Source: Negativicutes bacterium
Lineage (GTDB): Bacteria > Bacillota > Negativicutes > UBA1444
Direction: 5' to 3'
DNA: 64,000 nucleotides
Assembly: GCA_963665275.2 (NCBI GenBank)
Contig: CAXXIN010000016.1
Span: forward strand, 192,001 to 256,000
In this document: positions 1 through 64,000 of the stretch, in pieces
Numbering within the stretch: position 1 is the first letter of the stretch
How the letters are laid out: every line of letters starts with the position of its first letter
The notes under the pieces: generated by a model
The model's database searches: none
Told to the model about the DNA's origin: nothing
The model's input: the letters and a program-made list of their open reading frames with translations, nothing else
Program-made: the position numbers and the translations under genes

Positions 1-23
1 TTCAATACTTTGTCTTCAAACAT
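1..23 (-). CDS. 5' end of a probable zinc-ribbon (CxxC-x17-CxxC-type) small protein, running off the window
   Basis: ATG at 23 reads MFEDKVL, with AGGAGG RBS at 36-31. The N-terminus matches the MxEDKxLxCxDC zinc-ribbon family, but only 7 codons are visible. Confidence 0.55.
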
Positions 24-178
24 GGAAAATCCTCCTCTGTCATCCTGCTCAGCGGACTCGGGACGACGTGGCTTTCCGACCTCTCCGGCAGGCAAAACTA
101 GAAGAGGAGAACGGGCACGGGGTCACGGGAACGAATTTTGGGCAGGGGCGCATCGTAAATATAGTTATGCGCAATAAT

Positions 179-207
179 ACTATATCAGAATAAAAATAAT
201 GCGTCAA
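179..207 (-). promoter_or_regulatory. sigmaA-type promoter for the zinc-ribbon gene
   Basis: TTGACG-17 nt-TATAGT with a TGn extended -10 on the minus strand. Confidence 0.65.
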
Positions 208-334
208 TAATAAGGTTGCTGCCGAGGCAGGATTTTGCCGAAATAACGCGAAAATTTATTAGCTACCATATTATTTAATTAATGCGCGTCAAGTGTATCG
301 CTCGGAAGAATTTAAGAACTGGAGGTTTGAAACA

Positions 335-1444
335 ATGCTTGAAAAAGAACAGCGGATTCAGGAATATTACGATGTATTGCATGCGATGCCGGAGGTCGGG
401 TTTGAAGAACACCTCACTGCGGCGTGGTTGGCTGAAAAAGTTAAAGACGCGGGATTCACCGTGAAAACCGGCGTTGGTGGTACCGGCGTGATTGCGACGC
501 TGCAGGGAAAAGAGCCCGGCCCGACAGTCGCGCTGCGCGCCGACATGGACGCATTGCAACATACCGTTGCGGGGAAAGAGGTTTGTGTCCACTCCTGCGG
601 CCATGACTCTCACTGTTCGATGGTGCTGACCGCCGCGGAAGAACTGGCCAAAGCCGGAATCAAACGCGGAATGTTGAAGATCCTGTTCCAGCCGGCGGAA
701 GAAAAGCTGTTTGGAGCGACGCGAATGATCGAAGCTGGAGCGATCGATGACGTAGATGTGCTGCTGGGGATTCATCTCAGACCAGGGCAGGAAGCTAAGA
801 CTGGACAGGCGACTCCGGCTTTGTACCACGGGTCAAGTTATATCATGGAAGCGACCATCACCGGCCAAACGGCTCACGGCGCCCGACCCCATCTCGGTAT
901 CAATGCCATCGATGCTGCAGCCGCGGTCGTTACGGCCGTGAATGCCATCCATATCAACCCTGTGATTCCCTGTTCCTGTAAAGTGACCAAGCTGACCGCT
1001 GGCGGCGCGACCTTGAACCAGATCCCGGATAAGGCAGTAATGGCGCTGGATTGCCGGGCACAGCAAAATGATGCGATGCAGACGCTGCTATTGAAAGCTG
1101 AAGCAGCAATCAAGGCAGGGGCCGCTACGGTAGGCGCCACGGCGGAGACCGTAGTGAAGGGCGGCGTTCCTGGCGCGGAATACCATCCGGAAATCATCGA
1201 ACTGGCGCGGGAAGCGATCAGGGCGGTGTTGGGCGAGCAAGGTTTGCTGGACCCAATCATAACTCCTGGAGGCGAAGATTTTCATAACTTCGTGAAAGCC
1301 AAACCTTCTCTGAAAGCCGGTTATATTGGGCTTGGCTGCAACCTGACGCCGGGACTGCACGATCCGTCGATGAAATTCGATCGGTCGGCCATGATCAATG
1401 GCGCTGACATCTTGACGGTGATGGTGGGGAAATTGCTGAAATAA
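335..1444 (+). CDS. M20 family amidohydrolase
   Basis: RADMDAL, HSCGHD, FQPAEE, GGEDF and LH motifs; GGAGG RBS before ATG 335. Confidence 0.92.
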   Translation: MLEKEQRIQEYYDVLHAMPEVGFEEHLTAAWLAEKVKDAGFTVKTGVGGTGVIATLQGKEPGPTVALRADMDALQHTVAGKEVCVHSCGHDSHCSMVLTAAEELAKAGIKRGMLKILFQPAEEKLFGATRMIEAGAIDDVDVLLGIHLRPGQEAKTGQATPALYHGSSYIMEATITGQTAHGARPHLGINAIDAAAAVVTAVNAIHINPVIPCSCKVTKLTAGGATLNQIPDKAVMALDCRAQQNDAMQTLLLKAEAAIKAGAATVGATAETVVKGGVPGAEYHPEIIELAREAIRAVLGEQGLLDPIITPGGEDFHNFVKAKPSLKAGYIGLGCNLTPGLHDPSMKFDRSAMINGADILTVMVGKLLK

Positions 1445-1488
1445 CTTAGAAACCTATTTTCGATTGTTCTGAAAGTTGATGCCTACAT

Positions 1489-1534
1489 GGAGCCGTTGGG
1501 GAACTTGCAAAAAGTTGTCTGCGGCTCTTTTTTG
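1489..1534 (+). terminator. Intrinsic terminator
   Basis: GAGCCG...CGGCTC stem followed by a T run. Confidence 0.6.
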
Positions 1535-1633
1535 CGTTAAGTGAGAACAGCGATATAATATAGCTATCAGGCAGATAAGGAATCCTGCGTAGGCAGGATT
1601 TTCATTTTTTAAAGGGTAAGGGGTCATCGAAAC

Positions 1634-3775
1634 GTGAAATTATATATTGCGGAAAAACCCAGCTTGGGAGCGGAGATCGCGAAGTATCTGCCAGGCCCGG
1701 TCAGCCGCAGGGATGGCTATATTACGACAGGCGCCGGCGTGGTTACCTGGGGTTTTGGCCACATTCTCCGTCAGGCGGAACCGGGTGAATATGATCCGAA
1801 ATATGAAAAATGGCGAATGGAAGACTTGCCGATTATTCCGGGAGACTGGAAACTGCTGGTATCGGCTTCCTGCCAAAAACAGTTCGGAGTGATCAAGAGG
1901 CTGATCGAGGAAGCGTCCGAAATCGTCCATGCCGGTGACCCGGACAGGGAAGGGCAACTGCTGATTGACGAAGTACTGGAGTATGTAGGGAACCAAAAGC
2001 CGGTTCAGAGGATCTTGCTCAATGCACTTGATGAAAAAAGCGTCAGGAAAGCGCTCGCTAATTTGCGCGACAATCACGATTTCTATGATCTGAAGCAGTC
2101 CGCGCTGGCCAGAGCTCGCGCTGATTGGCTGATCGGGATGAATTTTTCCCGGGCGTTCACACTGGCTGCCCAACGGGCCGGTCACCAGGCGACGCTGCCA
2201 GTGGGCCGGGTGAAAACTCCGACCTTGGCTCTTGTTGTCAGACGGGAGCGGGAGATAGAGAGCTTCCAGCTGGCGGATTATTTTACGGTAAAGGCCGATT
2301 TTGAACATGAAAAGGGCGTTTTCACCGCCTATTGGAAACCAGGGGACGATCAGTTGGGGCTGGATGCCGAAGGACGTCTCTCTGATGCGGCGATCGCGCA
2401 GGCGTTGCTTGATAAACTGGCTGTTCCTCCTGTCACCGCTGAGATTGTCCTATGCGAGACAACAGAGAAGAAGGAGCCGCAACGGTTGCCTTTGTCGCTT
2501 TCCTCGTTACAGGTGATGGCCGGGAAGAAGTATGGTTATGATCCGCAACTTGTTTTGGACACAGCGCAAAAACTATATGAAAAGAAGATTACCACGTATC
2601 CGCGTTCGGATTGCGATTTTTTGCCTGAATCACAATGGGACGATGCAGTCGTCATCATGGGGAATCTGTGCGGCGTCGAACTGAATGAACTTTCGGGCTG
2701 GGCCGGCCGGGCTGACATGCACATACGCAGCCGGGCCTGGAATGATAAAAAGATCACGGCCCATCATGCGATTATTCCAACGATGGAAAAATGCAATGAG
2801 AAAAGTTTGAGCGAGACCGAACGAAATCTGTATTTTCTCATAGCGCAGGCATATATCGCTCAGTTTTTTCCTGTACATGCTTACAGCCAGACGCGCATCG
2901 GAGTTCGCCACGCGGGGGAGGAGTTTTCAGCCGGAGGACGGATCGTCCGTGAACTTGGCTGGAAGGAACTTTACAGCGCGGATACCGAGGAGAAAAAGGA
3001 CGAAGACGAAGGGCTATTGCCGCCGATGAAAATGGGCGATACGGCTGATTTTCAGAAGGCGACCGCCGAGAAGAAGAGTACCCGTCCGCCCGGTAGATTT
3101 ACTGCCGCCACACTGCTCGCGGCGATGAAAGAAATCCACAAGTACGTGAAAAATCCGGAACTGAAAAAACAGCTGAAAGATGTGAGCGGTATCGGTACCG
3201 AAGCCACACGGGCCACCATCATCAAGGAGCTTGTCACGCGCGGTTTTCTCAGCGAGGAAAAGAAGAAAAAATTTCTGATTCCGACGGAGTCGGCGTATCT
3301 GCTGATTGATGCGTTGCCGGAGGAACTCACCTATCCCGACTCGACGGCTCTTTGGGAAGGCATATTGCAGCGCATGGCCGAGGGGGCGGAGAGCCTCGAA
3401 CAGTTTCTAACGCAACAGGCGGAGTTCACAGCCGGCATCTGCGCGATGGCAGCCGGTCTGAATATGATACTGAAGGGCGACCACCCCTGCCCCCAATGCG
3501 GCAAGGGCGTCTTGCGGCCGCGAAACGGCAGGAACGGAAAGTTTTGGGGTTGCTCCCAATATCCGGCGTGCAGGGCAGCGTATGACGATAAGGACGGGGA
3601 ACCGCTCAAACCGAAGTATTCCTGCCCGCGATGCAAAAGTGGGGCGCTCCAGCAGATCACAGGGAAAAACGGCGTGTTCTGGGGCTGCACGAAATACCCT
3701 GACTGCCGGACTACTTTTAATGACAGGGATGGAGCGCCGGATATGCCGGCGCCGCAAAAACAGGCGGGGGTTTAA
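1634..3775 (+). CDS. topB: DNA topoisomerase III (type IA) with C-terminal C4 zinc fingers
   Basis: IAEKPS, DPDREG, GRVKTPT, TYPRSD (catalytic Tyr), GIGTEATRA and two CPxC..FWGC repeats. Confidence 0.95.
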   Translation: MKLYIAEKPSLGAEIAKYLPGPVSRRDGYITTGAGVVTWGFGHILRQAEPGEYDPKYEKWRMEDLPIIPGDWKLLVSASCQKQFGVIKRLIEEASEIVHAGDPDREGQLLIDEVLEYVGNQKPVQRILLNALDEKSVRKALANLRDNHDFYDLKQSALARARADWLIGMNFSRAFTLAAQRAGHQATLPVGRVKTPTLALVVRREREIESFQLADYFTVKADFEHEKGVFTAYWKPGDDQLGLDAEGRLSDAAIAQALLDKLAVPPVTAEIVLCETTEKKEPQRLPLSLSSLQVMAGKKYGYDPQLVLDTAQKLYEKKITTYPRSDCDFLPESQWDDAVVIMGNLCGVELNELSGWAGRADMHIRSRAWNDKKITAHHAIIPTMEKCNEKSLSETERNLYFLIAQAYIAQFFPVHAYSQTRIGVRHAGEEFSAGGRIVRELGWKELYSADTEEKKDEDEGLLPPMKMGDTADFQKATAEKKSTRPPGRFTAATLLAAMKEIHKYVKNPELKKQLKDVSGIGTEATRATIIKELVTRGFLSEEKKKKFLIPTESAYLLIDALPEELTYPDSTALWEGILQRMAEGAESLEQFLTQQAEFTAGICAMAAGLNMILKGDHPCPQCGKGVLRPRNGRNGKFWGCSQYPACRAAYDDKDGEPLKPKYSCPRCKSGALQQITGKNGVFWGCTKYPDCRTTFNDRDGAPDMPAPQKQAGV

Positions 3776-3777
3776 GC

Positions 3778-6300
3778 GTGAACGATCTGCCAATTGACGC
3801 CGTGTTGCCGGAATTAAAAAAGACAGTTGCGGATAGGCCCCGGGTGGTACTGGTGGCCCCGCCGGGCGCCGGAAAAACCACCCGCGTGCCTTTGGCTTTG
3901 TTGAATGAGCCCTGGATGGCACGACGGAAAATCATTATGCTGGAACCCCGCAGGCTGGCTGCCCGCGCAGTTGCCAGGTATATGGCGACGCTTTTGGGTG
4001 AACCAGTGGGAAGGACTATCGGCTATCGGGTGCACCGAGATACATGCGTGAGCTCAGAAACACGAATCGAAGTTGTGACAGAGGGGGTGCTGACCCGCCT
4101 GCTGCAAAGCGATCCAGCATTAGAGGCTGCAGGACTCGTTATTTTTGATGAGTTTCATGAGCGCAGCCTGCAGGCCGATCTTGGATTGGCGCTGACTCTC
4201 CAGAGCCAGGCCTTGCTGCGGGAAGACCTGAAGATCCTGGTAATGTCGGCTACGCTGGAAACGGAGGCGGTCGCCGCATTGCTGGGAAACGCTCCAGTAA
4301 TCTGCAGCAGTGGGAAGAATTTTCCGATCCAAACCTATTATTTGCCGCGACCGGCAGAGGGCCGGGTGGAAAATAATGTTGCGACCGCAGTTCAGGAGGC
4401 TTTGCAGCAGCAAACGGGAGATATCCTTGTCTTCCTGCCCGGCGCCGGAGAGATCAGGCGTGTGGCGAGTTTGCTTGTCGGGAAAATAGAGGATGAGCAC
4501 ATCGAAATAAGCCTCCTGTACGGAGACCTTTCGCAGGCCCAGCAGGACGCGGCGCTTTTGCCGGCAAGACCCGGACAGCGCAAAATTGTGCTGGCGACTT
4601 CGATTGCTGAGACCAGTCTCACGGTGGAAGGGGTAGCGGTCGTGATTGACAGCGGACTGATGCGTGTGCCTCGGTATTCACCCCGCACCGGAATGTCGAG
4701 GTTGGCAACAGTGCCGGTATCGAGTTCTTCGGCTGATCAGCGTAGAGGCCGGGCAGGACGTCTCGCCCCAGGAAGCTGCTATCGTCTGTGGACGGAGCAG
4801 GAAGATGCCAGGCTGGCAGCGCGCAATACGCCTGAAATATTGGAGAGTGATTTGACCTCCCTCGCTCTGGAATTGGCGGCGTGGGGCATTGCCGAACCAC
4901 AGGAGCTCCAGTGGCTTGATTTGCCACCGAGCGCCGCGTGGCAACAAGCCGGAGAGTTGCTCCGAGAATTGGGGGCTCTGGACAGGAACGGGAAAATAAC
5001 TCCGCACGGCAGACAGATGAAACGGGACAGGACTGCATCCCCGGTTGGCGCACATGTTGCTGGCTTCCGCAGCCATGGGCAGGGAACAGGAGGCGTGCGC
5101 TCTGGCGGCGCTGCTCAGCGAGCGGGATGTGCTGCGCAGTACGGATGGGGCGGAAGATGTCGATCTGCGACTGCGCCTGGAGATTATCCAACAAGGGCAG
5201 GCGGGGTTGGATCAAGCCGGTTATGCGGGTCATAGCGTTGATCGGAACCGAATGGGCCCGCTTGCGGCAGGAAATCGGGTATTGGCAAAAAAGACTTGGC
5301 CTAGCCGAAAAAATGAGTTTTGACAGTAACTGTTGCGGGATTCTCCTGGCGTTGGCCTATCCTGACAGGATCGGGCAGGGTCGGGGTCGGCGGCCGTTTT
5401 TTGCTGCGGAACGGCAGAGGCGCGGCGTTGAAAGAACAGCAACCACTGGCGTCGGAGGCGTTCATCGTGGCAGCTGATCTTGGCGGATGCCGGTTCAGAC
5501 AGCCGTATCTTTTCCGCTGCGACGGTAACGGAACACGAACTGCGTCAGTATATGGCGGAACAGATCGAGAAAACGATCTCGACCGGCTGGGATGCAGGGA
5601 CGAAAAGCGTCCGCTCTCTTAAAACCGAGAAGCTCGGTGCGTTGGTTCTGAAAGAAGAACTCGTAACGCCGGAGGATGGGGAGTTGGTCTTGACAGCGCT
5701 GCTGCAGGGGATTCGGCTGGAAGGACCGGCAATATTGCCGTGGACCCACGGCAGCAGGCAACTGGCAGCACGGTTGCAGTTCATGCATCGTCTCGAGCCG
5801 GAGTGGCCGGATGTCGCGGAAGGCCAGTTGATGTTCGAGCTGGAAACCTGGCTGGCTCCTTATCTGCACGGCATCAGAAACGCACAGCAACTCAGCAGAC
5901 TCAAATTGGGCGATATTCTTGAGGCGAGGCTGACCCTGGGCGCAGAAACAACTTCTCAACGAATGGGCCCCCGACCCAGCTGGAGATTCCCAGTGGCCGT
6001 CGCGCTGCGGTTGATTATACCGACCCGGCGGCGCCGGTATTGGCGGTTAAACTACAAGAAATGTTCGGAGCGACAGAGACCCCTGTCCTTGGCGGCGGTC
6101 GTATACCAGTAACGCTTCAACTGTTGTCGCCGGCAGGTCGTCCCATACAGGTAACCCGCGATTTGGCCAGCCTTTTGGCGCACTGGATATTTCGCCGTCA
6201 AAAAGGATCTCAAGGGGAGATATCCCAAACATTACTGGCCGGAGGACCCGTTCAAGGCGGTGCCGACCACCCCGTGTCAGACCCCGGGAAGGAGATTTTT
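3778..6300 (+). CDS. hrpB: ATP-dependent helicase HrpB, split by several frameshifts (end approximate)
   Basis: [19 protein letters not shown] and QRRGRAGR. The C-terminal [19 protein letters not shown] and [13 protein letters not shown] motifs lie in successive frames. Confidence 0.9.
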
Positions 6301-6301
6301 C

Positions 6302-6760
6302 ATGAAAATCATTGTTGATGCGGATGCCTGCCCGAAAAACGCGCTGCAACTGTGCATTCAAATAGCCGGCGAACACCAGATCGCGGTTTGGACAGTAGCC
6401 AGCTTCAATCACAACATTGTGTCCGATCATCATGTCGTGGTCGGAAATGCCTCGCAGGAAGCGGATATCAAAGTGATCAATTTGAGCGAGGCCGGCGATA
6501 TCGTCATCACCCAGGACTGGGGCCTGGCCGCAATGGTTCTCGGTAAACCAGCCTTTTGCCTGAGTCCGTCCGGTCGTGAATACCGAGCCGACAACATAGA
6601 ATTTCTCATGGAAGAGCGCGAAATCAAGGCCAAGTTGCGGCGCGGAGGCGGCAGGACCAAAGGACCGGCCAAGCGCACACCCGAAGATGACCGGGTTTTC
6701 GCGGCAACGCTGCAACGAATCCTCAAGCATGCGCTGGAAACGACAAAAGGGTTCCGATGA
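6302..6760 (+). CDS. YaiI/YqxD (DUF188) family protein
   Basis: [18 protein letters not shown] and ITQDWGLA motifs; GGAG RBS. Confidence 0.9.
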
Positions 6761-6917
6761 CTTGCCGCATTCACCTACAGGAACAAAGGTGCTCTAGCAA
6801 TTTGATATAGCATAGGATTCTGCGCTGCAGGGGAAAATGAACCTGCGAGAGAATTAAGTAGGCAGGGAACTGATTCAGTAAAGTTGGACAGCTTGTCGGA
6901 GGGTCAAAGGAGGGCGT

Positions 6918-9863
6918 ATGAAACGATTCGTTGATTTGAAAGCGCGCTTTTCGGGTGTGCATGATCTGATTAAGTTCAGGGTTACTGAAATATTGCTGAT
7001 CTCAACCGTGTACGATGGGTTTGTTCTGGAGGAAGATGGCGGGCTGGCAGAACAGATTTACCATCAGTTCTCCGACTTGAGCCTGCCCTTCATCCCGCGG
7101 ATTCACAGGGTATCCGGGCAGGACGAAGCAATGGAAGAACTCGCTACACGTCCGATTCACCTGATCATCACGATGTCCCGGATCAGCGATATGGAATCCT
7201 TTGAATTTGAAAAATCGATCAAAATTGCTTATCCCGACATTCCCATTGTAATGCTATCTTATGACAGGCTGACTCCGGACATGATCGCCATCATCAGAAA
7301 CAATCCGTGCATCGACAGGGCTTTTCATTGGTCGGGGGACAGCAAGATACTACTTGCCATCATCAAATACATCGAAGATGCGAAGAACGTGGAAGAGGAC
7401 AGCAAGCAGGGCGTGCAGGTGATCCTGCTGGTAGAAGATTCGCCGATCTATTATTCGCGGATTTTGCCAATTATTTATACCGAAATTTTGACGCAAACCC
7501 GGCATCTGCTGTTGCATGCCATGAACGTCAATCACGGTCTGCTCCGCATCCGGCTGCGGCCGAAGATTCTGCTCGCGGAATCTTACGAAGAGGCAATGTC
7601 GATCATCTACACATATCGTAACAACTTGTTGGGCGTTATTTCTGATGTCCGGTTTCCCAAAGATGGAGAAATCAACCCAACTGCTGGCTTCGAACTCGCT
7701 CGGCAGGTTAGAGCGTTGATCAGCAATTTTCCGGTGCTGCTGCAGTCGGAGGAAATACAGCATGCGGCGCAAGCCCGGGCAATCAATGTGCATTTTTTGG
7801 ACAAAAATTCACCGAATCTGCTGCATGAGTTGCGCACTTTTATTTTGGAGAATTATGGCTTCGGTCCTTTCGTTTTCCGTTACCCGGACGGCCGGGCCAT
7901 CGATGAAGCCAGCGATATCACTAACTTGGAGCGGATCATTCGTGATCTGCCGGACGAAAGCCTTTACTATCATGCGGTCAACAATCATTTTTCTCGCTGG
8001 TTCAGGGCCGGACTGAATTCGAAGTGGCGGACAAGCTGAGGCTAGTGGACGCAACGGACGTCTATAATATTGCCGATATCCGAACCTATATCCTGAATGT
8101 ACTGAATGCCTATTTCCAGCGATATCAATCCGGCGTAATCCTTGACTTTCGAAGGACTCTCTAAAAAAGACATGGAAAATGCCTTTATCAAGCTGGGGAC
8201 GGGTTCCTTGGGCGGAAAAGCCAGAGGGATAGCCTTTATCAATTCCATGATTACGAAGGCCTTCCTGACAGACAAATATGAAGATATCAAAGTGAAGGTT
8301 CCTCGGTCTTTTGTAATCTGCAGTGATGTTTTTGAAAAATTTATCGAAGATAATAATCTTTACAATTTTACTGCCCAAGCACCCGCGGAAGAAGTGATCG
8401 CGCAAAAGTTCGTGCAATGTGACTTGCTGGCTTCGATTCAGGAGAATCTACGTGTTTTGACTCAAGTGATCACTTGTCCGCTGGCGGTCCGTTCGTCGAG
8501 CATCCTCGAGGATTCAAGGGTGCTGCCGTTCGCAGGTATCTATAAAACTTATATTGTGCCCAATAGTCACGAAAACCCTGAAATCCGCTACAAGCAACTT
8601 TGTGACGCGGTCAAACTTGTATACGCGTCAGTTTTTTATGCGGCACCGATGCAATATGCAGGGAACGCCGATATCCGGATCGAGGAAGAAAAAATGGCCG
8701 TCTTGATCCAGGAGCTGGTCGGTGAAAGTCATGGCGATCTCTATTATCCAGCCATCTCCGGCGTAGCCCAGTCTTACAATTTTTACCCCTATTACCCGAT
8801 GACGCCCGAAGAAGGAACGGTCAGTCTGGCCCTGGGGCTGGGAAAGATTATTGTTGAAGGCGAACAGGTATACCGTTTCTCGCCGGATCATCCCAAAATG
8901 AATCCGTTGTTTGCCAGTCCGGAAGATTACCTGAAAAAATCGCAAAATGGGTTTTATGCACTCAATCTCAAAACTTCTGCGGAAACTGCGCTATGCGCCG
9001 ATGATGCTTGCAATTACGAAAAGTTGCCGATTTCTCAGGCAGATGCGGATCAGTCACTGGATTATGTGGGCAGCACCTATTCTGCTGAAAATGACTGTAT
9101 TTATGACAATGTGAACCAACCGGGTCCCAAGCTTGTGACGTTCGCACCGATTCTGAAATATAACCGGCTGCCACTGACGAACATTATCAAAGATTTCCTG
9201 GGCCTCGGAAAACAAGCTTTCAGCGCCAATATTGAAATTGAATTCGCCGTCAATATTCCTAAGGATAAAAGCAAACCCAAAGAATTTTATTTCTTGCAGA
9301 TCCGGCCCATGGTAGTCGGCAGGGAAGCGGTTCAGGTCAAAATTGATGATCGGCGGGATGCTTGGTGCTTCAGCCACCGCACGATCGGCAATGGCTTTTA
9401 TTCCAATATCCGCGATATTATTTTTGTTGATCCGGAAACTTTTCGGCTGCAGGACAGTGACCAGATTGCCAGTGAAATCGGTGAGCTCAACAGCCTGTTA
9501 TTCAAGGAAGGGCGACGGTGCATCCTCATCGGATTCGGCAGGCTGGGGACTTCCGACCGATGGTTGGGCATACCTCTGACCTGGGCGCAAATGTCGCAGG
9601 CGCGAATTGTCGTGGAAGCCGACCGCAAGGAACTGCGGCCGGAACCTTCATTGGGCAGTCATTTCTTTCATAATCTGACAGCTACCAATATGGGCTATTT
9701 CCACATTCAATATGAAAATGAAGCGGAAGCGCAGTTGGATTGGGAGTGGTTGTTGCAGCAGCCGATCTGGAAACAGACGAAATATGTAAAGTTGATCAGG
9801 CGTGATGAGCCTTTCCTAGTCAAGATCGACGGGAGAAATTTCAACGGAATAATATATAAATGA
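6918..9863 (+). CDS. Receiver-like plus PEP/pyruvate-binding (PPDK_N-like) domain protein, frameshifted near 8.0-8.15 kb
   Basis: Receiver-like ILLVEDS..ISDVRFP, followed by GSLGGKARG, AVRSSSILED, FAGIYKTY, EIEFAV and LQIRP. Confidence 0.85.
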
Positions 9864-10095
9864 GATGACGACTGGCTTCAATGAGTATTGGAGCCGCTTT
9901 TTTTCACAGAACAACCGGAAGAACAAAATCGTTAAATATCACGAAAATAGGGGATAATGCGAGCTGAACAGAGATGATGTGCCATAATAACGGCGCAGAT
10001 GTCTGAAAATTGTACCAACATTGTGTATACAAAATTCTAAATGCGTTGTAAAATAAAGACAACCGCACAACAAGCAAGTTCGTTGTAATATGTAA

Positions 10096-11493
<1,398 letters not shown>

Positions 11494-11507
11494 TAAGCCT
11501 CTGCCAA

Positions 11508-11558
11508 AGAACGGGATCCCCGCAGCTGAAAGAGCTCGGGGATCCCGTTCTTTATTTT
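11508..11558 (+). terminator. Intrinsic terminator after gdhA
   Basis: AGAACGGGATCCCCG...CGGGGATCCCGTTCT followed by a T-rich tail. Confidence 0.85.
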
Positions 11559-11656
11559 AGACTGAAATTGCCCGTTTGAAAGGAATTGTTCGGGAATATG
11601 GCGAAGAATAACAACGACTGAAATTCGAATCTAATTGTACGAGGGAGGAAAATTAA

Positions 11657-12091
11657 GTGGCAAAACGAGGAATGCTGATTGTGTCGGTAATGCTGGTCGT
11701 GTTGCTTTTGTTTAGCCTGACTGCTTTTGCAGCGCCTGTGAGGTATGGTGTGAAATCAAAGATCGGCGGCACGCAATACGGGGCTACGCAGGAAATCGGG
11801 CACTTCACGGTTGGCGCTGGAGGATCGGCCAGCGCATTTCAGGGCGGTTCCAATGTGATTTCCTCAGCGGAAAGCCGGGAAATCGGATATGGATTTATTA
11901 TTGAAAAAATCGGGTACGGCAGCGAAAAAAGCGTGACCGTGTTCGAGCGAAGCTGGAATGGTCGGAAGGATTCACCAGTGGCGTTTACGAACTTGGTGCT
12001 GGGACCGGGATATTATGCGCTTCTTGTGGGCGGGCGTCCTGGTTCGTCAGTTGAAATCAGTTTCACCGGAGTCAATGTGAAAGTGGACTGA
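11657..12091 (+). CDS. Secreted hypothetical protein
   Basis: GGAGG RBS, Sec signal peptide ending AFA, beta-rich mature region. Confidence 0.7.
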   Translation: MAKRGMLIVSVMLVVLLLFSLTAFAAPVRYGVKSKIGGTQYGATQEIGHFTVGAGGSASAFQGGSNVISSAESREIGYGFIIEKIGYGSEKSVTVFERSWNGRKDSPVAFTNLVLGPGYYALLVGGRPGSSVEISFTGVNVKVD

Positions 12092-12181
12092 ACCCGACAA
12101 AGGTTAAATCGGGGGGCAAATCTTTCATGAAGATTTGCCCCCTTGCCATGAAGAGCGCCGACGTTGAAAAGGGGACGAATC

Positions 12182-13246
12182 ATGAGAAACAACTCGCCGT
12201 ATAATGACATCGCCCGTACGACGCTGGCCGTCTTGTCAATAGGGATCCTTATCGTCGCAGTCTTCTGGATCATTAAGCCTTTTCTGCTGGCGATGGTCTG
12301 GGCAAGCATGTACGTGGTAGCCACTTGGCCGCTCCTGATCCGGCTGGAGAAACTGCTCTGGGGGAAGCGCGGACTTGCTGCCGCTGCCATGACGGTTATG
12401 CTGGCGTTGGTCTTTGTGGTGCCGATGGTAGCGGCTTTGAGTATCATTGAGGCTAACCTGGATAGGATCGTGGCGTGGCTGACTTTCATGAACAGCTTCT
12501 CTCTGCCGCCGCCGCCTCATTGGGTGGAGGCGCTGCCGATCATCGGCTCGAAGTTGTCGGCCATATGGCACGAGGCTTCAGTGGCCGGAGCGGCGGAACT
12601 GTCGGTGCAGGTCGTGCCGAACGCCGAGAAAATCGCAACCTGGTTCATTGGCCAGGCAGGGACCTTGGGCAAGACCACTTTTGATTTCCTGCTGACGGTG
12701 ATAATCGCCGGGGTTCTCTATTCCACAGGGGACGGGGCAGCGAAAGGAGTGCTGCGATTCGCGCGCCGCCTCGCCGGTGACCGCGGAGAGATCGTGATGA
12801 TCCTCGCCGCCCGGACAGTTCGGGGCGTGGCTCTCGGAGTCGTTGTGACCGCCTTGGTACAATCTGCTGCGGGCGGTATTGGGTTGGCTTTCGCCGGTGT
12901 GCCCGCTGCGTCACTGCTGAGCGCGGTGATGTTTATCCTCTGCCTTGTTCAGTTGGGGCCTGCCCTGATCATGTTCCCGGCGGCTATATGGCTTTTCTGG
13001 AGTGGACATACGATCGGGGGTGCGGTATTGTTCTTGTGGGCGATCATGGTGAGCACCATAGACAACTTTCTGCGGCCGATGCTCATCAGGAAGAGCGTCG
13101 ACATTCCGACGCTTTTGATATTTCCGGGTGTTATCGGCGGATTAATGGCGCTCGGCATCATCGGCGTTTTCATCGGTCCGGTGATACTGGCAGTAACCTA
13201 CAGCCTCATTTCGGCTTGGGTTCAGGACGTTGAGGAGCACGACTAG
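12182..13246 (+). CDS. AI-2E family transporter (YdiK-like)
   Basis: Multiple TM segments, IDNFLRPMLI, GVIGG and GVFIGPVILA motifs. Confidence 0.88.
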   Translation: MRNNSPYNDIARTTLAVLSIGILIVAVFWIIKPFLLAMVWASMYVVATWPLLIRLEKLLWGKRGLAAAAMTVMLALVFVVPMVAALSIIEANLDRIVAWLTFMNSFSLPPPPHWVEALPIIGSKLSAIWHEASVAGAAELSVQVVPNAEKIATWFIGQAGTLGKTTFDFLLTVIIAGVLYSTGDGAAKGVLRFARRLAGDRGEIVMILAARTVRGVALGVVVTALVQSAAGGIGLAFAGVPAASLLSAVMFILCLVQLGPALIMFPAAIWLFWSGHTIGGAVLFLWAIMVSTIDNFLRPMLIRKSVDIPTLLIFPGVIGGLMALGIIGVFIGPVILAVTYSLISAWVQDVEEHD

Positions 13247-13263
13247 AGACCCTGCCGAGAAAT

Positions 13264-14262
13264 TCAACGACGCTCGCTGATCCCGTTCACAATGTTTGCC
13301 GGTTTCTCACCCCGCACTACCCGGGCCATGTTCTCCAGGGCGGATTCAATCATGCGCTTATAAGAACCAAGCGTTACGCCGGCCGTATGTGGGGTTAGCA
13401 GAAGACGCCTGGAAGCAGCTGCACTGAGATGGAGCAGGGGATGCCCGGCGTCCGGCGGTTCAGGCGAGAGGGTGTCCAGCGCAACCCCGGCCAACCGAGC
13501 TGATTCGAGTGTCTCGGCCAGAGCGCTCTGATCGAGTATTTCCCCCCGCGCGGTATTGATCAGGAAGCTGCCCGGCGTCAAGAGTGCGAGCTCTCTTGCT
13601 CCGATCAAGCCTCGGGTCTGCTCGTTCAAGGGCAGGTGCAGGCTGACAACATCACAGGTTGCCAGCAACTTGTCAAGGGGTTGGAATTCCACCGGAAACT
13701 GAAGTTCCACTTCAGGGGATAACCGATGCGGCGCATAGTAACTGACGGAGGCGCCCAGCGCCAGCACGGTCGTCGCAAACGCGCGCCCGATATTGCCGAA
13801 CCCGACCAATCCGATCTTGCTTCCGCGAATTTCCTGTATCCCTTCGCGCAGTAGAACATTTCGGTAGGCCACATAATTCCCCGTTTTTATTTGGGAATCT
13901 GATTCAAGCAGCCGCCTCTGCAAGGCGATCAGCATCCCCAGCGTATGTTCCGCAACCGCTGTTGCATTGGCTCCCGGCACATTCGCCACAGGAATGTGCA
14001 GTCGCACGGCTGTAGGGAGATCCACATGGTCAAAACCAACGCCCATCGTCTGGATGATTTTGATGCTCGGAATATTTTCCAGGATGGAGGCGTTGATGCA
14101 TCTTGCCGAAGCGGGTGTGAACAGGCAGTCGGCCCCTGCGCAGGCTTTAATAATGACCTGATCGGAGACGGAGTCCAAAAAATGAATCGTAAAGTCGTCA
14201 GGAACTCTGACATTGGCGGAAACAAATTTATCCTGTTGCAAAAGGCTCACTACGGTTGGCAT
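13264..14262 (-). CDS. D-isomer-specific 2-hydroxyacid dehydrogenase
   Basis: GVGFDHVD, GLVGFGNIG, INTARG and TPHTAG. Confidence 0.9.
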   Translation of the reverse strand: MPTVVSLLQQDKFVSANVRVPDDFTIHFLDSVSDQVIIKACAGADCLFTPASARCINASILENIPSIKIIQTMGVGFDHVDLPTAVRLHIPVANVPGANATAVAEHTLGMLIALQRRLLESDSQIKTGNYVAYRNVLLREGIQEIRGSKIGLVGFGNIGRAFATTVLALGASVSYYAPHRLSPEVELQFPVEFQPLDKLLATCDVVSLHLPLNEQTRGLIGARELALLTPGSFLINTARGEILDQSALAETLESARLAGVALDTLSPEPPDAGHPLLHLSAAASRRLLLTPHTAGVTLGSYKRMIESALENMARVVRGEKPANIVNGISERR

Positions 14263-14427
14263 GAACGCGCACCTTCTTTTATGAAAATTTATCCTATTTT
14301 TTGATTATAACATTCTGTCAGATAACCAGCTACAATGCAGCGCGCGCCGATTCGAACCGGCTGATGGGATGTCCTTTGGTACTAATGATGCAAACTTATT
14401 CGTTGATTTGCGTGGAGGGGTTCTTGG

Positions 14428-16161
14428 ATGACTTCTGATGCGGTGATTGTAATCAAGGGAATGTCGTTTTCTTATCCGAACACCAGCCGACCGGCATTGG
14501 AGGATATCAATCTTTTGATTCCCAAGGGGCAGATGGTCGTGGTCGTGGGAGCCGGCGGAGCCGGAAAATCGACGCTGGCCAACACTCTCAATGGACTGAT
14601 CCCGTGTTTTATCCGGGGAAACTTCAAGGGCTCCATCCGGGTGGGAAACGAGGAGCCCCTGACCAAGGGGGTCAGCGGGATGTTCGGGATTGTCGGCCTC
14701 GTATTCCAGGACTTTGAGACGCAATTGTTTTCCACCCGGGTAGAACTGGAACTTGCTTTTGGGATGGAAAACAGGGGGATGCAGCGCTCAGCCATGCAGG
14801 AAGAAGTGAAGCGGCTGGTTGCGTTGGTGGGGCTGGAAGGCTATGAACAGTGCGCTCCAGCCGGATTGTCCGGAGGGCAGAAACAACGACTGGCGATTGG
14901 CTCCGCACTGGCCGGAGTTCCCCAGGTGTTGTGTCTGGATGAACCGACGACAGATCTGGATCCGGTCGGGAAAACGGGGATTTTTTCATTGCTCCGCAAG
15001 TTTCGGACGCAATCGCAGCTGACGCAGGATGCGGGACCGGCGACGATCGTGATTATTGAGCATGAGACGGAAGAAGCAGTTCATGCCGATCGGATCATCG
15101 TATTGGATCAGGGCCGCCTGGTGGCGGATGGCACACCGGAAGAAGTTTTGCCGCAGGTCGCCATGTTTGAACAATTTGGACTGATGCCGTTGCCCGTCTG
15201 TGCTTATTTTAGCCGTTTGAATTTTCCTACTGAAGGGTGCCCTCTCACACTGCTGGAAGCGGAAGCGTTTTTCCACCGTTCGGGTTTGAGGCTCGAGGAA
15301 TCCTGTGTCAAGGAACTTAAAGCCAGGGACGTGGAGCGGTCTCTGGCTTATGGAAACGAAGTTATCCGAACGTCGGGACTGAGACAGTCTTATGGCAAGC
15401 GGGAAATCCTGAAAGGGATTGATCTATGCGTCAGGGAACGGGAGTTCATTGCAGTGCTTGGCGCGAATGGCAGCGGGAAGACCACACTCGTGAAACATCT
15501 GAACGGATTGCTGCGACCGCAGCAGGGCAGGGTGTTCGTGTCTGGGGAAGATGCGGCCGGGCTGTCGATTTTCGAGATGGGGCAGGCTGTGGGGTATGTA
15601 TTCCAAAATCCGGATCAGCAGATTTTCTGCGATACGGTATATGAAGAAGTAGCCTATGGGTTGAACCTGCGGGGCATGTCGGCCGAGGAAACGGCGGCGC
15701 GGGTCCGGGAAGCGCTGGCGGCTGTCGGATTGTCTGGATGCGAGGCGGAAGATCCATTTTCCCTTACGAAAGGGCAGCGGCAGAGGGTGGCGGTTGCGTC
15801 GGTTCTGGCGCTCAAACCGCAGGTGCTGATCTTGGATGAACCGACTACCGGCCTGGATTACAAGGACCAGCGGCGGATGATGGAATTGGTAAAAAGTTTG
15901 AATGAAGCGGGCCGGACGATTGTGATGATTACTCATGCCATGTGGGTGGTGGCTGAATATGCCCACCGGGTCGTATTGATCCGGGACGGCCAAGTTGCGG
16001 CGGACGGCGGGGTCAGGGAAATTTTCGCTGACGAGGCGACGCTTGCATTGGCGGAAGTCTCGCCGCCTCAAATAACGCGCCTGGGCAACCGACTCGGGGT
16101 GACTGCACTATCGGTGGAGGAACTGTTGTATTGCACTCGCCGGCAGGAGGAACAGTCATGA
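14428..16161 (+). CDS. ECF transporter duplicated ATPase (A-A' fusion)
   Basis: Two Walker A motifs (GAGGAGKST, GANGSGKTT), LSGGQKQR and two LDEPT motifs. Confidence 0.92.
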   Translation: MTSDAVIVIKGMSFSYPNTSRPALEDINLLIPKGQMVVVVGAGGAGKSTLANTLNGLIPCFIRGNFKGSIRVGNEEPLTKGVSGMFGIVGLVFQDFETQLFSTRVELELAFGMENRGMQRSAMQEEVKRLVALVGLEGYEQCAPAGLSGGQKQRLAIGSALAGVPQVLCLDEPTTDLDPVGKTGIFSLLRKFRTQSQLTQDAGPATIVIIEHETEEAVHADRIIVLDQGRLVADGTPEEVLPQVAMFEQFGLMPLPVCAYFSRLNFPTEGCPLTLLEAEAFFHRSGLRLEESCVKELKARDVERSLAYGNEVIRTSGLRQSYGKREILKGIDLCVREREFIAVLGANGSGKTTLVKHLNGLLRPQQGRVFVSGEDAAGLSIFEMGQAVGYVFQNPDQQIFCDTVYEEVAYGLNLRGMSAEETAARVREALAAVGLSGCEAEDPFSLTKGQRQRVAVASVLALKPQVLILDEPTTGLDYKDQRRMMELVKSLNEAGRTIVMITHAMWVVAEYAHRVVLIRDGQVAADGGVREIFADEATLALAEVSPPQITRLGNRLGVTALSVEELLYCTRRQEEQS

Positions 16162-17741
16162 ATTTGTTTTTATATGTAGAAACCACCTCCTGGCTGCATC
16201 GGGCTGATCCTCGGACCAAAATTTTTGCGATGCTCTGTGTCTTCTTTCTGGCGCTCGGCCTGAAGGGGGCAATGGCGGTCTTTGCGCTTGGGTGCGTCGT
16301 TATGGCCGCTGGACTCAGCGCCGGGTTCGTTTCCAGCCTGCGGCGCATCGGTGGGCTGCTACTGATGATTCTGGTGGCGACAACCTTTTTGTGGGGCTTG
16401 ACCACCGGTTCCACGTACCTCTGGGGGCCGTTTACGCTGGACGGGTTGCAGCAGGGCCTGACAATGGGGATCAAGATGACGATCATGATCACTACCGGTT
16501 TGATTTGGCTGAGCACTACGAAAATTGAAGAAATGACCGCTGGCATGGAAAAACTGGGGATCCCCTACCCCGTCGCCTTTGCCTTTTCAACGGCGATACG
16601 CCTGGTTCCCTGGATTGTCACCAGTTGCCTGATGGTTGGCGAAGCGCAGCAGTCGCGTGGACTGGATCTTCACAAGGGGAATTTCATACAACGGATACGC
16701 CACTATGTGCCGCTATTGATTCCGGCGCTGGTAGCGGTGGTCCGAAACGCGAATTTCTTTGCCATGGCTCTGGAGAGCCGTGGGTTCGGCAGTCGGAATG
16801 AGCGGGTTTCCTTCCTCCAGATCGGATTCAGCCGGAATGATGCGGCGCTGGTTGGCGCGCTGATTCTGTCTGCGGCAACTTGCCTGTATTTTAATGAAGG
16901 CGCTGCGCAGGGTTTGTTGTGGAATGGATTTTATTTATTGACGTTTTTCTTTGGGTTCATTCTGGTGCTGCGGGTGGTTGTGAACCTCGAAAGCGGCAGG
17001 ATCTTGTGGCTCAATACCCGTATGGTGGTGTTGACGGCGCTTTCGGCGGCGATTTATGCCGCAGTGGTGATCCCCTTCAAAGGAATTGTGTTTGTGCCGG
17101 GGGTAACGGAATTTCGGCCAGGAATGGCGTTGCCACCGGTCTTAGGAGTGCTGTTCGGGCCTGCAGCCGCTTGGGGAAGCGGCTTTGGCTGTGTGATCAG
17201 TGATTTTTTCGGATCTTTGGGACCGGGGAGTTTCTTCGGGTTTGCCGGCAATTTCGTGATGGCCTGGATTCCGTACCGGTTGTGGTGGAAAACAGGACTG
17301 GTGCGCGCGGATGATCCAGAGCCGCTGCGCCTGAACTCTACAACTAAAGTGGCTAATTTTTTCGTGGTTGCGCTCACCGGAGCTGTCGCCTGCGCTCTGA
17401 TCATCGGCTGGGGGCTGGAACTGCTGGGGTTGGTGCCCTTTAAAGTATTGGCCGCATTGATTGCGATCAATAACTCGGCCCCGATTGTGTTGCTCAGCTT
17501 GCCTGTGATGCTGGTTCTGTATCCGCGAATCATGAGATGGGGGCTGCTTTGGACCGAGATTATCGGTCCGGAGGGCGTGCGGGTCAGCACGCAAAAATGC
17601 CGTGTGGGATCGGTGATTACTCTGCTGGGGATTGTGGGCGGTTTTGTTGGCGGGCTGTATGTGGCGATTGGCCTGGGCGGCAATCCTCTAATCGCAGCGG
17701 GGGCAGGTATTCTTCTGATCGTGCTTGGCGGATTTTTATAA
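16158..17741 (+). CDS. EcfT transmembrane component fused to a QueT-like S component
   Basis: ADPRTK, AQQSRG and MALESRGF (EcfT), then ALSAAIYAA..EFRPGMALPPVLGVLFGPAAAWG..ISDFFG (QueT-like); ATGA overlap with the ATPase gene. Confidence 0.8.
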   Translation: MNLFLYVETTSWLHRADPRTKIFAMLCVFFLALGLKGAMAVFALGCVVMAAGLSAGFVSSLRRIGGLLLMILVATTFLWGLTTGSTYLWGPFTLDGLQQGLTMGIKMTIMITTGLIWLSTTKIEEMTAGMEKLGIPYPVAFAFSTAIRLVPWIVTSCLMVGEAQQSRGLDLHKGNFIQRIRHYVPLLIPALVAVVRNANFFAMALESRGFGSRNERVSFLQIGFSRNDAALVGALILSAATCLYFNEGAAQGLLWNGFYLLTFFFGFILVLRVVVNLESGRILWLNTRMVVLTALSAAIYAAVVIPFKGIVFVPGVTEFRPGMALPPVLGVLFGPAAAWGSGFGCVISDFFGSLGPGSFFGFAGNFVMAWIPYRLWWKTGLVRADDPEPLRLNSTTKVANFFVVALTGAVACALIIGWGLELLGLVPFKVLAALIAINNSAPIVLLSLPVMLVLYPRIMRWGLLWTEIIGPEGVRVSTQKCRVGSVITLLGIVGGFVGGLYVAIGLGGNPLIAAGAGILLIVLGGFL

Positions 17742-17781
17742 AAAAAGAACCAGCCGGCTTCTGCAGAAGCCGGCTGGTTTG
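17739..17781 (-). terminator. Intrinsic (probably bidirectional) terminator with the stronger U tract on the minus strand
   Basis: AACCAGCCGGCTTCT-GC-AGAAGCCGGCTGGTT hairpin, preceded by an A run on the plus strand. Confidence 0.8.
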
Positions 17782-17980
17782 GATTGATTCTTGATGAGTC
17801 ACGGCCTTAGTCGTTGGACTCTCATGTGTACAACGGTTGTTGTACGATTAGGTGCTTTTAGCACCCGTCACAGCCTTATTCAATTCGGGTTCCCATTCCA
17901 GTTTATTCGATGGAGTCACCCCTTCCGAAGAAGTCGATCCGCTCGCAGGCGGTTCGGAATTTCTATTCCATCTACCCTTT
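17745..17980 (-). ncRNA. Candidate stand-alone structured small RNA (family not identified)
   Basis: TGgTATAAT at 17995-17987, five short hairpins including a cUUCGg loop, a downstream terminator, and no convincing ORF. Confidence 0.5.
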
Positions 17981-18121
17981 GGTACTATTATACCACAAAA
18001 AAAGATTATTCGCACTATTTTGTTACTTTTCCGAATTGATGCTGTGAACGCATGAACCGGCGTCAGGTTATCCAAAGCAGGAACGGCGCCGAAACTTTGA
18101 AAAATGGCTTGGAGGTTTATT

Positions 18122-18940
18122 TTGAATAAGAAAATAAATGCAATGTATTTTAGCGCAACAGGAACCACGCAAAAAATAGTGTCCGGTATTGCAAAGAGAT
18201 TCTCAGAGAAGGTTGATCAGGCAATGAATGTCAAAAGCATCGATTTTACCTTGCCTGAAGCGCGAAAAGAATCAGTGTCCTTTTCACCCGACGATGTTGT
18301 AATCCTCGGAATTCCGGTGTACGCGGGACGAGTTCCTAATATATTATTGAAGTATTTGAATTCTATTCAAGGGCATGGTGCGTTGGCCATTGCTGTGGTT
18401 GTTTATGGAAATCGTGACTATGACGATGCTTTAATAGAATTAAAAGATATTATGGAATTGTGTGGCTTTACCGTTGTCGCAGGAGGGGCTTTTATCGGGG
18501 AGCATTCGTTTTCTCGAATCCTCGCACACAACAGGCCAGATGAAGAAGATATGGCGATAGTCAATGATTTTGCCGATCAAATATACAGCAAGATCAGTGC
18601 TCCAGCACAGATTGCAACAGTCACTGTAAAGGGGAATAGGCCCTATAGAAAATATTACATTCCCAAAAACAATAATGATGAACCGACTGATATCCGAAAG
18701 GTTGCGCCCAAGACCCAGAGCAGCTGCATCGATTGCAAAGTCTGTGTAGGAGTTTGCCCGATGGGGTCCATTGATTATCAAGACGTTTCAAAATTAAATG
18801 GGATTTGCATAAAATGCGGGGCGTGCATCAAAAAATGCCCTGTGCAGGCAAAGTATTATGATGATGAAGACTATTTGCGACATAAAAAAGAGTTGGAAGT
18901 CAACTGTGCTTATCGGAGATCGCCAGAATTATTTTTGTAG
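18122..18940 (+). CDS. EFR1-type flavodoxin-like plus 2x[4Fe-4S] ferredoxin protein
   Basis: YFSATGTT, PVYAGRVP, YGNRDYDDAL, CIDCKVCVGVCP and CIKCGACIKKCP. Confidence 0.88.
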   Translation: MNKKINAMYFSATGTTQKIVSGIAKRFSEKVDQAMNVKSIDFTLPEARKESVSFSPDDVVILGIPVYAGRVPNILLKYLNSIQGHGALAIAVVVYGNRDYDDALIELKDIMELCGFTVVAGGAFIGEHSFSRILAHNRPDEEDMAIVNDFADQIYSKISAPAQIATVTVKGNRPYRKYYIPKNNNDEPTDIRKVAPKTQSSCIDCKVCVGVCPMGSIDYQDVSKLNGICIKCGACIKKCPVQAKYYDDEDYLRHKKELEVNCAYRRSPELFL

Positions 18941-19039
18941 TAGTGCTGTAGAGAAAATTGCTTGATCAAACTAACCCCTCCTAAATCTTTCCTGGCACAG
19001 GGCTTCGATGGAAGTGTTCCACTGACAGGGCCGAACTGG

Positions 19040-19276
19040 GGTTGGTTTGCTTTCATCTGCCTGGGCAGCGGCCTAGTGGCGTTTACCCTGTGGAATGTCG
19101 GTGTGCATGAGGTCGGACCGAACAAGGCCTCTTTCTTCATCAACCTGATTCCGCTGTTCGGCATCCTGTTTTCTGTGCTGATGCTGGGCGAAAGTGTCGG
19201 TTGGTTTCATGGCGGCGGCGCGGCCCTGATTATCGGCGGCGTGGTGCTGGCGACCCGCTCGCGAAGTGTATATTGA
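19040..19276 (+). pseudogene. C-terminal fragment of an EamA/DMT transporter
   Basis: AFTLWNVGV..GPNKASFFINLIP..LGESV..GAALIIGGV; the N-terminal part and RBS are missing. Confidence 0.7.
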
Positions 19277-19318
19277 CAGAGTAAAAAAAAGGCAGTAAAA
19301 TATCTTTAATTCAAGATA
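19273..19318 (+). promoter_or_regulatory. sigmaA promoter with overlapping MhqR-type operator
   Basis: TTGACA-17-TAAAAT (19273-19301) and palindrome TATCTT-TAATTC-AAGATA (19301-19318). Confidence 0.8.
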
Positions 19319-19340
19319 AATTTTTAAAGTGATAGGTTGA

Positions 19341-19790
19341 ATGATGGAAGATACTGTTGCTCAAGCAAATCGACAAGCCATGAAACTGTATGTCGTTTTA
19401 ACACGGACGTACAAGGCGCTGCTCGATCGGGACCAGCGCAATATTCGCAGTTATGGACTCAATACGACGGAATTTGGTGTGCTGGAGCTCTTGTATAGCA
19501 AAGGCTCTCATCCCATTCAGCAGATCGGTGAAAAAATCCTCATTACGAGCGGTACCATGACCTATGTTATTGATAAATTAGAGAAAAAAGGACTGATCGT
19601 CCGACGGCCTTGTGACAAGGATCGACGCATTGTTCATGCGGAACTCACTGAAGCTGGGCGGAGCAAAATGTCGGGAATTCTGCCCAAGCATTATCAAGCT
19701 CTGGCTGAATCTTTCAATGGGCTAAATCAGGCGGAGCAGGAGCAGGCAATTGAGTTGCTGAAAAAAATTAGTTTTTCTGCAAGTTCGTAA
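19341..19790 (+). CDS. MarR family regulator (MhqR/YkvE-like)
   Basis: GLNTTEFGVLELLYSKG..IQQIGEKILITSGTMTYVIDKLEKKG..DRR. Confidence 0.9.
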   Translation: MMEDTVAQANRQAMKLYVVLTRTYKALLDRDQRNIRSYGLNTTEFGVLELLYSKGSHPIQQIGEKILITSGTMTYVIDKLEKKGLIVRRPCDKDRRIVHAELTEAGRSKMSGILPKHYQALAESFNGLNQAEQEQAIELLKKISFSASS

Positions 19791-19861
19791 TATATTTTAT
19801 ATATTTTTTGCAAAAATATCTTCAAATGAAGAATCTTGAATTTTGTTTAGCATAGGGGGGA

Positions 19862-20302
19862 GTGTTTTTGAACAAGTTTACTCACTCACAGAAAGGTTGG
19901 GACAAGTACAAGGACGAGGTGCTCTTGTTCGTTAGGTTGGGTCTTTGCTTCATGTTTATCTTTGTTCATGGCGGGCCGAAACTTTTCGGCGGTCCTGCAA
20001 AGTGGCTGGAAGTAGGCTCGATGCTCAAAGTCATCGGGATTACAGCGATGCCGACAGTACTTGGATTTATCGCCGCCGTTTGCGAATTTTTCGGCGGGGT
20101 TTTCATTGGGATAGGGCTCTTCACCCGTCTGGGTGCTGCCATGATTTTGTCTACCCTGGTCGTTGCCACAGGCGTTATGTTCATGATGAAAGGTTTGTTT
20201 GCTGCCGCACCGGCTATCGAGGATTCCTTATTCATGCTGGTGCTGATGGTGGTAGGCGCAGGGAAATACAGTCTGGATCACAAATGGTTTGGGGGTGATT
20301 GA
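19862..20302 (+). CDS. DoxX family membrane protein
   Basis: RLGL..HGGPKL, EFFGG..GLFTR and GAGKYSLD. Confidence 0.88.
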   Translation: MFLNKFTHSQKGWDKYKDEVLLFVRLGLCFMFIFVHGGPKLFGGPAKWLEVGSMLKVIGITAMPTVLGFIAAVCEFFGGVFIGIGLFTRLGAAMILSTLVVATGVMFMMKGLFAAAPAIEDSLFMLVLMVVGAGKYSLDHKWFGGD

Positions 20303-20307
20303 TTATT

Positions 20308-21153
20308 ATGAACGATACACGGGCTATTCGTAAAATTGTGGCTGGAAAGCAGGCTGTAGATGGCGCTGGAGTAAAGCTGGTAAGGGTTATTGGGCATGAT
20401 GACACGCAGGACTTTGACCCCTTCCTCATGTTGGACGCCTTTGACTCTGTCAATCCGAACGATTATATAAAAGGGTTTCCCTGGCATCCGCACCGTGGAA
20501 TTGAAACGATCACCTACCTGATTCGAGGAGACATTGAACACAGCGACAGTCTGGGGAACAAAGGCAGTATCCTAGACGGGGAATGTCAGTGGATGACGGC
20601 AGGTTCCGGCATCATTCATCAGGAAATGCCAAAGCCCAGTGACAGAATGCTGGGGGTTCAGCTATGGCTCAATCTGCCGGCAAAAAATAAAATGACGGCG
20701 CCCCAATATCATGGGATAGCCCAAAATGATATCCCGGTGATTGATGAGGGAGACCGCAAGATCCACATTATCGCAGGAGCCTATAACGGCATAGCCGGCG
20801 CCATGGAAGGCGACTATGTCAAGGCGTTGTATTTGGATGTGGAAATGAAGCCGGGGGCTGAATGGGCGCTGGATACAGACAAGGATGCGACCTTGTTCGT
20901 TTATATTGTGCAGGGAGAGGGGGCCTTTGGGCCTCTTCGCGAGAGCTTCATCGCTGCCAAGCAGGCCGTTTTGTTCGAGGCGGGGAAAAAGTTCCGGGTG
21001 AAGGCGTCTGATAACGGGCTGCGGTTGTTGCTGATGTCCGGGAAACCTCTACGGGAACCAATTGCCTGGGGCGGGCCCATCGTAATGAATACCAGGGAAG
21101 AACTAGACCTGGCCTTTCAAGAGCTCAAGGCGAACACCTTCATCAAAGGATGA
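20308..21153 (+). CDS. Pirin family protein
   Basis: DPFLMLD, HPHRGIET, WMTAGSGIIHQE and GPIVMN. Confidence 0.93.
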   Translation: MNDTRAIRKIVAGKQAVDGAGVKLVRVIGHDDTQDFDPFLMLDAFDSVNPNDYIKGFPWHPHRGIETITYLIRGDIEHSDSLGNKGSILDGECQWMTAGSGIIHQEMPKPSDRMLGVQLWLNLPAKNKMTAPQYHGIAQNDIPVIDEGDRKIHIIAGAYNGIAGAMEGDYVKALYLDVEMKPGAEWALDTDKDATLFVYIVQGEGAFGPLRESFIAAKQAVLFEAGKKFRVKASDNGLRLLLMSGKPLREPIAWGGPIVMNTREELDLAFQELKANTFIKG

Positions 21154-21157
21154 GGCT

Positions 21158-21206
21158 GAAAAAAAGACGGGTAACGGCGAAAATTACCGCTACCCGTCTT
21201 TTTTTT
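21158..21206. terminator. Bidirectional terminator between pirin and nudC
   Basis: A run, AGACGGGTA...TACCCGTCT stem, T run. Confidence 0.85.
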
Positions 21207-21220
21207 GTGTGAATCTGGTT

Positions 21221-22054
21221 TTAGCATCGATTGATGACATGCGCGATCAACCGTCCTGCAATAGAAGTTCCCGTTGGTTTTTGCGGCAGATTATCCTTCC
21301 CGTACCAGGCGGCATCTTCGATCTCTTTGCCATCGACGCTGATTTCTCCGCTTTCATGCTCGGCAGTAAACCCAACCATTAAGGAATCCGGAAAAGGCCA
21401 AGGCTGACTGTCGAAGTATTGAATGTTCTTAACCCGGATACCGACCTCTTCCATTACTTCTCTTATGATACAGTCTTCAAAGGTTTCCCCGGGTTCCATG
21501 AACCCAGCGATTACACTATACCAATTCTGCCGGAAATTTTTATTATGCGCCAACAGGATTTCATCGCCCCGCACAATGGCAACGATGACAGCGGGTGAAA
21601 TACGGGGATAAAAAACGGAACCGCAACCGGGGCATTTTTTTGCCAATTCGTCTTGCTGCGCTTCAGTGGGTGTTCCACATTTGCCACAGAATTTATGCAT
21701 TCGATTCCAATTGACGATTTGAAAAGCCCGACCCGCCAGCAAAAAAAGATCTTCCTCGATTTCGCCGAGTAAAGAACGAAGATCTTTGAAAAGCATGCCC
21801 GCTGGGGGTGTGAACGTGTCATCAACTTCCATGCAATAACTAGGGCGGTCTTCAAGTTCTCCCAGGTATTGTTTGAAAGTATAGGCTAATTCGATTCCGT
21901 TGAAATCTGCACCCGTGGGGATGCTAGGATTACCCAGGTGAGTATTGATGAGTATTTTAGCCGAATTGAAAACAAACAACCATTCGACTGCTGCATTGTC
22001 GCTTGGGGGAAAAACAGATGGAATGTATCTTTTATAAATGCTAACGTCGGCCAT
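21221..22054 (-). CDS. nudC: NAD(+)/NADH diphosphatase NudC
   Basis: FCGKCG..CPGC zinc ribbon, YPRISPAVI, Nudix box and SQPWPFP. Confidence 0.93.
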   Translation of the reverse strand: MADVSIYKRYIPSVFPPSDNAAVEWLFVFNSAKILINTHLGNPSIPTGADFNGIELAYTFKQYLGELEDRPSYCMEVDDTFTPPAGMLFKDLRSLLGEIEEDLFLLAGRAFQIVNWNRMHKFCGKCGTPTEAQQDELAKKCPGCGSVFYPRISPAVIVAIVRGDEILLAHNKNFRQNWYSVIAGFMEPGETFEDCIIREVMEEVGIRVKNIQYFDSQPWPFPDSLMVGFTAEHESGEISVDGKEIEDAAWYGKDNLPQKPTGTSIAGRLIAHVINRC

Positions 22055-22075
22055 AGACAGGGACTCACCTCTCTT

Positions 22076-22864
22076 TTAATAATCCAGCAGGGAAGGCGTT
22101 GACGGGCGGGCATCCAATCGATCCAGCAGTTGGTCAAAATCGGTGGTGCGAAAAATGGGAATACGCCGCATCAAAAAAACATTGTCCCTCTCGGGTTGAT
22201 TCACACCGGATAGCACACTGAATGCGCCGTGATAGCCAGCTGCCTCCACCGCTTCCATAGCCTCTATATTATAATATCCCCCTGGATAAGCAAAATAGCC
22301 GACCTCCATCCGGACGACTTTTTCAGCTTTTTTCTTGCTTCCCGTCACTTCATAACGTAGATTGGAAGGGCTCACGTGGGTCAAGTCCGGGTGCGTCATT
22401 GAATGAGCGCCAATCGTCAGGTTGCTGGCGGTCATTTCGTGGATTTGCGCTCTGGTCAGTCGGTTCGCTCGGTCAAAGTTGATTCCAACCATGAAAATTG
22501 TTGCGGCGAAGCCGAATTGCTTTAGGATGGGAAACGCTTGAGTATAGTTATCAGTATAGCCGTCGTCAAAGGTGATGAGCATGGCTTTGGCGGGCAGTGA
22601 CACCCGTTCTCCCTGCATAAAGGAGCTCAATTGCGCCGGCGAGATGGTTTGAAAACCATGACTACGCAACAAGCTAAGCTGCCGGGTAAATTCCGACGTG
22701 GAGAGTGTAAGGTCAGGCATATTCGTTTCTTGGTCACTGACATGATGATATAGCAAGACGGGAATTCCTTGGGTAGGGTTCGCCGACGCAGGGGACGCAA
22801 ACAAAAAAAACAGTCCGATAAACAGCAGGCTGAGCCTACTCCCATTAAAACTTGTCTGATTCAT
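22076..22864 (-). CDS. Secreted polysaccharide deacetylase (CE4)
   Basis: Signal peptide, PVLLYHH, ITFDDGY, HSMTH and FAYPGG; start taken at ATG 22864. Confidence 0.88.
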   Translation of the reverse strand: MNQTSFNGSRLSLLFIGLFFLFASPASANPTQGIPVLLYHHVSDQETNMPDLTLSTSEFTRQLSLLRSHGFQTISPAQLSSFMQGERVSLPAKAMLITFDDGYTDNYTQAFPILKQFGFAATIFMVGINFDRANRLTRAQIHEMTASNLTIGAHSMTHPDLTHVSPSNLRYEVTGSKKKAEKVVRMEVGYFAYPGGYYNIEAMEAVEAAGYHGAFSVLSGVNQPERDNVFLMRRIPIFRTTDFDQLLDRLDARPSTPSLLDY

Positions 22865-22964
22865 TGAGCACATCCCTTTCTGGTTTCTCATTATAGTATT
22901 TGCACATCCAAACTTCAATGCATGTGGAGTGAGAGCGAGCCGCGCAAGGCCCGTAATGATTCGC

Positions 22965-23017
22965 TTGACACAGGGCAATAAAATAAATATTATATATATG
23001 AACATATGCTCATACGT
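22965..23017 (+). promoter_or_regulatory. Promoter with SmtB/CadC-type operator
   Basis: TTGACA-17-TATTAT (22965-22993), followed by the imperfect palindrome ATATATGAACAT-ATGCTCATACGT. Confidence 0.8.
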
Positions 23018-23029
23018 TGGAGGTATGGC

Positions 23030-23392
23030 GTGAAGGATCTTGAATGTGATGTCTGTACAGAGCTTTGTGAACATCCTCAAAGCATATGTTTGGCGAAAGC
23101 TGAACTGCTGCCGGAGAAAATAGCTCAACGAGTGGCGGAAACATTTAAAGTGCTCGGAGACCCAACCCGGGTGAAAATTCTGCAGGTGCTATCGAAACGG
23201 GAACTTTGCGTGTGTGATATTTCAGCTGTAATCGGGATGGGGCAGTCAGCGGTGTCGCATCAACTGCGCGCGCTCAGGAATGCACGACTGGTTAAATATC
23301 GCAGGGACGGGAAAATGGTCTGGTATTCCTTGGATGATGAACATATTGGCGGGCTGTTGGCACAGGGTATTGAGCACGTTGAACATGATTAG
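23030..23392 (+). CDS. ArsR/SmtB family metal-sensing repressor (CadC-like)
   Basis: FKVLGDPTR, ELCVCD, SAVSHQLR and DEH..EHVEH; GGAGG RBS. Confidence 0.92.
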   Translation: MKDLECDVCTELCEHPQSICLAKAELLPEKIAQRVAETFKVLGDPTRVKILQVLSKRELCVCDISAVIGMGQSAVSHQLRALRNARLVKYRRDGKMVWYSLDDEHIGGLLAQGIEHVEHD

Positions 23393-25547
23393 TGGAGCGA
23401 GTGGTAACATGAATGTGAATCAAGTGGCGGCCGAAACACAGGTGGCCACATTTCAAGTTGACGGCATCACCTGCATGGACTGTGCCCGAAAGTTTGAGCA
23501 GGCAGTCGGTGAGATGTCTGGAGTTATTAAGTCCTCGCTTAATACAATAACAGGCACGCTAACGATTGAAGGACAGCCCGATCTCGAGGGGCTTCGCCGG
23601 TTGGGGATGGAAGAGAACTATACAATTACTCCTCAATCAGAAAAATCTGCGCAACGCATACAGCAGCAGGGTGAAAAAACTGATTGGGACCTCCGTCGGG
23701 CTGTATTATCCGGCTTGTTTCTGAGTATCGGTTATGGGCTGGAGAAATTTGACGGAGCAGCGATCGCGTTTCTTTCCTTTTATATTGCAGGAACGGTGAT
23801 GGGAGGGTGGGGAAATTTCCGCAAAGCAGCCATAGCCTTGCCACGCGGCAATTTTAACATGAGCGTCTTGATGAGCGTGGCGGTTGTTGGCGCTATTGCC
23901 ATCGGGCAGTATGAAGAAGCTGCGTCCGTGGCGTTCCTTTTTTCGATATCGGAAATGCTGGAACGCTGGACAATGGAAAAAGCCCGACGCTCCATCCGTG
24001 ATCTGATGGATATCGCACCCAAATTCGCGAGAGTGCGCCGAGATAGTCTTGAAACCGACATACCGGTCGAAGATATCGTTGTTGGCGACATCATGATGAT
24101 TCGTCCCGGCGAGAAGATTGCCATGGATGGCAGGATCTTGAAAGGCGAATCCGCCATTAATCAGGCCGCTATTACCGGCGAATCAATGCCAGTGGAAAAG
24201 AAAACGGGCGATGAGGTGTACGCCGGAACTTTTAATACGCATGGCGCACTCGAAGTCGCAATAACGAAACTCGTACAAGATACGACCATTGCCAAAATCA
24301 TTCATATGGTGGAGGCGGCCCATGGTAATCGGGCGCCTTCTCAGGCCTTTGTTGAGAGATTTGCGGCCGTTTATACACCGATCGTCATGGTCTTGGCTGT
24401 TGTTATCGTATTGATTCCGCCCCTGTTCTTCGGGCAGGAATGGGCGTCATGGATTTATCGCGGGCTGACCCTTCTCGTGGTTTCTTGTCCGTGCGCTCTC
24501 GTAGTGTCCACCCCGGTGGCGATCGTTAGCGCCATCAGTGTTGCTGCGAAAAACGGGGTACTCATCAAGGGCGGCATCCATCTTGAAGCAGTAGGGTCCC
24601 TCAGTGCCATTGCGTTTGACAAGACGGGAACCTTAACAAAGGGAGCGCCTGTCGTCACGGATATCATTTTGCTCAATGGTATTTCCGAAGAAGAGCTGCT
24701 GAGAATTTCTGCAAGTTTGGAAGTGCGTTCCGAACACCCCCTTGCTGCGGCTATTATCAACGCTGCGGCAGAACGCGAAATTGAGGTTGTTCCTGCCGAA
24801 GCTTTTAGTTCCATTGGAGGCCGGGGGGCGCAGGGTAACGTAAATGGCGAGCTTGTGTACATCGGAAATCCGCGTCTTTTCGCGGAAATGGATATCTCGA
24901 CAGAGACAATTGCTGAACAAGTGGAGCAGTTGCAAGGCGAGGGAAAAACAGTAATGCTCGTTGGTACCAGAACGAAATTTTTAGGGATTGTCGCTGTCGC
25001 CGATGAAGTGAGGGCGGACAGCGCGAAAACGATCGCAGCCCTGAAACAAGGGGGTATCGCTCATACCATCATGCTGACAGGCGACAATGCAGCTACCGCC
25101 GCAGCCATGGCGCTGAAAACAGGCGTGGACGAATTCCGGGCTGAACTCCTTCCTCAGGACAAGGTAGCTGCAATACAGGAATTGGTAGATAAGTACGGCA
25201 AGGTGGCGATGGTGGGCGATGGGGTCAATGATGCGCCTGCGTTAGCGCTGGCGACTGTCGGCGTTGCCATGGGCGGCGCCGGAACCGATACGGCTCTTGA
25301 AATCGCAGACATCGTACTGATGGCAGACGATCTCCATAGGTTGCCGTTTACGGTTCGATTGAGCCGCAAAGCACTTGCGATCATTCGCCAGAACATTGCT
25401 TTTTCGCTGATCATCAAAATTATCGCAGTACTAGCTGTGTTCCCTGGCTGGCTGACTTTATGGCTGGCGATTTTGGCGGATATGGGGGCATCTATCCTGG
25501 TAACGCTGAACAGCCTGCGATTGCTGCAGGTTAAACCCAAAGAATGA
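23385..25547 (+). CDS. cadA: Heavy-metal (Cd/Zn) P1B-type ATPase
   Basis: HMA CMDC, TGES, SCPCAL, DKTGTLT, SEHP and GDGVNDAP. Confidence 0.92.
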   Translation: MISGASGNMNVNQVAAETQVATFQVDGITCMDCARKFEQAVGEMSGVIKSSLNTITGTLTIEGQPDLEGLRRLGMEENYTITPQSEKSAQRIQQQGEKTDWDLRRAVLSGLFLSIGYGLEKFDGAAIAFLSFYIAGTVMGGWGNFRKAAIALPRGNFNMSVLMSVAVVGAIAIGQYEEAASVAFLFSISEMLERWTMEKARRSIRDLMDIAPKFARVRRDSLETDIPVEDIVVGDIMMIRPGEKIAMDGRILKGESAINQAAITGESMPVEKKTGDEVYAGTFNTHGALEVAITKLVQDTTIAKIIHMVEAAHGNRAPSQAFVERFAAVYTPIVMVLAVVIVLIPPLFFGQEWASWIYRGLTLLVVSCPCALVVSTPVAIVSAISVAAKNGVLIKGGIHLEAVGSLSAIAFDKTGTLTKGAPVVTDIILLNGISEEELLRISASLEVRSEHPLAAAIINAAAEREIEVVPAEAFSSIGGRGAQGNVNGELVYIGNPRLFAEMDISTETIAEQVEQLQGEGKTVMLVGTRTKFLGIVAVADEVRADSAKTIAALKQGGIAHTIMLTGDNAATAAAMALKTGVDEFRAELLPQDKVAAIQELVDKYGKVAMVGDGVNDAPALALATVGVAMGGAGTDTALEIADIVLMADDLHRLPFTVRLSRKALAIIRQNIAFSLIIKIIAVLAVFPGWLTLWLAILADMGASILVTLNSLRLLQVKPKE

Positions 25548-25679
25548 AAAAAGCAGTTAGAAAAAGATAGTCGCTGGATTCGTCCATCGACTGTCTTTTT
25601 TTGTATTTGCGGCAGGATTCAGGATCTCAATATCGAAAGAAGTATCTTTAGAATCAAGGTAATCGGCGTGTGCGGGGGT

Positions 25680-26486
25680 ATGCTTGTGAGTAGAAAATGT
25701 CGTTTTAGGTTGTGGATTTTTATTGTGTGCCTGTTGGTTCTGTACGGTGGCGAGACTACGGTGTGGGCCAGTCCTGAAGATGCTGTAAAATGCAAGGCGG
25801 CCGCAGAGAAGGGGCAGGGTAGTTCGGCCATTGAGGCGTGCACCCTCCAAATCAATAGTGATGCAAGTGATCTTGAAAGTGTATTTTGGCGAGGTGTGGC
25901 CTACTATAAGCGTGGATTTAGCAGCAAGGATGATTACCGGTCAGCTTTGGAGGACTTCAACAGGGTTCTGGCCGTGTATCCAAATGATATGCAGGCCTTA
26001 GAAAACCGGGCATCTTGTTATATGGAACTCAAGCGATATGAGGAAGCAATTTCCGACGCCAACGAAATCATTGCTGCGGACAGGACTTCGTTAGGAGCAC
26101 TCATGGTTAGAGGGAAGGCTTACTGGTGGATCAGTCGTTATGAAGATGCGATCAGCGACTATACCGCGGCGATAGCCCTTAACCCCCGGAGCGAGGATAC
26201 CAAGTTTTCAGCGTATTCAACCCGTGCGTCCTGTCATCGTTTCCTGAAAAATTATGAGCGAGCGCTGGCCGATTACACAATAGCTCTAGGCATTAAGCCT
26301 TCCTATCAACACGTGGCTGGATATATTGCGGATTGCTTGAATAAACTAGGGCGAAAGAACGAAGCTATCGCAGCATGGAACAATGTTATTGCAATAATAG
26401 ACCGAGATCCATCGCACGCAAAGGACCCCTATTATATTAAAGAGAAGGCCGCGGCTCAAGCGGAAATTGCGCAGTTGCGCAAATAA
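25680..26486 (+). CDS. Secreted tetratricopeptide-repeat protein
   Basis: Hydrophobic N-terminal signal and about five TPR-like repeats (e.g. YEEAISD, YEDAISDYTAAIALNP). Confidence 0.85.
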   Translation: MLVSRKCRFRLWIFIVCLLVLYGGETTVWASPEDAVKCKAAAEKGQGSSAIEACTLQINSDASDLESVFWRGVAYYKRGFSSKDDYRSALEDFNRVLAVYPNDMQALENRASCYMELKRYEEAISDANEIIAADRTSLGALMVRGKAYWWISRYEDAISDYTAAIALNPRSEDTKFSAYSTRASCHRFLKNYERALADYTIALGIKPSYQHVAGYIADCLNKLGRKNEAIAAWNNVIAIIDRDPSHAKDPYYIKEKAAAQAEIAQLRK

Positions 26487-26522
26487 TATTGATTCAAATA
26501 ATTGGGAATGACGTTGAAAATT

Positions 26523-26592
26523 TGATAGGCTCCCCTTTCGGCAGTAGGGTTGATTACCCTGCCTACCATTGGAGGAGCCTGTCAATTTTTTT
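26523..26592 (+). terminator. Long hairpin/terminator after the TPR gene
   Basis: TGATAGGCTCC...GGAGCCTGTCA followed by a T run. Confidence 0.6.
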
Positions 26593-26652
26593 ATTGGAAC
26601 CTATTTGCGATATTCATCTTCCCAAAAGGGTATTGCAAATGCCCCTTGCAGC

Positions 26653-26916
26653 TTACTTTGTACTCTTAAACCCCTGAACACAGGTCGGAGGCGGAACCTC
26701 AGGCGGCCCGACGTTGACGCAGGTGCTGCTCGTACAGCTGGTCACGCACGCACTCGTGCAGGACGTACAGTTGGAAACGATTTTCGCGTTTGCAACTGAT
26801 GGATCGAAAAACACCGACAACAGTTCACAGGCCGCAGTCACCACCACGGCAGCTCCGCATTTTGCGATGAATCCCCGCCTTGACATCCCCTCGTTTTCTT
26901 TGAGATCCCGCTTCAT
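26653..26916 (-). CDS. Tat-signal, six-Cys SCIFF-like RiPP precursor peptide
   Basis: AAGGAGG RBS, ATGA overlap with the rSAM stop, SRRGFI twin-arginine motif, ANA cleavage site and core CTSCTSACVTSCTSSTC...C. Confidence 0.8.
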   Translation of the reverse strand: MKRDLKENEGMSRRGFIAKCGAAVVVTAACELLSVFFDPSVANAKIVSNCTSCTSACVTSCTSSTCVNVGPPEVPPPTCVQGFKSTK

Positions 26917-28400
26917 ACCGTTTCCTCCTTCACTGTGTTGGTTTCATTGTCAATCGCCTGTGCGGTTTGCGTCGCCAGATCCCATAACAGGACCTCCAGC
27001 ACTCGTTTCGTATAATCGCAGTTTATTCGTTCACAATAAGCACGTGCTTTCGGTGAAACGTGCTGCTGATCTGCCATCGCCAGATGCTGTACGGGGCACC
27101 CGCCGCCGCAAAGATAGCGCCAGGAACAGTCCTTGCACCCTTCCCGCCGGTCCACATGCAGGTCTGCCGCCATTTTCTCCAGCACCGGGTTGTCCGGATA
27201 GGTTCCCTCCATGATGTTTCCAACACAATATCGGGCAATGCCGACTAAGTAAATACAGGGAAACACATTCCCCTGCACATCCACTACCGGAGTGTTGCCG
27301 TAGGGGGCGCCACAGCCCAGGATGGACCGGTTGTTCGGTTGAAGCTTGGCCCGATAGATATTGAAAGGAAACAGGCGGTCCATTGTCCAGACGCCGCTTT
27401 CCTTAACACGAACCAGCGAATCAAGCATTTTATCAACGTCCGGAATCAGCCGGTCAGACATAAAATCTTCGTCAGAATTAACAACATTCAGCGGAGCAAA
27501 AGCTGTACCCCAGCCACCCAAATCCCGGTGGTGCCTTGCAGTTTGCTCCAGGTGATCCTGGTTTAAGGCGGTTAACGTGGTCCGCAGCGAAACCGGAATG
27601 CCCTCTGCCACCAGTTTGCGAACATTGGCAGCGATCAAACTGTGGGTAGCTCCACCGCCGGAAAAGGGACGGCAACGGTCGTGCACATCGCCCTCGCCGT
27701 CAATATCGCACAACACCGACATTTTATGTTTCAGCGCCTTGGCAATAAAATCCTCCGGCAGAAAACTGAGATTGCTGGTAATATGATATCTAAATTCAAC
27801 TTCCGGATATTTTTCCTTCAGTACATTTTCTGTGTAATCAATGGTCTGTTTCGCGAGTTCCCAATTCAGCAGCGGTTCGCCGCCAAACATCGCCACTTCA
27901 AGGTAACCGCCCGGCGAAATCAGTGCCGCGCAACATTCGACTGCCCGAAATGCGACTTCCGTCGTCATCATCGGTCGATCATTCTTGCGGTACGTCCGCT
28001 TGCCGTTGAGACAATAAACGCAGCCCAAATTACAATCCTGCGCCAACAGCAGATACAAGGACATGCCTTGGGTCTTGTTTTTCCCGGCATCCGTGTGCCT
28101 CACAATTTCGGTAGCCGTCTCCCGCTCGCTTACCGGAACCAAAATGCTGTGTGCCAACAGAAAATCGAAAACCGACGTTTCGGCCGGCCATTTTTGCTTC
28201 AGTTCGTCAAGGGATGCTGGCTGCTTCTTCAAGAATGCGAGCAAGGTTTCGATAAATTGGCGGCCTCGTCGAACGACAACCGGATTCAGACGCAATGAAT
28301 TTGCCAAAAGCAGGCATTCATCGCGCTCCAGACGAATCAGGTTTGACGATGCTTTTAGTTTACCCTCTACGGCGGCATTTCGAGGAATCACAGCTTCCAT
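26913..28400 (-). CDS. Radical SAM/SPASM peptide maturase with an N-terminal RRE-like domain
   Basis: CNLGCVYC, FGGEPLL, SPASM motifs GCGA..GNVFPC and CKDCSWRYLCGGGCP..YC, and a ~100-aa N-terminal extension. Confidence 0.92.
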   Translation of the reverse strand: MEAVIPRNAAVEGKLKASSNLIRLERDECLLLANSLRLNPVVVRRGRQFIETLLAFLKKQPASLDELKQKWPAETSVFDFLLAHSILVPVSERETATEIVRHTDAGKNKTQGMSLYLLLAQDCNLGCVYCLNGKRTYRKNDRPMMTTEVAFRAVECCAALISPGGYLEVAMFGGEPLLNWELAKQTIDYTENVLKEKYPEVEFRYHITSNLSFLPEDFIAKALKHKMSVLCDIDGEGDVHDRCRPFSGGGATHSLIAANVRKLVAEGIPVSLRTTLTALNQDHLEQTARHHRDLGGWGTAFAPLNVVNSDEDFMSDRLIPDVDKMLDSLVRVKESGVWTMDRLFPFNIYRAKLQPNNRSILGCGAPYGNTPVVDVQGNVFPCIYLVGIARYCVGNIMEGTYPDNPVLEKMAADLHVDRREGCKDCSWRYLCGGGCPVQHLAMADQQHVSPKARAYCERINCDYTKRVLEVLLWDLATQTAQAIDNETNTVKEETV

Positions 28401-28829
28401 TTTGTCTCCCTTTAAGCGTCAATGAGCGTCAATTTCTAAGCTGTTCTTTTTAAAAGATTTACGGTATGAGCCGAAATCTGAAAATATACTATTGAATTCA
28501 TTATATTCTCTTGCCTACCCAATTGACAACTCTTAAGTTTTCAAATGGTTGCTTGTTTAGACCTCCCTGGGTATCGACTTGTACTTATAAGCGCAAAAAA
28601 AATTCTGAAAATAGCAGGAACTTCAAAATCAACTGCGAAATAATTATAGGTGTGGAAATGAAACGCGGCCGCAGAATCTTTCCGGCCGGACCAATGGAAT
28701 ACAGTACTCGTGGTTTTCGGGTACGTTTGAGCAGAGTGCTGTTTTCCAAGGCAGTGTTCTGCTTGTTTTTTTATGTGGCTACGGCAAAGGTAACTGATTC
28801 CATAATGTAAATGTAAGGGGGAAAGAAAA

Positions 28830-31556
28830 ATGCAGAAGCGGGTTCTCAAGATCAATGGAGTCGAACGGTCCTTCATCACCGACTCGGAAAAGTCACTGGC
28901 GAGTGTCTTGCGGGAGCAATTCCTGCTGACCGGCTGCAAGATTGGCTGTGGACAGGGGCAATGCGGCGCCTGTTCGGTCATCATGGATGGCAAGGTCATT
29001 AGATCCTGTGTGACGAAAATGAGCCGGGTTCCTGACAATGCAGAAATCTTTACTATTGAAAGCCTCGGTACGCCGGAAGACCTGCATCCGTTGCAGTTGG
29101 CCTGGATTGCGCATGGCAGTGCCCAATGCGGTTTCTGTACGACCGGGTTTATCATGTCCTCCAAGGCGTTGCTGGAGGAAAACAAAAATCCCACACGGGA
29201 GCAGGTCAGAGACTGGTTTCATGCGCATCGTAACGCCTGCCGTTGCACCGGCTACAAACCACTGATTGACGCTGTGATGGATGCCGCCAAAGTGATGCGG
29301 GGAGAGAAAAAGAAAGAAGACTTGCTGTTTAAACCTGTCAAAGGCGGCAAAATTATCGGTACGAAGTTCCAACGGCCTTCCGCTGTGGCAAAAGTCACCG
29401 GAACTTGGGATTTTGGCGCCGATGGCGCTTTGCAGATGCCGCCCGGAACGTTGAGGCTGGCTTTGGTTCAGGCGGAAGTCTCCCATGCAGTCATCAAGGG
29501 CATTGATGTATCGGAAGCAGAGAAAATGCCTGGCGTTGTCAAAGTAGTCACTTATAAAGACGTGAAAGGCAAAAATGCCATCACTGGATTGATCACTTTC
29601 CCGACGAACAAGGGCGATGGCTGGGATCGGCCCATCCTTTGCAAAGATAAGGTCTTCCAGTTCGGTGACGCGATCGCGATCGTTTGCGCCGAGACTGAGG
29701 AACAGGCAAAAGCAGCGGCCAAGAAGGTAAAAGTGGATTTGGACGTTCTGCCTGCCTATATGAGCGCCCCGGCTGCCATGGCTCGTGATGCCATCGAAAT
29801 TCACCCCGGGACGCCCAACGTTTACTACGAACAGGGCATAATCAAGGGTGACGATACCAAACCATTAATGGAAAAAGCGGAGTATGTGGTGGAAGACAGC
29901 TTCTACTGCAGCCGCCAGCCGCATCTCACCATCGAGCCTGACTGTGGATATGCCTACTATGATGACGATGGCTGTCTGACCATCCATTCCAAGAGTATCG
30001 GAATTTTCCTGCATCATGCCATGATCTGCCCAGGCTTGGGCATCGAACCGGATAAACTCAGACTTGTCCAGAATCCGACCGGAGGCACGTTCGGCTATAA
30101 ATTCAGCCCGACGATGGAGGCTTTGCTGGGGGTGGCCTGCATGGCTACAGGCAAACCGGTATCCCTGGTTTACTCGATGTACCAGCATATTACCTATACC
30201 GGAAAGCGCTCGCCAGGCTTTGTCAATCTCAAATATGGGGCTGACAAGGACGGCAAACTCATTGCGATGGAAAGCGACTGGACGATTGACCACGGTCCGT
30301 ATTCTGAGTTTGGCGACTTGCTGACATTGAGGCAGGCTCAATTCATCGGAGCCGGATATGACATCCGCAACATCCGTGGAAAAGGGCGGACCGTCTGCAC
30401 CAATCATGCCTGGGGTTCGGCATTCCGGGCCTATGGATCACCACAGGCATTCCTCGCATCAGAGTGTCTGATGGATGAACTGGCGGAAAAAATGGGAGTG
30501 GACCCGTTCGATCTGCGTTACAAGAACCTCTATCGCCCAGGCGCCACAACGCCAAACGGGTGCGAGCCTGAAGTATATTGTCTGGTCGAAATGTTTGACA
30601 AGCTGCGCCCCAAATATGAAGAAGCAAAAAAACGGTGCAAGGAACTGTCTACACCGGAGAAAAAACGCGGCGTTGGCCTGGCCGTGGGAATCTACGGATG
30701 CGGCCTGGACGGGCCGGACGGTTCGGAAGCGGCAATTGAACTGACTCCTAACGGGGTGACGATATTCAATACCTGGGAGGATCATGGCCAGGGAGCCGAT
30801 GCGGGTGCGCAAACCATTGCTCATGAGGCGCTTCGTCCGTTGGGCCTGGAGCCGGATCAGATCCAACTGTGCATGAATGATACGGCGAAATGCCCGAACA
30901 GCGGCCCTGCTGGCGGCAGCCGGTCCAATGTTATGACAGGTAATGCGACCAAGGTATCTTGTGAAATGCTGCTGAACGCGATGCGCAAACCGGATGGAAC
31001 CTATCGCACCTATCAAGAGATGGTCGACGAAAAGATTCCCCTCAAATACAATGGCAAATGGGCGGCAGCGGCATGTTCGCCCTGCGACCCGGTTACCGGG
31101 CAGGGCAAACCCTTCGCCGTCTATATGTACGAAGTGTTTATGCCGGAAGTCGAAGTCGATTTGAAAACCGGCAAAGCCTCCGTCGCCAAATTCACGACCG
31201 TCGTGGATGTGGGTACCATCATCAATCAAACAGTGGTCGACGGACAGATTTATGGTGGGCTGGCCCAAGGGATTGGTCTGGCGCTAAGCGAGGATTTCGA
31301 AGACCTGAAGAAACATACCAGCCTGGCCAGCTGCGGCTTGCCCTACACCAAAGATATTCCCGATGATATCGAGATTATCTACAATATTACTCCGCGTGCA
31401 GATGGTCCGTTCGGCGCGGCTGGTGTCGGTGAAGCCCCATTGACGGCGCCGCATCCGGCAATTCTGAACGCGATCTACAATGCCTGTGGAGTGCGTATTA
31501 CCAAGGTGCCGGCATTACCGGAAGTGATCAAGGCAGCTCTGGCGGCAAAAAAATAA
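28830..31556 (+). CDS. Molybdopterin-dependent aldehyde oxidoreductase (Desulfovibrio Mop type, 2x[2Fe-2S] plus Moco)
   Basis: GCGQGQCGAC, QCGFC..CRCTGY, GGTFGYK, AFRAYG and GVGE. Confidence 0.95.
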   Translation: MQKRVLKINGVERSFITDSEKSLASVLREQFLLTGCKIGCGQGQCGACSVIMDGKVIRSCVTKMSRVPDNAEIFTIESLGTPEDLHPLQLAWIAHGSAQCGFCTTGFIMSSKALLEENKNPTREQVRDWFHAHRNACRCTGYKPLIDAVMDAAKVMRGEKKKEDLLFKPVKGGKIIGTKFQRPSAVAKVTGTWDFGADGALQMPPGTLRLALVQAEVSHAVIKGIDVSEAEKMPGVVKVVTYKDVKGKNAITGLITFPTNKGDGWDRPILCKDKVFQFGDAIAIVCAETEEQAKAAAKKVKVDLDVLPAYMSAPAAMARDAIEIHPGTPNVYYEQGIIKGDDTKPLMEKAEYVVEDSFYCSRQPHLTIEPDCGYAYYDDDGCLTIHSKSIGIFLHHAMICPGLGIEPDKLRLVQNPTGGTFGYKFSPTMEALLGVACMATGKPVSLVYSMYQHITYTGKRSPGFVNLKYGADKDGKLIAMESDWTIDHGPYSEFGDLLTLRQAQFIGAGYDIRNIRGKGRTVCTNHAWGSAFRAYGSPQAFLASECLMDELAEKMGVDPFDLRYKNLYRPGATTPNGCEPEVYCLVEMFDKLRPKYEEAKKRCKELSTPEKKRGVGLAVGIYGCGLDGPDGSEAAIELTPNGVTIFNTWEDHGQGADAGAQTIAHEALRPLGLEPDQIQLCMNDTAKCPNSGPAGGSRSNVMTGNATKVSCEMLLNAMRKPDGTYRTYQEMVDEKIPLKYNGKWAAAACSPCDPVTGQGKPFAVYMYEVFMPEVEVDLKTGKASVAKFTTVVDVGTIINQTVVDGQIYGGLAQGIGLALSEDFEDLKKHTSLASCGLPYTKDIPDDIEIIYNITPRADGPFGAAGVGEAPLTAPHPAILNAIYNACGVRITKVPALPEVIKAALAAKK

Positions 31557-31595
31557 CGATCGACGGTCACAGGGCCATATTCACTGAACAACTGA

Positions 31596-31630
31596 AACGA
31601 ACCGGAGGCACTCGCCTCCCGGTTCGTTTT
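31596..31630 (+). terminator. Hairpin after the aldehyde oxidoreductase gene (partial terminator or mRNA stabiliser)
   Basis: AACGAACCGG...CCGGTTCGTT followed by TT. Confidence 0.55.
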
Positions 31631-31649
31631 GGACTATGGGGAGAGCAGT

Positions 31650-33942
31650 ATGGAACGCAATGTTTGCCGTGAACGGGAAGCCAAGTGTATAGAGGAGCAG
31701 GCTCCGGCCTGTACGGCGTCCTGCCCTGTCCATGTGGACGTGCGCGGAATGGTGGCGGCGGTCGGACGGCAGGATTTCGCCGCAGGGTTTGCTTTGCTTG
31801 CGCGGTCGGTTCCTTTTCCGAGAATTATCAGCCGGATTTGCGATCATCCCTGCCAACAAGCGTGCAAACGCAATGAAGCCGGGGATGCTATTGAGATCCG
31901 GGCGTTGGAACAGGCCTGCGCCGATTACGGCGACATGCCTGCAGGAAGAATCTTGGCGACTCCCAAACAATCCAGGAAGATTGCCGTTGTCGGTGGTGGC
32001 CTAAGTGGATTGACGGTGGCTTTTGATTTGGCGCAAAAGGGTTACTCGGTGACGATCTATGAAGCTACTGAGCGCATTGGCGGGCGAATATGGACTTATA
32101 GCGAACAACAGCTGCCGCGCCAGCTGATTGAAGCGGATCTGGCGGCACTTGCCGCATTGGGCGCTGAGGTGCGATGCAACGTGCGGGCTGGGACTGGCGA
32201 AGCTGTCGACTACGACGTGCTACGCGAGCAATATGACGCGATATATGTCGGGACTGGCGTAATAGAGCGGGAGAAGTGGCAGGCCGAGATTGACCCGGCA
32301 ACGCAGGCGACTAGGCAAGAAAAGATTTTTGCCGGGGGAGGGGTGACTCCTTATTCGCCCATCACTTCGGTGTTGCAGGGGCGGATTGCGGCGATTTCGA
32401 TCGACCGTTTCTTGCAGAAGGCCTCGTTGACTGCAGGACGGGAATCGTTGGGTTCTTATGAGACTAAGCTTTTCACCAGTCTGAAAGGAGTTGTGCCGCG
32501 GCTTGCAGCTCCGGCAGCTTCCGGGGTAATCGGTTATACTCAAGCGGAAGCCGGGACGGAAGCTCTACGGTGTTTGCAGTGCCAGTGCCTGGAATGCGTG
32601 AAAGTCTGTGAGTATCTGGGACATTTCGGATCCTATCCCAAGCGATACGTACGCGAAATTTACAACAATGACACGATTGTGATGGGAATTCACCATGCCA
32701 ATAAAATGGTGAATTCCTGTGCGCTGTGCGGCTTATGCGCAACGGTTTGTCCCAATGGACTGGACATGGGAACGGTTTTGTCTGGATGCACGGCAAGGTA
32801 TGGTTGCCAAAGGCAAGATGCCGCCTTCGGCGCATGACTTTGCTTTGCGTGACATGGAGTTCAGCACCGGTGAACAATTTGCAATGGCACGTCATCAGCC
32901 CGGATTTGCTGTGAGTCAGTATCTTTTTTACCCTGGCTGCCAGTTGGCGGCTTCTGCACCGGCTCAGGTCGAGAAGGCCTACGATTATTTGCGTCAGAAA
33001 CTCGACGGGGGCGTCGGTCTGATGCTGGACTGTTGTGGTGCGCCGGCCGAGTGGGCGGGGCGGCAGGACCTGTTTCAGTCAAAATTGCAGATGTTTGAAG
33101 TGGAGTGGCGCAGACTGGGTTCGCCTGTGATCATTGCCGCCTGTGCCAGCTGTTGCCGGATATTCGGGCAATTCTTGCCGCAGATCCCGGTGAAATCGCT
33201 ATGGGCGATTATTGATTCGGTGGGCTTGCCTGCGTTGGCAAGTGCTCCAGATGAGGATGCTCTGTGCATTCACGACCCGTGCTCTGCCCGCCAATCAGCA
33301 CAGATGCAGGATCAGGTGCGCAGACTGCTTGAAAAAACTGGCGTGACGGTGGAGGAACCGGAATTGACGCGGGATCTGACCACCTGCTGCAGTTATGGGG
33401 GCCTGATGTCTTTTGCCAACCCGGAAGTGGCGAAAAAGGTCGTGCAGGGCCGAATCAGCGCCAGCGCGAAAGATTTTGTCGTCTACTGCGCGATGTGCCG
33501 GGATAATTTTTCGTCCGGTGGCAAGAGAGCCCTGCATGTGATGGATATATTGTGGCCTGACGGTACAGACGCTGCGGCGCGCCTCGCACCTGACTTTTCA
33601 ATGCGGCGTGAAAACCGTGCGCGGCTGAAAATCAAGCTGCTACGTGAACTATGGGGGGAAACCATGAGTGAGGTCAATGAGTTGATCGCGATGGAAATTT
33701 CACCGGAGATGCGCAAGATAATGGAAGAGCGCATGATCCTGGTGGAGGATGTCCGGCAGGTGATTCTCCATGCCGAAACCTCCGGCGAAAGCTTGCTGGA
33801 TCAGGCGACCGGCCGACGGATCGCTCATTTCCGTCCGGGCAGCGTGACGTATTGGGTGGAATATTCTCGGCTCGGAGACGGATTCTTGGTGCACAAGGCG
33901 TACAGTCACCGGATGATGGTTATAGAGGAGGCGGGGGTGTGA
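31650..33942 (+). CDS. Pyridine nucleotide-disulfide oxidoreductase / dicluster / CCG-domain protein, frameshifted near 32780
   Basis: GltD-like CTASCPVH..ICDHPCQQAC, GGGLSG, CLQCQCLEC, CALCGLCATVCP, then CCG domains (YPGC, CCGAP, HDPC). Confidence 0.85.
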
Positions 33943-34121
33943 CACTGGTTTGCGGTAAATGCGGCGTGCCTCTGATAGCGGGGAAAGTCACGGTCCGGTA
34001 CCTGGACAGCGCCTTTCCGGTGGAATTGCCGAAATGCCCAAAATGTGGACTGACTTACGTGCCGGAACCGCTGGCAATCGGTAAAATGCTGGAAGTGGAA
34101 AAAGCGCTGGAGGACAAGTGA
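33939..34121 (+). CDS. DVU_1557-like small CxxC redox/zinc-ribbon protein
   Basis: CGKC..YL..FPVELPKCPKCG..VEKALEDK; GTGA overlap with the upstream gene. Confidence 0.8.
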   Translation: MTLVCGKCGVPLIAGKVTVRYLDSAFPVELPKCPKCGLTYVPEPLAIGKMLEVEKALEDK

Positions 34122-35260
34122 TCATGCCGGCGAAGCCCAAAATTGCTGCAATTATCCTGGCGGCGGGATATTCTTCGCGTATGAAGGAATGGAAGCCGTT
34201 GCTGCCCTTGGGAAATACATCAGTGATCGGGCACGTGATCAGCACGTTTCAAAAGGCTGGAGTTTCAGACATTGTAGTAGTGGCTGGTCATCGGGCGCCA
34301 GAACTGGCTGCGGCGATCCAGAGCAAGGCAGTGCGCTGCGTGGTGAATGAGCTCTACGACAAAGGCATGTACGAATCTGTCGTCACCGGTGTCCGGGCTT
34401 TGCCTGAGGATACAGAGGCTTTTTTCCTTTTGCCTGTGGATGTGCCGCTGGTCAAAAGCCATAGCATAAGGTTGCTGGCCCGTCATTTTGCCGCTGGCGC
34501 CGGTGGGATCATCTATCCGGTGTTTCAAGGACAACGGGGTCACCCACCGCTGATCAGTACCAGATTTGCACCGTTGATTCTGGCTGGATCCCCGCCTGGG
34601 GGACTGCGGGCCCTGCTTGAAGAGCATGACGAGTCGGCGCAGGAAGTGGCAGTGCTGGATGAAGGTATCCTGATGGACATGAATACGCAGGAGGACTACC
34701 GCCGAATCCAGGAGCGGTTACGGGACCGAACGACCCCTTCTCCGGATGAATGCGCGGCGATTCTGGTTCAGGCCGGCACACCGGAGGTCGTGGTGAAACA
34801 TGGACGTCAGGTAGCCAGCCTGGCAGGTGAAATATCAGCCCAGCTCAATCAGGCAGGCATGTTGCTGGATACTCGTCTGCTGCAAACAGCCGCACTCTTG
34901 CATGATCTGGCCAAAGGCAGAAAAAACCACGCACAGGTGGGTTGTCGCCTGTTGCAAAGCATGGGTTACCCTCAAGTGGCCAATATTGTTAAACGCCATA
35001 TGGATATGGAATTCGATGCGGAGTCAACACTGGATGAAGCTGGAGTGCTATACCTTGCTGACAAGCTGGTTTCTCAGGACCGGTTGGTTTCCCTTACGGA
35101 CCGCTTCATATCGGCATCAAAACGATATCCTGAAGCGCACCCGGCTCAGCCGTTTATTCGCCATCGCCTGGATACGGCTAACAGGATTGCCTCAGTGGTG
35201 GAGAAAATTATTGGTCAACCGCTGGACCGTATAATGAGAAAATTGGGAGCTAGTTATTGA
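34118..35260 (+). CDS. MocA-like nucleotidyltransferase fused to an HD domain (DVU_1551-like)
   Basis: ILAAGYSSRM..KPLL, PVDVP, GHPP, DMNT and then LLHDLAK. Confidence 0.88.
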   Translation: MIMPAKPKIAAIILAAGYSSRMKEWKPLLPLGNTSVIGHVISTFQKAGVSDIVVVAGHRAPELAAAIQSKAVRCVVNELYDKGMYESVVTGVRALPEDTEAFFLLPVDVPLVKSHSIRLLARHFAAGAGGIIYPVFQGQRGHPPLISTRFAPLILAGSPPGGLRALLEEHDESAQEVAVLDEGILMDMNTQEDYRRIQERLRDRTTPSPDECAAILVQAGTPEVVVKHGRQVASLAGEISAQLNQAGMLLDTRLLQTAALLHDLAKGRKNHAQVGCRLLQSMGYPQVANIVKRHMDMEFDAESTLDEAGVLYLADKLVSQDRLVSLTDRFISASKRYPEAHPAQPFIRHRLDTANRIASVVEKIIGQPLDRIMRKLGASY

Positions 35261-36652
35261 TGAAAAGTTCACCTGCGGTTTTATTAAGTGAAACACAGAG
35301 CCTTTGCCCGATATGTTTAAAGCGGGTAAAAGCCAAACGAGTGGCTTATGGCGATGATGTTTATTTGGAAAAAACCTGTGACCGGCATGGCGATTTTCGG
35401 GTAATTGTTTGGCGTGGCAATCCGCAGTACGGGAAGTGGAGCGTTGCCAGGCACCCTTCAACTCCGCCGGTCTGTGATACGCAGGTTGACAGAGGATGCC
35501 CTTATGACTGCGGACTGTGTCCAGACCATCGGCAACATTCCTGCTGCGTTTTGCTGGAGGTCACCAGTCGGTGCAATCTGGGCTGTCCGGTGTGCTTCGC
35601 GCAGGCAGGCAGTGCCTGTGATGATCCGACGCTTGCGGATATCGAGGGGTGGTACAAAAAACTATTAGCCAGCGGCGGTCCTTTCAACATCCAGCTATCT
35701 GGCGGTGAACCTACCATGCGGGATGATTTGCCGGAAATCATTGCGATGGGACGTTCGCTTGGCTTTGGATTTATTCAACTGAATACCAATGGCCTTCGCT
35801 TGGCAACGGAACCCGGGTATGTCCAAAAACTTAAAAACGCAGGATTGTCCTGTGTCTTTCTCCAGTTCGACGGGACGCGCAGCGACATTTACGAGAAGAT
35901 ACGGGGCAAGTCGATATTGGCAGCCAAAGAGGCGGTAGTGGCGAACTGCACGCAGCAGGGGCTTGGCGTTGTTTTGGTGGCGACACTAGTGCCCGGAGTG
36001 AATGCGAATAATATCGGCGATCTGATCAACTGGGGCTTGTCCCATGCCCCGACGGTCAGGGGCGTGCATTTCCAGCCCATCAGCTATTTCGGCCGCTATC
36101 CAATGACGCCTCAGGACTGCGACCGGATCACCCTGCCTGAATTGATGCGCGAAATCGAACGGCAGACGGATGGCAGGGTACAGGCGGCGGATTTGCGTCC
36201 CCCCGGCGGAGAAAATGCCTATTGTTCGTTTCACGGAAATTTTTGTAGTTATGCCGGATGGAGAGCTACAGGCCTTGGTGGCGGATAATCCATCAGGCTG
36301 CTGTCAGAGCGCTGTTGCTGGAGACGGTGCGAAGAAAGCGCAGGCCTTTGTGGCGAAACGGTGGACGTTGCCGGCTGAAAAAACAGCGGTGGCAGCGGAA
36401 AAATGTGTGGGCGATTGCTGTGGCGTTAATGTTGACAGCCTGGATTTTTTTCTAAACCGGGTGGAGCAGTATTCGTTCTGCATTTCGGCTATGGCGTTTC
36501 AGGATGTTTGGAACTTGGACCTGGACCGGTTGCGGGACTGTTTTATCCATGTGATGGCTCCTGATGGTAAGCTTATTCCTTTTTGCGCCTATAATCTGAC
36601 TTCCCAATCAGGAGTGGGGCTATATCGTGCTGGAGTTGTCAGCCAACCATGA
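35260..36652 (+). CDS. Radical SAM protein, TrsS-like, frameshifted near 36245
   Basis: SLCPIC..KTCDRHG, GCPYDCGLCPDH, CNLGCPVC, SGGEPT and the C-terminal CFIHV..IPFCAYN. Confidence 0.82.
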
Positions 36653-37977
36653 TGCGAAAAACGCCACTGGACATGTGGCTGGAGAATAGTATCGGCTGCG
36701 GCGGGGGCATGCTGAATCAGGAGCGGCTTCGTCAATATCAGCAAGAACGGTTGGCGGCAACGTTGAAGTGGGCGGCGGAAAAAAGCCCATTTTACCGTCG
36801 CCTGCTGCCAGATTGGGCGGCGATGGGGCTGGAGACGATGGACTCATGGCCGGATCTCCCTTTTACGACGGCTGATGACTTGCGCCAGCAGATGGATCAG
36901 AGTTTCTGTGCCTGTCGCAAAGCGAGATCTGCCGTGTGGTGACATTGGATACTTCGGGAACGGATGGTCGGCCGAAACGCCTTTATTTTACAGCTGACGA
37001 ACAGGAAACAACAGTGGATTTCTTTGCAGTGGGCATGTCGACGCTCGTGGGTCAAGGAGACAGGGTGTTGATCCTGCTGCCGGGTGAACGCCCGGGTAGC
37101 GTAGTGGAATTGTTGGAACGCGCCTTGAAAAAATTGGGTGCGGTACCGATCCCCCATGGACCGGTGCAGAATCTGGCGAAAACGCTGGAGTTGCTGCAGG
37201 TGAAAGCCGTAGACACGCTGGTAGGAATCCCGACTCAGGTGCTGGCGCTGGCACGCTATTCGTTGATGCGTGCTGAACCTGTCCGGCTAAAAAGTGTATT
37301 GTTGAGTACGGATCATGCGGCAAAAACTCTGGTGCAGGCAATCGAAAAAAGCTGGCAATGCCAGGTGTTCGATCACTATGGCATGACCGAAATGGGTTTG
37401 GGTGGCGGCGTTGATTGCGAGGCTCACGCCGGCTATCATTTGCGGACGCGGACTTGTATTTTGAAGTGGTTGATACCGTGACAGGCGAACCGGCGCAGGA
37501 TGAGCCGAAGGAGAAGTCGTATTTACGACGCTGACGCGGCGGGGCATGCCGCTGATCCGCTATCGCAGCGGCGATATCGCCAGGTTTTTGCCGGAACCCT
37601 GTAGTTGTGGTTCAAGACTCAGGCGACTGGACTATATCCGCCGTCGCGTGGAGGGGCCCGCACAACTGGACGCGAATTGTGTTTTGACGATGGAAGAGCT
37701 TGACGAATGGCTGTTCGCAGTACCCGGAGTAATCGATTTCTTTGCCACTGTTGATTCCAGAAGCAAACCGGTGCAGCTTTCCATCCAACTGCTGACGATC
37801 GGAGAGGCGGCAGCGGCCCGGCGGCAGGCAAGGCAGCGAGTGGAGCTGCTGCCGGCACTGCGCGATTTGCAAGTAAATAAGGGCCTTACCCTTGATATTC
37901 AGGCGGTCGTCTGTGATGGAAGTCTGCCGATGGCTGCCGGGAAGCGAAAAATCAACAAAATAGGAGGATCGGCGTGA
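36649..37977 (+). CDS. PaaK-like AMP-dependent CoA ligase (DVU_1553-like), frameshifted
   Basis: SPFYR, TSGTDGRPKR, DHYGMTE and MPLIRYRSGD in successive frames. Confidence 0.82.
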
Positions 37978-38574
37978 GAAATAAGACGGTGTATCTGCTG
38001 CGGCACGGAAAGATAGCAGTTGGGGGAGAGCAGCGGCGCTACATCGGTCAAGCCGATATTCCGTTGGAGGCTGCAGGAATCTGCCAGGCAGAACGACTGC
38101 AAGGCCGGTTGGCGAAAATCGGATTCGCGGCTGTATATTGCAGCGACCTGGTGCGAAGCCGGGAAACAGCTAGAATCATTGCCGACAGAACGCAGGCATG
38201 CGTCGAGGTCCGGCCGAAACTGCGCGAAATCAATCTAGGGGGAATGGGAGGGGCTTACCTTTGACGAAGTCGCCCGACGTTTCCCGGGTGAGTTTGAGGC
38301 GCGCGGCAAAGACATCGCCTATTATCGCACGCCTGGAGGCGAAAGTTTCGCTGACTGCAGCCAGCGTATAGTAGCGGCTTTTCATGCAATCATGGCTGAA
38401 GCAGAGGAACCGGTGGTAATTGTCGGTCACGCCGGGGTCAACCGGTTGATCTTGTGTTATGTGCTGGGAATGCCGCTGACCAATCTTTTTCGAATTCGAC
38501 AGGATTATGGCTGTATTAATGTCATTCAGTATGCGGGGACCAGCGGACAGATAAAACTGATTAATTCGGTATAA
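37974..38574 (+). CDS. Histidine phosphatase family protein, frameshifted near 38240
   Basis: LLRHG, SDLVRSRETA, LREI, PGGES and GHAGVNR. Confidence 0.85.
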
Positions 38575-38607
38575 GGGTGCTTGCGAGTTGCAAGGGAGGG
38601 AGATGCA

Positions 38608-39063
38608 ATGAAAGAAGAGGAACGTATATTCGAGCTCCATTTGCAGGGCTTTCACTGTGCTCAGATCTTGTTGATGATGGGCTTGGAACATCAGGGGAAA
38701 GAGGATCCTGATCTGATCCGGGCAATGAACGGTCTTTCCGGTGGTTTGGGTTTTCAGGGGAAAAACTGCGGCGCATTGAGTGGAGGAGCCTGTCTGTTGG
38801 CGCTGTTTGCCGGGCGGGGCAAGCTAGAAGAGACGGAACATCGCTCTTTGAATCTGATGATCCAACAGCTTGTGGAGTGGTTCGAAGTAGGGTACGGTGA
38901 GGAGTATGGAGGAATCGATTGCAGCAAAATATTGGGCGGAGATCCGTGGAACCGTATGACCCGTTGTCCGAAGCTGATCAGCGAAACTTATTTCATGGTA
39001 CGGGAACTGCTCAAGGAGAACGGCCTGGCTTTTCAGACCGACCTGACGGACGATGAAATCTGA
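38608..39063 (+). CDS. C-GCAxxG-C-C family protein (DVU_1555-like)
   Basis: GFHCAQ, CGALSGG and IDC..C; GGAGG RBS. Confidence 0.88.
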   Translation: MKEEERIFELHLQGFHCAQILLMMGLEHQGKEDPDLIRAMNGLSGGLGFQGKNCGALSGGACLLALFAGRGKLEETEHRSLNLMIQQLVEWFEVGYGEEYGGIDCSKILGGDPWNRMTRCPKLISETYFMVRELLKENGLAFQTDLTDDEI

Positions 39064-39074
39064 ATAAGAATGAC

Positions 39075-39105
39075 AAAAAAGCACCGTTTTGAAGGGTGCT
39101 TTTTT
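39075..39105. terminator. Bidirectional terminator
   Basis: AAAAAAGCACC...GGTGCTTTTTT. Confidence 0.8.
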
Positions 39106-39134
39106 AGATCCGGGAGCGATTTTGCGAAAGCGAA

Positions 39135-39447
39135 TTACACTGGCTGGATGAATACTTCCATGGCGCCGCCGCACACCATTCCAATATCAGCTGCGTCTGC
39201 ACCAAGCATGGAGATCGATACAATGCAGGGATGGCCGGTATCAAGGACCAACAGGGCCTTGAGTTTGGCTTCGGCTTCAGAGCAACCTCCACCGATCGTT
39301 CCATAAGTTTCCCCCACCAGGGAATACCAGCATTTTCGCACCCGCCTTGCATGGCGCCGAGCCCGCGGTGGAAATGATGGTCGCCAATGCTGTCGGTTGT
39401 TTGTTTTCCAGGCGCTGTGCCAGCATACGCAGCAAATCCTCAGTCAT
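39135..39447 (-). CDS. Stand-alone XdhC/CoxI domain protein, frameshifted
   Basis: ALATII..GSAP.KAGAKM, then GTIGGGCSE and GMVCGG.MEVFI. Confidence 0.82.
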
Positions 39448-40214
39448 GTTTCTCCTTCCTTGTCGCACTGAGCGGCTGACAGGTTCCGCCTTTGGCGGTG
39501 GATACGATCTCGGCTGCAATGCTTAACGCGATCTCCGCCGGAGATTGCGCATGAATATCGAGCCCAATAGGAGCCCGCACCCGTTGCAGCAATGCGGGAC
39601 CCGCTCCATCCTGGCGTAGTGCTTCAAAAACAGTGGCAACTTTATGCTTGCTGCCAATCATTCCGATATAGAAAGCTTCACTCGGCAATGCCTGTCGCAG
39701 GCATTCCAAATCATGCTGATGGCCCGCGCGTCACGATCACGATGGCTGTTGCCGGCGTATATTCAAGCTGCGCAAATGCATTTTGAAAGGAGTTGCATAT
39801 TACTTTCTGCGCAGTTGGAAATCTTGCTGCGTTAGCGAAATCCGGTCGATCATCCACGACTGTAACCGAGTATCCGACCTTGGAGAGGAACTCCGCTAAA
39901 GGTTGGCTGATATGTCCGCCGCCAAAGATAACCGCCTGTTGCTGGAATGAAAGTCTGTCCCAGAAAAAATCGAAGTCAGGCCGCCCGACAAGCTGAAACA
40001 GTTTTGGCCTCTCCCATACTGCGTTGGTTAGATGATGCAGAATGTCGGCCGTCACCTCAGCGTTTATTATGCAGCCTTTTGCAGGACCATCTGAATAAAT
40101 CAACGCTTGTTGTCCAATATATTCTTGGAAGGAGGACGGTCCTCGGACCAATGTGACAATAAATACGGGTTGCTCCGACTGGGCATCTTTCAGAAGCTCC
40201 GAAAACAAATTCAC
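39440..40214 (-). CDS. XdhC Rossmann-domain protein, frameshifted near 39715
   Basis: IFGGGHI, DDRPDFAN, IVTRG, YIGMIGS and APIGLDI..PAEIALSI. Confidence 0.85.
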
Positions 40215-40399
40215 CGTGTTGGGGTCAGCCCCTTTCGCTCATATTTATATCAACCTTTTTCTGTAACAGTCGCATTAAGCAAAGGTGGGGATTTACGGTT
40301 TATCTGGATACTTACAGCAACATTCTACCATTGTGCCCATTGTATTTCCAGTGATGAGTATATAATCGGCGAAATAGGTGGCTGTTATCCGACAAAGGA

Positions 40400-40455
40400 T
40401 TGACAGGCAAATATAACGATGTTATATTTATGTTCGCAGTATAACAATGTTATAT
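40400..40455 (+). promoter_or_regulatory. Promoter with two palindromic (TetR-type) operators
   Basis: TTGACA-17-TATATT; ATATAACGATGTTATAT at 40411-40427 and TATAACAATGTTATA at 40440-40454. Confidence 0.8.
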
Positions 40456-40514
40456 TTGCAAGATTCGTTGTCCGTATGCGCGTGCCAATCTATAACTAAA
40501 GCGAGGTTGTTGCG

Positions 40515-41905
40515 ATGAAAATTCTGGTACTCAACGGCAGTCCCAAGGGCGATCTCAGCGTTACCATGCAATACGTTGCTTTCCTGCAAAAAATGAATCC
40601 GGAGCATACACTCAAAATTATTAACATTGCCCAACAGATCAAAAAAATTGAGCAAAGTGAGTCCGACCTCAATGAAATCGTGGAGGAAATAAAAAACGCC
40701 GACGGTTTGCTGTGGGCTTTTCCGCTATACGTCTTTTTGGTTCATTCTCAATACAAGCGATTTATTGAACTCATCCAAGAAAGAAATGTTACGGATGCAT
40801 TCCGGGGAAAATATACCGCAGTGCTGACTACATCGATTCATTTTTTTGACCACACCGCGCATCAATATATGAGGGGGGATATGTGACGACCTGGATATGA
40901 ATTTCTGTGATTCATTCTCGGCCGGTATGCGTGATTTGTTTAAAGATCGTGAAAGAAACAATTTGCTGAATTTTTACAACGGATTTCTCGATGCAGGTCA
41001 AAGAAAAGCACCCTGCGCCAAGCTGTATGCGCCGTTGATCGATAATATTCCGGAATATATTCCCGGTCAGGGCAAAATTGCCGCTGGAGCAATCGACCCC
41101 AAACGCAAAATTGTCATTGTTACCGACGCGGGAGAACACCAGGTCAACCTCCAGCGGATGATCGAGCACTTTGCCGCCCAGTTTGCGGAGCATCCGGAAG
41201 TGGTGAATTTACACCAGATCGATATTAAAGGCAGTTGTCTGGGCTGCATCCGCTGCGGTTATGACAATCGCTGCGTCTATACAGGGCGTGATGGGTTCAT
41301 TGATATGTACAACAAGTTAAAAACAGCGGATGTTCTGGTTTTTGCCGGGACGATTCGTGATCGATACTTGTCATCCTTGTGGAAGACGTTTTTTGATCGT
41401 GCTTTTTTCAACACCCACATGCCTTCTTTTGCAGGCAAACAGCTTGCTTTTCTGGTGAGCGGGGCCCTTGCGGCAGTTGCCGAACCTCAGGCAAATCTTG
41501 GAAGCCTATGCGGAACTCCAACAAGCAAACCTGGCGGGAATCGTCACCGATGAGCAGCCCGAATCCAGCGCAACTGATTCCGCGCTGCAGGAACTAGCGC
41601 TGCGGAGCCTGAACTATGCCGAATGCAACTATAGAAGACCAAGCACTTTCCTCGGCGTAGGCGGAACCAAAATATTTCGGGATGAAGTCTGGGGGCCGCT
41701 CCGATTTCCATTTGTCGCCGATCACCAGTATTACAAACGGCATGGAGTGTACGATTTTCCACAGAACGATTATGCGTCCCGGGTGCGCAACTTCTTTTTA
41801 GGGCTGCTGGCGAAATTCCCAGCGATCCGCAAAGAGCTTTATGGGCAAAAAATGACCGAATATATGATTAAAGATTATAAAATGTTCATTGAAAGGGGAC
41901 GTTAG
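40515..41905 (+). CDS. Tandem flavodoxin-like NAD(P)H-dependent oxidoreductase, frameshifted
   Basis: LNGSPKG, AFPLY, GSCLGCIRCG and KTFFDR across three frames. Confidence 0.8.
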
Positions 41906-41909
41906 CAGG

Positions 41910-42566
41910 ATGGATAACGTTGATCAGGCCGATACTCGCAGCGTAATTCTGGCGCAGGCCCGTGAGCTTTTTTTAACGCTGGGGTACCATAAGACAACGA
42001 TGCGCAATATTGCCGAAGCGGCAGGGATTTCTACCGGGCCGCTGTATTTTCACTTCCGCGACAAGGCTGCAGTGTTCTTTTATATTTGCAGTGAGGCTTT
42101 TGACTGTCTGGGGGCTGAATTTTGTCGTATTTCCAAGGAAGTGGAGGGCGCCGGCGAGCGTCTCCGCAATATATTCTTGGCCTATAAGGCTTTTTACTAC
42201 CGGGAACCGCAGCTTTTTGCGATGATGCATTTGGCTACAGATCCCATGTCCGGAATTGGTCTGCCGGAGTCCCTGGCCGAGGCCTTGTTGCAAAAAGGGA
42301 TTGCATTGGTCAAGATTATGGAGGATATCATTCGGGATGGAATTACCTGCAAGGAGATCAGGCCGGTTGATCCGGCCAAGCTAGCCGTATACTTGTATTC
42401 GGTCGCCGAAGGGATTTTTGTCTCCAATCGCATGGGCGTTCTGAGGCAACAGAATATTGGCATGGATGAAATGATTGATGCTGCGATTGAATTGGTTGGT
42501 GTGGGAATGGTCGATATGGGCGGATCAGGAGTTGGAGCTCAGACAGGCACGATGAGGGGCGAGTAG
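41910..42566 (+). CDS. TetR/AcrR family regulator
   Basis: GYHKTTMRNIAEAAGISTGPLYFHFRDK helix-turn-helix. Confidence 0.92.
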   Translation: MDNVDQADTRSVILAQARELFLTLGYHKTTMRNIAEAAGISTGPLYFHFRDKAAVFFYICSEAFDCLGAEFCRISKEVEGAGERLRNIFLAYKAFYYREPQLFAMMHLATDPMSGIGLPESLAEALLQKGIALVKIMEDIIRDGITCKEIRPVDPAKLAVYLYSVAEGIFVSNRMGVLRQQNIGMDEMIDAAIELVGVGMVDMGGSGVGAQTGTMRGE

Positions 42567-42665
42567 GCGGGAGAAGTCGAAAAAATATCGGTGAAATTGA
42601 GAAAAATATCATCAATAATGACGGACTCAGAATTTTTCAGAGTTTATCATGATTATGTGGAATAG

Positions 42666-42708
42666 GAACAAAGACGGTCCCGGCTAAATTTCCGGAACCG
42701 TCTTTGTT
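42666..42708. terminator. Strong hairpin/terminator
   Basis: AACAAAGACGGT...ACCGTCTTTGTT. Confidence 0.7.
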
Positions 42709-42832
42709 TGTTAATAGGTCTAATTCCGCTGGCTTTCCGAGGCGCTCTTTTCGCGAAGTAGCAGTATAAGAAGTGATCCGATAGCTGAAACCTTTGGGTG
42801 GACAATTGAGTGAAAACAAATCGAGAATAATA

Positions 42833-43420
42833 TTATTTGTGAAATGTGGAAATCATATAATCAATAAAGGTCTGGGTCGATTTAGAAACATAACGTCCCT
42901 TTTTCCAAACTAAACCAATATTCAAGTTTAAAGAGGTCGCCATTGGAACCGTGAAAATTGATGGATCGTCAAGTACAGAAAGCTCCATAAGAAACGAGAT
43001 GCCGATATTGCGCGAGACAAGCGTTTTGATCGTTTGAATTTGGCTGGAGGAAAAGACGATGTTGGGAATAAAACCATTCTTTTTACACTGATCAATGATG
43101 ATATCACGCAACCTGGCGCCAGGCATTCTCATGATAAAACGTTCGTTTTGCAAATCGGGAAAGGAAACTGATTTTTGCAACCGCAAGGGATGCGCTTCTG
43201 CGACACAAAGTAACACATTCTGATTGAAGAGAAATTTTGTCCGCATAGTAGACAGGTTATCAGACAATACAACAATGCCGATATCAAGATCATCCTTTTC
43301 CAACAAGCTCACTATTTTTCCTGATTCGATTTCTGAGGCGACAAGGTTAAGGTGCGGGTAAAGTGAGTTGAATTCGCCGAAAATGCGTGGAAAAAGATAG
43401 TTTCCGATTTGCTGCTGCGT
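42833..43420 (-). pseudogene. LysR substrate-binding domain lacking the HTH
   Basis: IGNYLFP..F...YPHL, LDIGI, HPL and GISFL; no N-terminal HTH or RBS. Confidence 0.75.
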
Positions 43421-43655
43421 GAAATAAAAAGTAAGGTTGAACAATTGCCTTCAATTAAAAAAGTGAGACGTGTGGATATTAAAAAAACCAACGTCTCTTT
43501 TTTTTAGTTGTATTAGTGTGCTAAGCAATAATTTCTATGTAGAGGAGATTAGTGGAGATATTATCCGATAACGTGCGGCTCTATGACAATGTGGGCGAAG
43601 CGTCATAATACAAAACCAATCTTTTCTGCAATTGCCGTATTTACAACAAAGCGGG

Positions 43656-44897
43656 CTATGTATTCCGTTTGCTTAAGGTGCGAACTAATGTAAAAATCAA
43701 TACCAGTGAAATTGAAGCAATTGCGCCGTTAACCAAATAGTTATCCTGAATCTCCGGCCAAAATTTTGTTGTTCCCGTGTTGTCCAGGCTCGCTGCGATT
43801 ATACAGTTATCCTGGGGTTCTTTCTCGACGAAAATTTGCTGCAAGGCCATTTCATAGACCGGTTTCTCCGCTTTGGAATTGGCAAAATACAGACGGTAAG
43901 GGCCGGTGCCTAGATCTTGAAAGACCAGTTTATCCACAAAGTATTCGGCTCGAATTTCTTTAATTGGTAGCGGGCGATCATCCCTGTTGTTGATCTTGAT
44001 GACAAAGGCATTTGCAGACAGCTGTTTTCTTAACGAGATTCCTTTGTTGGCTATGTTTACCCCTGAAAATTGCAGGTTATAGATTTCCCCGGATTGTAAT
44101 GGGGATAGGCTCCTGACATCGTCGAAGATGGAGTAATTTCGTTGGAAATTATCTCCGACATCAAACACAATCCTTTTGATATGCAGCATATTCGGATTCC
44201 TCACGGTAATGATTGTTTCCCGCTGCTCATTTTTCATTTCGGTTTCCGGAATAAAGCTGCGCTCGTAACGACTCCACTCCGCCCGATATTTCGCATACGC
44301 CAGTTTCATCTCTCCCGGAACCAGATCGTCATTATTGTCCGGCATTTTAACCCGGTAGTAGGAAAATCTTCGAACTTCCCCAAGCAGAACTTCGTTGCGA
44401 ATCCGGCCATCCACTCTGTAAATTTGCCCATTCGTAACAAGCTGCCATTTCACATTGTCGTAGCTGCCATAAATCTCAATTTGCTTAACAAAGTTGCGAT
44501 TGGGAAGCAAACCAAACACCAGTTTGTTGGCTGTTGGATCAATGCCGGTCTGCACCGCAACTGCATAGTCGAAGTATCGATCGTCATCCTTTTTAAAGGA
44601 CAGAATGGAGCGGGTAGTGATCAATGTCTCATTCTGCTCCAGAGTAACATTGCCCGCCTGGATATAGAAAGGCACATGTTGGCTGGCATTGTCAACAAGT
44701 CTGAGATCAGCGAGATTTGGAAGTGCGTGTGCATAAACTTCGTCTGTAAGAAACACGGCTTTATATTTGTTGCTTCCATGAATTTCCAGCGGAGCGAAAC
44801 GACCCCAGTCGGACATGTCGGCTGCAAAGGCCAATGCTGGAATCCCCAACATTGCCACAAGGAATCCAACAAACCATGCCTTATTCATTTTTGCCAT
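43656..44897 (-). CDS. Exported, C-terminally anchored protein (DUF3999-like)
   Basis: Signal peptide, LADLRLVD..VPF and a C-terminal TM; coupled to the DUF2339-like gene. Confidence 0.65.
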   Translation of the reverse strand: MAKMNKAWFVGFLVAMLGIPALAFAADMSDWGRFAPLEIHGSNKYKAVFLTDEVYAHALPNLADLRLVDNASQHVPFYIQAGNVTLEQNETLITTRSILSFKKDDDRYFDYAVAVQTGIDPTANKLVFGLLPNRNFVKQIEIYGSYDNVKWQLVTNGQIYRVDGRIRNEVLLGEVRRFSYYRVKMPDNNDDLVPGEMKLAYAKYRAEWSRYERSFIPETEMKNEQRETIITVRNPNMLHIKRIVFDVGDNFQRNYSIFDDVRSLSPLQSGEIYNLQFSGVNIANKGISLRKQLSANAFVIKINNRDDRPLPIKEIRAEYFVDKLVFQDLGTGPYRLYFANSKAEKPVYEMALQQIFVEKEPQDNCIIAASLDNTGTTKFWPEIQDNYLVNGAIASISLVLIFTLVRTLSKRNT

Positions 44898-47403
44898 CGG
44901 TCTGCGTCTCCTTGTCGTTTTTCAGCCTCTGATAAATGAATGATATGCCTAACAACACGAACCCGAAACAGAAATAGGCGAGAATCTTGTTGAACGAGGT
45001 CAGGAAGGTCAAATCGTAGATAAAGAGCTTGGTGGTGGCCAACAACGACAGCGCAAGGCCGGTGCGCCGAACGTTGGCGTATTTATGGCGGAAACCGTAG
45101 TGGATCGCTGTCAAGCCGACCAAGAGATACATGAGGCTGAAAGTGAGGTTGGTGCTGCCCAAATGGAACTGCCGTGCGAGAAATAGAGTTACATCTCCTA
45201 GTCCGAACAGCAGCAAGGCCAAAGGATAAACTTCATAACTGCGATATTGACTCTGAATCAGATTGCGAGCGATCTCTCGCACAATCCCAAACATCATTAG
45301 ATTATATGCGATCAGAACAGCTAGCGCGACATATTCCTCGGCAGTGCCATGGCTTATATTCCTGACTGCAGGAAGCACCAGGTTGATGCCCAGCACAAGC
45401 ACGACGGACAAGGCATAAAACAGCTGGCTTATTCTCGCCACGGCCTTGTCCCGGACAAGCGACCAGCGTGGCAAGAGATACGCGAGAGCCATCGTGATTC
45501 CGGCAATCAGGAGGAGATAGTAGAAGCGTTGATAATAGCCAGGAGCCATTAACTGACGGAGCAGGTGTCCGCCAATATGCATCAGATATATCCAGACATT
45601 GAAGATGGCAAAGTATTTGAACCAGTGGATTCGCATCCAGTTCTTTCCGTAGCGGGCAAAGCCGTTTTTCTGAAGATCTAAAAGGTATAACCCTGAAATT
45701 CCGACCATGCCGGTGATCACGAAGAAGTATTTGAACTCGAAGAACGGCGTTGCATGGTGCGCAAGAAAGCGTAACCAATCAAACAGATAGAAAGCACCGA
45801 TGCATAATCCGAAAATCAACAAACCGGACTTTTCCAAGCGGGCTTCATTCTTTTTCAACCCGTAGAGGACCAAGATGACCCCTTCAACCAAGAGGCCCAT
45901 GGAGGTCCAGCGAACACCAAATTGGAAAGGGACCATCAGAATCGCAAAGGTTAACGCAGTCGCATAAAACAGGCCAAGCGCATATCTTTCTTCCGGCATC
46001 CGACGCGTGACCAAACGCGCCAGAGCGGCATAAACCAAGCAGAATCCCATCGCAAGCAGGCCCTGAAAATCTCCCCAGGCGGCTTGCTTAAATAATAGGT
46101 ACAGGATGGCGCAGCTGAGCAAAGTGTTGGCTCCCAATAAAATCACGTCCACCCGCCGCAGGCTTTGACGATATTTCAGCGGATAGGCCAGGATGACGCC
46201 GAGATACGTTGAAAATGAAGCAGCTGAATACATTATGGCGATCGGTTTATCGGCCGCACCAAAGGACAGGTAGAACAGGGACGGAATATGCAGCACCATA
46301 CTAACATAATGGATAATGCTCCACCGCTGGTGGAACGAGACCAACATCACGGAAAAATTGAGGGCGAATAGGTAACCCATTGCCGCATAATAAGAGTTTC
46401 CATGCAGGCCAAATGCCGCAATATAAGTGAAGAAAGGGAGGTATCCGCCAACCAGACCCAATGCGCAGATGGTTTGGGACCGATATCTCACTGAAAGGAT
46501 AACCGATGTAGCGGTAGTCAGAACTGACAATCCGATTCCCGCATCCAGTCCGATGATCTTCAATAAAAAATAACTGTAAAATATTCCGCAGTAAATGATT
46601 GAAATGCCTCCGCCTAATAAGCCGGTCGCAAAAATATCCTTGCCTTTTCGATAAAACCATTCGCCGCCCAGCAGGAAGAGTCCACCCAAAGCGAAGATGC
46701 CTGCACCTCGCATGGAATCATTGAACCATGTTGAGTATGTGTATTGTGCGGCAGTGCCGACCCCAAGCAGGATCAGTAAGATTCCCAGCTTGTTGACCCA
46801 GTTGAGGCCGACCTTCATCTCGAGTTCATTCTGCTTGATTCGTTTCTGAGCTACCTCTGGACTAATAGGCTCGGCAGCTAATTCGTCTAGTTGTCGTGTA
46901 TTTTCCTGGGCATGGGCTGCCAGTCCCGCATTAAATTGGTCGTTGCGTGCACACAGGATCTGCATGATGGTATTTTCATATATCGACAGGTCATGAATAA
47001 TGGTTTCCATTTCTCCATCAATCTCCCGATATGAGGTTTTTTTCAGTTCCGTGACTTTTTGTTTCACCTGTGCTTCAGCGGTAGAAAGGCGGTCTGCGTG
47101 CTCTTTGGTGGCGTCGGCAAAATAGGTCCGGAGTTTTTCTCTGGATATTTTAATAATCAATAGCTTCTCATCAAGCATCTGTTCCTGTAAACTCAGTTTT
47201 AATTGGAGATTTTCCTGGGAAACCTGTCGATACTGCATTTCCAGCGCTTTGCATAGGGCAGCCGTTTCGTCGATATTCTGGCGAAGTTCCTTGTTTTCGC
47301 GCAGCACATCTATATCCTGCACTTCTCGCAGTACTCGGTCATATTCGGTCAATAATCTCTCGTGTTGTTCGCGTAGGGTATTAAGCGCCAGGCTCAATTC
47401 CAT
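44881..47403 (-). CDS. DUF2339-like polytopic membrane protein with an N-terminal coiled coil
   Basis: ELEMKVGLNWVNKLGILLILLGV and KLFIYDL..FGFVLLGISFIYQR. Confidence 0.82.
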   Translation of the reverse strand: MELSLALNTLREQHERLLTEYDRVLREVQDIDVLRENKELRQNIDETAALCKALEMQYRQVSQENLQLKLSLQEQMLDEKLLIIKISREKLRTYFADATKEHADRLSTAEAQVKQKVTELKKTSYREIDGEMETIIHDLSIYENTIMQILCARNDQFNAGLAAHAQENTRQLDELAAEPISPEVAQKRIKQNELEMKVGLNWVNKLGILLILLGVGTAAQYTYSTWFNDSMRGAGIFALGGLFLLGGEWFYRKGKDIFATGLLGGGISIIYCGIFYSYFLLKIIGLDAGIGLSVLTTATSVILSVRYRSQTICALGLVGGYLPFFTYIAAFGLHGNSYYAAMGYLFALNFSVMLVSFHQRWSIIHYVSMVLHIPSLFYLSFGAADKPIAIMYSAASFSTYLGVILAYPLKYRQSLRRVDVILLGANTLLSCAILYLLFKQAAWGDFQGLLAMGFCLVYAALARLVTRRMPEERYALGLFYATALTFAILMVPFQFGVRWTSMGLLVEGVILVLYGLKKNEARLEKSGLLIFGLCIGAFYLFDWLRFLAHHATPFFEFKYFFVITGMVGISGLYLLDLQKNGFARYGKNWMRIHWFKYFAIFNVWIYLMHIGGHLLRQLMAPGYYQRFYYLLLIAGITMALAYLLPRWSLVRDKAVARISQLFYALSVVLVLGINLVLPAVRNISHGTAEEYVALAVLIAYNLMMFGIVREIARNLIQSQYRSYEVYPLALLLFGLGDVTLFLARQFHLGSTNLTFSLMYLLVGLTAIHYGFRHKYANVRRTGLALSLLATTKLFIYDLTFLTSFNKILAYFCFGFVLLGISFIYQRLKNDKETQTDGKNE

Positions 47404-47500
47404 GAGGATGCCTCCCTTCTTATTGAAACAACGTGAGAACTGCTTTTACCATCAAGGTAAAATACGTACTGCATCATACGGCGCCTCGTTTCATACGGTG

Positions 47501-48277
47501 TTACGCCTGCTCGTTCAATGAATCACAGGGAGGCTGAACTGCCAGGATGCCCGCCGCCGCCGCAAGATGCTTCAAGCTGTGACCGCTGATCATGTGAAGC
47601 GTGCTGTTAAATATGGCTGTGTCTTGCAGCTCAAACAGTTTGGCCAAGATATATGCCAGCAGCAGTGTCCAGTACATTCGGTCGCGACTTGCCTTGGCGG
47701 GGAACAGGATAAGCACCAAAGGAAGAAGCACCATGGGCAGATATTGGATCAGGATGTACAATCTAAGGTCCCCCGCGCCCATTATTTCGCTGACCCACCA
47801 GTACACAACGCTGAAGGCTCCGACAGAAACGACAAACCGAAACATTTGCTTTCCGAAACGGCCCCCAAAGCGTTCACCGCAAATGCAAGCGACGAGGGAG
47901 CCAAAAGCCAATGTCATCGGCAGTCGATCCCAGAACAAACTGTTGTTTGAAGGCTGCCAATGGTAGTACGCAGATCCAATGCCGACGCCAACGACCGCAG
48001 CAAAGAAAAAATCCCACATGAACACCTCGAAAGAAGATCGGTTCTTTCTGTTTCTTATCAGTCCCACAATTCCTGCAATAAGAAAGCCGGCATTGGAAAT
48101 TACGTTGCCGATGTTTGGAATCCCTCCATAGCTTAGCACATCGGCGAACTGGTGGTAGGCAGGATCTTGTGCAATTGGGGCCAAAGAAAAGATCTTGTAT
48201 GTAGCAATGAAAATTACGAGCAAGATAGCGCCGCAGCGCAGTGAATACGAGTGGGTGGCATCCATTTTATAAGTCAC
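47501..48277 (-). CDS. Alkaline ceramidase-like (CREST) membrane protein
   Basis: QDPAYHQFAD, NVISN, GSAYYH, WDRLPM and SGHSLKH. Confidence 0.85.
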   Translation of the reverse strand: MTYKMDATHSYSLRCGAILLVIFIATYKIFSLAPIAQDPAYHQFADVLSYGGIPNIGNVISNAGFLIAGIVGLIRNRKNRSSFEVFMWDFFFAAVVGVGIGSAYYHWQPSNNSLFWDRLPMTLAFGSLVACICGERFGGRFGKQMFRFVVSVGAFSVVYWWVSEIMGAGDLRLYILIQYLPMVLLPLVLILFPAKASRDRMYWTLLLAYILAKLFELQDTAIFNSTLHMISGHSLKHLAAAAGILAVQPPCDSLNEQA

Positions 48278-48300
48278 AATAAACTCTCCTCACACTCAAA

Positions 48301-48348
48301 GTTAACGTTCGTTAACCTAAGTATAAAAGAGCTTGTCTACTTTGTCAA
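48301..48348 (-). promoter_or_regulatory. Consensus promoter with a palindromic operator
   Basis: TTGACA-17-TATACT (48348-48320), followed by GTTAAC-N4-GTTAAC (48301-48316). Confidence 0.8.
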
Positions 48349-48469
48349 TGTATTTCTAAAATATTTATGCCCTGCACCGCCGAAGCGCAGAAACGTAATT
48401 CGTGCATGAAGAAATCAAAAAGCAGATTTCTGGAGCAAGACCTCATTTGAACGGAGGAAAGCATTGAAC

Positions 48470-48725
48470 AGAAAAATACATGCTTGTCGTCAGCGAACCG
48501 GGCCTGTATTCTCTGGTGTTGGGATCGCGCAGGCCGGAGGCGCGGCAATTTCGCCGCTGGATTACCCACGAAGTCATTCCGGTGCTGCGATCAGGCGGGA
48601 GTTATTCTTTGCCCGTTCCTTCCGCCACCGGGCAACTGATTCAATTCTCCCGGCGCGATCTGCTCAATTTGGCCGTGGAAGCTGAAACGGAATGCGAGGA
48701 ACTGCGCGGCGCGCCGGAGAGCTGA
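48470..48725 (+). pseudogene. BRO-N phage antirepressor fragment
   Basis: VSEPGLYSLVLGSRRPEARQFRRWITHEVIP. Confidence 0.8.
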
Positions 48726-48829
48726 TGAAGCCGCGAAAAGCTGGATTCGTTCGAACGCGTTGACAGTTTTTCGCCGCCCGTTCTATACTTAAGGCAGGCC
48801 AAGGCCAATACTATTGTCGTTGGGATTGA

Positions 48830-49075
48830 ACTCGCGAATTTCATCTATGTCGGCGAACTGAATGTGTTGCATCCGTTTCGTGAGGGCAACGGTCGGGCGC
48901 TGCGCGCTTTTTTGCGAGAACTGACTTTGCAGCAGGGTTTGTTGCTGCGATTCGAAAAACTGGATCCCGAGGACTGGCTGCAGGCCTCCATCGCGGCCTA
49001 TACCGGTGACTTGTCGAAAATGCAGGCGCTGCTGGCGCGAATCGTCGAACCGATAAAGAAACCTGATTCACGTTG
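48830..49075 (+). pseudogene. Fic domain C-terminal fragment
   Basis: ELNVLHPFREGNGRALR; the N-terminus is absent. Confidence 0.8.
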
Positions 49076-49084
49076 TTCCACGCT

Positions 49085-49197
49085 CCCTCACGTCCGTACC
49101 TCCGGCCCGTCCATTTTGGTGGCGGGCTTCGTCTTTTGCTGCGCGTCAGACGTGGAATCAACGATGACCGCTGTCGGCGCATGCACTTGCCACCGGG
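49085..49197 (+). repeat. Direct repeat copy 1 (hairpin-containing), upstream of the serine hydrolase
   Basis: CCCTCACGTCCG..GCCCGTC..GTGGCGGGCTTCGT..TTGCCACCGGG; similar to 50393-50506. Confidence 0.7.
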
Positions 49198-49323
49198 CAG
49201 CCTCGCCTTGCACTGTCGCATTCATTTCAACTGGTATTCTTTGCAGAGCGTTTGCAGGAATTTGCTGTGCAATGACCGAAGATACCTCTGTCTTCAAAAT
49301 AACGAAGATGAGGAGGATTGGCC

Positions 49324-50361
49324 ATGAAAAAATTTCTCAGCCGACTCTTATTCATTTTGATACTGTCTTTCTATCTACCAGCATCTGCCGAATCGGTTTT
49401 CCCTGGCGACAGCTGGGTTCAGGTTGAATCGCCGGAAAGTGTAGGCTGGTCAACTGGAAAACTTAAGATCGTTGGTGATTACGCTTTATCGACTGGCACG
49501 CAGGGCCTAATGATCATTCAGGGCGGAAAAGTAGTATATACCTATGGCAACGTTCAAGAACAATCGTATTTGCATTCTGTAAGAAAAAGTTTGCTCAATG
49601 GACTGATTGGTATATTTGTTGAATCTGGCAAAATTGATCCCCAAAGCACTCTTGAATCCCTGGGTATTGATGACTCACCACCTGCGTTGACCCAAACGGA
49701 AAAACAAGCACGCATAATTGACCTGTTGAAAGCACGATCCGGAGTGTATCACGCCGCAGCCGCCGAAACCCAAAGAATGAAAGAATTGCGTCCACTGCGC
49801 GGTTCCCATGCCCCTGGAAGCTATTGGTACTATAACAATTGGGATTTCAATGTATTGGGCGTAATTTTCGAAAAGAATACGAAGCAATCCATTGGGAAAG
49901 CATTTTTTGATACAATCGCACAACCTATTGGGATGCAGCAATTCAGTCCCAATTCAGTAGATTATCAAAAATCAACCGATTCAATTCATCCAGCTTATCG
50001 TTTTAAAATGAGCACACAGGATATCGCGCGTTTTGGACTGCTTTACTTGAACTATGGAGTGTGGAAAGACAAACAACTGATTCCTAAAAAATGGATTATC
50101 GACAGCACGACATCCTACTCAAATGCAAGCCCGGGTGTCGGCTATGGTTATATGTGGTGGCTTCCGACCAATGTAATCTACGGACAGGCGATCCCCGGCG
50201 TGGCTTGGCGTGCCGAAGGTGTTGGCGGTCAATATATCATCGTGATTCCCTCAATGGATTTAGTCGTTGCACATTTATCAAAATTTGACTCCACAGGTAT
50301 CGATTCTTATCCTACATTCAGAAATCTATTTCGTTTAATTCTCGAAGCACGTATGAATTAA
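49324..50361 (+). CDS. Secreted serine hydrolase, beta-lactamase/AmpC-like family
   Basis: Signal peptide, SVRK (SxxK), YNN (YxN) and YGYMWW. Confidence 0.88.
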   Translation: MKKFLSRLLFILILSFYLPASAESVFPGDSWVQVESPESVGWSTGKLKIVGDYALSTGTQGLMIIQGGKVVYTYGNVQEQSYLHSVRKSLLNGLIGIFVESGKIDPQSTLESLGIDDSPPALTQTEKQARIIDLLKARSGVYHAAAAETQRMKELRPLRGSHAPGSYWYYNNWDFNVLGVIFEKNTKQSIGKAFFDTIAQPIGMQQFSPNSVDYQKSTDSIHPAYRFKMSTQDIARFGLLYLNYGVWKDKQLIPKKWIIDSTTSYSNASPGVGYGYMWWLPTNVIYGQAIPGVAWRAEGVGGQYIIVIPSMDLVVAHLSKFDSTGIDSYPTFRNLFRLILEARMN

Positions 50362-50392
50362 CAATTATTACATTATTGGCTTCGCTCCGATC

Positions 50393-50506
50393 CCCTCACG
50401 TTCGCTCTCCAGCCCGTCACATTTCGTGGCGGGCTTTCGTTTTTTGCCGCCTTCCGGGCGATACCAACCGCACCCAATGGAAACAGCACTGGGATTTGCC
50501 GCCGGG
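50393..50506 (+). repeat. Direct repeat copy 2, downstream of the serine hydrolase
   Basis: CCCTCACGTTCG..GCCCGTC..GTGGCGGGCTTTCGT..TTGCCGCCGGG. Confidence 0.7.
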
Positions 50507-50741
50507 TTGCGCTACTGAATTCCCATAGTTTTTTCCCATGATGCCATGCGTGGCCGTCTGAAGCTGTTGAAAATACTTCTTTCTGTTTGTTTTGGAAATG
50601 GAATACCGGTTCAATGGAATCAATTGTTTGCATGAGGAAAGCCTCCTTTGCTTTTTATGCCGCTTAGTTACCCTCTCTCTATGGCATGTTATAATATAAA
50701 TAATTGAGCGAATCCTGCGCCGCAGGAGGAGGAATGAGCGA

Positions 50742-51476
50742 GTGGGTTCAGAAGATGCCAACCCTTGCAGAGTAATTTGCGAGAAACGAATTTGGCAAAA
50801 AAATCCTATCGAGCATGTGCATGACTATGCTCAACTCATCTTGCCGGTTCATGGCGCGCTGAGTATTTCTGTGGAAGGAACCCTCGACAAAACCATCCAG
50901 AATGAAGTGGTATTTGTTCCACCACGAGCCGTTCACACCTTCTCCTCATGTGAGAAAGGCAACGTCATTGCTTTTGATATCCAAGAGGATTGGAATAGGC
51001 AATGGCAAAACGTTAAAGGGTTTGCGCGCGAGATCGACAGGACATGGATGGCGCTGAGAACTTTGATAGAATATGAGCTGGCGAATGGACCTCGCCATTC
51101 TTTACAACTTGAAAAACTTGGCGATTACGCTGTACATTTGCTGGCTCTGTCTGAACCCCAATCCATTCGCTATATCAGGGAAAATTTCCGTGAATCTTTG
51201 AAAGTATCGTTTTTGGCGGCAATGGAAAACTTCAGTGTCGGCCACTACCATAAATGGTTCATTCGTCATACAGGCGCAACGCCAGTTGAATATATCCAGC
51301 GCCTACGAATCGAACGGGCCAAAGAACTCTTGCTAACAAGCGATATGTCTATTCATCACATTGCCTGGGATGTCGGATACACCAACCAAGCTACCCTGAG
51401 CCGCCTATTTGCCGAAGATATCGGGTTGTCTCCGGTAGCTTATCGAAGCAAGATGCGAGAATCGGTCAAAAACTGA
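50742..51476 (+). CDS. AraC family regulator with a cupin domain
   Basis: HVHDYAQL, TGATPVEYI..RIERAKELL and IAWDVGY..GLSP. Confidence 0.9.
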   Translation: MGSEDANPCRVICEKRIWQKNPIEHVHDYAQLILPVHGALSISVEGTLDKTIQNEVVFVPPRAVHTFSSCEKGNVIAFDIQEDWNRQWQNVKGFAREIDRTWMALRTLIEYELANGPRHSLQLEKLGDYAVHLLALSEPQSIRYIRENFRESLKVSFLAAMENFSVGHYHKWFIRHTGATPVEYIQRLRIERAKELLLTSDMSIHHIAWDVGYTNQATLSRLFAEDIGLSPVAYRSKMRESVKN

Positions 51477-51551
51477 ACACAAACTCCCACATCCCATTGC
51501 CTACACTCTGCTACAATCGTGGCAGAGCTTTCTTTTGGGAGGAAATGAAGA

Positions 51552-52430
51552 TTGGCTAAGAATTCCACTTTGCTCAGCCTGCTTTGCGTTTTGGCTGCAG
51601 CCATGCTCTGGGGTACGACGGGAACCATTCAAGGCCTGCTGCCGTCCAGCCGTAATCCTGTCGTTGTGGCGGCAGTTCGAGTTTTGCTGGGAGCTACGGC
51701 TCTGTGGCTGTTTTGCCTAGTTAACGGAGTATCAATCAAGGCGCTTCTTGGGTTGCCCCGTTGGCGTATCTTCGGAGCCGGAACCGCTATCGCCAGTTAT
51801 AATCTGTTCTTCTTCGCCGGTGTCGCTCATGCCGGGGTCGGCGTAGGCACCGCTATCGCCATCGGTAGCGGCCCACTTTGGGTTTTGGCCTATGAGATTA
51901 TTTTCTCTGCGCGACGCACTTCATCCCGCAGTCTTACAGGGCAAGCAACTGCCATTGCGGGGCTGGCAATTTTGGTAATGGGAGACATGCAAGGACAAGT
52001 GTCGTTCCTTGGTTATGCGCTGTCCTTGTTAGCTGGCTTATCTTATGGAACCTATGTTTATCTCACTGGCGGGATTAGCAAGGAAACTAATTCCGCCCTG
52101 GTTGCCGCGACTACTTTCAGTGTAGCCAGTATTGTCTTGTCGCCAAGCCTGTTTTTGCTTTCAACGGCTTGGATCGACTACCGAAGTTTCGGTTATTTGG
52201 CTTTTTTAGGAATCGCCTCCACAGGCGTAGCCTTCTTCCTTTTCACTTATGGGTTACAACGGATTTCCGCATCTACGGCTGTAACATTGACCTTGGCAGA
52301 ACCTCTCACCGCTTGGTTTTTGGCAACGACTATTTTGGGCGAACCCGTGACTTTACCGAAAGTGATAGGAGCCGTCCTGCTGGTAGTCGGAATCCGAATC
52401 GTCGCTGGTGCGTCTAAGTCCTCTGAATAA
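51552..52430 (+). CDS. EamA/DMT family transporter
   Basis: LWGTTG, about 10 TM segments and AEPLTA..LGE. Confidence 0.9.
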   Translation: MAKNSTLLSLLCVLAAAMLWGTTGTIQGLLPSSRNPVVVAAVRVLLGATALWLFCLVNGVSIKALLGLPRWRIFGAGTAIASYNLFFFAGVAHAGVGVGTAIAIGSGPLWVLAYEIIFSARRTSSRSLTGQATAIAGLAILVMGDMQGQVSFLGYALSLLAGLSYGTYVYLTGGISKETNSALVAATTFSVASIVLSPSLFLLSTAWIDYRSFGYLAFLGIASTGVAFFLFTYGLQRISASTAVTLTLAEPLTAWFLATTILGEPVTLPKVIGAVLLVVGIRIVAGASKSSE

Positions 52431-52448
52431 CAAGTGGTTTTCCCTGCC

Positions 52449-52661
52449 GGGGTCGCCTCTGCGGTTTTATCTGAATTAGAGAAACATGCCGTTTAGAATG
52501 ATGTGTTGCTTCTATCGACTCACGCCTCAATCACTTCCAAACCGTTTTTTGCAGCAAAGGGTTATTGGGTTGTAAGAGAACAACAAATCGAACGAGAAGA
52601 CCAAGTATTAACGAATTTTGTCATGGAAAAGCATCTCCAATCATCCGCAGCTTTTTTTTGA
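52449..52661 (+). pseudogene. GNAT acetyltransferase (YafP-like) C-terminal remnant
   Basis: GVASAVLSELEKHAV*..STHASITSKPFFAAKGY..NFVMEK, with an internal TAG. Confidence 0.7.
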
Positions 52662-52739
52662 ATCACAAACTCTATTGATTCGCAGCCCGGACCCTCCGGG
52701 CTGTTTTTATTTGCCCATCTTCCCGGCCAGCGCCAACAC

Positions 52740-53481
52740 TGAGAAACTGGAAAAGCTTTCGCCCCGTACCGTGTTGATGCTGCATCACTTCTTGAAATCA
52801 AGCTTGCAGCAAGCCGTAGAGGATGCAGTCCTTTACCGCAACCCGGCAGGGCCCCTCAAGCGCCCACGGATGAAGGCGAAAGCCGATAAGTTCTTGGAAA
52901 CGGCGACTGTGCGCAAGCTGCTGCAAGACGCCAAAGGCTACCAGAAAACACTACTGCTGCTTGCCTGGACATCAGGCATGCGCCGCGAAGAAATCTTAGG
53001 GCTTTGTTGGTCAGACTTCAAAGCAGGGAATATCACGGTACGTCGTTCCGTGAAAAAAGGTCGGATTTTATCAACGGAACATAAAACGCCGTCCGCATAC
53101 CGGACGATTCCGCTACCGGCAGAAACCATCCGGGCACTGGCGGACAAAGAAAAAGACAAACCCCAAGTAGTCAATATGACTACTCCGGATTTGATCTTTC
53201 CGGCTGAAGACGGCAAACCCATCGAACTGATGGTATTGACCCGGTATTTTTCCAGACTTTGCAAACGCTGCAAAGTTGCAGCGACGCTTCACGATCTCAG
53301 GCATACTTACGCAACCAATCTTGCTATCGCTGGCGTGCATCCCGCTAGGGCCCAATATCTGCTCGGGCATTCCAAAGCCCAAATGACCCTGAACTGCTAC
53401 ACTCATATTCGCGGTGGCGATATGACGGGGATCGCAGAAATCGTGGAAAAATCAATGGTAGTCAAGGCAGTAGTCAAATGA
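52740..53481 (+). pseudogene. N-terminally truncated phage-type tyrosine integrase
   Basis: SGMRREEILGL, KT, HDLRHTYAT, LGHS and YTH; no RBS or N-terminal arm-binding domain. Confidence 0.85.
53458..53477 (+). repeat. Integrase arm-type repeat pair
   Basis: GTAGTCAA at 53458 and 53470. Confidence 0.65.
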
Positions 53482-53548
53482 CCGCTTGAACGGCACCGTC
53501 CGGATAAAAAGAAAAACGCCACAGTAACTGCAGCGTCTAACGTTTGCT

Positions 53549-53594
53549 TGGTGGGGGCATACTGGTTTCGAACCAGTGACCTCTTGAATGTAAG
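53549..53594 (-). mobile_element. att core: 3' half of a tRNA (Val-like)
   Basis: Minus strand CTTACATTCAAGAGGTCACTGGTTCGAAACCAGTATGCCCCCACCA contains the T arm and CCA end; the 5' half is absent. Confidence 0.85.
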
Positions 53595-53973
53595 TTGCCC
53601 AATATTGCGAAGATGAGTGGAGACTTTTCAGTAACAGCAGGAATTCTCACGATTTAGGGCAAGATGCATTCGGATGATTCCGGAACCCATTTTTAGAAAA
53701 ATTTTTAGAAGGATTTTGCGCACTTTCACATCATCACGTATCTGAAAAGTTGTATCCGGTCCGGATAGCACCACCATAATTAAAAAGTTTCATGGAAGCT
53801 CAATTTATGAAATTGATCTTCCATTTTTTTGTTTGGCGAGACCGTTCGCGACCGCTTGAAGGTGTGAGAGGTATCTGGGCATTGGGGGGTGAAAACCTGC
53901 AACTGTTCAACGAAAGTAAAAACAGAGGATAACCTCAGAAAAATAAGGCTTTCTGACAAGTTTAACCGTAATA

Positions 53974-54029
53974 TTTGACTACCGCTAAAAATTGTCTGAT
54001 CAACAAAAGTAGTCAGTGCGGTAGTCAAA
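53974..54029. repeat. Second cluster of arm-type repeats
   Basis: TTTGACTACCGC (53974-53985) is the exact inverse of GCGGTAGTCAAA (54018-54029); GTAGTCAG at 54009. Confidence 0.65.
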
Positions 54030-54310
54030 ATCGCCGGGATTGAACTAGCCCCGGAAGATTCTTTGAATCGCCGCGACCCTGGGTCAATCCATCCCGTTTT
54101 ATTTCATCGTCGCAGAAATGAGGAGAGAAGAAAAAAGTAAAGGGCAGAAACAGCACAAAAAATATTTTGATTGCTGTATTTTTACGCCGCGCTCAGGCAT
54201 TCAAGAAATAAATTTTAATATTAGCAGGGAATGGAAAAATGAAAGAGAATTCATGAGGTAAATTATTCTTGTTAATGTCGATTATTAAATTTATTGGAGG
54301 AAGATACTTT

Positions 54311-55810
54311 ATGGGAGCGAATTTTCGAATTTTACATTTTTCAGATTTGCATTTTTCTAATGGGCGTGATTGTCAGGCTAGTAATCACAGCCATTCCATA
54401 GATATGTGCTCTGCAATTTCTAGCTTTGTCAAAAACAATAATGATTTCGATAAAGTAATAATATCAGGAGATATCTCAGATGGTGGCGATAGAGAAAGTC
54501 TACTTACGGCCCATGACTGGATCATGCATGATATGGGTATAGGAGCCAAAGAACGGATTGGATTACGCTTAAATGATAATCCTCAAAAATTAGGAATAGT
54601 CCCAGGAAATCATGATGCTTGGAATAATAGATCGGGGGGAAAGCTGATAAGTCGGTGGCAAAAGTCATTGGAGAATTATAACAGTATTTTTTACTATACG
54701 CAGCTTGGATAAAGAGTTATCTTGTATATATGATTGGATCGAGAAAGATGGAGTAGGTGTCTTTATTGCATACGTAGATTCTTGCTATTTTGGTGACGAT
54801 GATAATAGTTTATCTGATGTTTCAGAAAGGGTCGCGAGAGGTAAATTGTCTTCTCAGCAGGCTAAAATTCTATTAAATTGGTATGATAGAGGACTTAAAG
54901 GTAAGTTGCAGAAGCCCAATGAAGAATTTATATCATCTAGCCTTTTCCGTTCAAGCTTGAAAATAGTAGTAATGCATCACTATCTTTTCGAACCGCAGGG
55001 GTTGAGTGAGGAAGGATATTTTTTAAAGATAAAAGATAAAAAAAATGTTTTTAGTAATATTGCTATGGCTGATTTTGACGTTTTGTTGTGTGGACACAGG
55101 CATATCGCTGATTCAAAAGAATCGAGCTATGGAGATCATTTCGACAGACGAGCAAGGAATCGTTATATGTTCAATTGCTTCCGTCGCTTAATGGGGATTG
55201 ATGCGTTGCCGTTACAATTTGATGACAAACAAGGAGTAAGATTAACTAAAAAATTATCGGCAGTGATCCAAATTTTATGGCGGAAGTTTAGGATGGAAAA
55301 GAGGCATAAAAACTTAGTGCAAAAATACCGCATGAGAATATAAACGATTGTTATACAGATGAATTAATTGAAGCTTTGAAGAAAGGGATTGCGAATCCAG
55401 CTGATTTTCGGCAGGAAATAAAGGAATGCTTTTTTCGACAGAGCGTTGAAATAACAGAAACTCTTGCAGATAGCGAACTTGAAGATTTGCAGATGCAATT
55501 ATATTCAAAATTTACTTCAGAAGAGAGAAAAAAATTGGCAAAAATGGCAGAAAAACTAAATAAATATATTAAGAAACTCAATTCACGACCATTCTTGCAA
55601 GTTATGGCAGGATCGGCAACGAAAGCGTCTCTTCGAAATGAAAGTGCTCGTTCTTTCAATGTATATGAAATTGATTATGATAAGATGGGCTTTAGGTTTT
55701 CAATTATACAATATGATTGGGAAGATAATAAGTTCAAAAATAGCAATACAAGAATTAATTTCAATTTTTTGGATAGCAGAAAACTTGTTTTGGAAGATGC
55801 GGAAGGCTAA
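54311..55810 (+). CDS. Calcineurin-like metallophosphoesterase with a large insertion, frameshifted
   Basis: ILHFSDLH, SGDI, VPGNHD, MHHY, CGHRH and AGSAT..SFNVYEI over three frames; AT-rich; GGAGG RBS. Confidence 0.8.
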
Positions 55811-56290
55811 GATTATTGCACCAGACCAATTTGAATTGCGAAGACAAAGAGTTAAGAGGCTTTTCAGTAAAAGCAGTCCAAAGATTTGTCAGGGATTCAA
55901 ACATAACTACAGCGCTGCCCGCCAGCCCTCCCGCCCCTGGCACGTTTTTTTGCTGGCTACCGTAGCCGCTATCGGCCAAGGCGACAAGGGGAGGGCTCTT
56001 TTGCGACCGCCTGCGCAGTAGCTCGCATCATGGCACAATAACAAAGCGGCTAAAATTACGAAGAGGAAAAGCAAACTGCCTGCGGCATGAGCTTTTGCTC
56101 CTGTCTCGCGGCAGTTTTTCGTATTCCATCGTATTTTTTTTGAGCCCTCACTCGGTGTTTTTTCTATTTAATAAATTGCTGTTTCAAAGGCGGCGCGAGC
56201 GCTGAGAGGGAAGACCTCAGGCAAGAAAAAGGCGCTCTGGAGACCGCGCGCAGCGCCGCCATCACAGACAATCTTCCAGTGAAGGAATTA

Positions 56291-57379
56291 TTATTTCAGG
56301 GTAACACCATTTTCAGGCAGAAGCACATTGAGCATAAAATCTATATGTGCCATAACTGAATCATGAAATTGTTTCCAGTCACTCTTCATAAATTCGTTGC
56401 TCATCTCAAACACCTCGTTCGGTGTGTGCCTGATATCGTCCTTACCTAAAGCAATACTTTTCCATGATCCAGGCCCTGATGAAATATAGGGAATATTTAT
56501 TTTACCAAACCCGAACCAATCTTCACTCAACGCTTGCTGCCATAATTCGTGTCTTTTATCCGCATTGTAGTGCGCAAAGCGAAGAAATGAATCCTTGAAT
56601 GCATTATATACATAATCAGGTATAACCGGTATATTTCCGTTTACATCTGATGCTTGATAGCGTTTTAGCACTATCCATATATTGGACACTGCATCCATAA
56701 ATCGCTCTATATTATGGACTCGTCCCGATGAGTTTCCTTCTCTATCTATATATTCCCACTCTAAATAAGGAATATCTGGACAGTGCAATGCCGTCAAATG
56801 CCCCAATGGAAAACGATTCATGTTGGCCGAGATTAATCTATCTGCAATATCATCCAACGGAGAAACAATCTTCAAAAAGCTATTGCCGGACTCCGAATCA
56901 AAGATATCACGCAATACATTGAGAGGGCTTACTACACCCGCAAACCCTTGATGTGCCCATGTATCAGCATATGAATGCAAGGTGATCCCCAAACGGTGTA
57001 AACTCTTATTGCCATTATTTATGCACTCGGCTACCATTTTTTGTGCAATTTCACTGTTAGGTCTACAAATCATTCTTGCCCGATACTCATATTCAGTACC
57101 CGCAAACGATCCTGGGTTGTTGCCTGGCACGAAATGAAACGGCAACCATGTATGATTATTAACCGCCTCATCCAAATTTTCATAGAACTCTTTGTTATCT
57201 GTGCACGTGACTGATCTCATGTGATAGTATGACGGCGCATTTGAAAAATAAATGAATCCACCATGGGTAGCATCGTCAACGTATTGCGAACTGTATGCAA
57301 TGGTAAAAGCATCTTCATGAGAAAATTCAGCGTACCTCGCAAGAACGTAAATAACATCAAAATGAAAGTCCTTTTGCAT
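56291..57379 (-). CDS. DUF6765-like protein (possible Zn-dependent phospholipase C/P1-nuclease-like fold)
   Basis: MQKDFH, AYSSQYVDD, PFHFVPG and LGITLHSYADTWAHQGF. Confidence 0.7.
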   Translation of the reverse strand: MQKDFHFDVIYVLARYAEFSHEDAFTIAYSSQYVDDATHGGFIYFSNAPSYYHMRSVTCTDNKEFYENLDEAVNNHTWLPFHFVPGNNPGSFAGTEYEYRARMICRPNSEIAQKMVAECINNGNKSLHRLGITLHSYADTWAHQGFAGVVSPLNVLRDIFDSESGNSFLKIVSPLDDIADRLISANMNRFPLGHLTALHCPDIPYLEWEYIDREGNSSGRVHNIERFMDAVSNIWIVLKRYQASDVNGNIPVIPDYVYNAFKDSFLRFAHYNADKRHELWQQALSEDWFGFGKINIPYISSGPGSWKSIALGKDDIRHTPNEVFEMSNEFMKSDWKQFHDSVMAHIDFMLNVLLPENGVTLK

Positions 57380-57661
57380 TTAATTTGCTCCCTTCTATAT
57401 TATTTGGTATCCACCCTTGTCATTTTCGCTGTCTTTTGCTTCTTGGCTTCACTAGAGTCCATTAACATGTAGACAGTCAGTTAATTTATAAAAAAGACCT
57501 CAGTGAAAAACACTGAAGCCCAAAAGTCTTTTAGGTTTTCAACACAAGACACGCTGTTTCATTATCAAAACTCAATTTGATCTATAGAACACAATTGAAA
57601 ACACATGGGGGGGAACCGGCATTGCGATTCTACTCAGTGATAGCTTCAGCAGTTTTGCCCA

Positions 57662-58012
57662 TTACCCAACAATTTGCATAATAAAATCTTTCCATTTTGT
57701 AAAAGTCTCAATTAGGGTCGGAGTAGTATTAATCGTTTGCATTGCCGAACCAATTCCAGCAAGAATTCCATGAACGCTTAATTTATTGCACCCTTCAGAT
57801 TTTACTTGTTCGGCAACCTGTGTCACCGCCGAAGAAATCTCGTTTTTCTTTTCACCTGGAGCGTTAGCAGATTGTATTATTTTGAGAAGCTCTTGCGTAA
57901 TATCTATCAGTTGCTGCTCTTGTCTATTATCGTTTATAACATTATCAGAGCCCAAACTCATATTTCCTTTGTTGCCGGTAACTGTTACTCCACCGAAATT
58001 ATTATTTGTCAT
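57662..58012 (-). CDS. Small protein: N/G-rich N-terminal motif plus an amphipathic helical domain
   Basis: GGGGG RBS before ATG 58012; the frame is open upstream as far as the A9 run at 58162-58170. Confidence 0.7.
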   Translation of the reverse strand: MTNNNFGGVTVTGNKGNMSLGSDNVINDNRQEQQLIDITQELLKIIQSANAPGEKKNEISSAVTQVAEQVKSEGCNKLSVHGILAGIGSAMQTINTTPTLIETFTKWKDFIMQIVG

Positions 58013-58131
58013 AGCACAACCCCCAACCGCCGCAACCGGGCCATTAATAATAATCTGAACTCCGGGAAACCCTGCTAAGGTACGGACAACTCCATCAGAC
58101 AGTAACTCTGGGCAAGTGATCGGTACTGGAC

Positions 58132-58527
58132 TCACATCTGCAAAAGATTGGCCATTGGATGTTTTTTTTTACCCCCTTGTCCCGCCTGTTGTACTAACCG
58201 CTCTTTATAATCACGACAAACCTCGAAAACTGGAAATACAAGCTCGCCGGTTACGTCAATATCTTCACCACAAGCACATTCCATCACGATATCCGATAAA
58301 GACGGCATGCAATCAACGATTTCAACCGTCCGTGCACATCCGTCTCGTGGGCATCTTATCTCCCAGCGCAATTGAAGTTTACCATCTTTAGCAAGCTTCA
58401 ATAACCGTTCAAAGACATCAGACAAAGGTAAACCCGTAAGTTTAGCCACATACGTCGGATAGAAACGAACAATTCTTGACGCAGCAATATCATCAACAGC
58501 ATCATCGATATCCCACTGTATTGTCAT
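58132..58527 (-). CDS. Winged-helix-like plus zinc-ribbon protein
   Basis: GGAGG RBS; RFYPTYVAKLTG..VFERLLKL, CPRDGC and CACG. Confidence 0.78.
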   Translation of the reverse strand: MTIQWDIDDAVDDIAASRIVRFYPTYVAKLTGLPLSDVFERLLKLAKDGKLQLRWEIRCPRDGCARTVEIVDCMPSLSDIVMECACGEDIDVTGELVFPVFEVCRDYKERLVQQAGQGGKKKHPMANLLQM

Positions 58528-58558
58528 TCACGGTCACCTCCGATGCACAATTTTCCCA

Positions 58559-59650
58559 TTATAAAATTATAACATTTTCCCGGACATACTTAACCGCTTT
58601 TTCAGTTGCTGACGTAAGAAATTGAATGCTATTTGTTGTAACCCCAACTCGAATCGTACAGTTTTCTGCAAACGGAATTTCGCCAATCGAAAAATTGATG
58701 TATCCGCCTTGTTGTTGCACGTGTGGCTTTAAATAATTAAAGAAAGCATGGTCTCGTAAATCGCTTTTACCCCCAAGGCCAACTTTTTCGAGCCCACTTA
58801 AAAACATTGTGGTAAATAATGTCCCCTGCGCTAAATCCAATTCCTGTTTTGCGGCTTGAAGGTTTCCTTCTAAAGAACGAATATCATCATCAAGAAAATA
58901 GGCATCAATTGCTGTAATGATCGCAATCAGATTTTTTGTTTCCTGGCCAGAAATATCTCCAATATTTGTTTCTGGCTTTGAAGTCGATTCGGTAAGTATT
59001 CCACCCAGCTTGTCTGCAATTGCACCAATATTCTTTCCATCTTTATCAACAATGTTCCGGGGGGTTATTGCAGTGTGTTGTTCAATCATTCCTGCTATCG
59101 TTGAGGCAAATTTTTTTGCAGAATTTGCCTCCGTTCTTATTTCAATGCAATTACTATCTTCATTCATATATACGGTTACAACTTTGGTAATCGGAATCAC
59201 TTCTCGCTGACTTCCAGAGAATTTGTTTATCGTCCCGATTTTATGAACAAACCGCAAATAATATTCTTCTTTTGACTGCCCCTCAATTGCCGATATCAAT
59301 ATTGGACTTTCAGTTATTTTTCCGGTGTCCGGCATCACTGCCTTTGAGAAAGGATTGAAGCGGGCTTTAGCCAATATTTTTTCTCTTGATCCCTTTAATG
59401 TTGCTCCGCCTTCGAGGTAATACCAAGTAACTGAGGTTTTCCCGCACAACGCCATTTCTTCATATTCTTTTAGGACAGCCTCTTTTCTATTTTTGTTTTC
59501 GCGAAGGAAGGCCCATATCCGCCCGCTCAATTCGGACTGCAAACCCTTTGGAGACAATTTTAATTCATTGCATATATCGACAAGGCTCTTTTTTGATAGG
59601 CGCTGCAAATCACTTTCGAGAATAGCCTCGGCTATTTTCAACAGAATCAA
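58559..59650 (-). CDS. Hypothetical protein with an N-terminal SAP-like motif
   Basis: 363-aa ORF with LSKKSLVDICNELKLSPKGLQSELSGRIW; the true start may be TTG 59641. Confidence 0.75.
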   Translation of the reverse strand: MILLKIAEAILESDLQRLSKKSLVDICNELKLSPKGLQSELSGRIWAFLRENKNRKEAVLKEYEEMALCGKTSVTWYYLEGGATLKGSREKILAKARFNPFSKAVMPDTGKITESPILISAIEGQSKEEYYLRFVHKIGTINKFSGSQREVIPITKVVTVYMNEDSNCIEIRTEANSAKKFASTIAGMIEQHTAITPRNIVDKDGKNIGAIADKLGGILTESTSKPETNIGDISGQETKNLIAIITAIDAYFLDDDIRSLEGNLQAAKQELDLAQGTLFTTMFLSGLEKVGLGGKSDLRDHAFFNYLKPHVQQQGGYINFSIGEIPFAENCTIRVGVTTNSIQFLTSATEKAVKYVRENVIIL

Positions 59651-59822
59651 CTCCTGGTTATTTAATTTCCATTCATACTTTTCGTTTTCGTCTTATGATT
59701 TTCATTTATTTTCAAAAAATTATATTACATCAGATTATCCTTGCAGGAGGCGACACATGTATAGCCTACCGAGGCGATCCCGCAGGGTAAATCCTCTCGC
59801 GCTTCGCCACCCAGAGCAGATT

Positions 59823-59896
59823 GTATCAGGGTGTTTCCCTGTATTTTTTTGATTTTCGCCACCATCAAAAAGTTCACAATTTGTTCGCTTTACATG
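59823..59896 (+). repeat. Direct repeat copy 1, flanking the membrane-protein pair
   Basis: 59851-59889 matches 62701-62739 at 35 of 39 positions and is preceded by a hairpin. Confidence 0.75.
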
Positions 59897-59922
59897 GGGT
59901 GTCTCATCGACCATGATCAATC

Positions 59923-61125
59923 TTATGGCACGATTTTTATTATCAGATCTGTCGTCTTAACCCATGCATATACCCTGTTATCGCCTCGAATAAAATCTGA
60001 AGAGGTTTTTAATTTCTCAAGAGAATTTAGGGATTTCAGCAGGTTAGTTAGATGGTAGGTATTCTCAGGACTTTCTTCAGAGCTTTCTCGGAGCTGGCTT
60101 TCGATGGTGTTTTTGAGCGTTTGTTCAAGCCACACATAATCTTTCATTTTTATTTTTTCCATAGCGGCAACAAAGATTGCCTGTTTGTCATCAGTATGTC
60201 CCAGTTGATACACCACACCTCTTATTATTGCCATATAACGAATATAGGGCGGAAGGCCAATGTTGCTGCTAACTTGAAAGCAATAAAACGAGGCCTTAAA
60301 ATAGTTAGGGGGGGATTGATTTAAAGCAGCGTCAATTTCTTTTTTGGCGGAGCTAGCTTCGTAAATTGCAAATGCCTTGGGGAAGCTTGGAGAAACGCAG
60401 ATTAATTGTTGTGCTGTAATGAAAATAATAATTGAATAGGTTACTATCTTAATTATTATTTTGGGTTTAATTACGGTTTGTAGCTGTAGCCCGATGCAAA
60501 ATACTCTTGTCCATAGTATCAAAGAAACCATATAGAAAAGCATCTTAACAAATAATAATGGGCCGAAGTACCTAATAAGTGCGAAAATGAATGTGCTTAC
60601 TAAATCATCTTGGGACATTGATTGGTCGGGGTTGAGAAGCGGTTTTTCGAAGAGCCAATGTTCAATAGGGCTATAAATAAAGCTGTCTAGAAACGTCAAG
60701 GGAACAAGCAATCCGCTAGCGTAGAAGAATGATCTAAAAAGTTTCTGGTATTGCCACTGCCATTTTACCAATCTCCGACTCACAAGTTGCAGTATAAGTA
60801 TAAAAATAATAAAACCAGCAAAGAACAATAAAGGCTCAAAGAACAGCGTGTCCAGAGTAATAGGGGTCTTAATAGTTATAGCGGACAAGGTGTCCTTTAT
60901 TTTTTCGGTTTTTATAAAAGAACTCACAGCAGAAGAAAAAATGACATTTAAAACAAAGAAAAAAACAGGCGTAACAACATAGAAAGAAGGGTTGTTCAAA
61001 AGAAACTGCAGGGTCTTTTGTGGGGAAAAAGTTATTCTCTTGATTAAGATACAATAATCGATGATAGCTTGAATAAGCACTTCTGTTTTCTTAAGAATTC
61101 GATCTTCATAGGACACGCGATACAC
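59923..61125 (-). CDS. Polytopic membrane protein (Yip1-like N-terminus, soluble C-terminus)
   Basis: 400-aa AT-rich ORF with about five hydrophobic segments. Confidence 0.7.
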   Translation of the reverse strand: MYRVSYEDRILKKTEVLIQAIIDYCILIKRITFSPQKTLQFLLNNPSFYVVTPVFFFVLNVIFSSAVSSFIKTEKIKDTLSAITIKTPITLDTLFFEPLLFFAGFIIFILILQLVSRRLVKWQWQYQKLFRSFFYASGLLVPLTFLDSFIYSPIEHWLFEKPLLNPDQSMSQDDLVSTFIFALIRYFGPLLFVKMLFYMVSLILWTRVFCIGLQLQTVIKPKIIIKIVTYSIIIFITAQQLICVSPSFPKAFAIYEASSAKKEIDAALNQSPPNYFKASFYCFQVSSNIGLPPYIRYMAIIRGVVYQLGHTDDKQAIFVAAMEKIKMKDYVWLEQTLKNTIESQLRESSEESPENTYHLTNLLKSLNSLEKLKTSSDFIRGDNRVYAWVKTTDLIIKIVP

Positions 61126-61148
61126 CTCTCTGAAATTGATTTGTTTCT

Positions 61149-62423
61149 TTAATTATTGGGATAGGGAAGTATTTTATAATAATGTACAGGCAAATACTTC
61201 TCAATCTTTTTGAGAAAATCTAAGTAGGAGAAAGTTGCATTTGTTACCTCAATATGACTATCAAGCATTTTGCTGAAGTCATTATTCATTTTTATTTTTA
61301 ATTCATGTATATCTATTTGATGTTCATTTATTACTATTTTTCTTACTAGCTGCATTACTTTAGTAGCATCACTTGTAGGAGCTTCGAGGCTTTTACGCTT
61401 TGTAATTGATAGGTTTTCATAATCTAAGGAAGAGATGATAGTCAGTGTTTTATCATAATCATCTAGGAAATCGTTATATTGAGTATATGTTTCTATATTC
61501 TTATGAAGGAAATATCTATTTTTATTAAACATAGATTGATTAAGCTTCTTCTCTAACTTGTCGATATTTTTGCCTACCTTGGAGTTTTCCTTTTCTTTGT
61601 CCAACTTCCACATATATAAAAGTTGTTGTATTCTATTCGTAGCAAGAAAAAACTCCGCTTCACTTGAAATAGATGGTTCGCTTTTAATATAGGAGAGAAT
61701 TGAATTAACTGGTTCCTCAATTTGCTTATATTTTGAATGAGCAGAATTCACTATTGCGTTTGCATTATTGGTCTCATTGAAACATTCTAAGGTATAGAAC
61801 TCTGATGCGATTGGGTCTTCAAAAGCCATCAGTATATGTTTGGGGATATGAATATTTATATCGAAGTATGAAACCATAAATACAAGGACTATTCCAGTTG
61901 CTACAATCGTTAATCCACTAAGTACTTGCTTAAGCCTACTTTGAAAAAATAGCAAAACAAACTTGCCGACAAGAAAGAAAATAAAAACAATGATTGACAC
62001 TTCATATAAGAAATAAAAGAAATAACTTTCAGTATGAATGAAAGCTGATAACATAAGCAGCGGGATACTTCCGGTTATTGTCTGTTGGAAAACTACATAA
62101 TTCAAGCACACTTTTATCTTATTACCAAAATTTGAAAACAACATGGCTATAAGATACCCGAGCGACATAATCGGTAATTGAAACAATAGTAATCGTGCAT
62201 TAGCAATCAAGGAGTAGTCAAACGTAGGATTTTCAGATAAGAAGTATGTTTGTATTATGATAAAAAAAGCTATATATATGATTAATCTGTATGCATTAGC
62301 AATGAAGTTCTCATGTATTATTTTTTCAAAATACTTATTTCCATCCAGATAAAAAAGCAAGACATCATGTATAAATTTATTAACTTCAGCGAGGAGCTCA
62401 CGTGTTATTTTAAAAAAATCCAT
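61149..62423 (-). CDS. Polytopic membrane protein with a coiled-coil C-terminal domain
   Basis: 424-aa AT-rich ORF with about five TM segments; GGGGG RBS. Confidence 0.72.
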   Translation of the reverse strand: MDFFKITRELLAEVNKFIHDVLLFYLDGNKYFEKIIHENFIANAYRLIIYIAFFIIIQTYFLSENPTFDYSLIANARLLLFQLPIMSLGYLIAMLFSNFGNKIKVCLNYVVFQQTITGSIPLLMLSAFIHTESYFFYFLYEVSIIVFIFFLVGKFVLLFFQSRLKQVLSGLTIVATGIVLVFMVSYFDINIHIPKHILMAFEDPIASEFYTLECFNETNNANAIVNSAHSKYKQIEEPVNSILSYIKSEPSISSEAEFFLATNRIQQLLYMWKLDKEKENSKVGKNIDKLEKKLNQSMFNKNRYFLHKNIETYTQYNDFLDDYDKTLTIISSLDYENLSITKRKSLEAPTSDATKVMQLVRKIVINEHQIDIHELKIKMNNDFSKMLDSHIEVTNATFSYLDFLKKIEKYLPVHYYKILPYPNN

Positions 62424-62671
62424 ACTTTCCCCCTACTCACAATCTTTCAATATATTGTCTTGTTGCAATTATTATAAAAGATTCCGATTCCTGATTTTGA
62501 AAATCGTCAAGCTATATAGTTCTGTCAATTCACAAAATAACCTGCAATTTGTCCAATGAGTCGCAATTTTTTTGTTTTCTATGCCACCAGTTTCGTGAAA
62601 AATAGAAACGCCTTAAAACGGGGTTCGCAGAATCCGTTTTAAGGCCTGTTAAATAGCTTCCGAATGTTAAA

Positions 62672-62747
62672 GTACCGGGCAGTTTGCCCGGTGCTTTTCT
62701 GGTTTTCGCCACCATCAATAATTTAACAATTTGTTCGCTGTCACATG
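62672..62747 (+). repeat. Direct repeat copy 2
   Basis: Hairpin GTACCGGGC-AGTTT-GCCCGGTGC, followed by the conserved 39-mer. Confidence 0.75.
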
Positions 62748-62775
62748 ATGCAATCCATCAGCTATACTACAAATA

Positions 62776-62789
62776 CAAACGTACGTTCG
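62776..62789 (+). promoter_or_regulatory. LexA/DinR (Cheo) box
   Basis: CAAAC-GTAC-GTTCG (consensus CGAAC-N4-GTTCG), just downstream of TATACT at 62763. Confidence 0.65.
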
Positions 62790-62819
62790 ATTAACGACGC
62801 AATAAGCGTGGGGGGAAAG

Positions 62820-62879
62820 GTGCGGACTATTCTGCATTGTGACTTGAATAATTTTTACGCCGTATCTTTTTTCAGATGA
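62820..62879 (+). pseudogene. dinB: 5' remnant of DNA polymerase IV (Y family)
   Basis: GTG-RTILHCDLNNFYA, then loss of similarity and a stop; RBS present. Confidence 0.75.
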
Positions 62880-62905
62880 GCGGAAACGAGAGGAGACAGG
62901 TTGCA

Positions 62906-63538
62906 ATGAAAACGGTTTATATCTATGTGCAGGACACATTGGCGGATTGGGAAGCCGGTTACGCCATGGCGGAGCTTCATTCCGGCCGCTTTTTTCGGCT
63001 GGCGGCGGCGCCTTTGCGCCTAAAGACCTGCGCTCTGTCACGGGAACTGGTAACGACGATGGGAGGACTGCGGCTTTTACCGGACCTTACTGTCGACGAA
63101 ATTTGCCTGATCGATGCAGCCATGCTGATCCTGCCCGGGGGAGACGGCTGGCTGAATCTGCAAAACGAAATGATTTTGGAAAAAGCTGCGGCTTTTTTGG
63201 CCGCCGAAATTCCGGTGGCGGCGATCTGCGCGGCGACAGTGGCTCTGGGACGGGTCGGCCTGCTCAACCACCATCGCCACACAAGCAACGATTTGGAGTT
63301 TCTGCGAATGGCCTGCGGCGATTCTTACATCGGATCGGCTCTGTACGTAAAGCAGCCAGCCGTGATGGACGGCAATCTGATTACCGCTGCCGGGACTGCG
63401 CCGTTGGAGTTTGCTTGCCGGATTTTTGAGCGGCTGGATGTGTTTTCCCCGGCGACACTGGATGCCTGGTACTTGCTGCACAAGGAAAAGCAGCCGGAGT
63501 ATTACGATGTGCTGGTGGCGTCACTGCCGCTGCGCTGA
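62906..63538 (+). CDS. DJ-1/PfpI family protein (YdeA-like)
   Basis: LADWE, TMGG, ILPGG, AAICAA, HTSN and ITA. Confidence 0.9.
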   Translation: MKTVYIYVQDTLADWEAGYAMAELHSGRFFRLAAAPLRLKTCALSRELVTTMGGLRLLPDLTVDEICLIDAAMLILPGGDGWLNLQNEMILEKAAAFLAAEIPVAAICAATVALGRVGLLNHHRHTSNDLEFLRMACGDSYIGSALYVKQPAVMDGNLITAAGTAPLEFACRIFERLDVFSPATLDAWYLLHKEKQPEYYDVLVASLPLR

Positions 63539-63552
63539 GGGGGCGAGCGAAG

Positions 63553-63783
63553 ATGGGCAAGACGTTTGTGAGAGTGACGGCAGAACATGACCCGAGCGGG
63601 AAGACGAAACCTCTGTGGTTGAATTGGACCGACGGAAAGCAGTATGAGATCGACCGGGTAACGGATGTGAGGCAAGCACCATCGTTGAAGGGCGGCGGGT
63701 TGGGGATGCGGTATACGGTGAAGATCCGGGGGAAAGAAGTGTATTTGTTTGAGGACGAGGGACGATGGTTTGTGGAGGGGTGA
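63553..63783 (+). CDS. Small beta-rich protein typically found downstream of dinB in Clostridia
   Basis: P..W.DG..YEIDRV..A.SLK.GG.G.RY..I..YLFE..WFVE pattern. Confidence 0.7.
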   Translation: MGKTFVRVTAEHDPSGKTKPLWLNWTDGKQYEIDRVTDVRQAPSLKGGGLGMRYTVKIRGKEVYLFEDEGRWFVEG

Positions 63784-64000
63784 CCTGATGAAACTGGCAA
63801 GAGTACTGCAATAAAAAAAATCTGGCAGGTAATTGGAAACCGGAAGACGAAGAAATAGAAGAACATTTTTTTTCGAAAGGGCTAAGGGATTTGAACGAGC
63901 AGAGCAGTCAAAAAGAAACAACTGACAAAGAAATTCAAAGTCAACTACGGGGATTGGTATTGTGGGAACTTGTATTCGATGGTGTCATAAGTTATCGCGA

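Follow-up and report, generated by a model that had tools for sequence, protein, structure and literature searches.

RiPP precursors usually carry a private leader that is removed by a dedicated protease, and the product leaves the cell through a dedicated transporter. Radical thioether (ranthionine-type) bonds are introduced into such substrates by enzymes that include CteB, PapB, and QhpD. In the SCIFF system (CteA/CteB and Tte1186a/Tte1186; TIGR03973/TIGR03974), the maturase combines an RRE with radical SAM and SPASM domains, a layout in common with the enzyme described below. An RRE-rSAM-SPASM enzyme is also found in the CrpA/CrpC system of Methanococcus voltae (TIGR04463), where ranthionine links are formed on a substrate that is repetitive and Cys-rich and whose N-terminal recognition region is conserved, as related in the available part of that report (PMC13692751). 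CrpA, however, is a large protein, unlike the 87-aa peptide considered here, and the available main text of the same paper is free of “Tat”, “secret”, and “export”, its three uses of “signal” being unrelated to secretion (PMC13692751).

Export of RiPPs by the general Sec pathway was first shown in 2024 with the bufferins; according to the authors of that work, signal peptides are rare among RiPPs (PMC11626156, available in part). The N-terminus of a bufferin precursor is a general-secretion signal that is cleaved by signal peptidase, no dedicated exporter is involved, and the core is Cys-rich; the word “Tat” has 0 occurrences in the paper (PMC11626156). Bufferins thus resemble the peptide of this locus in having a secretion-type N-terminus ahead of a Cys-rich core, and differ in using Sec rather than Tat and an MNIO rather than a radical SAM enzyme. 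A remark on Tat in connection with lanthipeptides, in the available part of PMC5686179, is review-style and purely speculative. No paper joining a twin-arginine signal to a radical-SAM RiPP was found; the enzyme cluster may be listed in Haft & Basu 2011, Hudson et al. 2019, Clark & Seyedsayamdost 2022, or Supplemental Data set 1 of PMC13692751.

The window analyzed here, a 64,000-nucleotide stretch of DNA from a Negativicutes bacterium, contains a radical SAM/SPASM enzyme gene followed by a small Cys-rich reading frame (Table 1). The two overlap as ATGA, the TGA of the enzyme lying at 26913–26915 and the ATG of the peptide at 26914–26916. What an earlier note had described at this site, namely coupled reading frames, a strong ribosome-binding site, SRRGFI(AK), a hydrophobic stretch, ANA, and a 43-aa core with six Cys, is all present in the sequence. 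Its observation that no dedicated protease or exporter lies close by also holds, as no peptidase or ABC exporter gene occurs at about 18–36 kb of the window; likewise, none was seen in the 10 flanking ORFs of six related loci. No clear intrinsic terminator was found 3′ of the peptide gene, and an Rfam scan of positions 25500–29500 returned no match at E ≤ 0.1.

Table 1. Features of the enzyme-peptide locus, in window coordinates.
Feature	Position	Strand	Basis or remark
Radical SAM/SPASM peptide maturase gene, 495 aa	26913..28400	-	Radical_SAM, Fer4_12, and SPASM domains; family without a curated model
N-terminal RRE-like (leader-recognition) domain, residues 14–89	28134..28361	-	AF2 fold, Foldseek, predicted contacts
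CX3CX2C radical SAM cluster motif (C123, C127, C130)	28011..28034	-	Invariant in 36 sequences
SPASM region, two auxiliary clusters, seven Cys (C363, C382, C422, C425, C431, C435, C461)	27018..27314	-	All invariant in 36 sequences
Precursor peptide gene, 87 aa + stop	26653..26916	-	ORF call, conservation, codon comparison
Shine-Dalgarno AAGGAGGA (AAGGAGG)	26923..26930	-	Within enzyme 3′ end, 6 nt before peptide ATG (7 nt from AAGGAGG)
Twin-arginine motif SRRGFIAK, residues 12–19	26860..26883	-	TatP default pattern; TAT_signal 15.9 bits
h-region / predicted RRE-binding stretch, residues 23–38, ...TAACELLSVFFD	26803..26850	-	Predicted contacts; conserved T-A-[AS]-[CY]-x3-S-V-F block
c-region with ANA, predicted signal-peptidase I site after A44	26785..26802	-	AxA pattern in leaders
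Core peptide, residues 45–87, six Cys; SCIFF-like TSCTSACVTSCTSS and conserved PPPTCVQGFK tail	26656..26784	-	Sequence comparison
Promoter-like TTGTCA-18-TATAAT	28500..28529	-	11/12 consensus match only; ~100 nt upstream of enzyme ATG

At the superfamily level, the enzyme is a radical SAM/SPASM peptide maturase, with 52.4 bits on the SPASM model TIGR04085 (cut-off 27) and 44.9 on PF04055 (cut-off 29.5). Below that level, it reached the cut-off of no NCBIfam equivalog. The scores obtained were 162.6 bits for PapB (cut-off 340), 150.3 for the nif11 maturase (518.7), 150.1 for the SCIFF maturase TIGR03974 (425), 125.6 for QhpD (453), 67.4 for the CXXX-repeat radical SAM enzyme TIGR04115 (350), and 55.4 for the CrpC-type model TIGR04463 (525). 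The SCIFF, CXXX-repeat, and QhpD models, with which the earlier note had proposed to compare the enzyme, are all among those below cut-off. The nearest solved structure is CteB, both by sequence (E 4e-29) and by fold (Foldseek E 1e-22, TM 0.68–0.79, over 482 alignment columns), the AF2 model of the enzyme having a pLDDT of 89.6.

In that model, the N-terminal domain has a β3-α3, RRE-like arrangement with strands at residues 14–17, 21–26, 29–34, and 41–43 and helices at 47–59, 64–70, and 72–83; the PqqD Pfam model gave no match in the enzyme at E ≤ 1. Prediction of the enzyme-peptide complex scored 0.77, as opposed to 0.00 for the best of three controls, passing a mark that 2 of 110 mismatched pairs attain, compared with 58 of 80 solved complexes; the pass may echo the predictor's training on the solved CteB-CteA leader complex. 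Across the complex runs, contact agreement was at least 42%, and the pLDDT of the partner was at least 42 but under 50. The confident part of the predicted interface pairs peptide residues 23–25 and 27–38 with enzyme residues 39–46 and 73–84, so that the RRE groove would be occupied by the hydrophobic portion of the signal-like leader. On these predictions, the enzyme fits an RRE-dependent RiPP maturase in which an N-terminal winged-helix domain would take up the leader as an added strand. The model fits the suggestion that the export signal doubles as the RiPP leader as far as the h-region is concerned; the RR motif lies outside the confident interface.

The N-terminus of the peptide, which had been taken for a twin-arginine signal, does follow that consensus, (S/T)-R-R-x-F-L-K where the n- and h-regions meet, and ends in AxA. 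The hydrophobic stretch spans residues 20–37 and is followed by VANA|K at 41–45 (ANA being residues 42–44), with two extra Cys in the leader at positions 20 and 30. TATFIND employs a threshold of about 13 or more uncharged residues in the h-region. Here, the window peptide, whose h-region is atypical, falls short, with 11 uncharged residues followed by Glu31. Uncharged runs of at least 13 occur in 18/27 window-type leaders versus 101/110 other RR peptides. In 22 of 30 window-type leaders, the SVF block is followed within 14 residues by an AxA, and 12 of the 30 have a basic c-region, a feature typical of Sec avoidance. The best-13-residue hydrophobicity is low (median 1.81), and the signals of some relatives end in ...SGC or ...GASC, which are lipobox-like. 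The TatP pattern RR.[FGAVML][LITMVF] (PMC1182353) is matched by SRRGFIAK, by 16 of 19 aligned family members (three lack it), and by 127 of the 137 profile matches examined. Residues R13 and F16 are invariant and R14 is present in 18/19 aligned members, while two high-GC relatives (L025 and L027) have the h-region and AQA without the RRxF motif. With the TAT_signal HMM (TIGR01409), the window peptide scores 15.9 bits against a cut-off of 16.7, and that of L021 scores 18.2. At E ≤ 1, this model matches 11 of the 19 members and formate_TAT, a “formate dehydrogenase region TAT target” model that the leaders resemble weakly, matches 12.

The genome itself encodes tatC (206.9 bits) and two tatA genes. 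TatC is present in five of six carriers among the relatives and in all three carriers in another phylum, yet its presence discriminates little, being common in the class as a whole (51/61 genomes).

The core has its six Cys at positions 50, 53, 57, 61, 66, and 79, and its PPPTCVQGFK tail is strongly conserved. It aligns with the genome's own SCIFF precursor at 11 of 14 identical positions (BLASTP E 2e-4), and the motif common to the two is TSC.SAC.TSCT. In SCIFF, the C-x4-T register comes from in vitro work, and co-expression gave Cys32-Thr34 instead according to the available part of a review (PMC8172795). Since TSC.SAC.TSCT is kept in the core, both reported Cys-Thr registers are retained. 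By analogy with its nearest relatives CteB, PapB, and QhpD, the enzyme would most likely form radical thioethers from a Cys sulfur to a side-chain carbon, a chemistry extrapolated from relatives at ~20% identity.

The likeness to SCIFF in the term “SCIFF-like ranthipeptide”, under which the pair was first noted, is genuine but short in the core, and CteB is the nearest structure. Identity with SCIFF was rejected: the enzyme stays below the TIGR03974 cut-off (150.1/425), TIGR03973, which describes six Cys in about 45 residues and a short leader of non-secretory type, is absent for the whole peptide at E ≤ 1, and the core alone matches no NCBIfam model at E ≤ 10. Moreover, a true SCIFF pair is encoded elsewhere in the genome, with a maturase of 601.8 bits (cut-off 425) and a precursor of 76.9 (cut-off 50). 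The leader of that precursor is short and has neither RR nor a hydrophobic stretch, whereas the window leader has both, and an additional PPxxPPPTCVQGFK tail sets the window peptide apart.

The best curated match of the window peptide is instead the CXXX-repeat target TIGR04117, at 22.4 bits and below its cut-off of 50; 15/19 members of the peptide family match this model at E ≤ 1. True TIGR04117 members in the same genus (58–91 bits) begin with an RR signal-like segment, continue with Cys-rich repeats, and are encoded beside their own rSAM/SPASM enzyme, an arrangement like that in the window, so the architecture has already been catalogued in silico. The design is therefore not unprecedented, the curated CXXX-repeat system (TIGR04117/04115/04119) having an equal layout. 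Membership of a described family had been named in advance as an outcome that would count against the idea of a new system; the layout of an RR signal with a Cys-rich target is indeed on record as CXXX-repeat, but the pair itself falls below the cut-offs of that family. The two types also differ in their h-regions (..IPTLGxLGLSL.. in CXXX-repeat peptides and ..TAACELLSVF.. in the window type). In addition, the TIGR04119 maturase that is part of the CXXX-repeat system is absent at the window locus, and TIGR04115 has no match above cut-off in the genome. In a true CXXX-repeat system (L116; 619 and 233 bits for TIGR04115 and TIGR04119), the TIGR04115 alignment begins at residue 21 of a protein of 391 aa, leaving no N-terminal RRE-sized domain in the radical SAM enzyme. 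The RR motif is present in the TIGR04117 peptides too, although their h-region and maturase are different, which suggests that it is read by a third party common to both types. Members of “Syntroph_Cxxx” scoring above cut-off were seen in the genus of the window alone, and a search for TIGR04117 in 301 genomes of another phylum gave 0 matches above cut-off. No publication on the system was found in the literature searched.

Enzyme and peptide form a conserved maturase-precursor pair. In all five other same-genus loci that include the 3′ end of the enzyme gene, the peptide gene lies 3′ of it. Between two such peptide genes (L005 and L006), codons differ 6, 4, and 36 times at positions 1, 2, and 3, with 30 synonymous and 11 non-synonymous codon changes. 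This same-genus linkage and the predominance of third-position changes establish the 87-aa ORF as a real gene. Further afield, 319 relatives of the enzyme were found. Among 22 metagenome loci (L011–L032, 35–52% identity), the remaining 58 of 80 (28–33% identity) having been excluded as other radical SAM families, 12 have an adjacent ORF with an RR leader or rich in Cys/Thr. Several of the ten related loci without an adjacent Cys-rich ORF lie on short contigs, though the flanks are long at L015 and L024. In another phylum, such ORFs adjoin the enzyme in two of three carrier genomes, one of which has four tandem precursors. A search of genome contigs with the enzyme gave only three distant matches (21–28% identity), which were kept out of the context analysis, L003 serving only as the route to another phylum. 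A profile search with the peptide family yielded 139 clusters at 50% identity, and most of these (at least 139) come from syntrophs, reducers of sulfate and metals, and Nitrospirota-type MAGs. Across the family, cores are highly diverse and the leader is conserved, a pattern usual for RiPPs. The pair belongs to a widespread, uncharacterized family that may export cross-linked peptides by the general Tat pathway.

A two-gene RiPP operon with a Tat-type leader is the explanation that is favored, by a modest degree of confidence. The cytoplasmic radical SAM/SPASM enzyme would recognize its precursor through the N-terminal RRE domain, gripping the conserved T-A-A-C-E-L-L-S-V-F stretch that is also the h-region of the twin-arginine-type signal, and would then cross-link the Cys/Thr/Ser-rich core. 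Release from the enzyme would free the signal, S-R-R-x-F-[LI] would direct the peptide, by then cross-linked, to TatABC, and cleavage after A-N-A would be the work of signal peptidase I. With such a route, no dedicated protease or ABC exporter would be needed.

An alternative is that the N-terminus only resembles, or descends from, a Tat signal, with RR serving the maturase and the peptide staying inside or leaving by an unlinked transporter. A pure leader would be in keeping with the sequence conservation of the h-region and its predicted role as RRE ligand, with the acidic residue and the uncharged run of just 11 that this region has in the window subfamily, and with a TAT_signal score below cut-off. 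In such a leader, however, the AxA ending (22/30) and the basic c-regions would be pointless, and no other protease was found nearby. The RR motif, moreover, lies outside the confident RRE interface and is kept in peptides whose different maturase lacks an N-terminal extension (TIGR04115 aligning from residue 21), making this reading distinctly improbable. Export or anchoring by other means, whether through a Sec signal, an uncleaved N-terminal anchor, or in some relatives a lipoprotein signal, with the Cys-rich domain on the outer membrane face, is unlikely, if less so. Against it stand the nearly invariant S/T-R-R-x-F consensus, the low hydrophobicity, and the basic c-regions. Modification by a cytoplasmic Fe-S enzyme also demands post-translational export, and macrocycles are poor Sec substrates in the view of the bufferin authors (PMC11626156, available in part). 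The same work nevertheless provides a Sec-signal RiPP precedent; rings as small as those of a 43-residue peptide might be able to pass Sec, two relatives (L025 and L027) keep the h-region and AQA and lose RRxF, and lipobox-like ends are found in others.

A role of the peptide as a cross-linked subunit, or as the carrier of a cofactor, for an extracytoplasmic redox or metal enzyme in the manner of QhpC/QhpD is very improbable; its Tat signal would in that case allow it to travel with or carry a partner. QhpD is admittedly among the nearest models (126 bits), many redox enzymes are exported by Tat in the hosts, which are anaerobes, formate_TAT is weakly resembled in 12/19 leaders, and the PPPTCVQGFK tail is strongly conserved; radical SAM ranthionine links also occur on the Cys-rich protein of the CrpA/CrpC system (PMC13692751, available in part). 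No partner gene is conserved, however, as neighbors differ between the window and same-genus loci. Widely varying cores and the tandem paralogous precursors of G218 fit a RiPP better than a subunit.

Within the favored Tat-routed operon, the RRE of the maturase might act as a built-in Tat “proofreading” chaperone, holding the h-region in the cytoplasm until the core is stapled, and by its release handing the folded peptide to TatABC and signal peptidase. This idea is tentative and on balance doubtful. The overlap of transport and chaperone-binding functions in Tat signals is a theme of PMC3712460, to judge from its title and abstract. Chaperones of the TorD/DmsD type, cytoplasmic proteins that bind the Tat signal of a substrate until maturation ends, offer a functional analogy only; there is no relation in sequence or fold, and the putative binder in the window pair is the maturase's own RRE domain. 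In bufferins, by contrast, the signal peptide is dispensable for modification (PMC11626156, available in part), whereas the h-region of the window signal is the predicted RRE ligand.

If the leader is both RRE ligand and Tat signal, the pair would show how nature can export cross-linked peptides while they are folded, would serve as a simple two-gene chassis for the secretion of stapled peptides, and would open up a family of at least 139 sequence clusters. The curated, unstudied CXXX-repeat families would gain a testable export logic as well. Should proofreading also prove true, the pair would make up, together with the CXXX-repeat systems and their relatives (at least 139 clusters at 50% identity), a large and unstudied class of Cys-rich peptides that are cross-linked by radical SAM enzymes, routed through Tat, and active beyond the cytoplasm of anaerobes, where they may bind metals or sulfide.

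The genes around the window pair encode a TPR protein, a P-type ATPase, and a Mo oxidoreductase. A link to metal resistance through the adjoining P-type ATPase was dropped because same-genus loci carry a GPR1/FUN34/YaaH gene in its place. In an all-against-all BLAST of the ORFs of 27 loci, nothing besides the enzyme-peptide pair was conserved, two exceptions aside. One is a set of TPR proteins (L015, L019, L023, L024, and the window), whose repeats cross-match easily, and the other is a family-9 glycosyltransferase found at L011 and L016.

The radical SAM/SPASM gene and the short ORF that overlaps it are, with high confidence, a maturase and its precursor. Everything the earlier note had described of the pair's sequence (the ATGA overlap, ribosome-binding site, SRRGFI motif, ANA site and six-Cys, 43-residue remainder) is correct, and its view of the small ORF as the enzyme's partner holds. 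The enzyme is present in 6 of 61 related genomes, its own included, and is carried by 5 of the genus's 11 other members but by none of the 49 genomes from outside it. The peptide lies directly 3′ of the enzyme in all five same-genus loci that span the enzyme's 3′ end (L005–L009); L010, which holds the enzyme's 5′ half only, is outside this count. Between the L005 and L006 peptides, codon differences at positions 1, 2 and 3 number 6, 4 and 36, with 30 synonymous versus 11 non-synonymous changes, a comparison that shows purifying selection on the peptide gene. One copy of the peptide occurs in the window's own genome.

Positions of the gene pair, its surroundings and the related loci discussed in the text
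Feature	Locus	Position	Strand	Remarks
Enzyme ORF, 495 aa	Window	26913..28400	-	TGA overlaps peptide ATG as ATGA
Peptide ORF, 87 aa	Window	26653..26916	-	AAGGAGG 7 nt 5′ of ATG
Promoter-like TTGTCA-18-TATAAT	Window	~100 nt 5′ of enzyme ORF	-	11/12 consensus match
Peptide n-region	Window	11 residues		then SRRGFIAK, residues 12–19
Peptide hydrophobic stretch	Window	after SRRGFIAK		CGAAVVVTAACELLSVFF
Peptide c-region	Window			DPSVANA, then 43-residue remainder; Cys 50, 53, 57, 61, 66, 79
TPR protein	Window	25668-26486	+	convergent; N-terminal signal-like stretch
Gene run divergent from pair	Window	28830-36288	+	
TPR proteins directly 3′ of enzyme	L015; L019; L023; L024	7451-9883; 1812-4322; 2186-3133; 7882-8856		
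SCIFF precursor, 46 residues	L096	2917-3081	-	TIGR03973, 76.9 bits (cut-off 50)
SCIFF maturase	L096	1471-2883	-	TIGR03974, 601.8 bits (cut-off 425)
CXXX-repeat cassette	L116 (G005:C5:54386-62000)	1471-4318		two TIGR04117 peptides with RR signals, TIGR04115 rSAM, TIGR04119 maturase
Cys/Thr repeat, C-terminal part of larger ORF	L020	3-356	+	truncated by contig end; ..GGIYFGSDDKHLYAL.. before repeats
Long Cys/Thr repeat proteins	L025; L027	2197-2751; 1001-1417		high GC
Family-9 glycosyltransferase	L011; L016	7838-9031; 2620-3891	+	directly 3′ of precursor
Tandem enzyme paralogues	L030	1832-3055; 3499-4920		no Cys-rich ORF near

Radical_SAM and Fer4_12 pass their Pfam gathering cut-offs in the enzyme, and Pfam SPASM scores 16 bits, under its cut-off of 21.5. 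Among the 66 NCBIfam families listed, the SPASM domain model alone passes and no equivalog cut-off is reached. Scores versus cut-offs, in bits, are 162.6 versus 340 for PapB, 150.3 versus 518.7 for the nif11-type model and 55.4 versus 525 for TIGR04463; the three families named for comparison in the earlier note also fall short, namely SCIFF (CteB; 150.1 versus 425), QhpD (125.6 versus 453) and the CXXX-repeat type (67.4 versus 350). A word-indexed search returned 319 relatives, the best 120 of which are ~495 aa long, share 44–95% identity and are labelled only "radical SAM protein", "SPASM domain-containing protein" or "uncharacterized protein", from MAGs assigned to Nitrospirota, Desulfobacterales, Geobacteraceae, Polyangia and others. 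C123, C127, C130 and seven SPASM Cys are invariant in an alignment of 36 relatives. In the confident AlphaFold2 model (pLDDT 89.6, pTM 0.87), the N-terminal domain, with strands 14–17, 21–26, 29–34 and 41–43 followed by helices 47–59, 64–70 and 72–83, has the predicted topology of a leader-recognition domain (RRE). Among solved proteins, the SCIFF maturase CteB comes closest in both sequence (5wgg, E 4e-29) and fold (5why/5wgg, E 1e-22, TM 0.68–0.79, 482 aligned columns). The enzyme represents an uncurated family serving RR-leader Cys/Thr-rich peptides, although its cluster may already be listed somewhere as uncharacterised. Two tandem paralogues occur in metagenome locus L030.

Membership of SCIFF, to which the earlier note had likened the pair, was rejected: the enzyme is under the TIGR03974 cut-off, the peptide does not match TIGR03973 at E≤1 (nor does its core alone match any NCBIfam model at E≤10), and a bona fide SCIFF pair lies on a separate contig of the same genome (L096; G000 contig C19: 51328-55650). 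Because of this canonical pair, the organism has two ranthipeptide-type systems. The true SCIFF precursor has a short leader lacking the RR motif and hydrophobic stretch, whereas the window peptide has both. One motif is common to the two peptides, TSCTSACVTSCTSS versus TSCQSACKTSCTVS (11 of 14 identical, E 2e-4). According to a review, the SCIFF thioether joins Cys32 to Thr37 in vitro and Cys32 to Thr34, via the Thr gamma carbon, on co-expression (PMC8172795). Since ACVTSCT in the window peptide keeps both registers, SCIFF-like chemistry is permitted but not fixed by the resemblance; the core register claimed earlier survives as a motif, but not as a settled Cys–Thr37 link. By analogy, thioether cross-linking of the window core is judged slightly the better bet. 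Radical SAM ranthionine links on a repetitive Cys-rich protein are described for CrpC/CrpA (PMC13692751). Overall, the original observation is confirmed and its interpretation stands in part: the maturase/precursor pair is retained, SCIFF membership is not, and Tat export and the thioether are putative.

The only NCBIfam matches of the peptide are TAT_signal and TIGR04117 ("Cys-Xaa-Xaa-Xaa repeat radical SAM target protein"), the latter covering leader and core at 22.4 bits versus a cut-off of 50. True TIGR04117 members (58–91 bits) occur in 4 of 301 genomes of the class, all four in the window's genus, and none of 301 genomes of another phylum has a member above cut-off. One genome of the genus that lacks the window's enzyme has, at L116, two such peptides ahead of a TIGR04115 radical SAM protein (619 bits) and a "CXXX repeat peptide maturase" (TIGR04119, 233 bits). 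Another same-genus genome, G004, carries both systems, and the own genome has no TIGR04115 protein above cut-off. Like the window peptide, TIGR04117 peptides begin with an RR segment (..DRRxFF..) followed by a hydrophobic stretch. The layout of RR signal, Cys-rich repeats and radical SAM/SPASM enzyme already exists as curated, apparently unpublished families; a literature search on the TIGR04117/04115/04119 accessions and "CXXX repeat" found no relevant publication. Membership of a described family, which the earlier note had considered, is borne out for this layout but not for the window pair, which differs in enzyme family and h-region and stands beside the curated CXXX-repeat system as a sister design.

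Judged from its sequence, the window peptide has an even chance of undergoing Tat export with signal-peptidase cleavage. In the alignment of 19 peptides, R13 and F16 never vary, and 18 keep R14. The default TatP pattern, given in PMC1182353 as RR.[FGAVML][LITMVF], is matched by 16 of the 19 (the misses being RRxFC twice and RKDFL) and by 127 of 137 profile matches; across 144 sequences, it is found in 26 of 30 SVF-type leaders, which share the window-like T-A-[AS]-[CY]-x3-S-V-F block, and in 107 of 114 others. TAT_signal scores 15.9 bits on the window peptide, just under its 16.7 cut-off, and is matched at E≤1 by 11 of the 19 peptides, as is the "formate dehydrogenase region TAT target" model by 12. 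The own genome has tatC (206.9 bits) with tatA adjoining, plus a second tatA. TatC is found in 5 of 6 enzyme carriers among relatives (the sixth genome is 84% complete) and in 3 of 3 in the other phylum, but is present anyway in 51 of 61 genomes of the class. Further points for Tat are that the RR stands at ~residue 17 behind a long polar n-region, that leader hydrophobicity is modest (median best 13-residue Kyte–Doolittle 1.81), that AxA comes within 14 residues after the SVF block in 22 of 30 SVF-type leaders, and that the c-region of 12 of the 30 contains Lys or Arg. Points against it are the missing RRxF in L025 and L027 and, in the window subfamily, Glu31 inside the h-region, which leaves 11 uncharged residues; uncharged runs of at least 13 occur in 18 of 27 SVF-type leaders versus 101 of 110 other RR peptides.

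A literature search, with supplementary data outside its reach, found no publication joining a twin-arginine signal to a ranthipeptide or other radical SAM or SPASM RiPP precursor, and the literature found on twin-arginine and RiPP leader peptides describes no natural Tat-routed RiPP. The lipoprotein pathway was reportedly used in a 2026 paper (PMC13056109). For engineered lanthipeptide display, PMC5686179 offers speculation about Tat and failed attempts. Bufferins are, per their authors, the first RiPPs for which use of Sec signals by the native producer was shown; Tat goes unmentioned in that paper (PMC11626156).

The signal may also serve as the maturase leader. An enzyme–peptide complex prediction, using both alignments, scored 0.77, the best of three controls scoring 0.00; 58 of 80 solved complexes reach the mark for this score, as do 2 of 110 mismatched pairs. 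Agreement between runs extends to at least 42% of contacts, and the partner's pLDDT is 42 or higher but below 50. The confident interface comprises peptide residues 23–25 and 27–38 (..TAACELLSVFFD) and enzyme residues 31, 33, 39–46, 49–50, 73–84 and part of the C-terminal helix, placing the peptide's h-region in the RRE groove that runs between its last strand and its third helix. This groove is where RRE domains bind leaders. The score may reflect likeness to the solved CteB–leader complex and would then not be independent evidence. Although the confident interface leaves out the RR motif, no part of the peptide is better conserved, and the motif is common to TIGR04117 peptides, whose L116 maturase lacks an RRE-sized N-terminal domain; for these reasons, a selector other than the maturase appears to act on it. 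The favoured reading is a dual function as leader and export signal, in which the RRE would bind the h-region and leave the RR free. It rests on one structure prediction and conservation patterns, and the proposal that the signal doubles as leader is to that extent supported, with an echo of the CteB complex as the competing account of the model.

Enzyme relatives were found on 550 metagenome-contig stretches, from which 80 loci were kept; the 22 with 35–52% identity were examined. A Cys/Thr-rich ORF adjoins the enzyme in 12 of them, downstream in L011, L012, L016, L021, L025 and L027, upstream in L013, L014 (identical in sequence to L013), L018, L026 and L029, and as part of a larger ORF in L020. 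Some substrates may, judging from L020, be domains of larger proteins. The other 10 loci have no such neighbour, and 6 of these are incomplete on at least one side. The Cys/Thr-rich proteins of L025 and L027, which lack the RRxF motif, have an N-terminal hydrophobic stretch and AQA, and may be Sec-type or anchored variants. In L015, L019, L023 and L024, a TPR protein lies downstream instead of a Cys/Thr-rich ORF; this co-location may be coincidence, as TPR repeats cross-match easily. In L011 and L016, the glycosyltransferase (heptosyltransferase type) directly downstream of the precursor may glycosylate the Ser/Thr/Cys-rich core. The enzyme also occurs in 3 of 301 sampled genomes of another phylum, with an adjacent peptide in two and none in the third. 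For example, G218 has four tandem precursor paralogues 3′ of the enzyme and more copies on two other contigs (L121/L128 (G218:C57), L130, L131). The G218 precursor signals end in a lipobox-like ..AGGASC.

A profile built from the 19 peptides and searched against 1.84 billion representatives matched 139 clusters at E≤1e-3 and 20 at E≤1e-10. Sorting of 144 sequences (7 earlier peptides and 137 new profile matches) by core and leader gave 12 with the window's ..PPxCV.. tail, 8 with a ..CCISCT.. tail, and 13 further sequences with a T-A-S-Y-x3-S-V-F leader yet other cores; 111 fell outside these groups, some with TIGR04117-like leaders. Varied cores after one conserved leader are a hallmark of RiPP families.

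As the earlier note had stated, no ABC exporter, C39 peptidase or other protease is encoded near the pair (~18–36 kb of the window), and none of the ten flanking ORFs of six related loci is an exporter or peptidase. This region encodes a ferredoxin/flavodoxin-like protein, MarR, DoxX, pirin, a NUDIX hydrolase, a polysaccharide deacetylase, a heavy-metal P-type ATPase and a TPR protein, and then the pair. The divergent run includes a 908-aa [2Fe-2S]/molybdopterin aldehyde-oxidoreductase-type enzyme and its Fe-S/FAD partners, along with CCG-domain proteins. Also encoded there are a MobA-like NTP transferase that has an HD domain and a further radical SAM protein carrying an HMPTM-type zinc ribbon. 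The run has the look of a molybdoenzyme accompanied by genes for maturation of its cofactor.

Follow-up and report, generated by a model that had tools for sequence, protein, structure and literature searches.

Three adjoining genes (A, B, and C) on the minus strand of the 64-kb window, i.e., the whole stretch of 64,000 nucleotides that was analysed, were found to be one copy of a conserved, sometimes fused, mobile module, which is probably an undescribed anti-phage module. An abortive-infection (Abi) or exclusion-type function, with proteins A, B, and C as its three parts, was given an even chance. No trio of this kind was found described in a literature search and no named system fits it, and the trio was therefore placed among the Abi/Rex-type systems of prophages. 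All coordinates below are positions within the window.

Organization of the Operon and the Surrounding Island

The tight array of three minus-strand ORFs described in the initial annotation was confirmed by ORF calling. Gene A (59650..58559, minus strand) was called with a TTG start and a product of 363 aa. Since a second TTG, at 59641, has an AGGAG RBS 9 nt before it and would give a product of 360 aa, the length of a database copy (P0001), the latter is the probable true start of A. Gene B (58527..58132, minus strand, 131 aa) starts with an ATG preceded by a GGAGG RBS, and gene C (58135..57662, minus strand, 157 aa) starts with a GTG that overlaps the stop codon of B (GTGA). The length of 116 aa previously given for C corresponds to an internal ATG at 58012. 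The N-terminal stretch of the 157-aa frame is conserved, both among homologues and in the linker of a naturally occurring fusion of B and C, so that a length of 157 aa, or of ~148 aa as in the homologue P0145, is more likely.

Upstream of A, a consensus scan gave a sigma-70-like promoter candidate (TATACA-18-GATAAT; 59734..59763, minus strand) with 9 of 12 consensus matches, a weak pattern only, within the 272-nt AT-rich gap that precedes the gene. An intrinsic-terminator-like hairpin of 11 pairs followed by a T run (57495..57521, minus strand; consensus scan and sequence) was located ~140 nt past the stop codon of C, between the trio and a DUF6765 gene (57379..56291). From the promoter-like site, the RBSs, the GTGA overlap and the terminator, A-B-C reads as one transcription unit.

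The trio lies in an AT-rich island, as had been noted, with a GC content of 0.31–0.43 across 54–63 kb compared to ~0.5 in the surroundings and without phage structural genes. The trio had also been placed downstream of an integrase/att site. The integrase was recovered as a tyrosine-integrase ORF at 52618–53481 (Phage_integrase, E 3.6e-24), ~4.2 kb from the end of C and with other genes between, and the att site was not: no tRNA was found in the search for it, no att repeat flanking the island was detected, and a third copy of a 56-nt repeat was looked for near the integrase and not found. The DUF6765 gene, two membrane-protein genes upstream of the trio and a split phosphoesterase gene were considered as further parts of the system and rejected, because none of them recurs at the other loci (the two membrane-protein genes are absent from all of these) and because they are set apart from the trio by the terminator and by gaps.

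Conservation, Synteny, and Gene Fusions

A profile search with A among 1.84 billion representatives retrieved 140 relatives at E ≤ 1e-3, including 81 at E ≤ 1e-30, nearly all of them 350–380 aa long. A word-index search gave two relatives for A and one for C, and an extended search with the C alignment gave no further ones. No match was obtained by tblastn of GenBank phages with A of the window or of the loci L003 and L005, and a pattern scan for the A-B fusion group returned no viral contig. Within the class of the window, the trio family was present in 5 of 400 other genomes, and in 0 of 11 genomes of the genus.

Sixteen distinct loci were compared, namely the window and loci from species genomes (L002), IMG/VR (L003–L006), metagenomes (L007–L011) and genomes of the class of the window (L018–L022). 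Co-occurrence of the genes in other genomes had been proposed as a check on the operon, and it was found: a B homologue adjoins A in all 16 loci, although the contig of L009 ends inside B, and of the 15 loci with downstream DNA, 12 have a C-like protein next (11 detected by HMM and that of L022 by PADLOC). In the remaining three (L005, L006, and L010), an ORF or tail of similar size follows B, with undetectable similarity to C.

Gene fusions join B to C and, probably, A to B. The metagenomic locus L011 encodes B and C as one polypeptide of 285 aa, the C part of which was detected by both HMM and PADLOC, and L005 and L006 encode 258-aa proteins composed of B and an extension of similar length without detectable similarity to C. 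Four relatives of 505–525 aa (P0102, P0106, P0118, and P0120) consist of A followed by a B-like tail, which was recognized weakly but consistently by BLASTP (E 2e-4) and by hhalign (E 1.3e-4 and 1.8e-3). A complex prediction of A, B, and C with B as partner scored 0.29 against a mark of 0.32, which speaks neither for nor against binding.

Genomic Context and Mobility

Phage lysis genes were located 0.4–1.9 kb upstream of the trio in 5 of the 15 other loci (L004–L008), and 5.4 kb upstream in L018. On the phage contig L003 the trio precedes the terminase, and in L022 it adjoins a large serine recombinase. In L002 a CI/LexA-like S24 repressor is encoded 0.8 kb upstream on the same strand, and an SNF2 (DpdE/ZorD-like) helicase, a radical-SAM protein and a mad3-like ATPase are encoded downstream. 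The trio of L005 and L006 adjoins genes for a Y-family polymerase, LexA, Ku, and LigD, that of L020 lies, together with an IS3 transposase, between sigE and sigG, and that of L021 is flanked by housekeeping genes. Such a distribution is typical of accessory mobile genes, or “morons”.

A neighborhood rich in known defence genes had also been named as a check. A scan of 118 neighbour proteins, encoded up to 6 kb from the trio in 14 loci, gave plausible defence genes for only three of these loci, i.e., in L002, in L003 (TIR-like) and in L008 (Mrr-like and SspH-like), so that the enrichment in defence islands is modest. The link of the trio to prophage ends is stronger than its link to classical defence islands.

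Protein A: A SAP Domain on an RdgC-Fold Body

The SAP-like motif previously reported in A proved to be a SAP domain (residues 3–66), in which the helix-extended-helix motif of ~35–50 residues was recognized, and it is followed by an RdgC-fold body (residues 68–363) with the three parts of that fold, base, centre, and tip. E170 and R172 of A are invariant in 91 sequences. An AlphaFold2 model of A from a 91-row alignment had a pLDDT of 95.5 and a pTM of 0.91. Among the matches listed, the closest solved fold for residues 68–363 was Escherichia coli RdgC; Foldseek gave RdgC and CENP-N at E about 3e-4, and in BFVD it gave phage proteins annotated as RdgC or “exonuclease”. A matches RdgC and Iml3, both of which are named in the RexA paper as structural relatives of RexA. 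No RexA chain was among the 50 matches listed in the structure searches with A.

At the sequence level, A had no Pfam match at E ≤ 0.1, either to RdgC (PF04381) or to a RexA family, and when its 91-row profile was compared by hhalign, the probabilities were 0.4% for E. coli RdgC and 0.3% for lambda RexA. A matched phrog_38742, a family of unassigned function, at E 2.7e-32. No model of PADLOC v2 or NCBIfam 20.0 was matched by A or B (0 of 12 A proteins in PADLOC), and a PDB sequence search with the profiles of A, B, and C gave nothing significant. The modelled fold of A is of a DNA-binding type, and A probably binds DNA, maybe as a ring- or horseshoe-shaped dimer like RdgC, RexA, or Iml3-Chl4.

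The same fold fits non-defence roles equally well, since RdgC-fold proteins serve lytic-phage recombination and lambda lysogeny control. The trio could accordingly be a prophage regulator of DNA transactions or lysogeny, in which A would either damp RecA and recombination in the manner of RdgC or tune the lysogeny-lysis switch as a RexA without RexB, with B and C as DNA-binding or regulatory cofactors. The lambda switch is modulated by RexA without the need for RexB (PMC11077077), both lytic and temperate phages encode similarly folded proteins annotated as RdgC, and the position and orientation of the trio behind the S24 repressor in L002, as well as the polymerase, LexA, Ku, and LigD genes beside it in L005 and L006, would suit such a role. 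However, these repair genes may be mere host flanks of related phages, and outside the trio the domain family of C was met with in defence islands and in proteins of Abi or defence-candidate type (see below). Besides, the trio is also present outside prophages, i.e., beside sigE/sigG and IS3 in L020, among the housekeeping genes of L021 and in the island of the window, i.e., in places where there is no switch for such a regulator to act on. We consider a regulatory function, the main alternative, unlikely, but worth bearing in mind, and prefer the anti-phage reading of the trio.

Protein B: A Putative Zinc-Ribbon Connector

In protein B, a conserved region with the pattern FYP/L..L at the N terminus is followed by a Cys zinc ribbon (CPxxxC ... 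CxC), and the tail is basic. The CxxxxC/CxC cysteines pointed out earlier are present (C59-x4-C64 and C84-x-C86) and conserved: in an alignment of 15 sequences, F22, Y23, P24, L42, E56, and C59 are invariant, C84 and C86 are kept in at least 90% of the homologues, and the pattern “WE.RCP..C ... C.CG” is shared. Members of the B family gave weak Pfam matches to IBR (6 of 15) and Zn_ribbon_3 (4 of 15), and also to DUF5939; ESM Atlas gave weak leads to DUF5939 and to an RpoP-named cluster. The conservation of the cysteines together with the weak matches to zinc-ribbon families supports a zinc ribbon in B; the wHTH that the initial annotation also proposed for this protein is a conjecture.

Protein C: A Helical Bundle Shared with Abi-Type Proteins

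Residues 1–68 of C are predicted to be disordered and include a conserved Asn/Gly-rich stretch, and residues 69–157 form a four-helix bundle in the AlphaFold2 model (pLDDT 81–91), so that the helical character described for C in the initial annotation was upheld and only its length was revised. No named defence system had been recognized in that annotation, which holds for the trio as a whole; for the domain of C, however, PADLOC gave a match to the candidate PDC-M14B. Residues 50–155 of C match positions 154–265 of the 267 positions of this profile (E 3.6e-7), and the C-terminal domain of PDC-M14B was matched by 7 of 12 tested C or B-C proteins, with E-values down to 2.8e-11.

Non-trio C-like domains, of PDC-M14B and AbiTii-fused types, were found by a PDC-M14B search of 400 genomes of the class. 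Comparison of a profile of 13 trio C proteins with six of these domains gave an hhalign probability of 97% (E 8.1e-11). The shared unit comprises the Asn/Gly-rich stretch and, after it, helices with a conserved P-N/K-K loop, to which K118 of C of the window belongs. In true PDC-M14, a zinc-ribbon protein (PDC-M14A, 152–156 aa) is encoded by a gene that overlaps the start of PDC-M14B (262–288 aa), and the true PDC-M14B proteins match the PADLOC model end to end. One such system (L032) was found among PifA-, IetAS-, Ppl-, and AbiO/Nhi-like genes, and in L035 this C-terminal domain is part of a protein of 276 aa that adjoins SngABC and Dsr1. In L036, the C-like domain is fused behind AbiTii (PADLOC E 1.2e-49; Pfam PF18864 E 3.1e-46) and also matches the AbiTi model (E 2.3e-7), and its neighbours are a PD-T4-6-like kinase and PDC-S31; the single-chain form of AbiTii and a C-like domain is present on 143 plasmid records. 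In L039, the C-like domain is preceded by regions that by eye appear to be wHTH. Judged from these profile matches, the bundle of C is homologous to the C-terminal domain of PDC-M14B and to the AbiTii-fused domain and belongs to the same family. Since C of the window showed no direct match to the AbiTi model of PADLOC at E ≤ 0.1, its link to AbiTi runs via these intermediates. No paper mentioning PDC-M14 was found.

The weak best structural match of the C model was the YicC structure 8VER, and ESM Atlas gave weak leads to TCAD2 and DUF4404. For AbiT, an experimentally characterized lactococcal Abi system, a published AbiTi model likewise has 8VER (YicC) as weak best match (PMC13064643). An RNase-like activity has been suggested for AbiTi from a weak structural match alone. 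Anantharaman et al. (2013) describe the homologues of AbiTii as often fused to HEPN domains (PMC3710099). Assignment of C as a HEPN or RNase domain was rejected: it has no conserved HEPN-type Arg/His motif (Rx4-6H) and no conserved His, and RNase activity is not claimed here. No enzymatic or pore-forming domain was recognized in A, B, or C.

The sensor, adaptor, and effector layout proposed in the initial annotation is plausible in view of the fold of A, the conservation of the module and the homology of C, whereas the membrane-active effector that was part of it is unsupported. In Kyte-Doolittle scans with a 19-residue window, the highest values of the 18 C-family sequences were 0.6–1.5 and thus never exceeded 1.5, compared to 2.6–2.8 in two neighbouring membrane proteins. 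This also bears on a Rex-like system in which C would be the membrane-active effector and would depolarise the cell through an amphipathic or pore-forming helix, the role commonly ascribed to RexB. Such a system would fit the RdgC-like fold of A, which is the fold published for RexA, and the end of C has two moderately hydrophobic, Gly/Ala/Ile-rich helices (e.g., GILAGIGSAM); these last helices, however, pack into the soluble-looking four-helix bundle. RexB is a polytopic membrane protein, and judged by the overall GRAVY of B (-0.08) and the window values of C, neither B nor C appears to be polytopic. The membrane-active version is therefore regarded as very improbable.

The C domain has its relatives in Abi systems, and these reportedly often behave as toxin-antitoxin pairs. 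The operon is small and tightly coupled with overlapping genes, and its patchy distribution is tied to mobile elements. These features would suit an addiction or stabilisation cassette of toxin-antitoxin type for mobile elements, in which C or B-C would inhibit growth and A would be a DNA-binding antidote or autoregulator, with no dedicated anti-phage role. On the other hand, a 360-aa protein with a SAP domain and an RdgC fold does not resemble the antitoxins known so far, searches of Pfam, NCBIfam, and PADLOC recognized no toxin family, and the single-chain fusions of B and C, and probably also of A and B, are hard to reconcile with a labile-antitoxin design. We regard such a cassette as improbable and retain the reading of the trio as an anti-phage module.

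Comparison with Known Systems

Like the trio, lambda RexA/RexB and the Rex-like systems of actinobacteriophages are accessory operons carried by prophages, and their large subunit RexA, for which an RdgC or Iml3-Chl4 type of fold is published, would resemble A in fold. The two proteins show no sequence similarity, however, and whereas Rex has a polytopic membrane partner of the RexB type, the partners of A are the zinc-ribbon protein B and C with its soluble-looking four-helix bundle. The location differs as well: Rex is found in the immunity region, where rexAB follows a CI-like repressor, and the trio usually follows the lysis cassette, with a repressor in front of it in one locus (L002). 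RexA has been described as a dimeric, non-specific DNA binder (PMC11077077). Compared to E. coli RdgC, A has an additional N-terminal SAP domain; RdgC is a recombination-associated nucleoid protein encoded by a lone housekeeping gene, while A is encoded on mobile DNA of Bacillota together with two partners, both obligate. The likeness to the kinetochore proteins CENP-L/CENP-N (Iml3/Chl4), which are eukaryotic heterodimers without sequence similarity to A, is at the level of the fold only.

The trio would be linked to lactococcal AbiT (AbiTi and AbiTii) by the C bundle, whose domain family includes the AbiTii-fused domain of L036 that matches AbiTi. The two differ in that no AbiTii domain (PF18864) was found in A, B, or C by Pfam or PADLOC, and in that C is accompanied by a protein of SAP-RdgC fold and by one with a zinc ribbon. 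PDC-M14 resembles the trio in its small zinc-ribbon protein, its overlapping start and the Asn/Gly-rich stretch and four-helix bundle at its end. Nevertheless, only the last ~110 of the 267 positions of the PDC-M14B profile match C, PDC-M14A and B correspond in the zinc-ribbon cysteines only (hhalign 10%; B had no PADLOC match), and PDC-M14 has no A-like gene and is itself only a PADLOC candidate.

Proposed Mechanism

In the mechanism that we propose, the trio would be an accessory operon, self-contained and mobile, that is carried mainly by temperate phages of Bacillota and in which A may sense foreign or replicating phage DNA. B would connect A and C, since it is fused to either one in other genomes, and the three proteins would be in contact with each other. 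Once released or activated, the bundle of C would stop phage growth. A narrower version is a new, three-component kind of Abi system that would unite two classic paradigms, with an RdgC/RexA-fold SAP clamp for the sensing of phage DNA, a zinc-ribbon adaptor and an AbiTi-type output, acting in this order, in which the output module would be swappable and used by AbiT, PDC-M14, the putative wHTH protein of L039 and the trio; this version is put forward tentatively, at somewhat less than an even chance.

Significance

One output domain was found behind four front ends, i.e., AbiTii, the N-domain of PDC-M14B, a putative wHTH region, and B together with A, which suggests that the bundle is a conserved effector or signalling part. 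If the trio protects against phages, it would be a compact three-gene addition to the defence repertoire of Bacillota prophages. If the proposed mechanism is true, the Rex problem, i.e., how RexA senses infection, which dates back to Benzer's rII work, would gain a second, unrelated case in which a protein of RdgC fold acts together with a module for killing or arrest, and the trio would offer a working handle on the mechanism of AbiTi and PDC-M14B. Even if its role turns out to lie outside defence, the trio represents a very confidently predicted SAP-RdgC-fold family of ~140 clusters with two obligate partners, and would be a target for DNA-binding and structural work.

Genes and repeats around the trio

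A tyrosine integrase ORF was found on the plus strand at window positions 52618-53481, and its catalytic domain was matched with an E-value of 3.6e-24. The first approximately 45 residues were without any match and a core-binding N-domain was not detected; the ORF may be truncated or mis-started. On the same strand, at 54269-55343, a calcineurin-like metallophosphoesterase was found to be split over two overlapping ORFs, which use different frames and encode 147 and 212 aa. The metallophosphoesterase showed weak similarity to the anti-phage phosphoesterases DS9_1 and DS8 of NCBIfam and to PDC-S60 of PADLOC and is probably a frameshifted defence-type gene.

Immediately past the terminator of the trio, a full-length DUF6765 protein is encoded on the minus strand (56291-57379; E-value 8.4e-85), and this gene was seen in none of the other trio loci examined. 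On the other side, a 56-nt direct repeat was detected at 59834-59889 and 62684-62739, the two copies being 84% identical. These copies enclose two genes for multi-pass membrane proteins, both on the minus strand (59923-61125 and 61149-62423). One copy is located approximately 185 nt upstream of gene A, and the other is at the island's right-hand boundary, where the AT-rich DNA ends. A third copy was sought and none was found. The repeat pair may represent an att or regulatory site that was duplicated and remained behind after stepwise accretion.

The trio in other loci

In L020, a locus from one genome of the same class, the trio together with an IS3-family transposase pair (9751-13506) was found inserted between sigE, which itself follows spoIIGA, and sigG. 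This position between sporulation sigma-factor genes is an unusual one for cargo DNA. In two related phage-like contigs from IMG/VR, L005 (8847-11066) and L006 (8682-11893), genes for Y-family DNA polymerases come after the trio, accompanied by LexA in L005 and by Ku and LigD in L006. The polymerase, LexA, Ku and LigD genes could be host flank, or could hint at a link to DNA damage.

The C-like domain within and outside the trio

In every branch of the C-like family, the four-helix bundle was preceded by a conserved Asn/Gly-rich stretch of approximately 25 residues (N.FGGV.V...G....GSDN.I.N), which corresponds to residues ~44-68 of gene C product in the window and was disordered in the AlphaFold model (pLDDT < 50). 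One non-trio locus with a C-like domain, L032, was a dense defence island (1171-12997) in which Ppl-like, PifA-like, PDC-M14A/B, IetS/IetA-like and AbiO/Nhi-like genes were consecutive. In L036 (6246-7139, minus strand) the C-like domain formed a fusion with a preceding AbiTii domain; 143 plasmid records, most of them from Proteobacteria, carry this arrangement. In L039 (290-1174, minus strand) the C-like domain was preceded by one or two regions that by eye resembled wHTH domains. This occurrence behind AbiTii and behind apparent wHTH regions suggests that the C-like domain is a swappable output module.
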